NCBI GenBank assembly: GCA_043228905.1
Contig: JBHGNT010000166.1
Coordinates: 1-62,249, forward strand
Origin: Azolla caroliniana
Taxonomy: Eukaryota; Plantae; Polypodiophyta
Direction of reading: 5' to 3'
Length of the DNA stretch: 62,249 nucleotides
Made by a program: the position numbers and the translations under genes. Under the pieces are notes generated by a model that searched no databases, was not told the DNA's origin, and saw only the letters and a list, made by a program, of their open reading frames with translations. Within the stretch, counting starts at the first letter, position 1. Each line of letters opens with the position of its first letter. Below, piece by piece: positions 1 to 62,249 of the stretch.

Positions 1-298
1 ATTCCATGATCCTCGGGAAACCCTTTATCACGGTTTCACGGATGGAGACAAAGGTGCTCGATAGCGGTGCGGCTTTCGCACGAATTCGGAGCCAAAGCGG
101 AGGGAAATCTGTCCAATTCCTAACTGTGCCGACAAATCATGAAAGGAACAAGAGAGAGCTCTTGTCCCAAACAAGGATGGATTTTTAGAGCGGATTTTTG
201 CGGAGTGGGGAAGTGATAGTCCGAGAAGCCCTGATACCCCACACAGGAAGAAAACTCTCGGGGCAAAACAAGTACGAATCGGTCCGGATGGGGCATCT

Positions 299-3245
299 AT
301 GTACACGGCCGTAACCAGAGGAAAGAAGAAAGAATACCGAAAAGTAGAGGATAAGTTGCGGTCGGCATCAATAATAAAAGAAGACGAAGAAATCGTGGGG
401 GTAGTCGAAGAAATGTTCTATGGGAACACGCTACAACGGCTTGAAGATCTTGTGGAGGATAAAAGCCAAGGAGACTGGGTAGTCCCGGTGGAATCGGTGG
501 AGATGTACGAGATCATTGCAAAAATGGGGTCGGATGCGCTCCGCAAAGAAGAAGCAATGGTAAGTACGAAATACAAGACTGTGGAGAAGAAAGTGAAACC
601 GGCTGCGGGACCATTACTCGCCGATAGCGAGCAAAAGAGGAAAGAAGTCTCGGGAGATCCGACACTTCGGAAGTCCGTGGATATCAGACATACCTTCACG
701 TATGAGACCCGGAAGAAACTTCGGATCGGTGGAGGTGGTTTCCTCTTACAAAAGGAAGAAGAACGGTTTCGTGAGATGTTGGAGCAACATGGAAAAGCGT
801 TTGCATTCACATCAAGGGAGATAGGGTGCGTTGATCCGAAGATAGTGGAGCCGATGGTGATCTTCACGATTGACCATGTGCCGTGGAACCTGAAGCCGAT
901 TCCGGTGTCGCGGGCGCATATTCCCAAAATCATCGACTTGCTCAAGGAGAAGGTGGCGATGGGGATTCTAGAGCCATCAAACGCTCCGTACTCAAATCGA
1001 TGGTTTACGGTTCCGAAGAAGAATGGGTCACTTCGATTTATCCAAGACTTGCAACCGGTGAACAAAGTCACGATCCGGAACTCCGGAGTTGGTCCGATAG
1101 TGGACGAATTTGCAGAAGCATTTGCCGGTCGTGCGATATACTCCATCGGAGACCTATACTCGGGGTATGACCAGTTCCAACTAGCCGTGGAGAGCGGAGA
1201 CATCACTACCATGCGGACACCGATAGGATTAGTCCGGATGTGTATGCTACCACAAGGCGCGACGAACTCGGTCGCATATATGATGAATGCAATGAACAAG
1301 GTGCTTCGAGACTGCATTCCGGAGATAACGATGCCGTTCCTAGATGACATTTCGATGAAAGGATGCGCGGTAGAAGAAAAAGATGAAACTATGGATGATC
1401 GGGGATGCCGAAAGTTTGTAGTCGACCATATTCGTGATTGCGAGAAAGTGCTTCGAAAGTTAGAAGATGTGCACCTAACACTTTCCGGAGAGAAATCGAC
1501 ATTCGGACAAGAAGAAATATTGGTAGTCGGACATCTATGTAGGGCCTTATGGCCGAAGACCATCACCAACCAAGATTGATGCGATTCAAGCTATGAAAGA
1601 AGTATGCGAGTCACAATCCGAAGTCCGAAGGTTTCTTGGAGCATGTGCATTCTACCACATATGGATTCCGCACTATGCACATATTGTGGACCAACTCTAT
1701 CACTTGTTGCTGAAGGGTAAGAAGTTTGAATGGAAACCGGAGCATACCAAAGCCGTGAAGAAGCTCAAGAAATCACTACGGAGGGCAAAAGCACTAAAGA
1801 AGCCGAACTATGACGGACTGGTTATAGTAATGGTTGACACAAGTCCAACATGAATCGGATGGGTCATCAATCAAGCCGACTCGGATGGTTCACGATATCC
1901 GATCCGATTCGGAGCAAAGGTTCTCAACGAAAGGCAACACGGATATGCACAAGTCAAAAGAGAATTATGGGGAGTCGTGTTGGCAATCAAATCAGATCGA
2001 GATTATTTGATCGGAAACGAAGTAGTGATCGAAACGGATTGTCTTCCGATACTCGGGATGATGCGATGTTGCACGATACCGGATGTGGCTATCCTAAGGT
2101 GGATTGCATATGTTAAGTCACTTAATCCGGAGGTACAACACATCTTCGGAAAAGACAATGCGGTAGCGGATATGCTATCAAGGGCGTGGTTCAGAGATGA
2201 CATAACCGAATCCGATAATGAAGAAGTTTCCGAAGACTACTTTGCTTCAGAGCACATATGCCGCGTGAACATAATCCGAGAATTCCGGGAAGAAGAATAC
2301 GAGGGAGAAAGCTTGTTGATCGGGAAAGTGCTACAAGAAATCGAGGAATCATCAGACAATAAAGAGAAGAGAGCCAAGATCCGAAGTAAGAAGCGGCAAG
2401 TCCGAAAGTTCTTCTTGAAAAATGGATTAATATGGAGGGAGCCGAAAAGACCGGATGGCATACCACTTCGGGTAGTCGGGATGAAAGAGTAATGAAACCG
2501 GATACTGTCCAAATTTCACGAATCCGATTGGGCTGTACATCAAGGAACATGGGCAACTTTTGTGAAAATCAAACAAAAATATTGGTGGAAGAACATGTAC
2601 AAAGATATAGCGGAGTTCACGGAAAGCTGCGAGAAGTGTCAAATCTACTCCGGAGTTCGACATCGAGATGAGTTACATCCGACATTCTCACCGACAATCA
2701 ACTTCAAGTGGATGGTTGATATTGTAGCCATGCCAACCGGGATCAGACAAAAGAAGTACTTGGTGTTAGCTCGGGAAGATCTCACAAACCAAGTTGAAGG
2801 TCGGGCGCTACGAAGGAAAACGTGTTCTACGGTATGCCAATTTCTTTTGGAGGAGGTGTTTTGCGGGTACGGGTGCGTAGGACAAGTGATTGCAGATCGG
2901 GGAGAACTCGACTCTGATAAAGCTATGGAATTCTTCACCAAACATGGAGTTCGGTTAACACTAACAATGGCATACAATCCGGAGGCCAACGGTAAAATCG
3001 AACGAGGACATAGTCTGATCGTCAAAGCACTTGCCAAAGCATGCGACGGAAGGGTGAAGGATTGGCCGCAGATGCTCCCATATGCACTATGGGCGGATCG
3101 GACGACGCATAGCTCCGTAACCGGTTACATGCCGGCAGAACTTATGACCGGACAAGCACTTGTAATGCCGACGGAAACCGCAATCGCGACATGGAGAATG
3201 CTACCATGGAAGGAAGACATGAGCCGGGAAGAACTACTCGCGGTA
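299..3245 (+). pseudogene. RT-RNaseH-integrase (pol) of E1, disrupted
   Basis: ORFs 299-1579 (LRFIQDL, DLYSGYDQ, LPQG, FLDD), 1593-1853, 1977-2492 (NAVADMLSR) and 2562-3281 (CEKC, DRGEL, YNPEANGKIER). Confidence 0.9.
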
Positions 3246-3937
3246 ATAACCGGACAAAGAAAACTAGCAAGCACCAGATGAAGTAGAACCGGAAAGAGTC
3301 GGATGAAGAAGGTCGGTGAGAGTCTCTCACCAGATGAAGAGACATATTTGTAAATAGAAGAAAGTATAAAAATATATATATTACATGCATAGGGCAAGAT
3401 TCGAACCTTGCACCTCCATGTTAATAATGTTAAGCCTTATCATTATACTAGCGTATTATGAATTTTAAAGTTATACTAAACTTTATCCCATGTAAATATT
3501 CTAGATATGCATGGTACAAAAAGTTATTCATGCATACACACTCAAGTTAAAAGAAAAGATGGGATAGAAAGCTAATCATGCACATGTAGTGTGCATGAAA
3601 ACTAAAGTTAGGAAAAGCAAGATGCTTGCATGTGATAAACTTAGACTCTTCCAACACTATATAAGGAAGAGAGAAAGATGTATAGGGGTTGTTGATTTTC
3701 TTTAGAAGGATTGATTAATACAAAATATTCGTGGGATTCACGATTTTACCATCTAATTCTCTCTTACAATCTAATTGCCCATTAATACATTATACTCGTG
3801 GGATTCACGAGTTTCATATCTTCTTCTTACTATCCCTTCCTAACTAACATTATCTCATATTCTTCTTTCTCGTAGTCCAAAACCCCATCGGTTCCCACCT
3901 GACTCACACAAACGATCCGGCGCCGAAAGGCACGACA
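3246..3937 (+). repeat. 3' LTR of E1 (family A, 5'-truncated)
   Basis: 3450-3937 is nearly identical to the LTR at 53624-54275; TATA-like CTATATAAG at ~3656; terminal ACGACA. Confidence 0.85.
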
Positions 3938-4244
3938 ACGCGCATGTGCACGACCATGTGGATGCTTTGGGTGTATGCGTGTGTGCACAACTGCGTGGAC
4001 ATTTTCGGACGTACGCGCGTGGGCAAGTTTCGGATGTACGCGCATGTGCAAGTTTCGAGTGTACACGTGCATGGCCGCTTGCACGTTTCAGACGGACACA
4101 CGTGTGCGTGGATGCGTACACTACGCGGTCGGGACTTTTTGCGCGCGGACGCGTCTACGGTTTGGTTGCAACGCACGTACGGATTGCGCACGGGCTAAAC
4201 TTTATGGATGATTAGGTCATTTGGCCGAATTATACGGACGGTCG

Positions 4245-4375
4245 CATGAAACTAAAAATGAAAGCATGTAACTAAAAGTAAAAGGCATGCAACTAAAAAT
4301 GGAAGCATGCAACTAAAAGTAAAAGGCATGCAATTAAAAATGGAAGCATGCAACTAAAAGTGGACATGCAAAGTA
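4245..4375 (+). repeat. ~20-21 bp tandem repeat (GCATGCAACTAAAARTRRAA) in the family-B LTR; second copy ~16710-16876
   Basis: Alternating units gcatgcaactaaaagtaaaag and gcatgcaactaaaaatggaa; copy number differs between the two LTRs. Confidence 0.8.
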
Positions 4376-4838
4376 ACATTGGGAAGGGGGATCAAGAAAA
4401 GAACTCAATATATGTCCCATTTTTTCCCCTCTAGTTTTTTCTTTTTTCTTTCTTCTTTTTTCTTCTTCTCTCTCTCAGTCCTTGGGGGAAGAAATCTCTC
4501 TCATATTGATATCAGACTACTCCTTACATGGTGGTTGGTTCCTTCCTTTCAAGAATAATCTCTCATATTCATATTGGACCACTCCTTATATGGTTGTTGG
4601 CTCCTTTCTTTAAAAAAATTATCTCTTATTTTCATCTCCAACCCGTTGTAACAAGATTCTTGAATTATAAAAGAATCTATTTTCTTATGCAATAAATGAA
4701 TGTTTTCTCTCATCTACTCGTCTTATATGTGAATTTTGTTTGTGTTGTACGTGTTGCACCAAATCCTTCTAGTCCAGAACCCCGGCGGTTCCGCCTCGCG
4801 ATCCGCACATAGTGATGGATTTTCACGACATAATTAAG

Positions 4839-4856
4839 TGGTGAACGTGACGTGAA
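4839..4856 (+). other. Primer binding site complementary to the tRNA-Trp 3' end
   Basis: TGGTGAACGTGACGTGAA, two mismatches to TGGTGAACCCGACGTGAA, the complement of the plant tRNA-Trp end ...TTCACGTCGGGTTCACCA (recalled). Other copies: 15755-15772(-), 37530-37547(-), 51446-51463(-), 54280-54297(+). Confidence 0.85.
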
Positions 4857-7072
4857 AGAGGAGGTAGGGAGGATATTAAGTGCAACGATGGCTTCTACAA
4901 GCGGAACTCAAGGAGAGGAATTAACGAAAGGCATGGTGTTCGTAGTGGAATACATGCTGAAGGTGAGAGATCGAGAAGCTTTAATCGACAAAGTTGTTGA
5001 TTGTACGATCAAGATAGTTAGACGATTTGGTGGCAAGAACATCACGTATTTTCTTGCTACCTATCGGAATGAGATGCAACAAAGGGATGTCAATGATCTC
5101 AAACAAATTTCGAGCTTAAAATGTTTGGTGGAACTAGGGATCTGTGAGCACGTCATGGAGATCCAAAACGAGCATGCAAGCTGGGCGGAATTCGAAAAGG
5201 CACTTCTCACTGAATACATGCTTGAAGACACATCACAGATGACTTGACATACGCTAATGTCTTGGTTCGAGAAGAAAGGGAAGAAAATGTGTGCGTCTGT
5301 AGTATATGCCGAATTTGACCAGAAGTATAACTGACTTCTGAGTGTTGATCAACGAGTTCTCGATGGAGATAAAGTCCTACTATTCTTGAAGGCAGTGGAT
5401 GTGAAAGATCGGCGTGAATTGGGTAACTTTTTGGAGGATGAAACACAACCAAATGGCTTGCTAGCGGACTGGGCGGCGGTGAAGAAGGCTTGTAGCCGTC
5501 TTGATAAGAGTCGACAATGGCAAGAGGAAAACTGATATGGAGAATCCACAATCGTGGAGGAGGAAGGCACTTGTGACGATCGAGTCTAACAAGCTGATCA
5601 ACAATTTCGACAAGAAAGCGATGGAGGATTCTATAATCGAAGAGCTCTCCAAGAAGTTTGAAGCGGTATCTTTGGCCAACTTAGGTCGATGCGGACCGAA
5701 GGGAAAAGAAGCGTATAGATGTGTGTGGTGCGACAACTTCGAGCACTCGCGAAGGGAGTGCACTGACTTGCAAGACGCGATTCGACAAGAATGTCGTCTA
5801 TTTGGAAGACAACATGATCCACTCGAGCGGACCCAAAAGCCACTACGAGTGAACTTCAGAAGAGGCAGGCTGAAAAAGATTGTGGAAGAGGAAGATGCAA
5901 GGCATGTGGAAGCCATGCACTATGCCGCATCAGCGGGAATACGAGTCGGAAGAGAGAATCTAAAGACGATCAAGCCGGGAGCTAGGTTTTGACCAACGGT
6001 ATTCGAGTGCGAAAAGAAAGGAAAAATAGATTTGGAGGATCTAAAACATGCTGATCGGAATGTGCGACAACTTACCGGATGGTCGGATCCAGTCAACGAT
6101 AACACAAGCTTTGCGGAGGTTGTGTGTGACAACTATGAAGCTCTTGTTGAAGAGAAGAGGAAAAGAACCGGTGAAGAAGATGGCACATCAAAGCGTCACA
6201 ATACAAGGAATGCAAGGAAAGAAGGACACACCCAACCTGCGCCATGAAAAGAGATAGGAGAAACAAGCATGAATCTTGGTGGATCGAGCCAACCTTCTCG
6301 GATGGAAGTCAATGAATCTGTGAAGAAAGGAAAAGAATGAGCGGTGCCGACTTACAAGCTAAGGTCGGACATAGAACAAACAACCGACTTGCGGAAGGTC
6401 CTTGAGGAGAAGGTTTTAGATAGTCATGTCGACCTTACTTTGAGAGAGCTACTTAGGATCACTAAGAAGGAGTTCCACGATACTATCGTGGACTTGATTA
6501 AGCGGAAGCGACAACAATCGGATGAAGAGGAGGTGAAAACAAGTGCCATAACCATGGCAAGATCGGAAGAGGAGGAGGAAGAAGAAGTGATGGCGGACAA
6601 CCATTACTCTCGGCCTCATTGGGCAAGAGCGAGAATGGAGACGCCGGTGAAGATCAGAGAGAAGAAAGAGATCGTGGTAGCCTTGATTGACCATGGTTTG
6701 GAGATCAACCTCATGTCGACTGAATTCTACAAGAAAGGAAGATGGCTGATCAACACAAACCACGGATGGAAGATACGAGCGGCAACGAAGGCCACGGAAG
6801 ACCTGTACGAAGCTTGCCCCAATGTTAAAGTCACGATCGGAGATGTTAAGATGGATCAACACTTCTTCGTGCAAGAATTGGCTTCGCATCCCGTCATCCT
6901 AGGACAACCATATATCACATCGTCCTGGATGGAGACTAAGGTGTTTGATAATGGAGCGGCCTTTGTGTGAGTCAAGAGCCTTGATAATCAACGATCTGTT
7001 CAATTCCTTACGGTGCGGCCTAATCACAAAAGGAACCGAGGTAGTCTTGGAGGCGAATCCTCGGATTTTTAG
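4852..7072 (+). pseudogene. gag-protease of E2, disrupted
   Basis: Fragments 4852-5247, 5501-5992 (CVWCDNFEHSRREC zinc knuckle) and 6344-6970 (ALIDHGLEINLM ... VILGQPY); the frame ends GAT TTT TAG at 7072. Confidence 0.85.
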
Positions 7073-10000
7073 AGCGGACTATTGAACCGTGGGGCACAAA
7101 TAGTCCGAGCAATCATAAGTCCCCACAAGGAAGCAAAATAAGTGGATCGCAAGGAGAAGCAACATGTGTGACACCTAGTGGCGCATGTAAACTAACACTA
7201 CTCAACAAGAAGGACAAGCGTCGGATACAAGACTTCGAGAAGATGGTAAAAGAAGAAAGCATAATCGAAGAAGAAGAATTCATGTCTCATATTCTAGAGG
7301 AAGCCTCATTTAACGACACCATTGGTGAAATCGAGGAAGTCGTGGACTTGAGCTACCCTCATGATCAACATGTGATTTCGGTTAACTCCGTCAACATGTA
7401 CGCTATCATCAATGAATATCATCGAGGCATCTTGATGGAGGAAGCTGAAGTCAACACAAAATATAAAACAGTGGATAAGAAGATCAAGCCAGTTGCGGTT
7501 CCGCTACCGGAAGATAGCTGGCAGAAGATGAAGGAAGTTGCTAATGATACAAGCTTAAGGGATCCAAAGGCAATAGGTCATGTCTTCACCAAAGAGACGA
7601 AAGGAAAGCTACAAGTTGGAAGGGAATATTTCCTTCTCCCTGAAGAGGAGAGAATGTTCCGCGGAATGCTTGAGAGACATGGGAAAGCCTTTGCCTTCTC
7701 TCCACAAGAGATCAGATGTGCTGACCCGAAGATGATAGAGCCGATGGTGATTTTTACGGTGCCGCATGTACCTTGGAACCTCAAGCCGATACCGGTTCCA
7801 AGAGCTCACATTCCGAAGTTGATTGAGCTTCTAAAGGAAAAGGTTAGGATGGGAATACTTGAGTCGTCCAATGCTCCCTACTCCAATAGGTTGTTTACGG
7901 TGCTGAAGAAGAACAGGTCCTTACGCTTTATTCAAGATCTCCAACCCATCAACAAGGTGACGATCCTAAATGCCGGAATTGGTCCAAGTGTGGATGAATT
8001 TGCTGAAGCCTTCACGGGAAGATCGATCTATTCCATTGGTGATCTCTACTTGGGCTATGATCAATTTCAATTGGCCGTCGATAGTAGAGACATAACGACA
8101 ATGAGGACGCCGATCGGGTTGGTAAGGATGTGCACCTTACCCCAAGGTGCAACAAATTCCGTAGCCCACATGGTGAATGCCATGAACAAAGTGTTGAGGG
8201 ATTGTATCCCTGATATCACAATGCCCTTCTTAGATGATATTCTAGTCAAAGGATGCTTGGTGGAAGAAAAAGATGAATCGAAAGATGAAGATGGTTGCCG
8301 AAGATTCGTCATCGATCATATAAAGGATAGTGAGAAGGTGTTGCAAAAGCTTGAGGATGCAAATCTCACGTTTTCGGGAGAGAAGTCTACATTCGGTCAA
8401 CCAGAAATATTGGTTATAGGACACTTATGTGGGTCTTACGGCCAGAAGCCATCTCCATCCAAGGTGAAGTCTATTCAAGAGATGAAAGAAGAATGTGTGT
8501 CTCAAACAGAGGTGCGAAGATTCTTGGGAGCATGTGCATTCTATCACATATGGATTCCACATTATGCTCATGTCGCTGAACCATTGTATGGATTACTAAA
8601 GAAAAGGAAGAAGTTCGAATGGGAAGATGAGCATACCTACGTGGTTCAAAAGCTAAAGAAACTATTATTGGAAGCTCCGGCACTGCCAAAAGCCGACTAC
8701 ACCGAAGGTAACCCGATATATGTGACAATGGATATGAGCCCAATCGGAATTGGATGGGTGATAAACCAAGAAGACAAATAAAAGAATCGGTATGCAATCT
8801 GATTCGGTGCAAAGGTGTTAACTGAAAGACAAAGGAAGTGTCCCAAGTAAAGAGAGAGCTATGGGGAATAGTATCCGCGGTTAAAACCGATCGTGACTAC
8901 CTTATCGGAACAAAGGTCATAATCGAAACTGATTGTCTACCTATTCTCGAAATGATATCCGGTTGTGCTACACCAGATATTGCTATGCTACGATGGATTG
9001 CCTATATCAAGTCCCTCAACCCCGAGATTCGACATATAAATGGAAAGCATAATGTGGTGGCCGATATGTTGTCAAGGGCAAGGTATGAGGGTGAAGAAGA
9101 TTTGCACTCCAACGAAGAAGATGTTGGCCTAAACTTCTTTACAGTTTCTTGTGTTCGAGTGCTTGCCGTGTTTAAGTAGAAGTTTATGAGGGTGAATTCA
9201 TCGAAATTGGCAAGTACTTAAGCTCTCTTACAAAGGATGAATCATGGTCAAAGGAAGACTTCTACCGAATTAGGAAGAAGACCTACAAGTTCTTCCTCAA
9301 AGGACATCTATGGAAGTTTCCAAAGAAGAAGAATGGAACTCCACTTCGAGTGGTGCGCAAGAAACAAGATCAACAAACACTAATTGCTGAATTTCATGAT
9401 AGTGTGTGGGCAGGCCATCGAGGTATATGGGCAACATTTGCAAAGCTCAAGGAGAAGTATTGGTGGCCGGGTGTTTACAAAGATGTAGCAAGCTATGTTG
9501 AAACATGTGAGCAATGCCAATTATACTCGGATATTCAACATAGGGATGAACTTCATCCGACATATCCAATATCAATGCACTATAAGTGGTTGGTAGACAT
9601 AGTGGTTATGCCGATGGGATTGGGGCAAATGAAGTATCTCGTGCTAGCAAGAGAGGATCTCACCAACCAAGTAGAAGGACGAGTGCTAAGGAATAAAACA
9701 ACTTCAGCGGTTTGTAAGTTTCTCCTTGAAGATGTTATTTGTTGATACGGATGTGTTGGCAAAATAGTAGCTGATAGGGGAGAATTAGATGCAAATGAAG
9801 CTAAAGAATTCTTTTCAAGAATAGGCATCAAACAATCGCTCACCATGGCATACAACCCGGATGCAAATGGGAAGGTGGAATGAGGACATAGTCCGATTGT
9901 AAAAGCTCTAGCAAAGGCTTGCGACGACAAGATGGGGAATTGGCCACGATTACTACCTTATGCCTTGTGGGCTGATAGAACTACACATAGCACAACTATA

Positions 10001-10130
10001 GGATATATGTCGGCTGAACTCATATTAGGGAAAAAACCAATAATGCCTATCGAGCAAAGTGTTGCTTCGTGGACATCTTTGCCATGGCAAGAGGAAATGA
10101 GTCGGGAAGACTTGCTAGACACGAGGATTC

Positions 10131-11952
10131 TGTTGGGAGACAGGTCCCTCCGGATGGGAAGGGAGATAGGTCCCTAAACCGGATGAGGAGTACCCGACTA
10201 CGGAGAGCTGGATGGTGCAGACCCGGTGAGAACCGGATGAGGAGTACCCGGCTACGGAGAGCCGGATGATGCAGACCCGGTGAGAACCGGATGAGGAGTA
10301 CCCGGCTACGGAGAGCCGGATGGTGCAGACCCGGTGAGAACCGGATGAGGAGTACCCGACTACGGAGAGCCGGATGGTGCAGACCCGGTGAGAACCGGAT
10401 GAGGAGTACCCGACTACGGAGAGCCGGATGATGCAGACCCGGTGAGAACCGGATGAGGAGTACCCGGCTACAGAGAGCCGGATGGTGCAGACCTGGTGAG
10501 AACCGGATGAGGAGTACCCGTCCACGGAGAGCCGGATGGTGCAGACCCGGTGAGAACCGGATGAGGAGTACCCGGCTACGGAGAGCCGGATGATGCAGAC
10601 CCGGTGAGAACCGGATGAGGAGTACCCGGCTACGGAGAGCCGGATGGTGCAGACCCGGTGGGAACCGGATGAGGAGTACATGGCTACGGAGAGCCGGATG
10701 GTGCAGACCTGGTGAGGAGTGCTCACCGGATGAAGAGACATATTCGTAAATATGTTTTCTGAGAGTCCATCATGGCTATATTTGTAAATAGCCGAAAAGT
10801 CATATTAGTATAAATATGACTTAGGGCAAACTTTTAGTTGTTGTCATTCTTGTTGGTGCAAGGAGTGAGAGAGCGCGTAACTGTGTACAGAGAGAGAGAG
10901 AGAGAAAGAGGTCGTTGCCTCTATTGTAACCGCTGCCTGTGGCGAGGATCGTGAGCACGAGGTCATTGCCTCTGTGAACTCATTGTTGTACATTCTAATA
11001 TAGTGATAGTTTGCAGCCTGTGGGCTGTCGTGGTTTTTCCCTTAGTTTGGGTTTTCCACGTAAACATCCTGCGTACTTGTCTCTTCTTCGTGTCGTTCAT
11101 TATTTCCCGTTTTCTGTGTATGATTCTAAGCTCGGTTGTGGCCGAGCGTTGCGTATACGGAGCGTGCAGTTCCCGTCAAGTGGTATCAGAGCAAAACGAC
11201 ACAGAAAATGGACGATTCGTTGGGAGGCATGTTCAAGCTCACCGGCTCCAACTATTCGGTGTGGAAGTCGAAGATGAGGGACATGCTCGTGGTTAAAGAC
11301 CTCTAGCTGCCGGTTCAATTCAGGGACAAGAGACTGGACAAAATCGACGTCGTGATATGGGAGGTGATGCACATGAAGACAACGGCGTACATACAGTGCT
11401 TCATCGACATGAGCCTGTACAACAACTTCAATGAAGAGAGCAAGGCTCATGAGCTCTGGGAGAAGATCGGCATAATATTTCAAAACAAAAATGTTGTTAA
11501 TTAGGTTTCGGTATTCCGGCAGCTAGTAAGACTCCGGTACCAAGATGGCTCCAGCATGGCGGAGCACATGAATGCCTTCCAGGGGCTGATCCACCAGGCA
11601 ACTTCATTGGAAGTACCTCTCGCCGATGAGGTACTAGCGCTACTCCTGCTTGGTTCCCTCCCAGATAGCTGGGAGACGCTGGTTGTCACTTTGGGCAACG
11701 CCGGGCAGGAAGGAAAACGGTTATCCCTAGCAAGAGTAAAGTCGAGCTTGCTAGATGAGGAGGCACGTCGGAAAGATAAAGATACGAGCTCCGACTCCAA
11801 AGCGCTCCTTACTGAATCGGAACGCGGAAGACATAGAAACCGTAGTCCCCATAACCTGGAGAAGTCGGGGACACGGTCAAAGTCAAGGGGAAGGCCTACT
11901 TGCTTCTATTGTGGCAAGCCGGGACACTTCCCATAGTGTGCATTTCCCGTCA
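10131..11952 (+). mobile_element. Ty1/copia element with a large internal deletion
   Basis: 5-bp TSD GATTC (10126-10130 and 11953-11957); 5' LTR TGTTGG...TTCCCGTCA 10131-11178; PBS TGGTATCAGAGC (tRNA-iMet) 11181-11192; copia gag 11208-11931 (LLLGSLPDSWE, CFYCGKPGH); only ~17 bp of the 3' LTR end remain. Confidence 0.9.
10177..10716 (+). repeat. 54-bp tandem array (10 copies) in copia LTR U3
   Basis: Unit AACCGGATGAGGAGTACCCGGCTACGGAGAGCCGGATGGTGCAGACCCGGTGAG starting at 10177, 10231, ... 10663. Confidence 0.95.
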
Positions 11953-12984
11953 GATTCAACAACTAGAACGAAGGCTTGAAGAGGTCGAGTTGGCAATAGA
12001 ACGCTTGTGCCAACCTCGATTGAAGAACAAGGAGAATTTTGATAGAAAGCATCGTCTTCGACAAAGAAAAATTGAAGAAGGAGATTGGGTTCTTGTCTAT
12101 GATAGTAATCTCGATAATCATTATAGCACTGCTCGAAATCTTTCAAAATGATAGTTTGGCTCGTATATGGACAAGAAAATAGAAAGCAATGCAACCTATT
12201 TTTTAGCGGAGTTAGATGGAACTTGACTTGCTTTGCCAATTGTAGGAAAAAGAATCAAGATCTTTAAGAGAAGAGAGGCCCCAAATCTTGAGATCGAAGC
12301 TCTGGATGATATAGCCTCGAACATCGAGGTTGAAAAAGAATAATTAAAAGAGGAACCTCACCACAATTGGCACATACCGGTGGATGTGCAGGTTTGGTGG
12401 GGGTGAATGTCGTGTGGTTTTTCACACACGATATGAAAACTAGTAGAACAATTATTTAAGATTAGCTTAATGTATTTATATGGAAAGATAGATTTCTTCA
12501 AGAGCTTCATAACGTATTTTACTACTCATGAAACGGATAAACAAATATCAAGTTATGTGAGTGTGAAGTTTGAAGAAAAAAAAGAAAAGACAAAACTGTG
12601 AGATATCCCACATAGATAGGACAACATTGGGACCCAAGATATATAAAGGAAACCAAAACATATTTATTCTGTCAATGTGTGGAGCACAAAATATTCAAGG
12701 TGACTTGGGCTACATTATGTGGTGTGCATGTTTTGGGTGTACACGTGTGTGCACGGCTGTGTGGAGGCTTCAAGCGTATGCGTGTGTGCATGACTGTGTG
12801 GACGCTTCAAGCGTACGTGTGTGTGCACGGCTGCGTGGACGTTTTCGAACGTACCTGTGTGTGTGTACGTTTTCGGATGTACGCGCGTGTGCAAGTTTCG
12901 GGCGTACGCGTGCACGATCGCGTGGACATTTCGGACGGACGCACGCGTGTGCGGATGCGTACACGACGCGGTCGGGACACGCGC

Positions 12985-15900
12985 TGTCGTGCCTTTCGGC
13001 TCCGGATCGTTGCGTGAGTCGGGTGGGAACCGCCGAGGTTTTGGACTAGGAGAAAGAAGAATATGAGATGAGGCTAGTAATGAATAGATTATTAGAAAGA
13101 GAGATAGAAATTTCGTGAATCCCACGAGTGTATTGTATTCGATTAATCAATATTTAGATAAGAATATGTATTTAGATTGAAAGAAAGATATAAGAAACTT
13201 GTGAATCCCACAAGTATAGATTATATTATTTTCGTGAATCCCACGATTATATTAATCGGTTGGTGTTTTCGGAAATATATCCAATTTCCAAATATTTCAC
13301 ACGCCTATTACATTGTGCTCCCCATCCTTATGTAGTGATGGGAGAGACTAAGCATAGCTACATGCTTTTTTTTCTAATATGTTCATGCACACTAAATGTG
13401 CATGTGATGCTTTTCTAATCCTTGCTTTTATTTGCTAAATATAGTGCTCATGCACGCTAGATGTGCATGAGTCACTTTTTAGTTGCTTGCGTTTTTCTAT
13501 AAAATATTCACGCACTCTAAAAATGCACGATTTACCTTTTAATAAAGGTAGGCGCAAATAAAGCAGTTATAGTTATTAAATCTATTTATAAAACACTAAA
13601 GATAAGGTAGCATAATGGTAAAGTTGAGGTTTGGTTACGTGGAGGTACAGGGTTCGAATCTTGCCCTATACACGTGATAAATATCTTGATATATTATTTT
13701 ATTTATTTATATGTAATTAAATCGGTTATATTATTTTTACTTTTTCACGTAGTGTACGAAATACACTACGACACTCGCCCCCTCCGAACTCGCACATCCT
13801 CCAGTATGTGCCGAAGTTGCCGATGCTCGTTGTCTCCCCTTCATCCTCCGTTTGTCCCGCTACGTCAACTTTGTCTCTCCATTTTGAGTAGACCCATTCT
13901 TTCCACCCGAACCATTGTTGCCATCCGATCCACCATATTCTTTGTTCTCTCTCGTCATATTCTTGGCCCTTGTCATTCGTGGTAGTGTCTTTTACTGGCC
14001 TCTTTCTTGTCTTCATCAACCTTGACTTTTTTCCGGATCGCTCTCGTCCGATCAACTTTCGGTTTGATCGGCTTCCGATCGGATTCGTATTCGGCCAAAT
14101 CGGAATCGGTTGTTCGGTTTTGATTGAGTCGGTCTCCTTCCGGCCCGGTTTCGATCTATCGGTTTTGGTTTCGGTTGGCTTTCTTTTCCTCGTTTTCACC
14201 AGCCTCGACCGGTCCAACCTCCGGTTGAGTCGGATTAGCTTCTTTCCGAATCGGTCTCGTTCGATCGGCTTTCGGCTAGGTCGGCTTCCATCCATATTCG
14301 CATTCGGCCAAGTCAGACTCAGTCGATCGGTTTTGACCAAGTCGACCCCTTTTCGGGTCGGCTTTCTTTCGGGTCGTCTTTCGGCCGAATCCTCATTCGC
14401 CCGATTCAGCTTTCGTTTGTGTCGTCTTTTGGCCGAATTCTCTTCCTTTCGGTTCGGCTTTCTTTCGGATCGGAATCCCGTCCGGATCACCTTCCATCCA
14501 AACCGGCTTCCGACTTTACCTTTCTTGCTGCCACCTCCCGTCTCTCCGGTCTCACGTTGGTTCTCGGACACAACTGCCGAAGTCTCTAGAATTAGTGGGT
14601 AGGAATCCTCGGTATTATCATCCTCCATTGTTTCACCCATAGCCATATTCTCGGCTATCTCTCCGTCGTATGCATCGACTTCGACCTTTGTTTTCTCTCC
14701 GCCACCTTCCGTCTCTTCGGTCTCACGTTGCCTTTCGAACGCAACCGTCGGAGTCTCTAGAATCAGTGGTGGGGAAGTCTTGATATGGCCATCCGTCGTT
14801 GATTCGTCCATAGCCACCTTCAATTCGATGTCATCTTTCATGGTGACCTCCTCAATCAAGTCCTCCTTGCTCTCTTTCACTGCATCAATTATGCTTACCC
14901 CTTTTTCACCCGATGTTTCGGACACTTGTATTCTGAAATCTTCTTCTACACTTGGGTTATCAGCCTTATCCTTTGTCGTCGTTCTTTCGCAAGACAAGAG
15001 GGTAGCTTGTTTTACACCCTCTTCCGTCGCACCATCATGTTGTATTTCGGCCTTCATATCGGCTCCATCGTTTGTCTTCAATCGACCATCCTTCATCGGC
15101 CATGTTGTTGACAAGATTCTCATCTTCCTCTCATCATGTCTCCGGCATACCCTTTGGACTTCGGCCCAATCTTCGGTAAGACCATTCGTACCTTCATCGT
15201 CTTCGAGTTCGATCCCGATGTCCATCCTTTCTTTTCGATCGATCGATCTTACGAACATTAGGACTTTGTCCTCCCCCACCAATCTTTGTTCCTGCTCCGA
15301 GAGTCGAGCAAAACGATGCTCGAACTCTAGGAATGCTTGTGTTGCACTTTGGTGGGTCTTCTCCGATGCCACCCATTCGTCGAATTCTCGCCGATCTTGT
15401 CCCTTTGATCTCTTGTAATCATATGCCTCTCGTAAAGCTTCTTCGAATGACCCCCATGTCGAGTTTTGTTGCCGTATCTTGTGGATTCTCTCTTGTAGCT
15501 CATCCGTGGCCACCCGATTGAAGGATGTCACTTGCAATCCTTCTGGTATCCCACATCGTATCATCTCTGCCTTGTAGTCATGTAAATAGCGTGACACATC
15601 GTTTCCGTTGAATTGTCTGTTTCGTTGTACGAGCCGCTTTACTGCCCCCGTGATCTCCGACATCACTCATTGTTCTTGTAGCATCCGCTCGAACATCATC
15701 ATCATCGTTATGCTCATTGCCTCTTGTTGATTCTCCATCTCCTTGCCACCCGTCTTCACGTCGGGTTCACCAACTGTGTCGTGCCTTTCGGCTCCGGATC
15801 GTTGCGTGAGTCGGGTGGGAACCGCCGAGGTTTTGGACTAGGAGAAAGAAGAATATGAGATGAGGCTAGTAATGAATAGATTATTAGAAAGAGAGATAGA

Positions 15901-16565
15901 AATTTCGTGAATCCCACGAGTGTATTGTATTCGATTAATCAATATTTAGATAAGAATATGTATTTAGATTGAAAGAAAGATATAAGAAACTTGTGAATCC
16001 CACAAGTATAGATTATATTATTTTCGTGAATCCCACGATTATATTAATCGGTTGGTGTTTTCGGAAATATATCCAATTTCCAAATATTTCACACGCCTAT
16101 TACATTGTGCTCCCCATCCTTATGTAGTGATGGGAGAGACTAAGCATAGCTACATGCTTTTTTTTCTAATATGTTCATGCACACTAAATGTGCATGTGAT
16201 GCTTTTCTAATCCTTGCTTTTATTTGCTAAATATAGTGCTCATGCACGCTAGATGTGCATGAGTCACTTTTTAGTTGCTTGCGTTTTTCTATAAAATATT
16301 CACGCACTCTAAAAATGCACGATTTACCTTTTAATAAAGGTAAGCGCAAATAAAGCAATTATAGTTATTAAATCTATTTATAGAACACTAAAGATAAGGT
16401 AGCATAATGGTAAAGTTGAGGTTTGGCTACGTGGAGGTACAGGGTTTGAATCTTGCCCTATACACGTGATAAATATCTTGATATATTATTTTATTTATTT
16501 ATATGTAATTAAATCGGTTATATTATTTTTACTTTTTCACGTAGTGTACGAAATACACTACGACA
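12985..16565 (-). mobile_element. Non-autonomous gag-only family A LTR element E3 (TR-GAG-like), young
   Basis: 789-bp LTRs at 12985-13773 and 15777-16565 with about 5 differences by eye; perfect tRNA-Trp PBS 15755-15772; PPT next to 13774; 4-bp TSD GCGC; no PR, RT, RNase H or integrase. Confidence 0.93.
13726..15738 (-). CDS. Gag-derived protein with acidic and Arg/Lys-rich C-terminal extensions (646-aa open frame 15666-13726; upstream ATG at 15738 cut off by one TGA)
   Basis: The N-terminus matches the gag of E4 and E5 (QRNGQFNGKDVSRYL.DYKAEM.RCGI.EGLQVTSFNRVA); the remainder is low-complexity and internally duplicated. Confidence 0.65.
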
Positions 16566-17329
16566 GCGCGTGTGTGGATGCGTACACTACGCGGTCAAGA
16601 CTTTTTGTGCGTGGACGCGTCTACGGTTTGGTTGCGACGCACGTACGGATTGCGCACGGGCTAAACTTTATGGATGATTAGGTCATTTGGCTGAATTATA
16701 CGAACGGTCATATGCAACTAAAAATGAAAGCATGCAACTAAAAGTAAAAGGCATGCAACTAAAAATGGAAGCATGCAACTAAAAGTAGAGGCCATGCAAA
16801 AGTAAAAGGCATGCAACTAAAAATGGAAGCATGCAACTAAAAGTAGAGGCCATGCAACTAAAAGTGGACATGCAAAGTAACATTGGGAAGGGGGATCAAG
16901 AAAAGAGCTCAATATATGTCCCATTTTTTCCCTCTAGTTTTTTCTTTTCTTTTTTCTTTTCTTCTTCTCTCTCTCATTCCTTAGGGGAAGAAATCTCTCT
17001 CATATTGATATCGAATCACTCCTTACATGGTGGTTGGCTCCTTCCTTTCAAGAATAATCTTTCATATTCATATTGGACCACTCCTTATATGGTTGTTGAC
17101 TCTTTTCTTTAAAAATTTTATCTCTCATTTTCATCTCCAACCCGTTGCAACAAGATTCTTGAATTATAAAAGAATCTATTTTCTTATGTAATAAACAAAC
17201 GTTTTCTCTCATCTACTCGTCTCATATGTGAATTTTGTTTGTTTTGTATGTGTTGCACTAAATCCTTCTAGTCCAGAACCCCGACGGTTCCGGCTCGCGA
17301 TCCGCACATAGTGACGGATTTTCACGACA

Positions 17330-18030
17330 ACGTCGACTTGTTTTGAAGCCCAACATCCGAGGGTGTTTAGTTGTTCTTTGCATTTCTGCTTCCTCAAGAG
17401 AGAGGCCGAGCGGCATAAGTGTATCCACATACATCGTCTCCCCTTGTTCCTGAAAATTTACACTAGTTACATGTTGATGAATAGTAAAAGGGTTATGGTT
17501 AACACTTTGTAATTTATTCTCCCTATGTTGTTTTAGCTCTAAAATATACCTACCTAGTCTCTTTACACTCGGGGTATCTAATAGTTTTGAGAGGGTGGGA
17601 GAGGGTCCTAATATGTCTTGGTATTCAACCCGTATCTCGGCATAAGTTGGGCACTTGCATGTGAAGTGATGCTCATCCTCTATCTCTATGTGGCATAACC
17701 TACATTGCCTTTCCTCTCTAGGGACTCTATTAGCCCGACCATTCTCAATCTCAAGTTGGTGAGATGATATCCTAAGTTGTCCAATGGCCACCCTTAGTGC
17801 ATTTGATAAGAATGTATCTAGATATCTTGGTTGTGTAATAAAACCTAACTTAGAGAAGTGCAATAAGTGTTCCTTATAGTACAACATTTTAGATGGGAGT
17901 GGCTCTTGTGGGGTGATCCATTTATATCGAGTGTAAATTTGCCATATTTCTTGGCGTATCACTTTATTACTATCTCCATGAGAGAGAGTTTGATCAGTCC
18001 CATGGTTGTACTTAAGGGGGGGTAGGTTAT
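17330..18030 (-). mobile_element. Non-LTR retrotransposon (LINE) ORF2 3' fragment
   Basis: ORF 17258-17962(-) contains LRISSHQLEIENGR...REERQCRLC...IEDEHHFTCKCPTY, the CCHC-type C-terminus typical of LINE ORF2. Confidence 0.75.
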
Positions 18031-18044
18031 TAATATCTATGCCG

Positions 18045-18580
18045 TTTGTTTACAATTTGCACGATGCTGAAGTTACACACAAGAGGCTTGCCGATCATCA
18101 TCGTCTAGACTCAAAAAAGTTTCGTGTTGGGGATCATGTATGGCTTCTCCAACACAACATCAAGACCACTCGACCTTGCAGTAAATTGGATTACCAACGT
18201 TTTGGCCCTTACATGATCACTGGTAAGATAAGTGATGTTGCATTTCGTCTTGACCTCCCTCCACACATGCATTTTTATCCGTTGTTTCATGTATCCCTTT
18301 TCGAACCTTATACTACAAGTTCAATTCCGGGCCGTCTTACGACACCCCCACCACCTGTCGAGTTCTTGGACGGACCCGAATTGAAGTTGTTGTCGTTCTC
18401 GATTCTAAAATCGTGCGCAACAAGTTGTATTACTTAGTCGATTGGCCAAGCTATACCCCCAATGATCGAACTTGGGAACCTGCTGCAAATCTTTCCAATG
18501 CAGCGTTTTGACTTCCTCATCACATATCTGTGGAAATCCATCTCTGTGGATTTTATAACAGATCTTCCTCTTTCAAAGAA
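18045..18580 (+). pseudogene. Tcn1-like chromovirus integrase tail and chromodomain fragment
   Basis: FRVGDHVWLL...KLDYQRFGPY...FHVSLFEPY and a decayed KLYYLVDW...RTWEP, matching the intact element around 50060-50510. Confidence 0.8.
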
Positions 18581-20017
18581 ACAAAGCGTTTGTTTTGTTT
18601 TATATTACTATCTACAAATAATAATAAATATTATTAAAAGAAAAAGAAAAACAAAATAGTGACCGGATACATTAACAATCACAAGCCACCATAACTCATT
18701 GTAGTTAAGATAGCAATAGTAGAACACAACAATGGTATGGTTAACCATGGTCTAGTTCAGGTTATTACAACAAGACCAAGAACTGTTTGCAACTAACCAT
18801 ATTGTCCAACTAAAACTATGTAAGCGTAAACATGTAAATGGAATGGAGAAGTTTTAAGAGTGAAAATCTTGAGTATTTCACAATATCTGTTAAATACATA
18901 AAAAAAACATGTAGAATAGGTTTAAAATAAATTAGTTTTTAAGTTTTTTGGAAACATTAAATACTTGTTAAATATGTAGAATGGACAAAGGATTTAAAAT
19001 GTGTAGAAGATGTGAAACAACTTAAAATGGTAGTTCTAAAACATAGCCTACATGTAGAATACTTCTAAATATTCTAATCAGAAAATAACCTTTTTTTAAA
19101 GAACTATGAGTGGAACTAGCAGCCCAGATGAAGATGAACCAATTAGTATGTAACATCACATTACCAGCTTTGTTTCCTCAACAAACAATGTAGCAATTTA
19201 TTCGTAGGTTTACAAAGAAGAAGAAGAATGTATTGTTTTTGCATGAGCAAGCACTTTCAAGGCCTTCTCAAGGCACGACGACTTGTGGTGCAACAAGAAA
19301 CATCTTGAAAATAAATACAAGAATACTCACAAGAGACGGTTGCAAAGTTACAAGCAATTATTGAAACATACTGTAAGCAATGGGCTAGTGATGGCAGTAA
19401 AATTTTACCTTTTCCTATTGAATTTTCTTAGACATCAAAGCATTTGTAGAGATTCGAACGGATATCATGCAAGCAACCAACAAATGGCCATGGATATGAC
19501 ATGCGAAGTCTGTCACCTTGTGTCCAAGTGGAACAAATACAGCAAAGCCTACAAAAATATTCCCAAGTTGTTGCAACCTCTACAGGACAGAATCTATCAC
19601 AATCTCACATAGAATCTATCACAATCTCACACTTATTAACCACTCATGTTGAGACCCCCAACCGTTGTATCAGCTGATACTCTTCCCCCTTTCCATTGGT
19701 GATCAACTGTGTCCACCCAAGTGCGGATGATAACAATCAATAACTACAATGATGAAAGTGCAATATTCATTTGCAAGACCCATTTGCAAGCTATTCAATA
19801 GCAAAATGAATAAGCTGGTAGAACTATTTGCGCAAGTACCAGGAAAGGAGGAATCATGAAACAGAATTGCAATAATATAAGCACCGATCGAAAATAATAT
19901 GACCAAATAAAAAAAAAGATCACATTTGAGATAAATAGATAAATTTATTTTAGCGGTGATAAGCAAGTTCTTCAATGGCACATGGCTTTGATCATATGCG
20001 ACCAAAAAAAATCAGCT

Positions 20018-23000
20018 TCACGGGTGATATTCTGTGTATTTGAGAACACCATCAAATAATCGCCCACCCAGAAATTCAGCAACCTCTGGATGTTTAACCT
20101 ACCAAGCATAGTTCACTTTGTTTATGAGCTAAAATCATCGTGGAAAAAGTAAAAAATAATTGAAGGTCAATAATGCAGTACCATTCCAAGCTTTAGAGAA
20201 TCGCACTTGAACATGGCATACAAATTTGTTTCAATTCCTCGACCCTACCCATTTCAGAAAACATCATCAGAGATGCTAACATGAAACTAAGTAAAGATAT
20301 TGAACCTGCAAAGAAGAAAATATGGATCAAATCCACGAAAAAATTCATTAGATGCACATACCATTCCTTCCAATACTACTAAATCAGCATCTGCTGCAAT
20401 ATACTCAAGATCAGGTGAAACGCTTGAGAGATCAATCACCTGAACAAATATAATGCAGTTAGTAAATAACTTGTTGAGAAAATAGAAGATGTATCCAAAA
20501 CTAATCTCCATAGATTCACAAAATCTTCTCAGGCAAACTTCAATATGCCACGGATGAAAGTGGACAAAGAGTTGAATGGATAGTTCATTCCTCTGTTAAA
20601 TAGAAATAAGATTATTACCGGTAAATCATTTCCAGAGTTCACAACAAACATATGTTGTGCATCCACACCAAAGAGTAACTCCTTCCCATCTTTCACCTCC
20701 TTGATCTATGACAACATAAAACGTATCAACTAAAAGGCTAATTCAAGAAAAACTAAAACATTTATATGTATGGATGAATTGACATCTAAACATGATGGAT
20801 CTGCAAATACACGTATAGAGAATGCCTGAGGAACTAAACACACACAAAAGATCTAAATATACACTATAGTTTGATGGTTATGAGTAATGCGTTATTGAAG
20901 TCTACTTTGTCACACTGCATAATGCACATATAAAATCTAGCCTGTCAAACTGCATAACTACAAGTTCCAAACAGGAAAGAGAAACCCAAATCTAGCTTTG
21001 ATGTGTTCATTTAATCTTGAGAAGTTTCCAAATTCTTTGACAGCGCAACAGCCAAATCCTAAATTCTTAACTTAAACAAATGCAAACATGAAAATTGTCT
21101 CAGAAAACAGGGAAGACACATGCACAAATGCATGTTTGTTTGTGCCTCATTTACCTTTGAAATTATTTCAGTTAATTCGAGGTATGTGATGTCATTAAGG
21201 GCTGGCATATCATTTGCTGCTAAGACTACCTGCAAATGTAAAAGGCATCCATAAAAGATTCATGCTCTATTCCACATAACCATATTTTTCATACAAGGCA
21301 TCCATAAAAGATTCATGCGGACAAACATTCATGATGGAAAGATAGCCACCAATATACACATTCCAAATAGGGCATCATCATGGTCTCAATATTTTGGGTT
21401 AGATAAAGCCAATCCTTATGAAGTTGTGTCTGGACACTGTTGAATATGGTAATGAAGGGAAAATGCTGATCATTGAAACATGACTGCAAAGTATAGACAT
21501 ACAAGAAGATCACAGGTTTCTCATTAGAGCCATATGAGCCATATGATAGACATGGATGCATAGAAATAGAACCCAAAATGAAGATGATACTGTCGTAAAA
21601 ACCACGGTAAATGAGTCGAACTGCCGGGGTTTTGTGAGAGGAGATTTCGTAATGAAAAGGGAGAGCACAATCAAGAGATGGAGATAGTGCATGATTCAAG
21701 AAGCAAAGAGTATATAATCAAAAGAATAGAAGCTTTTACCAATGTCAAAATGCTCAATCATAAGGGTGATACTTTATCTCTGCCAAACTCCAGCTCAAAC
21801 CCTCAACTTCAATCAATTTTTACTTTCCAAACGAGCTATCTTGATGATTGTTTGATTGATCGATTGATTACTTTGATCAATTGATCGCTTGATTGATGCC
21901 TACATGCTTCCTTTCCTTCTCTTTATATAGATGTTCGAATGCATGTGATGTATGAGAGTGCACGAGATGCATGCAATGCGCTACATGTGATGCATGACAT
22001 CCATGCTGCTCATTTGAGTCAGCATTTATGGAATATACAAAAGACATAATTACAATGATAAAAATATAAACTAGTAAAAAAGCTTATCTTAATGGTTCAT
22101 ACTAGGTGTTTGATATGCACGATTATAGGTTCAAGCCTAACAAATGTCACTTCATATCAAATTTGAATTTGTTTTTCTATCTTGAAGCAATTGCTTCACA
22201 ACAACAACAACGCTCATGCAATTGCAGTCCAAGTGCCCAAGGATATGCAGATAAGTCTTATTTGCACATTATAGCTCTCAATGGAACAAGAACTTTCCCT
22301 ACCTCAAACTATTGACCATAACATACAAAAAGCAAGGTAGCTAGTGCATCAACTATGTACAGGTCAAACCAGATGCCATAGATACAATTTTTTTAATTTG
22401 AATCAAACATCTATTTGAAAGACTTTATATAGAACTTCGAGGAATTTCTCATGTGACCACATTCAATGTGATGTTGAGAATCGTAAAAGATTACGTGCAG
22501 AAGCGTTATGTGCAAACACAGCCGGCTCGGCCGGACAACAAAGAGCAGATAGACAGTTAGGAATACACAAAGTGAGAGAGAGAGAGAGAGGCTGAGTGAG
22601 CAAACAACACGAAGTATATTTCCAAAACAATGAAAACCTCAATACAAACAATAGTGCTCAAATGCACTTTTATGTATACAAGCCCATATGATAGGGCTGT
22701 CATGAAGTACTGACATGTACTTCAATGCTCTTAAAAGAGCCTCTGATACTAACTGCCTATATGAGGCCTATTTACTAGAATAGATCTAATCGGCACGTGT
22801 GACGTTCCGGATCGGCTGCCACAGCCGCTCCGTCATCCGGTCCATCATCCGGCTTCTTCAGCCGGTTCGGAACCTAGTCCGAAGCTTAGGCAAATCAGCC
22901 TAAGTGAGCCTAGCCAACCGGATCATATCCAGTTTGACCTGCCGGCTTGTCCAGCCAGTCCGGCCCATGTTGAGCTTGCTCGCTCAACACTCCCCCTCAA

Positions 23001-26000
23001 GCTCAACTTGAGGTCGGCTCCTTGTGTTAGAACATACCAGAGGTCGATTTCACCGCTCAAGACCCGCTCGCGCGAGCATTTCTATGTGCTTCATGCGAGC
23101 ATGGAATATGGCTAGCTGGGACTGTCGGCTCGGTATATGAGGTTGTCACAGTATATGACTGTCGGCTCAGACACCTCCTCCATCTGCAGATCCTTCAATA
23201 GCCGCTTGAGCCAAATGGCTTCACAAGTCGTGACAGCAACTCCTCGATATTCGGCCTCGCTGCTCCACAATGCAACTATCAGCTGCTTTTTACTGCTCCA
23301 TGCGATCGCGGCACTTCCCAATGAAAACGCAAACCTGAATGTTGACCTATGATCGCTAGCATTTCCGGCCAAACCGGCATCCATATAGCCGACCAATTCT
23401 TGAGCTACACCGGTCCAATATAGCAACGCCCTATCTTTTGTGACGTTGACATATCGGAGTATCCTTTGCGCACACTGAAGATGCTCGACCATCGGTTGCA
23501 ACATAAACTGACTTATCAGTCTGACCGGATATCTGAGGTCCGGCTGGGTGATAGCTAGATAGATGAGGCTTCCGACAATCTGTAAGAACCGTTTCGGGTC
23601 GCACACCGTTCCCGGTTCGGGGTGAAGCTTCATGTTTCGGTCTAGAGGGGTCGAGACGGATTTGCAATGCGTCATTCCGAACCTAAAGAGCATACTCATC
23701 ACATAATGCCTTTGGCTTATCAGTATGCCTTCGGGGGTGCGGATCACTTTGATCCCGAGGAAGTAGTGAAGGTCCTCCAGATCCTTCATCTCAAACAATG
23801 CCATTAGCAAAGACTTCACAGGACCGATTCCTTCTAGGTCGGCGCCGGGGATGACTAAATCATCTACATATAGCAGAATGCTTACCGGCCCATGTTGACC
23901 CTACCGGATGAAAAGTGAAGGGTCCAATTTCGCCGTCACAAACCCCATCCTACGCTACCTCTGTGTGCTACCTCTGTGTGATCTTCGCGTTCCAAGCACG
24001 TGGGGCTTACTTGAGTCCGTAGAGGTACTTCTTCAGTCGGCAAACGACCAACGTGTTCAATCCAGACTGAAATTCGGGAGGTTGTACCATGTACACTTGT
24101 TCCTCAAGTTCTCCTTGAAGGAACGCGTTCTTAACGTCCATCTGGTGTAGATGCCATCCCTTCGCCGTTGCTACCGCCAACAGCACCCGGACGGTTGTCA
24201 TATTGGCAACCAGCGCGCATGTCTCATCGTAGTCGATGTCGTGCAGTTGTGCGTAGCCCTTGGCCACCAGTTGGGCCTTGTACCGGTTGACGGAGCCATC
24301 GGCGTTGTACTTTACCTTGCACACCCACCTGCATCCGATCAGCTTCACACCCTTGGGGACGCAACCAAGTCCCATGTCTTATTTTCTATCAATGCGCGCA
24401 TCTCTTCCTCCATAGCAGCACGCCAATTTGCATCCTTCACCGCCTCTGCGTAGCTCTCCGGCTCACGCACTTCCGCCACCTTTGCCATATACACATAGTG
24501 ATGCGCCATGTATTCGTTGTACCCGTACTGAACTACGGGGTTCTTTTGACGAGTTGATCAACGCAACTTTCGCTTTGCCGATGTCATGGCCCTCTTGGCC
24601 AACTCCATCCTCAACTCATGAGGTCCATCTTAGCTCCTGGTCACGTCGGATTCACCTTGATCCGATGCACGTAAATTGTCTCCTCGGCTTCTAGCGCGGG
24701 GACTACACGGCCGAGTCTCCACTATTCGCCGGCTCCTCATCTGAGTGGTCGTTCAGTCTCTCATTCAGCCTGCTTACCCGGAATGAGATCGGGCTCTCCT
24801 CTTGAGTGCCGATTTCTTCCTCAACCATAAGGTGAGGCTCATATTCAGAATTCGGTTCAGACATTTCAGGGGTTGGACGCGGAAAGGAGAAACAAGATGC
24901 CGATTCGTCAAAGACGACATCACGACTCACTCGCAGTTGCTTTGACCAGGGTTTGTACACTTGTACCCCTTCTACTCGTGCAAGTAGCCAACCAAGATAC
25001 ATTTGTCAGGCTTGGCATCCAACTTCTTCCATCTCTCATTCGGCGCGTGCACATATGCGATACTACTGAATACCCTGAGGTGGTGTGCCAAATTCTGCTT
25101 GCACCTGAAATATAGCTCATGCGACGACACCTTTGCTCCAGAGGTAGAAATCCGATTCTAAATGTAGACGGCCGTCCTGATCGCTTCGGCCCAATAGAGT
25201 CTGGGCATGCTCTTCTCTTCCAGCATCGCCTTGGCCGCTTCTACTAGCGTCCGGTTCCGTCCCTCGGTCACACCGTCTGCTCCGGCGTGTATCCACATGA
25301 GAACTCCCTTCGGATTCCCTTTTGTTGCAAATAACTTGTGAACTGACCGGCAAAGTATTCTTTTCTGCCATCCGATCGCAAACACTTGATTTTCCTCTCT
25401 GTTTCTCTTTCGACTAGACTTTTCAGATCCTGAAAACAGGAGAAGACTTCCCTCTTCTTCTCAATGAGATACATCCAAGTGCGTCGGCTGAAGTCGTTGA
25501 TGAAGGAGACGAAGTATCAACTCCCGCCCATGCTCACACAACTTGCCGGTCCCCATACATCCGTGTGAATTAAGTCAAGCCGATTCCGGCTTTGATTCTT
25601 TTCATTGGGAAATGGGACCCTATGTTGCTTCCCAAGTTGACAAGCTTCACATATCTAGGCCTTTCGGCCACTAAACTTTGATAGTCCGAAAACCACATGT
25701 TTCAACTACAATTCTTTAAGCTTCTGGTAGTTGATGTGGCCGATCCGCTTGTGCCACAGGTCGATGTCGGATTCGACCTTTTCTCCTTCTGCAAACATCG
25801 CAGCACCAACATCATTTGTTTCAAGGATAAACATCCTCCCATCTCTGCGCCCTTGCGCTATTAGCCGGCCTCGTCCTCGATGGAGCAGCCATGGTGATTA
25901 AATTGGACCTACATGCCCTAATCAACAATTTATCCGACATGTAGCTGGCCGTCGTCCTCGTTGAAGCAGCCATGGTGATTAAATCGGACCTACATGCCCT

Positions 26001-29000
26001 GATCGACAATTTGTCCGACAAAACCAAGTTCTTTGCAATTGTTGGGACATGCAACACATTCCGCAACATGCCTTTTTGTCCGACATGGTTGTGCAGTAAA
26101 TTACCCACGTGTTTGATGGGGTGCAAAGTGTTGTCGCTAGTCTCGACAACTCCCGTCTGTTCCAATTATTCCAAGCTTGAGAACCATTCGACATGGTTTG
26201 TCATATGGTTTGATGCTCCAAAATCAACGTACCAAACCTCTTCCAGTTTTGTGGTACGTACTCCCATCTTATTTGCCTTGTGTTTCATAACGAGTGCAAG
26301 ACCCATTTCGGTTCGATCTCCTTTTCCAGCGTAGTGTGATCGGTGACGCCTATCTGCATCACCCCGGCTTGATCCAGCTCTGTTCGAATCGGCACGCTTC
26401 TTCCAACACTCGCTCTCTCTGTGACCCTTCCGGCCACAGTACTAGCAATCTGTTGCATCTTTCCCTTGCAGGCTTCCGGCGGCGCCTTGACTCGCCTTGC
26501 TCGTGGAGGGTCCAAAATTGTTGTCGGCACCACCTTTGTGCCTTCTTTCCTGCTCTTGTCGGCCGCCTCCATTGCGTTCCGACCCGCCTCGTCCACATCC
26601 ACGGGGCCAATCCACCTCCGTGTACAGCAACTTGTGGTCGGTGTGCATGCTCGTCGACGCACCCGTGTGGTTTTCAACAAGCAATATTGATTGTAGCTCG
26701 AAGAACAACGGCGTGCTTTCTCTCGTGCAGACAGCAGTTCGGAACGCTCCGAACTTCGACGCCAACCCACCAAGGCAGACCTACACCATTCCGTCCTCAA
26801 CAGTCACGTTGATGGAGGCGAGGGAGTCACAGATCTCCTTGATTCGGGCAGTGTAATCGGCCACCGACATTCTCTTTGTCGTACATTGCTCAACTCTTGT
26901 TTGAATTGTAGCTTCCTGGACGTCGTGATTGCTGCAAAGACCCTTTTTAGGTTCGTCCAACCATCTTTCGGCGTCTTGGCATCCCGGATATAGCTGAGTA
27001 GCTGACCTCCGACACTCGACGCGAAGCAGTACATAACTCTGCTTGCCGCCTGTTCCCAAGCCAGAAAGTCCCTGTGTGTCGCATCCGGTGTTGCATCATT
27101 TGCTCCTTTGACGTAACTCCAGTACCCATGCCCAAGCAGGTACTAGTTGCTCCTATCGAGCTTTTTTGTTGGAAGTGAGCTTCCCATGCCCCTATCCATG
27201 TTCCTGACTTTTCTTCTCCAAAAGATGAAGGCTTGTCTCTGCTAAAATGGAGAGATACATTGGATACAAAATGTATACATGCTCACTAGTCAAGCAATAG
27301 CACAAGGTATTTCTCTGGACTGGAAAGTTAATTGGATCAAGACACTATAGGTAGGAGGAAATAGGAATCAGTTCACCATTTCAGGCACAATTCTGGTGGG
27401 ATGTATTATGATTAAACTTCTACCCAATCTTGCCAAACTTCAACTTTATAAATGAGCAGAAAACACATGAATAGAGCTATGTAACAAGCAGATTCCTGAC
27501 CCAAACACACTAATATTGATCATCTCAGCATATAATTTGGCAAAAATAAGCATCACACTTCGCTAACCATCTTGGACCACTGAAACAACAGACTACACTA
27601 CTGAAGGAAAGAACATGTTTGTTATTCCACACCTTTGTACCTCGTCGAAGCAGCTCTCTTGCAAAAGGTAAAATTCCAAGAACCACATCCGAGCCAGCAT
27701 TATCCACAAAAATTACAGCCTGGAGAAAGTCAAATTTAGAGATAGTTTTCATTCACATGGAAAGTTAAACACTACTATGTGCCGAAAATTAACTGTTGGA
27801 ACGTGCCTTTTTCCATGATTTCTGTGACCACCTAGACTTGAACTTTTCAAGATCATCAATTACCCATGGTCGAGAAAGTAGCTTCTCATAGCTTTTTAAG
27901 AAAGACATCCCATTGCTAGCAAATAGTTCTGCGAGCTTTCAGGTTATGAACCAGTATCAGAGCTCACAATTTTGAACATATTTGCATTCTGTTGCTTATT
28001 TACATGGATTCACAAACTCAAAATTTGCAACCTGTGTTACACCGAGATCAAAAATATTTCCTGCAAAAATTCCCTTCAGGAGATGTTCCAAGCGCTCTCC
28101 ATTGTCATCAATGCTATCTGCCCGAATGATCACATCGCTAAGAAGACCAATGGCTTTAACATTTTCCTCTTCCTGTGGAACAGTTGGCAGAAGTTGGGTT
28201 ATTTGCAGAACAGAAGTTGGGTTCAGTCTTACCATAACGATGCTAGCATTTTCATATACCTTCACTTTTTTGAATATGTCCCAGAAACCACACTCTCTTA
28301 AACAAACTTCTCTCAGCCTACAGAGAAGCTGCACAAAATATATCGACAAAGTCAGAATGGGTAAGTTAAAAGGTTGGCTTCAACATTCAGTTGTAAGTTG
28401 CAACACCAAAACATTATTCCAACTATAATTGTACAAATAAAGAAAGTGGCAAAAAAATTCATCTGATTTTCTTACAATACAATCAGGAGGGCCTCCATGC
28501 CTTTCTGTATCCTCCTGCAGTTCATCAAGTATTTTTGTGTACCTGTATGCAGTAACACCATGAGTTGATTTCCTACTTTTCTTTTCTAGTGCAAATGAGG
28601 TGTACATTTTCTTCTTATGCATAACACCCAGACATTCAGGCAGATCACTGACAAAAAAAGTTGTTTCAGGAAACATTTTGTGAACATGTTCCCAATCACA
28701 TGTTGCAATTACAAACCATTCACAGCAGGGTTCCTAAAATACATAAACCATAACAAAACATATCACTAAACCAAAAGACAAGGAATACACGTAAAAGTAT
28801 TATGTAACGAGTCAGCAATCGGCATAGAGATTGATGTTTTATTAAGTCAAAAGTGAGACCTTTGAGCAAATTTTGTCGCTCTACTTGCAGCATCTACAAC
28901 GGTATTATCAGATTCAGCTTGCTTCCTGAACACAAAAAATGGCACTTGAACAATTACACATACTTAATAACTAAAACATGCATAGTAAGTTATGGACTAT

Positions 29001-30444
29001 GTGTATTCCTTAGCATGCATGGAAAGATTACTATGCAAACACAATTATAGAATTTCTTGTCATTAGTTTCAGCACTCAGTACACAACTTCATGTCATATC
29101 ACTTTTCACTGGAATTGACCTATTAATATGAATAGATCATAGGAAAGAATTTCCACTGTCCTTAACCCCACCTCCAAAAGCATTCCCGAGTATCATGTTA
29201 AATGTCTAATGCCTAAATGCCGACCAAAATTCTTTTTTATTTCTCCATCTCCCCATGTGCTGAATGCGATGCTTTTACATCATAGTCCTATATCATGCAA
29301 CATTATTTGGACCACACGTGACTCAAAGATCATTGCTTGGATCTCCCATCTACTTGATGTCCTTTGTTTACACAAGATTCTGACAGTTTCTGCCATGCTC
29401 ACGTCAACTTTTCTGAACACACAATACCAGAATGCACAATTTGGAAAGACTATCGTTTCCAAGATACCCAAAATGTCCACTACCCTCAATTGCTTGACCT
29501 CCATATTGGCTTATCCTGGATCCTTTACTTTTGTGTGGGGCATGTTAGAGAGAGAATGTGCCATACCTTGTTTGATCAGGGTGAAACATTTTAATGTACC
29601 CTGTCTGGAGTTTATTAGTGCCTCTTGATGCTAGTGGGTTTGGATGACCATACTTTTGCTTTTAAGTGTTAGTGACTCCATACTTGTATACAGTCTTTGT
29701 TTTCCGTAAGATTTCTTCAGTGGGAAAATTTTAGCATAATCAGTGGTCTGACTGGTATTTTACCTTTTGTATTCTCACAAGCTGATTTTATCTACCACAA
29801 TCACCTCTTGATGTAAGACGCCTACCAATGCATTCAGTTTTGGTTTTTTCAGATTACGGTATATATGATCAGTATCATTTGCTTGTTCCTTCTATCCCAT
29901 GTTGCTGTAAACAGAAAATAGTCACAATGGCATGCCTCACATATGAGGATATCATGCATGACTGGGGAAAATTCCTACAAGGTTGTGTACTAGCTTTCAA
30001 GGACTATTTGCAAAGAAAGAGTCATCACTAACAAAAGTAGTAAATCTCTTTCCTTGTCAACTCAGACTACAGAGCCAAATTCATGGAATATCAAAACATT
30101 GAAACAAGCTTACTTTTTCATTTCAGTTTTCAGTTTAGTTACTCTATTTCATCCTGTGGACTTTAGTGTATCATCATCTCTCTCCTTCTAATCAAATTTC
30201 GTTTGACCGTATTCGGTCAATCAAAAAACATGATATACAAATATAGGGACAAAAGAAGACGAAGAAGAAGGAATTTACAAATATACCTTAGAGAAGGGAT
30301 GGAGTTGCGGAATAGAGTGATCCACGTGAGCTCTGTAGGGGTGGGGAGATGGCGAGGATCTGATGCAGAACGATAAGGAATGGTGCAGGGAGAGTAGCCA
30401 TGACAGAGAAGAGGGAAAGGAACCGAAGCAGACTCGCTCTCCAT
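20018..30444 (-). CDS. Damage-control phosphatase, DUF89/ARMT1-like (At2g17340-like; related to the PANK4 C-terminal domain), 12 exons, 366 aa
   Basis: Exons: 30444-30287, 28925-28860, 28542-28476, 28328-28260, 28172-28032, 27935-27807, 27719-27633, 21229-21155, 20705-20619, 20439-20362, 20244-20182, 20098-20018 (1101 nt, phases consistent, TGA at 20020-20018). Motifs [55 protein letters not shown]. All introns are GT-AG except intron 6 (GC-AG). Confidence 0.93.
21591..22120 (-). repeat. Probable solo or partial gypsy LTR remnant in intron 7
   Basis: Starts TGTCGTAAAAACC...GAACTGCCGGGGTTTTG, resembling the reverse complement of Phygy-like LTR 3' ends; contains a TATA-like site and CATG-rich repeats; the far boundary is uncertain. 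Confidence 0.45.
22472..27187 (-). mobile_element. Degenerate Ty1/copia element in intron 7 of the host gene (no 5' LTR seen)
   Basis: gag from ~27187 ([11 protein letters not shown]), integrase (HTDVWGP, LRSDG, WAEAIRT), RT ([15 protein letters not shown] near 23860), RNase H (WSSKKQ, EAEY, YCDN); PPT TTGAGGGGGAG; 3' LTR ~22989-22472. Confidence 0.85.
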
Positions 30445-30709
30445 AGCTCTCTTGTCATTCCCCTGTTTCATGCTCCGTTTATAGCATGGCATCATGTATG
30501 TACATACATATGTATGTGTACGCTCTATTCCACCCGGCCCGCCCAGCCCCGCCCAGCCCGTCCCGTGTCTATTTGCTACCAAATCATAAAGAGACCTCCA
30601 TGAACCGTGCAAGGCATACTTCGATAATCCCATGTGATCTGCAATGTCAGATCATTATCCACAAAATGCACACGCCCATAACTAACCCTACTCTATCCAG
30701 CCTCTGTCA

Positions 30710-30887
30710 CATCTAACCCAGCTCTATCCTTGCGTTTAACCCATCTTCATCCTTGCATCTAACCCATCTTTGTCCTTGTGTCTAACCCATCTATATCCTT
30801 GCATCTAACCCGTCTTTATCCTTGCATCTAACCCATCTCTATCCCTGCACCTATCACTTCTAACCCGTCTAAGTCCTTGTATCTATC
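30710..30887 (+). repeat. 23-bp minisatellite (CATCTAACCCATCTTTATCCTTG), ~6-7 copies, upstream of the host gene
   Basis: Six regular units at 30710-30847 plus a degenerate tail. Confidence 0.85.
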
Positions 30888-30891
30888 ATGT

Positions 30892-33800
30892 TGTTACAGG
30901 CATGACCATATAATATCTTGTGGTGAGAATTTACCGTAGTATTCTATACACGTGGATAACGTGTGAGGGTTAAACGAGAGTGTAAAGAAGGGGAGGTAGT
31001 GTGAACTTGCATGGGAGCCTTAGGTCTAGCTATAAATATGAGGCCTAACTACCGTCATTTGACACATTATCGACTATGTCGAGACTCTAACATTGTGGTG
31101 GGTCAACTCTTGTAGCGACGCGCCAGCACCAGGTACGACTCGACGTCAGGGCAGTGGTATGGGACACTGTCGTGTTGCTACGCGCGTGCGTGGAGAACGA
31201 GGTGGGACCACAGGGGGGCTCAGATCGAGGAATAGCCGAATGAGGGGAGGGGAAGGAACTTGACTATGTAATTCTCACGCGCTCAGACCCACAGAATCAC
31301 AGGATTTGCAACTAACTATAGAACACGAGATGGAGATAGAACGAATGCTTATGTATATATAAATCAAGGTGTTACAACTGGCAAGCCAGCGAGTGATAGG
31401 CTCCGACGCCTACACGCACGCACCCGCACGCACGCACAGACACAGAACACGAGATGGAGACTCTGTCGGTAGCACTCGGGCGTCCCGCGGAGCAGAGTCA
31501 GCCTCCCAAAACATGCACAGAACAATTAAAGGGGCGACGGAGGAGAGGAGAAGGGCTCGGTCCCAGTCCAGCAGCACTTTCGTCCTCTGCTAAATGCGAT
31601 ATATTTTTCAATACCTCTCCCTCTCTTTTATAGCCCAAGGAGGGAGGCCATTACCACCCGTTACATCATGTTTATTCCATGTCCTTTCAGACAGGGATAC
31701 GCCTCGATTTTCTCCCTACTGTATGCATGGTACTTAGGATTTCACCTCAGCCGACTCGTACCCTATCCACGTACTATACAACAAAACTTGTGCCCACGTG
31801 TAAGGGCCGGTTTACGCACGTTATACGTGGTTTCCGCCTAGGGACGGTTTTCTCCACGACATCCGCCCCCACCTAACCACACATCCACCGGTATGCGCCA
31901 AAATTAGACTCTTGCCGGAGAAGACCAGCCCACGCTTATCCTTCGTCTTCCGGATCGGCATCTGTTCCGAGTTGGTCGTTATCGCTATCCAAGTCGCCCG
32001 GGTCCGGTTCAACCTCGTGCCGCTTTTTGAAGGCTTTGATCCTTTTCCCCACGACCGGTACCGTCATCCTTGTCCCGTCAAGCTCCGCGAGATGGTAGGT
32101 CCCATTGTCGTTGGCGCTCGTCACCGCATAAGGCCCGAACCACCTGCTTGCAAATTTCCGCGTTGCCTGGTGCTGGTTGTCGAGGCTGCTGTCATATACT
32201 AGAACCCAGTCGCCTTCCTCGATCTTCTTCGGTCTCAATTGGTGAGTTCGGTCGAACCGTCCTTTGTTCTTTACCCTCACCACCCGTAGCTTCTCCGCGG
32301 CTCGGCCCACGTCCTCCGGTCTTCGTTCCAACAGCCGAATCCGTGCCGCTAACAGCTCCTCCCGGCTCATCTCGTTGTTCCAGTCCACCATGGCCCATGA
32401 TGAGATTGTCTGCTATGTTAGCATGATCGGCTTTTGCTCATACATTAGCTCTGCCGGCATGAACCCGGTTACCGAACTGTGCGTAGTTCAGTCTGCCCAC
32501 AACGCAAGGGTAAGAGTCGCGGCCAGTTCCCGACATGGCCTCCACACGCCCGTACCAACGCTTTGACGATCGGCCCGTGTCCGCGCTCCACCTTCCCATT
32601 AGCCTCCGGATTGTATGCCGTGGTGAGCGAGAGTTTAATTCCTAGCCGGTCAAATAGCTCTTCTGCCTCTTGCGCGTCCAATTCCCTGCGGTCGGCCACG
32701 ATCTTACCTACGCACCCGTACCGGCATACCATTTCTTCATCAGAAATCGGCACACGGCCGCAGTCGTTTTGCTCTGCAACGCTCGGCCTTCCACCTGGTT
32801 CGTCAGGTCCTCCCAAGCTAGCACCAGATATCGCATTTGCCCTACCCCCATCGGCATCGTCACCAGATCCACCATCCACTTGAAGTGGATGCTCGGAGGG
32901 TAGGTTGGGTGGAGTTCGTCCCGATGTCGGACTATGGAGTGCACCTGACAGCTTTCGCAAGTCTTCACGAACCGATGCATGTCCCGGTATAGTCCCGGCC
33001 ACCAGTACTTCCCCTTTAGCTTCTCGAATGTGGCCCACATCCCATGGTGTCTAGCCCAGGGACTCTCGTGGTACGCCGTCCGCAATTCTTCCTGTTCCTC
33101 TTTCTTCGCCACCACTCGGAGCGGGATGCCGTCTCTCTTCTTCAGGTGCTTCCATATGCTCCTGTCCCGTAGAAAGAATCGGTACGCTTTCTTCCGAATC
33201 CGGTTGGCCTTTTCCTTCATCCATGCCGCGTTCGGCGTCATTGCCTTCAGGAACCCACCGATCTGGAGCCACTCCCCGTCGTACTTGCTCTCGTCGAATT
33301 CGTTAAGCGCCGGAGTGCTCCCCTTTCTTGTTGTTACGTTGGCTGACCCGAAGAAATCCTCGTCAACTTCCTCGTTATCTGAAACCATGCCGTCCTCGTC
33401 ACTGAACCGCCCCCTTGAAAGCATATCAGCCATGGCATTATCTTTCCCGGAGATGTGTCGTATTTCCGGGTTCAGGGACTTGATGTACGTGATCCACCTG
33501 AGCATCGGTAGGTTCGGAAACTCGCAACCGGAGACCATACCTAGAATCGGTAGGCAGTCCGTCTCGATGATCACTTCCGTCCCGATCAGATAGTCCTTGT
33601 CGGCCTTGATTGCCGAAACGATACCCCACAACTCGCGCTTAACTTGGGCGTATCCTCACTGCCGCTCGCTCAATATCTTCGCCCCGAACCAGATCGGGAA
33701 CCGTACGTCGTCCTTGTCCTCCTGATTGATTACCCACCCGATCCCGGTTGGGCTCGTGTCCACCGTCACGTAGATGGGGACTTCCTTGCCGTAAACCGCT

Positions 33801-36800
33801 TTCCGGAGAGCCGGTGCTGCAGCAAGCGCCTCCTTCAGCCTCCGGACCGACTTTGTGTGCTCCATCCTCCACTCGAACCTACACCCTTTCTTCAATAGCC
33901 CGTAGAGCGGTTCCACGACATGTGCGTAGTGTGGAATCCAGATGTGGTAGAACGCGCACACACCCAAGAATTTGCGGACCTCCGTAACCGTCCTGCAATC
34001 GTCCTTCATCACGGAGATGCCTTCTACCTTTGCTGGGGACGGTTTCCGGCCATAGGGCCCGCACAGGTGTCCGACTACCAGGATCTCCGGCTGTCTGAAT
34101 GCTGATTTCTCTCCGGAGAAGGTGAGTTGTGCGTTCTCGAGTCTTTGTAGCACCTTCTCGCATTCGCGGATGTGATCCGTCACGAACCTCCGACAGCCAT
34201 TGGGCCCGACCGACTCGTCCTTGTCCTCCACCGGACATCCTTTGATCGGGATGTCGTCCAGAAACGGCATGGTGATGTCTGGGATGCAGTCCCTCAACAC
34301 CTTGTTCATCGCATTCACCATGTGTGCCACCGAGTTCGTTCCTCCTTGCGGCAGGGTACACATCCGAACTAGGCTGAGAGGAGTCCGCATCGTCGTGACA
34401 TCCCTGCTCTCTACGGCTAGCTGGAACTGATTGTAGCCTGAGTATAGGTCCCCAACCGAGTAGATCGACCTCCCTATGAAAGCCTCCGCGAACTCATCAA
34501 TGGTCAGTTCGATACCTGCGTTCCGAATGGTCACCTTGTTGATCAGCTGTAGGTCCTGTATGAAGCGTAGTGTGCCGTTCTTCTTCGGCATGGTAAACCA
34601 CCGATTTGAATATGGGGCACTCGACGGTTCGAGGATGCCCATCTCCACCTTCTGTTTCAGCATCTCCATCAGCTTCAGGATGTGAGCTCCGGGTATCGGA
34701 ATCAGTTTGAGACTCCACGACATATGCGGTACCGTGAAGATCCCATTGGTTCCACAACCTTCGAGTCTACGCACTCGATCTCCTCCGATGAGAATGCGAA
34801 AGTCTTCCCGTGCCTCCCGAGCATCCTCCAAAACCGGTCCTCTTCCGCCGGCAATAGAAAGCCACCCCCACCGATTTTGAGCTCTCGTAGCGTTACGTCC
34901 ATGAATGTGTGTCCTATGCTGGCCGGATCTCGTAAACTTGGGTCCGACGCAACCCCTTTTATCCGTAACTCGCTATCCTCCGGCAAGGGTGCCGCGACTT
35001 GCCTCACCTTCCGGTCCACAGTCTTGTACTTTGTATCCACCCGGGCCGTGCGATCCGACTCGAGTCCACTGCCAAAGTCGGCAATGACTTTGTACATCTT
35101 TTCCGAACATACCGGAATCGTTCGGTCCTCATTAAGGCCTTCTCCGAACACCTCCCGTAACTTCCCCAAGGTGTCGTCAAAAGAGACCGCCTCCACGGCT
35201 CCGTTGATTTCCTCTTTAGGGCTGAGGACCCCCCATGCCCGAAGTCGCTCCTCCGCCCGCTTCTTTTCCCGGCCAACTACGTTGGCTATCGTACAACCTT
35301 CGCTATCGGAGAACCAAAATTTTCTACCTATGGTATAGGTCTTTTCGCCTATAGTTCATATGTGGGGTTTTTCCGGGGTGTCCGGACTATCGCGGCCCCA
35401 CGCCTTGATAGCCCTCTCTAAAAATCCCCTCGGTTTTCGGCACCGAGGGTCTCACGGTTATGCTCATGGTTCGGTCGTACCGTCAGGAACTGGACCGAGT
35501 GATCCCATCCTGGCTCTTGACTCGCACATATGCCGAACCGTTGTCCAACACCTTTGTCTCCATGCGCGCCGCTGTGATGTACGGTTCTCCGAGTATCACC
35601 GGATGCGAGGACGTCTCCTGCACGAAGAAGTGTTGATCGATCTCGACATCGCCGATTTTTACTCGTACATTCGGGTAGGCTCCGTGTAGCTCCTCCGTGG
35701 CACGCGTTGCTGCCTGTATCTTCCACCCGTGCTTGGTGTTGATCAACCACTTTCCCTTCTTGTAGAAGTCCATGGACATCAAGTTGATCTCCGAACCGTG
35801 GTCTAACAACGCCACCACCGGCTCCTGGACGTCCCCGATCCTAACAGGGGTTTCCATAATGGCCCTAGCCCAATGTAGCCTCGAGTAGTGGCTTTCCGCC
35901 AATTCGTCCTCCAGGGCCATGTCTTCTAGGTGCGTCGTTCGCACCTCCATCGGCTTCTCTAGCTCCGGCTCCGTTGAAAGCCTTTTCCGCTTCACGAAGT
36001 CTACGATGGAGTCGTGGAACTCCTTCTTGGCGATACCGAGCACTTCCCTCAGCGACAACTCCACTTTGCTGTTGAGGATCCGTTCCTCCAGGACCTTTCG
36101 TAGGTCTGTGGTCCTTTCGATCTCCGTGCTCAATCGATAACCGGCCTTCTTGGCCTTGTCCGGTGCGCCGGATGCACCGACATCACTCTGCTTTGGCCTG
36201 AACCGGATCTCATACCGTTGTGAGGGTTCGGCCCCCCCGGTCTTCCCTGCTCGCTTGTCTTCCACCAGAACCTCGTAGTTCTAGCACATGGCTTCCACGA
36301 AGCCCGCCTTCTCCTCGACCGGGTCACTCCACCCGGTTACCTCCCGGACCCGTCTTTCCGCGCGGTTCGCTTCCTCTTTCTTCAGCCTTACGCCGGCGAG
36401 GCCATCTAGCATCACCGGCCAGAATCCAGCTTCCTTCGTCTTCCGGTGTTCATCGCTTCTGACCCGGATTCCAACCGCCGCTTCTTCCATTAGCCGTTTC
36501 ATACCCCCTCGTCCGACATTAAGATCCAGGGCCCTTCGGGTCTCGCTAGCGTGCACCCGACCGTTCCATAGGTACATGACGTTAGCTCTTATTGCTTCGG
36601 CGAAGTCCCCGCAGTCCTTTCGGGCGTGGCCGACCGCGTCGCACCACAAGCACCGGCTCCTAGTCGAAGGCCTTCGGTCACGGACTTGTTCGCCGCCGTC
36701 CCTTCGTGCTTGCATGATCTGGAGGTCCCTCACCATCTGAGTTAGCTCCTCCAGAGCCGCTCCTCCGGATGAGCCTTTGACCATGCCGGTCGAAGTCGAG

Positions 36801-38386
36801 CCGGTCTCGAGCCAGTCTCGGGTCTCTTCCCTTCGCGCTGGTGGGGGTACCTCGACCTTCCTTGTCGCAACAGAACCCGCCCCAGTCAAGCCTTTATCGA
36901 CCCACTCACGCCGTTTGTCAAAACGGCTGCAGACTCTCTTTACCACGACCCAGTCGGTTGTTAGGCCGTCATCGATCTCCAACAGGAAGCCCACTTGCTC
37001 CCGGTTCCTTGCGTCCACCGATTTAATGAACAATAGGACACGACTCGTGTTCAGCACGGTCCGGTCCAGCGCCGAAAGTCGTGCGAAGCGTTCTTCAAAC
37101 TCCCGAAGGAGCACTGACACGTTTCTCCCCTTTTCGGGGGTTTCCACCCATTCCATGAAGTCTCACTTTGACAACCGAAGCGCGTTGTCAAGCCCATATT
37201 TTTCAAGGAGCCGACCTTCATACTCTTCCCAGGTTCGAATCTCAGCCCGTACCTCAAGCACCTCCGCGTGGATGCCCGACATCGCTACCCGAGAGAATCC
37301 GGCCAGTCGCCTGTCCTCTGGGATGTCCCTCATCACCATTTTGGCTCAGTAGGCATCCAAATAGCTCATGGCGTCTTTCCCCCCGAACCGGCCTATCGTG
37401 CCAACGACCGCTTCAATAGCCCTATCGAGGGCGCCTGTGCCTTCGCGCGCACTCTCTATCCGATCCACAACTGAAGCCATGACTTCTGCAAGATCCAACC
37501 CTCTCATCTTTCTATTCCTCTGCCACCTCTTCACGTCAGGTTCACCAAATATGTCGCGTTGCTACGTGCGTGCGTGGAGAATGAGGCGGGACCACGGGGG
37601 CCTCGGACCGAGGAATAGCCAAATGAGGGGAGGGGAAGGAACTTGACTATGTAATTCTCATGCGCTCAAACCCACAGATTCACAGGATTTGCAACCAACT
37701 ACAGAACGCGAGATGGAGACAGAATGAATGCTTATGTATATATAAATCAAGGTGTTACAATCGGCAAGCCGACGAATGATAGGCTCTGACGCCTGCACAC
37801 ACACACCCACACACACGCACAGACACAGAACGCGAGATGGAGACTCTATCGGTAGCACTCGGGCGTCCTGCGGAGCAGAGTTAGCCTCCCAAAACCTGCA
37901 CAGAACAATTAAATGGGTGACGGAGGAGAGGAGAAGGGCTCAGTCCCAGTCTAGCAGCACTTCGTCCTCTACTAAACGCGATATATTTTTCAATACCTCT
38001 CCCTCTCTTTTATAGCCCAAGGAGGGAGGTCGTTACCACCCGTTACATCATGTTTATTCCCACTCCTTTCGGACAGGGATACGCATCGATTTTCTCCCTA
38101 CTGAATGCGTGCTACTTAGGATTTCACCTCAGCCGACTTGTACCCTATCCACGTACTATACAACAAAACTTGTGCCCACATGTAAGGGCCGGTTTACGCA
38201 CGTTATACGCGGTTTCCGCCTAGGGACGGTTTTCTCCACGACAACGTTGATCGAGGCTTGAGTCCGTCTCGATCCCTTCGCTCAGGGGTGGTCGGGTGGA
38301 TCGGCACCCTTCTTTCTCTCTCTCCTTTCTTATTTTATATCTATTATATCCTTATCATATGCTTACTTTAGATCATGCCTCTAACA
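30892..38386 (+). repeat. ~415-bp LTR (30892-31167 plus 38244-38386) split by element EC and followed by a TGGTATC PBS-like sequence
   Basis: Terminal inverted repeats TGTTACAGGCATGACC and GATCATGCCTCTAACA (14/16); CTATAAAT at ~31029; TGGTATC at 38389. Confidence 0.6.
31168..38243 (-). mobile_element. Full-length but degenerate Phygy-like gypsy element EC (family C)
   Basis: LTRs 37552-38243 and 31168-31861, visibly diverged; tRNA-Trp PBS 37530-37547; gag (CLWCDAVGHARKDC), PR (LLDHGSEINLM), RT (PFLDD), RNase H, integrase; PPT GGTGGGGGCGGA; flanks ACAC and ACGT. Confidence 0.92.
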
Positions 38387-39259
38387 ATTGGTATCCAAGA
38401 CATGTTTCTAATGTTTCTTTTGTTGGTTGTTTTTTTGTCTTGTTGGATGACGATCGATCGATGTATAGTTAATATGTGTTTTCTTCTTCTTCTGTTCTTT
38501 CTTATTTTTTTCTATTCTTTCTTCTCCCAATCTAATCATGTATAGTCAATATGTGTTTTCTTTTATTGATTCAATAATGTTGTAGTGGTAATTAATTGGT
38601 TGTATAAAACATTTACATATGTGTATGAGGTCAAACCTCATTTGACATATATTTGATATGTGATTCGTGTCGTATACGTACAAGGTTAATACCTCAATTG
38701 CCTATTACATTCACATACATATGTTACGTATGCGTATGAGGGGAATACCTGGATTTCTATGTAAATGATATGTGATTGGTGCCATATGCATAAGAGGTCA
38801 ATACCTCAATTGTGTATTACGTTATATTTTGGATGTTTCATGTGCGTTGAGGCTATATGCCTCGATTACGTTTCTCGATTTCATCATTTGTTGGCTATTT
38901 TATGTTACGATTTTTTTAATATACGCATGTGTGGTCACGTGTATACGTATTTGAACGTATACATGTGATAAACATATATATGTGTATATTAGTTATTACG
39001 TGATTTTGTATATCGAACATTGTCCTTTTCGGGGAAAGGATCTTGGTGGCCATCGTCACATTTTTGTGAGAATGGCGTAGTCACCATCCTTTTTTCAACA
39101 ATTTTTTTGTTGTCATCCCTGTTGGTCACTTTGATTTTGCTACACGTTATAACGAAACGATCATAGCCACAATGATGTTCAGAGCATAGGGCTTGACCCA
39201 CTTCATGTGAGGTCGCTCCTATGACACATGTATCGAACATCCCTCCCTCGTTACATGGA

Positions 39260-39411
39260 TGTCAAGAGCAATACTAAGACAGAGAAGTACTATCAGGAAC
39301 AATACTAAGACAGAGAAGGAATTAGTACTAAAAGATGAGGATTAGTACTAAGGGAGGTGTAGAACTCTCGAGAGAAGGAAAGAGTGAGTGAGAGAAAAGA
39401 AATATATATTA
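39260..39411 (-). repeat. Tcn1-like LTR 3' fragment
   Basis: The reverse complement matches 54860-54972 (GTTCTACACCTC...TAGTACTAATTCCTTC...TGACA). Confidence 0.7.
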
Positions 39412-42400
39412 ACGTTGTCGTGCCTTTCGGCTCCGGATCGTTGCGTGAGTCGGGTGGGAACCATTGAGGTTTTGGACTAGGAGAAAGAAGAATACAATAT
39501 AAGGCTAGTTATGAATAGGTAGAAAAAGAAGTAAGAAATAAAACTTGTGAATCCCACGTTTTTAGTGTATTTTAATCAATATTTAGATTGTAAGAAAGAG
39601 AATTTTGATAATAAACTCATGAATCCCACGAATATATTAGATTGATCAATCCTTGTAAAATAATCAACAACATCATACATCTTTCTCTCCTCCATATATA
39701 AGGATGGAAGAGGCTAAGCATAGCTTCATGCTTTTTCTAAAGTGTTCATGCACACTAAATGTGCTTGAGTTGCCTTTTACACTATGCTTTTATTTCCTAA
39801 ATATAGTGCTCATGCTCGCTAGATGTGCATGAGTAATTTTTTATTGGTGTACATTTTTCTTACAAATAAAGTATTCATGCATTCTAAAAATGCATGACTT
39901 GCCTTTTAATAAAGGTAGGCATAAATAAAGGTCTTATACGTATTAAATATATATTTAGAACACTTAGGATAAGTTAGTACAATGGTAAGGTTGGGGTTTG
40001 TCTATATGGAGGTATAGGGTTCAAATCTTGCCCTATGCATGTAACAATCTTTTCTTCAATTTATAAATTTGTCTCTTCATCCGGTGAGAGACTCTCACCG
40101 GCCTTCTTTATCCGACTCTTGTCGATTCTGCTTGATTTGGTTCTTACCGGGTCTTCCTTCATCCGGTTCTCACTGGTTCTCCTTACCGGTTCTTCCTTGT
40201 CCCATATGTGCCGAAGTTCCCGATGCTCATTATTCGCCTTCATCCGTATCACTCTCCGATTCTCCCCTTATGTCGACTATGAGTTGAAGTCCACTTTCTT
40301 CACTTCCCACATCACCGCGATCTTTGTCCAGTTGCTCCTCGTTGTCGGTCTTGTCTAGGGTTACATAGGGTTCTTTGTCAGTCTGGTTCTTGAAAATCTT
40401 CACCCGTTTCCCCGCTATAGGCACCCGTAGTATTGTTCCATCCAACTCGCATAGTCGGTAAGTTCCGTTGTCGAAAACTTTCCGAACCTCGTATGGCCCG
40501 AACCACCTTTTCGTGAACTTCCGTATCGTTGTATGTTGATGATCTAGACTACTGTCATAGATAATCACCCAATCTCCTTCTTCAATCTTCCGCGGTCGTA
40601 GTCGATGCTTTGTGTCGAATCAGCTTTTGTCCGGAATCGCACTTCCCGTTGTCGGCGTGTTGCTTCCGCTATGTCTTGCGGTCTTCCCTCCAGTTGTTGT
40701 ATACGGACCGCGAGTAGTTCTTCCCGACTCATCTCTTCCTTCCACAACAACACTATCCATGTCGCAATTGCGGTTTCCGTCGGCATTACCGGTGCTTGTC
40801 CGGTCATGAGTTCGGCCAGCATAAAACTAGTCACGGAGCTATGCATCATCCGATCCACCCATAGGCATATGGGAGCATCTGCGGCCAATCCTTCACCCTT
40901 CCGTCGCATGCTTTGGCAAGTGCTTTGACGATCGGACTATGTCCTTGTTCGATTTTCTTGTTGGCCTCCGGATTGTATGCCGTTGTTAGTGTTAACCGAA
41001 CTCCATGTTTGGTGAAGAATTCCCTAGCCTTATCAGAGTCGAGTTCTCTCCAATCCACAATCACTTGTCCTACGCACCAGTACCTGCAAAACACCTCCTC
41101 CAAAAGAAATTGGCATACTGCAGAACACGTTTTCCTTCGTAGCGCTCAACCTTCTACTTGGTTTGTGAGATCTTCCCGAGCTAACACCAAGTACTTCTTT
41201 TGTCCGATCCCAGTTGGCATGGCTACAATGTCGACCATCCATTTGAAGTTGATTGTCGGTGAGAATGTCGGATGTAACTCATCTCGGTGTCGAACTCCGG
41301 AGCAGATTTGACACTTCTCACAGCTTTCCATGAACTCCGTTATATCTTTGCACATATTCTTCCACCAATATTTTTGTTTGATTTTCACAAAAGTTGCCCA
41401 TGTTCCTCGATGTCCAGCCCAATCGGATTCGTGAAACTCAGACATTATCCGGTTTTGTTGCTCTTTCGTCCCGACTACCCGAAGTGGTATGCCATCCGGT
41501 CTTTTCGGCTCCCTCCATATTAATCCATTTTTCAAGAAGAACTTTTGGACTTGCCTCTTCTTCCTTCGGATCTCAGCTCTCTTCTCTTTATCGTCCGATG
41601 ATTCCTCAATCTCTTGTAGCACCTTCCCGATTATCAAGATTTCTCCCTCGTATTCTTCTTCTCGGAATTCTCGGATTACGTTTACTCGGCATATGTGCTC
41701 CGAAGCAAAGTAGTCTTTAGAAACTTCTTCATTATCGGATTTGGCTATGTCGTCTTCGAACCGAGCCCTTGATAGCATATCTACTACCGCGTTGTCTTTT
41801 CCGGATATGTGTCATACGTCCGGGTTAAGCGACTTAACATATGCAATCCATCTTAGCATAGCCACATCCGGTATCGTGCAACACCGCATCATCCTTAGTA
41901 TCGGAAGACAATCCGTTTCGATCACTACTTCGGCTCCGATAAAATAATCTCAATCCGATTTGATTGCCAACACGACTCCCCATAATTCTCTTTTGCTTGT
42001 GCATAACCACGTTGCCTTTCGTTGAGAACCTTTGCTCCAAATCGGATTGGATATCGCGAACCATCTGAGTCGACTTGATTGATGACCCATCCGATTCCGG
42101 TTGGACTTGTATCATCCGTTACTATGATCAGTCGCTCATAGCTCGGCTTCTTAAGTGCTTCAGCCCTCCGTAGTGTTTTCTTGAGCTTCTTCATGGCTTT
42201 GGTGTGTTCCGGTTTCCATTCGAACTTCTTCCCCTTCCGCAATAAGTGATAGAGTGGGTCCCCAATATGTGCATAGTGCGGAATCCATATGTGATAAAAT
42301 GCACAAGCTCCAAGAAACCTTCGGACTTCGGATCGATCTTGGTTGGTGACGGTCCTCAGCCGTAGGGCCCACATAGATGTCCGACTACCAATATCTCTTC

Positions 42401-45400
42401 TTGCCCGAATGCCGATTTCTCCCCGGAAAGTGTTAGGTGCACATCTTCTAACTTTCGAAGCACTTTCTCGCAATCATGAATATGGTCGACTACGAACTTT
42501 CAGCATTCCCGAACATCCACAGTTTCATCTTTTTCTTCTACCGCACCTCCTTTCATCTGAATGTCATCTAGGAACGACATCGTTATCTCTGGAATGCAAT
42601 CTTGAAGCACCTTGTTCATCGCGTTCATCATATGTGCAACCGAGTTTGTCGCTCGTTGTGGTAGTGTGCACATTCAGACTAATCCTATCGGTGTTCGCAT
42701 GGTAGTGATTTCTCGGCTTTCCACGACTAGTTGGAATTGGTCAGACCCCGAGTATAGGTCTCCGATGGAGTATATTGCACGACTGGCAAATGCTTCCGCA
42801 AATTTGTCCACTATCGGACCGACTTCGGAGTTCCGGATCGTGACCTTGTTCACCGGTTGCAAGTCTTGGATAAATCGGAGTGACCCATTCTTCTTTGGAA
42901 CCGTAAACCATCGATTTGAGTACGGAGCGTTTGATGGCTCTAGAATCCCCATTGCTACCTTCTCCTTGAGCAAGTCGATGACTTTCAGAATATGCGCCCG
43001 TGGCACTGGAATCGGTTTCAGGTTCCACGGCACATGGTCAATTGTGAAGATCACCATCGGCTCCACTATCTTCGGATCAACGCACCCTATCTCCTTCGAT
43101 GTGAATGCAAATGCTTTCCCATGTTGTTCCAACATCCCACGGAATCGTTCTTCTTCATTCTTTAAGAGGAATGCACCTCCACCGATCCAAAGTTTCTTCT
43201 AGGTCTCATCCGTGAAGGCATGTCTGATATACACGGACTTCTGAAGTGTCGGATCTCCCGAGACTTCTTTCCTCATTTCCTCGCTATCGGCGAGTAACGG
43301 TCCCGCGACCAGTTTCACTTTCTTCTCCACAGTCTTGTATTTCGTACTTACCATTGCTTCTTCTTTGCGGAGCGCATCCAGCCCCATTTTTGCAATGATC
43401 TCGTACATCTCCACCGATTCCACCGGGACTACCCGGTCTCCTTGGCTTTTATCCTCCACAAGATCTTCAAGCCGTTGTAGCGTGTTCCCATAGAACATTT
43501 CTTGGACTATCCCCACGATTTCTTCGTCTTCTTTTATTATTGATGCTGACCGCAACTTATCCTCTACTTTTCGGTATTCTTTCTTCTTTTCTCCGGTTAC
43601 GGCCATGTACATAGATGCCCCATCCGGACTGATTCGTACTTGTTTTGCTCCGAGAGTTTTCTTCCTGTGTGGGGTATCAGGGCTTCTCGGACTATCACTT
43701 CCCCACTTCGCAAAAGTCCGCCCTAAAAATCCATCCTTGTTTGGGACAAAAGCTCTCTCTTGTTCCTTTCATGATTTGACGACACAGTTAGGATTTGGAT
43801 GAATTTCCCTCCACTTTGGCTCCAAATTCGTGCAAAAGTCGCACCGCTATCGAGCACCTTGGTCTCCATCCGTGAAGCCATGATAAAGGGTTGCCCAAGG
43901 ATCACGGAATGTGAGACCTCGTCTTGTATGAAGAAATTCTAGTCGATCTCGACATCCCCGATCTTCACCGTCACATCCGGACAAGCTGCAAATAGATCTT
44001 CCGTTGCTTTAGTGGCTGCCCGAATCTTCCATCCATGGTTAGTGTTTATAGGCCACTTCCCCTTCCGGTAGAACTCCTTGGAAATCAAATTGATCTCTGA
44101 TCCGTGATCAATCAATGCTAGCACAGGCTCTTTGATGTTGCCGATTCGGACCAGAATCTTCGTAGTTGCATGTGCCAAGTGTGGCCTTGTGTAGTGGGAA
44201 TTTGGAATTTCGTCCCCCACTTCGGTGTCATTCATCAAAACCGTGTTCGCATTTACCCTTGGAGCGTTCTCCTTCGTACTTTGACTTTTTCTATTCACGA
44301 GATCCACAAGAAGATCATGGAACTCCTTCTTCGCTATTCTAAGTAATTCCCGAAGTGAAAATTCTACCCGGCTATCGAGGATTCTCTCCTCGAACACCTT
44401 TTTCAAATCCGTTTGTTGTTCAATGTCTGAGGTGAGCTTGAATGCCGGAATCGTCTTTTCTTTTCCCTTCCCTCCGGAGTTCCAGCTTTCCGGTGTCTTC
44501 GATGGTCCGTGCGCTGTCATTTCTTGTCTATATACACTTCATGCAATTGACATAAGGCGTACACGCTATTCTTATCGACGGGGCACTCCCATCTCGTAGC
44601 TTCACGGATGCCTTCCGCAGTGCTTCAGATCTCATTGGAGTCGGTTTGCTTAGGGTTTTCTAGCACATCCGACAAAATAGATGTTGTTGCTCGCGATGAC
44701 TCACCCACACTTATTCTCACGGTTGTCGCATAATTACCTTTCGCTGCTATTTCCTCCTCTAGGACCTTCTTCATGCCGCCTTTCCGGAAGTTCGGTCGGA
44801 GTGGATTTCGAGAGTCCATCGAATGAAGCCGATTTCCCTCGTAGTAGATAAGATCTCGTCGTAACGCCTCCTTGTGCTCGTCGCAATCCCTCCGATCATG
44901 TTCGGTGCTATCACACCATATACACCAACGGTCCATATACTTGGAACTTGTGGGACGGTGATCCGACTTCTTCACCATCGCGATTTTTAGATTCTCCATC
45001 TCCTTCAGCAACTGCTCCACTGTGGTTCCGTCGATTCCCTTCTCGGTCATAGTCTCCCGAGCCTGCGGTTGATGGTCTTCCAATCCGGATCTTGGTTTCG
45101 GAATCGGTTCCGAAACCCTCTTTTCTTCATTAGCAAGCCATTACCCCCTCTTCGTGTATCGTGCGACGATATCCCGCACGCTTTCCCATGTTTCGATGAG
45201 GCCACTCTCAGTGGTCGTGTCCTCCAAAAGCACTCCAAGATCTTTCCAGTCCCAGATGTCCACGGCTCGTAGGAACATGATCACTTTGTCGGTGTGAGGA
45301 TAGCTTGATCTCTCGCAGACAACCTCCAGAACCGACTTTCGAATGACAAAAACACATCGAGTGTCATGAGATGGCAAGACTCGAACCCATGACCTTATGG

Positions 45401-45870
45401 TATATGGGTCGAGCTCTTAACCATCTCACCATCTATTGTAATTCATAGAATATTATTTTCATTTATGTTTTATTATAAGAAAGTAATGTATATTCCAGAT
45501 TTCTCTGGAACATTCTAGAAGCTTCAGGATTATTCCTGAGAACACTATAAAAGAAGGCACTAAGCATTATGTTGAACCAAATTGGTTCAACACCAGTCTT
45601 AAGCCTCTTAGTCGATTTGTACTTATCTTTCATATAATATAAGAGCTGCTGTCATCATCCTATTTCTCTCTCTCTCTCCTCTTCTCACTTCCTCTCTCTC
45701 TCGGGAATCTTACGCAGTCCCGTCCTCTTAGTACTAATAGTACTAATAGTACTACTCTTCTTAGTACTAATTCCATCTCTGTTTTAGTACTATTCCTGAC
45801 AGTTTGAACCAATTTTTTCCTCTAGCCTACTTGTCACTCTCCCTCATCTTCCTACCCTTTCCCCTATACT

Positions 45871-47028
45871 ATGGCTACTGTTAGCGCCCAAGAATACCAA
45901 TCCGTTTTCTCCGAGCTACAGTGCCTAAAAGAAAAGTTTGTTGCCTTGGAACAAGAAAACCAACGGCTGATAGGGGATCTACAACAAATCGCTCTAGAAA
46001 AACAACAAACGCAACAACAACATGGGGAGTTAGCGTTACGGGTACAACAACTCGAAGCAGCGTTGCAACAACAAGGATCCAGTCCCCAAGGATTTCATAA
46101 AGAGCCCAAGATTGGACTTCCTGTGAAATTTGATGGAACGCGTTCGCAATTTCGGGGATTCCTTAATCAGGTACGCTTAGTCATCCAGATGCATCCTTCC
46201 CGATATCCCATTGATGCATCTCGAGTCGGCCTAATAGGCACGCTACTTAGCGGCTCAGCCTTGGCATGGTTCGCTCCGCTTCTAGAAAAACAATCGCCCT
46301 TGCTTAATAACTTTGAAGATTTTATTGGTGAGTTTAAAGCCTGCTTTGGAGACACCGATAGCATCAGGACGGCGATCAACAAGATCCGGCGATTGCGTCA
46401 AGGCGATCGTCCAGCCTCTGCCTACGCGGCGGATTTCCGCCTACTTGCTTCAGATATACCCTGGGATGATCAAGCACTAATGGAGCAGTTTCGCTATGGC
46501 TTGCGAAACGATGTCAAAGATCTACTTCTAACTTTCCCCGAAGAACCAAAGTCTCTTACGGAGGCAATCAGTCGAGCAGTTCGATGTGACAACCGCCTTT
46601 TTGAACGGCGTTCAGAACATCAATTACAGATACCACGCTCTAGGCCAGAGCCCACTTACGCCGCAGTCGCGGCTAAACCGTTTGCACGAGACATACCTCA
46701 AGCAAATACTTCGACACCGATGGAGATCGATACCATGCGTCGACGCGGCCCGTTATCGGAAGAAGAAAAGCAACGACGACGTGCCAATCGATTATGCCTT
46801 TATTGCGGTGGACCAGGACATATCGCCATCAATTGTCCCCATAGGCCAAGAAGACAGGTAAATCAAATTGTCGCCTGTACTAAACCTGAGTCAATTCTTC
46901 CCTTCGGAGTGTCTGATAGTAGTAATAGTACTAATAGAGTGTCAGATAGTATTCATAGTACTAATAGCCCAAGTATCTCAAATAAATTTGAAATCCTTAG
47001 TCAATTAGATGAAGAGTTAAACGATTGA
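45871..47028 (+). CDS. gag: Gag (coiled coil, capsid, CCHC zinc knuckle)
   Basis: 385 aa; PVKFDGTRSQFRGFL, LRQG...AYAADF, PMEID, CLYCGGPGHIAINC. Confidence 0.95.
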   Translation: MATVSAQEYQSVFSELQCLKEKFVALEQENQRLIGDLQQIALEKQQTQQQHGELALRVQQLEAALQQQGSSPQGFHKEPKIGLPVKFDGTRSQFRGFLNQVRLVIQMHPSRYPIDASRVGLIGTLLSGSALAWFAPLLEKQSPLLNNFEDFIGEFKACFGDTDSIRTAINKIRRLRQGDRPASAYAADFRLLASDIPWDDQALMEQFRYGLRNDVKDLLLTFPEEPKSLTEAISRAVRCDNRLFERRSEHQLQIPRSRPEPTYAAVAAKPFARDIPQANTSTPMEIDTMRRRGPLSEEEKQRRRANRLCLYCGGPGHIAINCPHRPRRQVNQIVACTKPESILPFGVSDSSNSTNRVSDSIHSTNSPSISNKFEILSQLDEELND

Positions 47029-50000
47029 GTCCAGCCAAAATAGGAGCCATTTGGTTGGACAGCAGCCCTAGATCTGTACAGCCCATTAGTGGTTCCATTC
47101 CTTCCAAGCAAGTTAGCAATGTGTTCCTAGCCCAAGTCATTGTTAGTACTAAAAGTACTCCCCCAGTACCCGTCCTAGCACTTTTAGATTCCGGAGCTAA
47201 TTCCTGTTTCATGGATCGAAATTTTGCCCAAGCTTCTCAGATATCCTTAAGAAAACTTCCTTGTCCCGCATCTGTAGTGGTCATTGATGGTCGTCCCATT
47301 GCTTCCGGGAATATTGTAGAAGAATCAGAACCCATTCAAGTTGTCCTAGGTAGTTTTGTGTGTATAATATCATTTAATATAATTAGTAGTCCAGAGCATC
47401 CCATTGTCCTAGGATTACCTTGGCTTGAGTTACATAATCCAGCCATAGATTGGAGAACAAGAGAAGTCCGATATCGACCACCCCAAGAATCAACTCGCCG
47501 AGTTTCGACCATTTCACTCCATCAACTACGCGAAGAAGGACCCAAGGAGGCAATGTTCCTATTTTCCATATCAGTACATCCTTCCAGCACTATTAAGAAG
47601 GACTCCTCAGTACAACTTCCGGCAAAATATCATCCTTATGCCGATGTATTTGACAAGGTAAAAGCCGGTACCCTTCCTCATCACCGTCCCTATGACTGTC
47701 CCATCGATTTACAACCAGGAACCGAGCCACCATGGGGACCAATTTACAACCTGTCACCCATCGAGTTAGAAGTCCTTCGAGCCTACATAGAGGAGAACTT
47801 GGCAAGCAGGTTCATCCGTCATTCGAAATCTCCGGCCGGTGCACCCATCTTCTTTGTCAAGAAGAAAGATGGCTCACTTCGTCTTGTCGTTGATTACCGC
47901 GGATTAAATAAAGTCACCATCCGGAATAGGTATGCACTTCCTCTTATATCAAGTCTTTTAGAGCGAGTTAATGGTGCCAAGTTTTTTACTAAAATCGACC
48001 TACGCGGAGCGTATAATCTCGTGCGGATCCGACCGGGAGATGAGTGGAAGACCGCTTTTCGCACGCGGTATGGGCATTTTGAGTATACTGTTATGCCGTT
48101 TGGCCTAACCAATGCACCCGCAGTCTTCCAACACATGGCAAATGATATATTCAGAGACCTCTTGGATATCTGTTTGATCATTTATCTGGATGATCTGTTG
48201 ATTTATTCGAAGACCCAGGAAGAGCACGACTCTCATGTACTATTAGTACTAAAGCGACTCCGCGAGAATGGTCTTTATGCCAAGCTAGAAAAATGTAGCT
48301 TTGACTGCAAGCAAGTGGAATTTCTAGGCTACGTCATCTCCTCAAAGGGCATCGCCATGGATCCAGCTAAGATCCAAACTATACTAGAGTGGCAAATTCC
48401 ACGGTCGGTACGAGATGTACAATGTTTTCTAGGTTTTGCTAACTTCTACCGTAAGTTTATACAGGATTACTCGAAGATTATTTTACCTCTCACACAACTT
48501 ACGAAGAAGGGCCAAGCATTTCTTTGGTCCATTGAAGCAGATATGGCTTTTCGGCATCTTAAGAAAGCCTTTACATCAGCACCGATTCTAGCTCATGTGG
48601 ATACAAGCAAACCATTCATCATGGAGGCCGACGCATCAGATTTTGCCCTCGGTAGCATCCTTTCTCAACAAGGTGATAAAGAAGAGTTGCATCCGGTGGC
48701 TTTCCATTCGCGCAAATTCGATGTCGCAGAAATCAACTACGAAATACATGACAAGGAGTTATTAGCCATCGTGGATTCATTTGTACAATGGCGGCATTTC
48801 TTAGAGGGCTCTCCACATCAGGTCATTGTCTTCAGCGATCATAAAAATCTTGCTTATTTTCAGAACGCTCGCGTACTAAATCGACGGCAAGCTCGGTGGG
48901 CACAATTCCTCACGCGTTTCGACTTCAAAATCACATATCGACCGGGGAAGCAGCAAGGAAAAGCAGATGCACTATCACGACGTTCATATCTTGCACCTCG
49001 TCCTGGTGAAGCAACATTTGATAATCAAAAGCAAGTAATCTTGGGACCAACACGATTGCACACGACGCGGATTTTTCACACCCCGATGGATTCACGGATT
49101 ACCGATGACATACGTGCAACCTTGAAGACGGATAGTTTTGCTCAAGACATCCTGGCGCACATTGATACTTCTCGGGCATCCTGTTCTCAGTCTCAACAAC
49201 CAGGTATTGACTACCGACAATTCGAATATCATGATGGTTTGTTATTCTTTAAAAAGCGCGTATATGTCCCCGATTGCTCCTGTCGCCTTCAAATTGTCCA
49301 ACATTGTCACGACACCCATACGGCGGGACATTTCGGTAGTACTAAGACGTTGGAGCTAGTGCAGCGATCTTTTTGGTGGCCCCACATGCGCCGTTTTGTC
49401 GACGACTACGTTTGGACCTGTGATGCTTGCTGCCGAGCAAAGATGCCACGACACCATCCATATGGCTTGTTGGAACCTTTACCAATTCCAAGTAAGCCAT
49501 GGCAGTCTATTTGTCTTGATTTTATCACAGATCTGCCGGTCTCGAAAGGGTTCGATGCTATCCTAACCGTCGTCGATCGATATACGAAGATGGCACATTT
49601 TGTGCCATGTACTAAAGCCATCACTAGCGAGGAAACCGCCGCTCTTGTTATGTGTGAGGTTTTTCGGCATCATGGCCTCCCAGACAGTATTATCAGTGAC
49701 CGAGGCCCGCAATTTGTCTCCAAATTTTGGCAGCATCTCTTCAAGATGCTCAAGGTCTCCTGCAACCTCTCCTCCGGCTACCATCCTCAAACCGACGGAC
49801 AGGCGGAACGAACAAACCAAACGCTGGAGCAATATCTCCGGTGTTTCCTGAGTTATCAACAGGACGATTGGGCCGAGATTCTCCACTTTGCGGAGTTTGC
49901 GTATAATAATGCTATTCACTCCTCGACTCGGGTCTCCCCATTTTTCGCTTATACCGGTTTCCATCCTCGCTGGTCGGTGATCGACACTCCGGAGCTACCT

Positions 50001-50597
50001 ACCAACCCTCGTGCCGAGGATCATTTGGAGAGGCTACGCAAGATCCAGATGGATCTCTCTACTCACCTTCGTCATGCTCAACACACACAGAAGACTTATG
50101 CGGATTGTCATCGGATTCCCTCCTCTTTTGCCATCGGAGATCGAGTATGGCTCTTACGTCGTCACATCAAGACTACTCGACCGTGCGACAAGTTGGATTA
50201 TCGACGACTCGGTCCTTTCCGTATTACGGGGAAGATTAATGATGTCACCTTCCGCCTTGATCTCCCTCCGCAGCTTCAGATACATCCGGTTTTCCATTGT
50301 TCTCTTCTTGAACCTTATAAAGCAAACACCATTCCCGATCGTGTGACACCACCGCCGCCCCCACTGGAGTTGGACGCCGGCCCGGAGTATGAAGTTGCTG
50401 CCATCCTCGATTCCAAACTTGTTCGCAACAAACTCTATTACTTGGTCGATTGGCTCGGTTATAGTCCGAGCGAACGTACTTGGGAACCCGTCGAGAATGT
50501 TGCCAATGCACAAGATCTTCTTGCTGATTTCCACCGAAAGTATCCGGACAAACCCGGTCCGCAAGTAGCGCTGACTCGTTCCACTCGTCGTCTTTAA
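47013..50597 (+). CDS. pol: Pol: protease-RT-RNaseH-integrase-chromodomain, in the -1 frame relative to gag
   Basis: LLDSGA; YLDD; DASD; HHCC and DDE integrase; C-terminal YEVAAILDS...YLVDWLGY...TWEP chromodomain. The frame opens at 47013 with no ATG nearby. Confidence 0.95.
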   Translation, partial: RVKRLSPAKIGAIWLDSSPRSVQPISGSIPSKQVSNVFLAQVIVSTKSTPPVPVLALLDSGANSCFMDRNFAQASQISLRKLPCPASVVVIDGRPIASGNIVEESEPIQVVLGSFVCIISFNIISSPEHPIVLGLPWLELHNPAIDWRTREVRYRPPQESTRRVSTISLHQLREEGPKEAMFLFSISVHPSSTIKKDSSVQLPAKYHPYADVFDKVKAGTLPHHRPYDCPIDLQPGTEPPWGPIYNLSPIELEVLRAYIEENLASRFIRHSKSPAGAPIFFVKKKDGSLRLVVDYRGLNKVTIRNRYALPLISSLLERVNGAKFFTKIDLRGAYNLVRIRPGDEWKTAFRTRYGHFEYTVMPFGLTNAPAVFQHMANDIFRDLLDICLIIYLDDLLIYSKTQEEHDSHVLLVLKRLRENGLYAKLEKCSFDCKQVEFLGYVISSKGIAMDPAKIQTILEWQIPRSVRDVQCFLGFANFYRKFIQDYSKIILPLTQLTKKGQAFLWSIEADMAFRHLKKAFTSAPILAHVDTSKPFIMEADASDFALGSILSQQGDKEELHPVAFHSRKFDVAEINYEIHDKELLAIVDSFVQWRHFLEGSPHQVIVFSDHKNLAYFQNARVLNRRQARWAQFLTRFDFKITYRPGKQQGKADALSRRSYLAPRPGEATFDNQKQVILGPTRLHTTRIFHTPMDSRITDDIRATLKTDSFAQDILAHIDTSRASCSQSQQPGIDYRQFEYHDGLLFFKKRVYVPDCSCRLQIVQHCHDTHTAGHFGSTKTLELVQRSFWWPHMRRFVDDYVWTCDACCRAKMPRHHPYGLLEPLPIPSKPWQSICLDFITDLPVSKGFDAILTVVDRYTKMAHFVPCTKAITSEETAALVMCEVFRHHGLPDSIISDRGPQFVSKFWQHLFKMLKVSCNLSSGYHPQTDGQAERTNQTLEQYLRCFLSYQQDDWAEILHFAEFAYNNAIHSSTRVSPFFAYTGFHPRWSVIDTPELPTNPRAEDHLERLRKIQMDLSTHLRHAQHTQKTYADCHRIPSSFAIGDRVWLLRRHIKTTRPCDKLDYRRLGPFRITGKINDVTFRLDLPPQLQIHPVFHCSLLEPYKANTIPDRVTPPPPPLELDAGPEYEVAAILDSKLVRNKLYYLVDWLGYSPSERTWEPVENVANAQDLLADFHRKYPDKPGPQVALTRSTRRL

Positions 50598-52693
50598 GGG
50601 GGAGATAGTGTCATGAGATGGCAAGACTCGAACCCATGACCTTATGGTATATGGGTCGAGCTCTTAACCATCTCACCATCTATTGTAATTCATAGAATAT
50701 TATTTTCATTTATGTTTTATTATAAGAAAGTAATGTATATTCCAGATTTCTCTGGAACATTCTAGAAGCTTCAGGATTATTCCTGAGAACACTATAAAAG
50801 AAGGCACTAAGCATTATGTTGAACCAAATTGGTTCAACACCAGTCTTAAGCCTCTTAGTCGATTTGTACTTATCTTTCATATAATATAAGAGCTGCTGTC
50901 ATCATCCTATTTCTCTCTCTCTCTCCTCTTCTCACTTCCTCTCTCTCTCGGGAATCTTACGCAGTCCCGTCCTCTTAGTACTAATAGTACTAATAGTACT
51001 ACTCTTCTTAGTACTAATTCCATCTCTGTTTTAGTACTATTCCTGACATCGAGGACCTTCATCCCCTTATCCCGTGTTTCCACCCAATCTTCGAATCCCC
51101 TCCTCATTTCCTTGGAGGAGTCCTCGATGGCGAACGTGGTCTTTAGCGCCTCTTCAAATGCCTCCCACATCAGATTTTGCTACTGTATCCCGTGGATACT
51201 CCTTGAAGCTCGTCGGTCGCCACCCGGTTGAAGGATGTCACTTGCAGTCCTTCCGAAATCCCGCACCGTAACATTTCCGCCTTGTAATCTCGCAAATCCC
51301 GCGACACATCTTTCCCATTGAATTGCCCGTTGCGTTGCACGAGCCACTCTATTGCCGCTACAATCTCCGACATCGCGTGTTGTTCTTGTAGCATCCGCTC
51401 ATGTTGTTAGCCCCTGGTTGATTTTCCATCTCCTTGCCACTCAGTTTCACGTCAGGTTCACCACTTATGTCGTGCCTTTCGGCTCCGGATCATTGCGTGA
51501 GTCGGGTGGGAACCACTGAGGTTTTGGACTAGGAGAAAGAAGAATACAATATAAGGCTAGTTATGGATAGGTAGAAAAAGAAGTAAGAAATAAAACTTGT
51601 GAATCCCACGTTTTTAGTGTATTTTAATCAATATTTAGATTGTAAGAAAGAGAATTCTGATAATAAACTCATGAATCCCACGAATATATTAGATTGATCA
51701 ATCCTTGTAAAATAATCAACAACATCATACATCTTTCTCTCCTCCATATATAAGGATGGAAGAGGCTAAGCATAGCTTCATGCTTTTTCTAAAGTGTTCA
51801 TGCACACTAAATGTGCTTGAGTTGCCTTTTACACTATGCTTTTATTTCCTAAATATAGTGCTCATGCTCGTTAGATGTGCATGAGTAATTTTTTATTGGT
51901 GTACATTTTTCTTACAAATAAAGTATTCACGCATTCTAAAAATGCATGACTTACCTTTTAATAAAGGTAGGCATAAATAAAGGTCTTATACGTAAAATTT
52001 ATATTCTTAGGATAAGTTAGTACAATGGTAAGGTTGGGGTTTGTTTACGTGGAGGTATTGGGTTCGAATCTTGCCCTATGCATGTAACAATCTTTTCTTC
52101 AATTTATAAATTTGTCTCTTCATCCGGTGAGAGACTCTCACCGGCCTTCTTTATCCAACTCTTGTCGGTTCTGCTTGATCTGGTTCTTACCGGGTCTCCT
52201 TACCGGGTCCTCCTTGCCGGTTCTTCCTTCATCCGGTTCTCACCGGTTCTCCTCATCGGGTCCTCCTTACCGGTTCTTCCTTGTCCCGTCTGGAGGAATA
52301 AAAATGCAATTTTCACGTAGTGTGCGAATTACACTACGACAACGTCTTCTAAGGCCAAAATTGTTCCATGACACAAATGGTTTACAACAGAAAATGGGAT
52401 ATTTACCCATTCATCGAGAGTAAAAATTAAATTAAAATAAGATAAAATAGAGTTTAAGCTAAATAGTTCTAGTAAAATAATAAACATGTTCTATATAAAA
52501 ATCATGTTCTATAATGAAAATGTTATACTAGGCCTAATTTCATTTCAATCCAAGTCTCTCGAAGAGAAGCGGGAGGTCAAAGGGTTGCGATGTGGATGTG
52601 GCCCGTGATGTCAATGTAAAAGGTACCCCAACCATAGCTTCTAGTCGACGTAGCTCACGTTCCCTTATCTTGTTAATCTTTTTTACTCCACGC

Positions 52694-53623
52694 TATCGTG
52701 CGGTTTTTCACACACGATATGAAAACTAGTAAAACATTTATTTAAGATTAGCTTAATGTATTCATATGGAAAGATAGATGTCTTCAAGAGCTTTATAACG
52801 TATTTTACTACGCATGAAACGGATAAACAAGTATCAGGTTATGTGAGTGTGAAGTTTGAAGAAAAAAAAGAAAAGACAAAACTATGAGATATCCCACATA
52901 GATAGGACAACATTCGAACCCAAGATATATAATGGAAACCAAAACATATTCATTCTATCAATGTGTGGAGCACAAAATGTTCAAGGTGACTTGGGCTACA
53001 TTGTGTGGTGTGCATGTTTTAGGCATATGTGCGTGTGCACGACCGTGTGGATGCTATGGGCGTATGCGTGTGCAAGTTTCGGACATTTTCGGACATTTTC
53101 GGACATACGCGCATGTGCAAGTTTCGGGCGAACGCGTGCACGACCGCCTGCACGTTTCGGACGGACACACGCGTGCGTGGATGCATACACCATGCGGTCG
53201 GGACTTTTAGGCATATGTGCGTGTGCACGACCGTGTGGATGCTATGGGCGTATGCGTGTGTGCACGACTGTGTGGACATTTTCGGACGTACGCGCATGTG
53301 CAAGTTTCGGGCGAACGCGTGCACGACCGCCTGCACGTTTCGGACGGACACACGCGTGCGTGGATGCATACACCATGTGGTGGGGACTTTTAGGCATATG
53401 TGCGTGTGCACGACCGTGTGGATGCTATGGGCGTATGCGTGTGTGCACGGATGTGTGGACATTTTCGGACGTACGCGCATGTGCAAGTTTCGGGCGAACG
53501 CGTGCACGACCGCCTGCACGTTTCGGACGGACACACGTGTGCGTGGATGCATACACCATGCAGTCGGGACTTTTTGCGCACAGACGCGTTTATGGTTTGG
53601 TTGCGACGCACGCACGAATATGC
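52694..53623 (+). repeat. Family-B LTR 5' portion with three ~183-188 bp tandem RY-rich units (53017-53572)
   Basis: Matches 12408 onward; units start at 53017, 53205 and 53388; interrupted by E5 at 53624. Confidence 0.88.
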
Positions 53624-54537
53624 TGTCGTAGTGTGAATTACACACTATGTGAGATATGTAAAACACTATATCCGATTTAGAGTACGTATAATAAATAAAA
53701 AAATATTAAAAATATTTATTATGTGCATAGGGCAGGATTCAAACCCTGTACCTCCACGTAGACAAACTGTAGCCTTACCACTATACTAGCATACTATGAA
53801 TCTTAAAGTTATACTAAACTTTATCTCATCTAAATATTCTAGATATGCATGGTACAAAAAGTTATTCATGCATACACACTCGAGTTAAAAGAAAAGATGG
53901 GATAGAAAGCTAATCATGCACATGCAGTGTGCATGAAAACTAAAGTTAGGAAAAGCAAGATGCTTGCATGTGATAAACTTAGACTCTTCCAACTCTATAT
54001 AAGGAAGAGAGAAAGATGTATAGGGGTTGTTGATTTTCTTTAGAAGGATTGATTAATACAAAATATTCGTGGGATTCATGATTTTACCATCTAATTCTCT
54101 CTTACAATCTAATTGCCCATTAATACATTATACTCGTGGGATTCACGAGTTTCATATCTTCTTCTTACTATCACTTCCTAACTAACATTATCTCATATTC
54201 TTCTTTCTCGTAGTCCAAAACCCCAGCGGTTCCCACCCGACTCACGCAAATGATCCGGCGCCGAAAGGCATGACACAAGTGGTGAACCCGACGTGAACAC
54301 GGGTGGCAAGGAGATGGAAAATCAACTAGAGGCTAACAACATGATGATGATGTTCGAGCGGATGCTTCAAGAACAACGTGCGATGTCGGAGATAATGGCG
54401 ATAGTAGAGCGTCTCGTGCAATAGATCGGGCAATTCAACGGAAAGGACGTATCTCGCTATCTTCGGGACTACAAGGCGGAAATGATATGGTGTGGGATTT
54501 CGGAAGGACTACAAGTGACATCCTTCAACCAGGTGGC
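53624..54537 (+). mobile_element. Phygy-like family A element E5: 5' LTR, PBS and gag start
   Basis: LTR TGTCGTAGTG...GGCATGACA 53624-54275; perfect tRNA-Trp PBS 54280-54297; gag ATG at 54314; cut at 54538 by a chromovirus. Confidence 0.88.
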
Positions 54538-57500
54538 TGTCATGATATGGCAAGACTCGAACCCTTGACCTTAGGTTATATGGGTCGAGCTCTTGACCAT
54601 TAGATCATCTATTGTAATACGTAGGATATTATTTTCATTTACATTTTATTATAGGAAATTAATGTATATTCCAGATTTCTCCGGAACATTCTAAAAGCTT
54701 CAGGATTACTCCTGAAAACACTATAAAAGAGGGCACTAGGCATTATGTTGAACCAAATTGGTTCAACGCTAGTCTTAAGCCATTTAGCCACCATTGTATA
54801 TTCTCTTCACATAATACATATCTTTCGTATCATCACTCTCTCCCTCTCTCGATCTCTCTCTTTCTCTCTATCTCGCTCACTTCTTCCTTCTCTTAAAGAA
54901 GTTCTACACCTCTCATAGTACTAATCCTTCGTTTAGTACTAATTCCTTCTTTGTCTTAGTACTGTTCCTGACAGTTTGAACCAATTTTCCTACTTTCTGT
55001 CTCTCTAATTTCCGACTAATCTCTTATTCCTCTTTTCTTTCATCCCATGGCCACTGTTAGTGCTGAAGAATATCAATCTGTTTTCTCGGAATTTCAATGC
55101 TTGAAAGAGAAGTTCCATGCTTTGGAACAAGAAAACCAATGGTTGATGGGGGATCTTCAGCAAATCTCCTTACAAAAGCAGCAAACGCAACAACAGCATG
55201 GGGAACTTGCGTTACGCGTGCAACAACTCGAAGCCACCATCGTAGCGATGCAACAACAAGGGCCCGGAACACAAGGGATTCATAAAGAACCCAAGATTGG
55301 CCTTCCCACGAAGTTCGATGGAACGCAATCGCAGTTTAGAGGGTTCCTTAACTAGGTACGATTAGTTATTCAAATGCATCCTTCCCGATATCCCACCGAT
55401 GCATCACGAGTGGGTTTAGTAGGCACTTTGTTAAGTGGCTCAGCGTTGGCATGGTTCGCTCCACTATTAGAAAAGGAATCTCCGTTACTCAACAATTTTG
55501 AAGAGTTTCTAGGTGAGTTTAAAGCATGTTTCGGAGATACTGACAGCATCAGGACCGCAATCAACAAAATTCGGCGATTACGCCAAGGTGACCATCCAGC
55601 CTCCGCATACGCTGCAGATTTTCGCCTACTCGCCGCCGATATCCCTTGGGATGATCAAGCGTTGATGGAGCAATTCCGTTATGGTTTACGCAACGACGTC
55701 AAGGATTTACTCTTGACCTTCCCCGAGGAGCCAAAGTCCTTAACAGAGGCAATCAATCGCGTGATGAGATGTGACAACCGCCTCTTTGAGCGAGGTTTGG
55801 AACGACAAGTACAAATGCCGAGGGCAAGATCAGAACCCACCTATGCCTCAATGGTAGGAAGACCTTTTCCGAGGGAGTCATATAATGTGCCTCCAGCGAA
55901 TACTCTGACACCGATGGAGATTGACACTACACGTCGTCAAGGGCCATTATCCGAAGAAGAAAAGCAGCGATGCCGTACAAATTGACTGTCTTTACTGCGG
56001 TGGACCAGGACATATCGCAATAAATTGCCCCCATAGGCCAAGAAGACAGGTAAACCAAATAGTCGCTAGTTCTAATTGTACTAAACCCGAGCCTATTTCA
56101 GTAGGGATATTTGATAGTCCTAATAGTACTAATAGCCTAGATCTAGCGAACAAATTTGATGTCCTTAGTCAGTTAGAAGAAGAGTTAAACGACTAAGTCC
56201 AGCCAAAATAGGAGCCGTTTGGTTGGACAACCCTAGATCTATGCAACCCATTAGTGGTTCCATTCCCTCTAAGCAAGTTAGTGATATGTTCGTAGCCCAA
56301 GTAATAGTTAGTACTAAAAGTACCCCTCCAGTACATGTCCTAGCACTCCTAGATTCCGGAGCGAACTCCTTCTTTATGGATAAGAAATTTGCTCAAGCTC
56401 ATAAGATATCCCTAAGAAAACTCCAGTGTCCAGCCTCTATAGTAGTCATTGGACGTCCCATTGCTTCCGTAAATATCATAGAAGAGTCAGAGCCCATTAA
56501 TATTGTCCTAGATAACTTAGCATATGTAGTATCATTTAATATTATTAGTATCCCAGAACATCCTATAGTTTTAGGATTACCGTGGTTTGAGTTACATAAC
56601 CCAGACATAGATTGGAGAATAAGAGAAATCCGGTGTCGACAAACCCAAGGGTCAACTCAGAAGATGGCAACCATTTCACTATGTCAGTTGCGTAAAGAAG
56701 GGCGCAATGAGGAAATGTTACTCTTTGTAATATCAGTAAACCCCTCCAGCACCACTAAAGAAGAATCCACCGTTCAACTTCCCGAGAAGTATCGTCATTA
56801 CGCCGATGTGTTCGATAAAGTACAAGCCAACACACTTCCTCATCATTGACCGTACGATTGCCCCATCGATTTACAACCAGGAAAAGAGCCGCCATGGGGA
56901 TCGATCTACAATTTGTCACCAACCGAGCTGGAAGTCCTTCGGGCTTATATAGAGGAGAATTTGGAAAATGGTTTCATTCAGCATTCGAAATCTCCAGCCG
57001 GCGCGCCCATTTTCTTCGTCAAGAAAAAGGATGGATCGCTTCGTCTCGTTGTAGATTATCGTGGCTTGAATAAGGTTACAATAAGGAATAGGTATGCTCT
57101 TCCCCTTATCTCAAGTCTTTTAGAACGGATCAATGGTGCCAGGTTCTTCACGAAGATCGACTTACGGGGAAGCATATAACCTCGTACGGATCCGACCAGG
57201 AGACAAATGGAAGACCGCGTTTCGCACCAGATATGGGCACTTCGAGTATATGGTCATGCCGTTCGGCCTCACTAATGCGCCGACAGTCTTCCAACACATG
57301 GCTAATGATATATTCTGAGATCTATTGGATGATTGTTTGATCATCTATTTGGATGATCTACTGGTTTATTCAAAGACCCAAGAAGAACATGATTCTCATG
57401 TACTATTAGTACTAAAACGACTTCGAGAACATGGTCTGTATGCAAAGCTGGAAAAATGTAGTTTCAGGTGCAACCAAGTGGAATTTCTCGGCTACATCAT

Positions 57501-59055
57501 TTCGTCAGAAGGCATCTCCATGGACCCAACTAAGGTCAAAACGGTGGTAGAATGGCTGACTCCGCGTTCGGTGCGGGATGTGCAATGCTTCCTAGGCTTT
57601 GCCAATTTTTACCAGAAGTTCATACAAGATTACTCAAAGATTGTTCTACCTCTTACACAACTTACCAGGAAGGGACAACCGTTCATCTGGTCTAAAGAAA
57701 CGGACATGGCTTTCAAGAGTCTTAAAAAGGCATTTACATCGGCTCCAATACTAGCTCATGTTGATTCGGAAAAACCATTCATTATCGAAGCTGACGCATC
57801 GGATTTTGCATTGGGGAACATTCTGTCACAACAGGGGAATGATGAGAAGCTACATCTTGTGGCTTTTCACTCACGCAAGTTTGACGCCGCCGAAATCAAC
57901 TACGAAATTCATGATAAGGAGCTATTGGCAATAGTGGATTCTTTTATGCAATGGAGGCATTTTCTGGAGGGATCCTCTCATCCAGTCACCGTATTTAGTG
58001 ACCACAAGAATCTTGCCTACTTTTAGGATGCTCGTGTGTTGAATCGACGTCAAGCTCGGTGGGCCCACTTCCTCATGCGTTTTGACTTCAAAATTACATA
58101 TCGTCCGGGGAAGCACCAAGGGAAGGCAGATGCATTATCACAACGTTCGTATCTAGCACCCCGTCCCGGCGAGCCAGCTTTCGATAACCAAAAACAAGTC
58201 ATCTTGGGACCGACACGACTACAAGCAACACAGATCTTTGACATGCCCATGGATTCCCGTGTTATCGATACCATACGTGAAGACTTGAAGACAGATGCGT
58301 TCGCCCAAGCTATACTAGCACAAATTGATCCCTCTCGAGTGTCGTGTTCACAGTCGCAACCACTAGGTACGGACTATCGGCAATTCAAATACCATGATGG
58401 ATTACTCTTCTTTAAAGAACTTTTGTATGTTCCTAATGGTTCTTGCCGCCTTCGAGTAGTACAAAACTGTCATGACACATATACAGCTGGGCATTTTGGT
58501 AGTACTAAAACATTAGATTTATTACAACGATCATTCTGGTGGCCCTGTATGTGACAATTTGTCGAGGATTTTGTTCGGACTTGTGATACATGCTATAGAG
58601 CGAAAATGCCAAGGCATCATCTGGTTTATTAGAACCATTACCAATTCCAAGCAAGCCGTGGCAATCCATTGCTCTAGACTTCATCACAGATCTTCCAGTC
58701 TCTAAGGGGTTCAATGCGATTCTAACGGTGGTTGATCGATATACGAAGATGGATCATTTCTTGCCATGTACTAAGGAGATCTCAAGTGAAGACACTGCCG
58801 AAATTGTCATGCGTGAAGTATGTCGGCATCATGGACTTCCCGATAGTATCATCAGTGACCGTGGACCCCAGTTCGTGTCAAAATTCTGGAAGCACCTTTT
58901 TAACATGCTCAAGGTCACTTGTAACCTCTCCTCCGGCTACCACCCACAAACCGACAGCCAAGCTGAACGAACAAATCAAACGCTGGAGCAGTATGTGCGG
59001 TGCTTTCTCAGCTATCATCAGGATGACTGGGCAGATATTCTCCACTTCGCCGAAT
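54538..59055 (+). mobile_element. Degenerate, 3'-truncated Tcn1-like chromovirus
   Basis: 5' LTR 54538-54972; gag and pol are homologous to 45871-49900 with many stops and frameshifts; ends within integrase. Confidence 0.92.
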
Positions 59056-59094
59056 TAAGGCCATGTAACTCTAAGGGAGCCCTTTCCGTCCCCG

Positions 59095-61190
59095 ATGAAG
59101 CCCCCAAAAAGGGCATCTAAAGTGCAATCAAGATTAGCAAAAAAGAAGACCACTAAAATGTCGGACTTCGACTCATCAAGCTCAACCAAAGATGAGGACC
59201 CTAGGGGGACGCCAAGTGCTGAGGTGGCATTTGGTGTGTTGTCATCCGAGCAGAATAAGATACAGAGAGAGTTAATGTAGCGCAAACTGGTGAGAAAAGG
59301 GCAAGTGTTTAATTTGCCTATAACACACATCCATCGCCCCCCCTAGTAGATGTAATAATAGGATGAAGACCAGTTGAGATTAGAGAGCCGCACCGAATGC
59401 ATGTTCAGAATCTCAAGAAAAAAATGAAAATAAATCTGCATGCTACAATTGTGCCTTTTATTGTGATGGTAGATCCCGAAGAATGTTCCACAACTAAGGA
59501 CTTCGACGTGAGAAAGCATGATCAATACAATTACTTTGTAATTGGTGGATCACAATTGGTTGAAGCATGCCGACAGCTTGTTAGAGAGCACCCAACGACT
59601 TTCTTCTTCAAGTATGCTGAGTGCAAAATATACGTGGGCCTCACAACTAAAGAGGCAAAGCTTTTGGTATGGGACCACAACAACGACAACGACTATAGGC
59701 AGAAAATGTCATCTATTGAATGGATAAGGTTCTTCCACCATGAATACCTGGACGTCAAACAAAAGTTTGGTGTGAAGCTACACCCCGGCCTACGACGTCA
59801 ATGCCTTCATGAGGTCGGCATGGTGGTGGATGATAATGTTAAGTCTGATGGTCTTCGGAAATATGAGTCCTGGTTTCAACTTGCCTTTAGAGATGGAGAA
59901 GTATGGGACCTACAAGATCAAATCTTCTCAATGTGGGAGAATAAGGAGGTCAAGGGTCAACGACAAAAGAAATGTAAGGTAGACCCTCAGCTAGAATTAA
60001 AGCCACAAGTGGCCAATAAAATTGATTTGACAATTGAAGAAGTGGTTGACTACATGAAGCTGTCTCTGTGGAGAGCGATGCAAGGTATTAAGGACGAGTA
60101 GCTTCTTGTGTCTATTTTGTCAAGGGCTGTGGCGAAAGAATTAAGCCTTGAAGAAATGGTCATTGAGTTCAATAAGTAAGTTTTTCAAATAGTGATATTG
60201 AATTCAATATGGTGCAATATAAAGTTCTAATTTCACATTCATAAGGTGTACATGAAGATCCAAGAAGTTATGATGAAACAACTTGGATGTATAACTTGGG
60301 AACAAGTGACCGAGGATTATCCTCTAATGTCTTCATATAAGGCGTTATCTGAGTATTTTATTGCATTCAAGGATTGGGTTAGTATTGGCGTTTTTCATTA
60401 AGTATTCCTCATATGTAGAGGTTGTGTAATAATATTTGATGTCTTATTGCTTCTATTAGAAACCGTGTCGTGGCAAGAAACAAGGAGAAGTTAACGATAT
60501 ACACGATTTGTCGACATCCTTCCTTGCACATCTCAAGAGAGCCAAAAAAGAAAAGGATCGTCGCTTAGTCAAGGGGTACGAAATTGAGGAAGATGGCTCC
60601 TTCAAAAAAATTAGCCACAAAAAGGACATTACTAGAGATCTTTACTACAACGTGATTTGTGGCGATGTCGTTGACATGATCCAAAAAGTGCCAAAGAAGA
60701 AATATATACTAATGATGGTTGATATTCCATACAAATTTCGAATGGCAGGGTCTTCATACGACGATGAACCTTTTAGGTTCAAACAATTAGAGAAGATGGT
60801 CAAGGATTTTGCTAAGCTAATGACTGCATCCTTGTGGAGGATAGTTGTCTTTCATAGTATGGACCAAGGGTACTTGGTAGCTCAAACTTTGAGATCTCGT
60901 TGCCATGGCATCGAGAACCTTGCATGGTAACGATTATTTATAAGTCTCATTCACTATATTGCCTTTCTTAATATTGTTCAATCTATTCTTAACTCGATGC
61001 AATATTTGTTATAGGATAAAAACCAATGTCAATAGAGGGCCAACCTTTCAGTTCGTAAATGCCATTGAATACATTACAGTTGACTGCTTCGATGAAATAA
61101 AGAAACAAAGAATCAAGGAGCATTCTAATGAAGTCGGAGGTTCAAATATGCTAGTATATCCAACAGTGACAAGGAAATTGCGACATGTCA
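59095..61190 (+). pseudogene. Spliced ParB-like domain plus beta-class N6-adenine/N4-cytosine DNA methyltransferase fusion gene, decayed and 3'-truncated
   Basis: ParB-like pattern LPITHI...IREP...HVQNLKKKM...PFIVMV...YFVIGGSQLVEACRQL...IYVGLTTKEAKLL...HN. MTase pattern VICGD (60652-60666), VDIPY (DIPY 60721-60732), WIKTN...FVNAIEYI...SNMLVYP. Putative GT-AG introns ~60176-60245 (phase unclear), 60378-60459 and 60927-61014. Confidence 0.65.
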
Positions 61191-61709
61191 CTACGACAGA
61201 ACGAGGACTTGTCAAGTTTAGTATCCTACATTGTCCACAATTATATACATACGAGTATGGGTCAAAATATAAATTATAACTCATTTTATTAGTATGGATA
61301 CAAGTACACCTCATATTTTTGTAAAACTTACCAAAATAATATAAGTCTTTAACTTAGTGTTTGCCATGTTGCACATTAGTGAGATATTGACCCATTGTTG
61401 AAATTTATTATGCTTACATTAACTTATCAACACATCCAAACTTATTTGAATTTCTAATGTTCTCCACTCGGAGACCTATCATGTATTGTTATATTTGCAA
61501 ATTTTAATCAAGTTGTGGAACATGTGATACTAGTGCATCCAATTTTTGTAGAGAGGGTATATTTGGATATTTTCAAGAAGATTCTACAAGTGGAATGCGC
61601 GATCCTTCCACTTGTGAACGCGAATGTGTTTATATCTTTTGTTATCATCATTCTCTCTCTCAATCTCGATCTCTCTCTCTCAAGTAAATTCTCGATGACC
61701 CAGGAAACC

Positions 61710-62110
61710 AAAGATAGGCTAACGAGAGGGTATGCATCCCTCTCACTCTTAGAGAAACAATGCCACCAGGCATACTTTCAAGAGTCACAGACCAAGGGAT
61801 GACTCTTTGACTCATTAGTGACCCCTTCCCTCATGTATGCATCAGTAGTATGGGCTCCAGGTCTACCATCTTTCATGTGGACGCAATTAGAGAGACCTTT
61901 GGTGACGATGTTATCACGTCAAATACGAAGCAAATCAACAGTACCACATTACATTATTAGAGCAGAGTTCAGTCTACCCCCGATGTAAGTAGAAGCACTC
62001 TTTCAAGTGGTAGTTTTTATTCATCGGATACATAGCCAACCACAAGATAGGATATCCCGTCGAGCCTTTGAGGCATCTTGATCCCTACATGTGTCTGGAG
62101 ACACTAGCTC
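61710..62110 (+). mobile_element. LINE ORF2 fragment (region after RT)
   Basis: Reading through the stop after ORF 61515-61802 gives LFDSLVTPSLMYASVVWA...IIRAEFSLPP, typical of a LINE RT thumb region. Confidence 0.6.
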
Positions 62111-62249
62111 TTGAATTTCTTCGAAGTGACTAAGACGATCCTCGGCAACAGGGTTGGTAGGAACGACTGGATGCGCACTCATCGTCCAAAATAGGAGTCA
62201 TTTGGCTGGACCATCCAAGCTATGTAGAGTTAGTTTCTAGTTCTTTTCA

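Follow-up and report, generated by a model that had tools for sequence, protein, structure and literature searches.

Does a fern genome carry a gene for a ParB-like protein fused to a DNA amino-methyltransferase and, if so, what moves it and which mark would it write? The window, i.e., the whole stretch of 62,249 nucleotides analyzed here (Azolla caroliniana, contig JBHGNT010000166.1), ends in what had been predicted from its letters alone as a broken, intron-containing fusion of this kind. Enzyme-made N6-methyladenine (6mA) in multicellular plants is disputed, the consensus being that enzymatic 6mA was lost in multicellular lineages (bioRxiv 10.64898/2026.05.21.726589), and the family described below bears on this question.

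The gene remnant and its relatives

The remnant and the DNA at either side of it contain the following features:

59056..59059, no strand: junction of a deletion, where a Ty3/gypsy integrase fragment runs into the middle of exon 1
59059..60175, + strand: exon 1, truncated at its 5' end (basic/Ser linker, ParB/Srx-fold domain, helical region)
about 59280-59740, + strand: ParB/Srx-fold domain within exon 1, placed by the predicted fold of the relative P0002 (89% identical)
60176..60238, + strand: intron 1, phase 2, which retains the donor GTAAGT but has lost its acceptor
60239..60377, + strand: exon 2, helical linker, open, 95% identical to L004
60378..60459, + strand: intron 2, phase 0, 82 nt, GT-AG
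60460..60926, + strand: exon 3, open, first half of the beta-class amino-methyltransferase, DIPY near 60718-60729
60927..61014, + strand: intron 3, phase 2, 88 nt, GT-AG, splitting a Trp codon
61015..61215, + strand: exon 4 remnant, ending at a 1.3-kb deletion
61214..61595, no strand: subterminal non-coding transposon DNA, 85% identical to L002 4484-4901
61596..61630, - strand: right terminal inverted repeat (TIR), matching the left end of L007 at 33/35 bases

The cargo gene is real, and the copy in the window is dead. The motifs on which the original prediction was built lie where it had placed them: IREP..H..LKK, PFIV, YFVIGGS, and HN at 59370-60098, VICGD and VDIPY within 60460-60926, and, following a Trp codon split as TG and G across intron 3, IKTN..FVNAIEY..SN..YP. 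Both limits of the gene had to be moved. The gene does not start with the ATG at 59095, as homology begins at 59059 and the relatives are ~170 residues longer upstream, and the break was not near 61190, since homology runs to 61213-61215. There, the internal deletion (L002 3180 to 4484) took PYQKP, the FSGTG SAM-binding motif, intron 4, and exon 5, so that the copy does break off before the SAM-binding motif as had been said; at 61215, the loose ends of eight contigs of run X5 run on into the missing part. The stops and the frameshift that had been reported were located in exon 1, at 59278, 59364, and 60099 and, as a +2 shift, near 59343-59345. Among the claimed GT-AG introns, 2 and 3 are canonical and agree with the relatives in position and phase, whereas intron 1 is unusable, its acceptor having been lost to a 13-bp deletion and a change of AG to AT near 60238. 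Private C-to-T changes affect 19/72 CHG (26%), 14/100 CG (14%), and 20/486 CHH positions of this copy, against 21/975 (2%) for the A/T transitions used as a control, an excess that is the trace of host 5-methylcytosine (5mC), this copy having once been methylated.

At 59057-59059 the gene is cut and fused to the Ty3 integrase fragment, which explains why the transposase gene, the palindrome array, and the left TIR found in the relatives are absent from the window. Reads from other copies show that the Ty3 element and the cargo gene each continue normally past this point. The decayed element on the Ty3 side (55020-59056) is related, with 78% identity across the integrase, to a Ty3/gypsy chromovirus-type element at 45826-50597 (+) whose gag (400 aa) and pol (1194 aa; RT-RNase H-integrase-chromodomain) are both open. 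Elsewhere, the window holds decayed Ty3-type elements with DUF4100 gag-region ORFs (143-9745 +, 32469-37162 -, 41146-45140 -, and 13726-15666 -), a Copia RT fragment (23112-23900), tandem-repeat arrays that read as repetitive ORFs (10047-10804 and 52853-53705), and a 263-aa ORF at 17258-18049 (-) with no Pfam match and a C2HC zinc-finger-like motif, which we take to be typical of LINE ORF2 C-termini. Another high-copy repeat, with contigs in run X19, starts just past the right TIR (61650-62249).

A search with exon 1 retrieved 236 representatives at E<=0.001 and 23 longer proteins at 68-91% identity, the sole species-named one of the latter being from the fern Ceratopteris richardii. Among 30 representatives that were looked up, the named ones belong to Adiantum, Ginkgo, Riccia, Chara, and, weakly, Saccoglossus. 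These relatives point to a land-plant host, probably a fern. By scanning metagenomes we confirmed 170 of 528 candidate stretches, and 80 loci were kept as the set of relatives. Contigs of three DNA runs span the whole cargo gene in thousands of variant pieces, which makes the family a high-copy one. Many of these loci are collapsed, redundant high-coverage contigs, so that the counts given below are non-independent, the statements apply at the level of subfamilies, and “intact” may describe a consensus of copies rather than a single copy.

L002 supplies what the window lacks, namely PYQKP, DLFSGTG (divided by the fourth intron between DLFSG and TG), and exon 5. Four introns are common to the relatives at the same position and phase (phases 2, 0, 2, and 1), in support of the predicted splicing. 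GT donors occurred in 60/63, 54/57, 40/43, and 35/39 loci for introns 1 to 4 where the junction could be modeled, the rest of the 80 loci being too short or decayed; the script selected the GT/GC-AG pairs giving the best open junction, so these dinucleotides are partly due to construction and the result is the agreement in place and phase. All four junctions were modeled in 38 loci. In 28 of them an uninterrupted frame extends from the ParB domain to the stop, 3 have no stop in the stretch read, and 7 are broken. DIPY was found in 32 and DLFSGTG in 31 of the 38, with no variant in the readable ones, so paralogs with the SAM-binding motif do exist. DIPY, W.KTN, PYQKP, DLFSGTG, and LEKD were invariant across the 28 intact loci, which cover three subfamilies with saturated synonymous sites. 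The dN/dS values were 0.018-0.083 in 13/36 region comparisons (12 of the 15 chosen pairs were computable), dS being saturated in the others. These comparisons indicate that the cargo gene is under purifying selection. Two further runs were not taken as evidence of expression. In X19, RNA by guess, the window's gene is matched by no contig and L002 by two short, divergent pieces; in X20, of unknown kind, one contig skips about the length of intron 4, with unknown letters in between.

The five pieces of the window's own copy gave no significant Pfam match, and its ParB and methyltransferase identity is therefore taken from relatives and a fold. Such a result would suit a chance reading or bacterial contamination, but both are refuted by the conserved spliceosomal introns with purifying selection, by the named relatives in Ceratopteris, Adiantum, Ginkgo, Riccia, and Chara, and by the lack of any real prokaryotic or viral locus among GTDB genomes and viral contigs. 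A GTDB match of 60 codons at the edge of a MAG contig of 66% GC, with no other part of the gene, was treated as a misassembly. Neither the transposase profile nor the related protein P0043 found a relative among the viral contigs.

The two halves of the cargo protein

An AlphaFold2 model of P0002 (pLDDT 78) matches ParB, Noc, KorB, PadC, and sulfiredoxin. Foldseek gave 11 matches at E<=0.001; the 10 listed were all ParB or Noc, with ParB 6sdk as the best (E 2.6e-5), and a VIA match to PadC had a Z of 9.2 and an rmsd of 2.8 over 96 residues. On this model, the cargo protein has the ParB/Sulfiredoxin fold that had been proposed from motifs, followed, like bacterial ParB of ParB-parS systems, by a helical region. 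However, at the nucleotide-site motif all 28 intact loci read GGSH[SA/ST/SV]EA and not GxxRxxA, the CTP-binding arginine motif of CTP-clamping ParB. With GGSHS in the place of the CTPase motif, a clamp-and-slide mode is not supported. Between subfamilies, the ParB part is slower than the transposase (p-distance about 0.25 versus 0.41).

Among the distant relatives of the ParB part, P0173 is from the hemichordate Saccoglossus kowalevskii (E 3e-7), P0095 is fused to a sterile-alpha-motif domain, and some distant gene models carry the ParB part without the methyltransferase. The ESM Atlas neighbors of exon 1, a lead only, were unnamed and DUF3723 clusters at 0.94-0.96. Together, the Saccoglossus and P0095 relatives and the fungal DUF3723 neighbors suggest a wider eukaryotic family of ParB-like cargo. 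In the relatives, the protein has a predicted N-terminal beta domain that is deleted in the window (P0002 residues 62-177, pLDDT above 90); its weak likeness to M18BP1 SANTA (Z 6.0) and to PH folds (Z about 4.5) makes a chromatin- or protein-binding module possible, judging by the model.

The second half scored above the Pfam N6_N4_Mtase cut-off (PF01555, 26.7) in L002 (exon 4, 35.1 bits), L006 (exons 4-5, 42.1), and six distant proteins, with 65.7 for P0029, in agreement with the beta-class identity first deduced from the motifs. As in M.RsrI, M.MboIIA, and CcrM, motif IV (DIPY, exon 3) precedes motif I (DLFSGTG, across intron 4), the beta-class order. DIPY is a variant motif IV in which Ile replaces the first Pro of DPPY. 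Sequence matches to solved structures were the adenine enzymes M.RsrI, M.MboIIA, and CcrM, plus the DpnA-labelled 5hek, and the phage DNA methyltransferase family phrog_67 matched P0029 (E 1.5e-27). Proteins of Chara, Riccia, Adiantum, and Ginkgo keep the order ParB, helical region, methyltransferase with a varying motif IV, which in Chara, Adiantum, and Ginkgo drifts to DFPY, DLPY, DAPY, DIPH, or DFPC, as expected if catalysis is dispensable in some lineages; two deep relatives have DPPY.

The prokaryotic derivation that had been proposed is supported for one half of the protein. Phage and plasmid matches were restricted to the methyltransferase part, at 23-29% identity, while the ParB part had no prokaryotic match, and no donor was identified; the origin is thus likely prokaryotic but ancient. 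The cargo methyltransferase differs from bacterial beta-class enzymes in this low identity, in DIPY instead of DPPY, and in its introns. A recent horizontal transfer was rejected, as there were no close prokaryotic relatives. Word-seeded protein searches returned no protein with exon 3 and, among shorter proteins, a single one with the methyltransferase part of P0043.

The transposon and its palindrome array

In all 10 loci where the match lies at least 3.5 kb from the contig start, the cargo gene is accompanied by a divergent intronless ORF of ~900 aa with Cys clusters, a DUF7869 match (E 1e-51 or better), and the invariant acidic motifs IDGMDQ, QLDNT.RENKN, and GHTHDHIDQ. The elements are about 7.6-8.6 kb long and end in inverted repeats of about 35 bp with termini AACAC...GTGTT, both ends being present in L032, L042, L026, and L033. 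L032, 7.7 kb long, is complete and lies within a Ty3 pol frame, bounded by a 4-bp TGTT target duplication (TSD); the other three two-ended contigs have unmatched flanks. Thirty termini with differing flanks indicate many insertion sites. The cargo gene, originally considered probably transposon-borne, thus rides a TIR cut-and-paste DNA transposon, as shown by its linkage to the DUF7869 ORF, the TIRs, and the TSD. With two near-duplicates removed, transposase and cargo distances at the remaining 8 loci are correlated (Mantel rho 0.84, p 0.004), and the two trees split into the same three subfamilies, the cargo tree leaving the finer branching unresolved. Copies also nest within their own family (L015:3280, L030:4040-6332, and L029:1913-2840): intron 4 of one subfamily A copy harbors an end of subfamily C, and another copy has a family member inserted into its transposase. 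In L009, an intact-looking PPR-type host gene of 844 aa (6691-9222 +) lies 1.7 kb past the right TIR of the element.

We infer that the DUF7869 ORF is a Sola1-like transposase, and the superfamily is likely Sola1-like in view of the 4-bp TSD, the AAC termini, and the Ectocarpus precedent (Sola features according to PMC3627910, PMC5751038, and PMC3845634). The protein model was too poor (pLDDT 42) and gave no structural match at E<=0.001, nor did the sequence match any solved structure. The target preference of Sola1, AWWT (PMC3845634), was seen in 1 of 30 flanking 4-mers, and the Ectocarpus Sola1 is listed without it in the available text of PMC12477816. Sola2 was rejected, since a comparison by eye with the Sola2 alignment (PMC3627910, supplement 10) showed other motifs than those of the DUF7869 ORF.

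The layout of a ParB-methyltransferase transposon is already in print for algae, in Ectocarpus Sola1-1_Ec32, which carries an accessory gene for a 1104-aa ParB-like protein with an N4C/N6A methyltransferase (PMC12477816). By its published description, that element resembles ours in the fusion, encoded on the strand opposite to the transposase, in termini that begin with AAC (AACCG in Ectocarpus, AACAC here), in the 4-bp TSD, and in the self-modification proposed for it. It differs in the host, a land plant here, in length (21.5 kb versus about 7.6-8.6 kb), and in its TIRs (282 versus about 35 bp), and the available text on it mentions no palindrome array. Neither land-plant members nor a helically phased array were found in the literature searched, where subscription papers are sparsely covered.

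The array lies between the divergent DUF7869 ORF and the cargo gene. Its unit is a 17-bp palindrome, TCGATRC-NNN-GYATCGA, flanked by AA and TT (full form AA[CG]TCGATRC-NNN-GYATCGA[CG]TT) and similar in length to parS. There were 142 sites in the 29.7 kb upstream of the cargo gene versus 12 in 142 kb elsewhere, and 23 of 29 loci with at least 400 bp upstream carried two or more, against 0-0.02 per region in shuffles; the intergenic interval of L026 entered this count empty (0 sites), and subfamily C (L042, L045) has a single site. In 4 of 6 pairs, the palindrome is kept between subfamilies whose intergenic DNA has diverged beyond alignment. The spacings form clusters at 31-33, 40-42, 50-53, 63, and 72 bp, and 107 of 123 deviate by no more than 2 bp from multiples of 10.4 (39% expected), counts that are non-independent owing to tandem amplification; 20 of the 27 distinct values fit as well. 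That different unit lengths all fit whole helical turns suggests, from spacing, that the bound proteins share one face of the helix.

Possible roles of the cargo protein

In the reading towards which we lean, the window contains the right half, now decayed, of a land-plant TIR transposon of many copies. In intact relatives of this transposon, the ParB-methyltransferase likely loads on the palindrome array and likely writes 6mA nearby, so as to keep the promoter region of transposase and cargo active in the face of silencing by host 5mC. By analogy with ParB on parS, the ParB part plus the helical part would bind the palindrome as a dimer, and several cargo-protein dimers would sit on one face of the helix. 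The methyltransferase would be active and adenine specific, placing 6mA on nearby element DNA, and the mark would keep the promoter region shared by transposase and cargo active, favoring the element. The nearest solved sequences, all adenine enzymes, and the two deep relatives with DPPY speak for 6mA, whereas the catalytic DIPY, which drifts in distant relatives, counts against it. The palindrome binder could equally be the transposase. The lone site of subfamily C and the former 5mC methylation of the copy in the window also speak against this reading. More tentatively, one might generalize to a high-copy transposon family of ferns and further streptophytes with its own parS/ParB-like addressing, in which the phased array recruits a ParB-fold methyltransferase, 6mA is set on a bidirectional promoter, and this local adenine mark counters 5mC silencing in land plants, a generalization we regard as plausible though somewhat doubtful.

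A self-modifying role has also been proposed for the published analogues in Ectocarpus (PMC12477816) and Bostrychia (bioRxiv 10.1101/2025.02.11.637652), and the present family would be the first test of such accessory proteins of algal transposons. The family provides an enzyme and a target array that can both be named, as well as numerous dead copies for comparison, so that a test for 6mA could draw on long-read kinetic data that already exist. The family would also offer a compact sequence-targeted methylase module. Prokaryote-like adenine methyltransferases are carried as well by DIRS and LTR retrotransposons with DAM, and raised 6mA and transcription are reported for the LTR members (bioRxiv 10.64898/2026.05.21.726589); unlike our element, these are retrotransposons with a DAM-family enzyme, linked to hosts with AMT1, and the words “ParB” and “Sola” are absent from the available text of that preprint.

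The same element with the same targeting might instead write N4-methylcytosine (4mC), for example at the TCGA or CG of the palindrome, and block 5mC there. The beta-class fold and Pfam N6_N4_Mtase span both chemistries, the CG-rich palindrome keeps its CGs although CG and CHG decay fast in this genome, and a beta-class 4mC writer has been shown in Marchantia (bioRxiv 10.1101/2021.02.12.428880). Still, the best solved matches are adenine enzymes, and motif IV begins with Asp, unlike the TSPPY of MpDN4MT1, which makes 4mC decidedly improbable. MpDN4MT1a/b resemble the cargo protein as prokaryote-type beta-class amino-methyltransferases in a land plant; they are, however, sperm-expressed host genes that write 4mC, with no “ParB” in the available text, whereas here a ParB fusion is carried by a transposon and DIPY, never TSPPY, stands in all 32 readable loci.

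We consider unlikely, too, a reading in which the protein serves as an accessory factor that binds DNA sequence-specifically (a promoter activator, an anti-silencing factor in the manner of VANC, or an end-pairing helper) and whose methyltransferase part binds SAM or flipped bases and marks little or nothing. The slower ParB part, the non-canonical and drifting motif IV, and the distant gene models lacking the methyltransferase would all fit this. Against it stand the five motifs from DIPY to LEKD, which are invariant in the 28 intact loci of three subfamilies.

Finally, the cargo might act in trans on the host or genome-wide, on a short DNA motif or on RNA, leaving the palindromes to the transposase. 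In eukaryotes, enzymes of the beta class were recruited several times to mark RNA or, genome-wide, DNA (PMC4738411, whose available text includes no such land-plant clade among those given), and the predicted PH/SANTA-like N-terminal domain, a weak match, could bind chromatin proteins. Against this, the gene has remained within a mobile element of high copy number, the two diverging together, and inverted-repeat arrays also adjoin the ParB cargo genes of the unrelated Plavaka elements (bioRxiv 10.1101/2025.02.11.637652), so that action in trans seems very unlikely to us. Like our element, the Plavaka (EnSpm) PAG2/PAG3 of Bostrychia have ParB-like cargo by tandem inverted repeats, a PF01555 methylase as cargo, and a proposed self-modification, but they belong to another superfamily and divide the parts between separate genes, a 2OG oxygenase being the fusion partner of ParB and SET that of the methylase.
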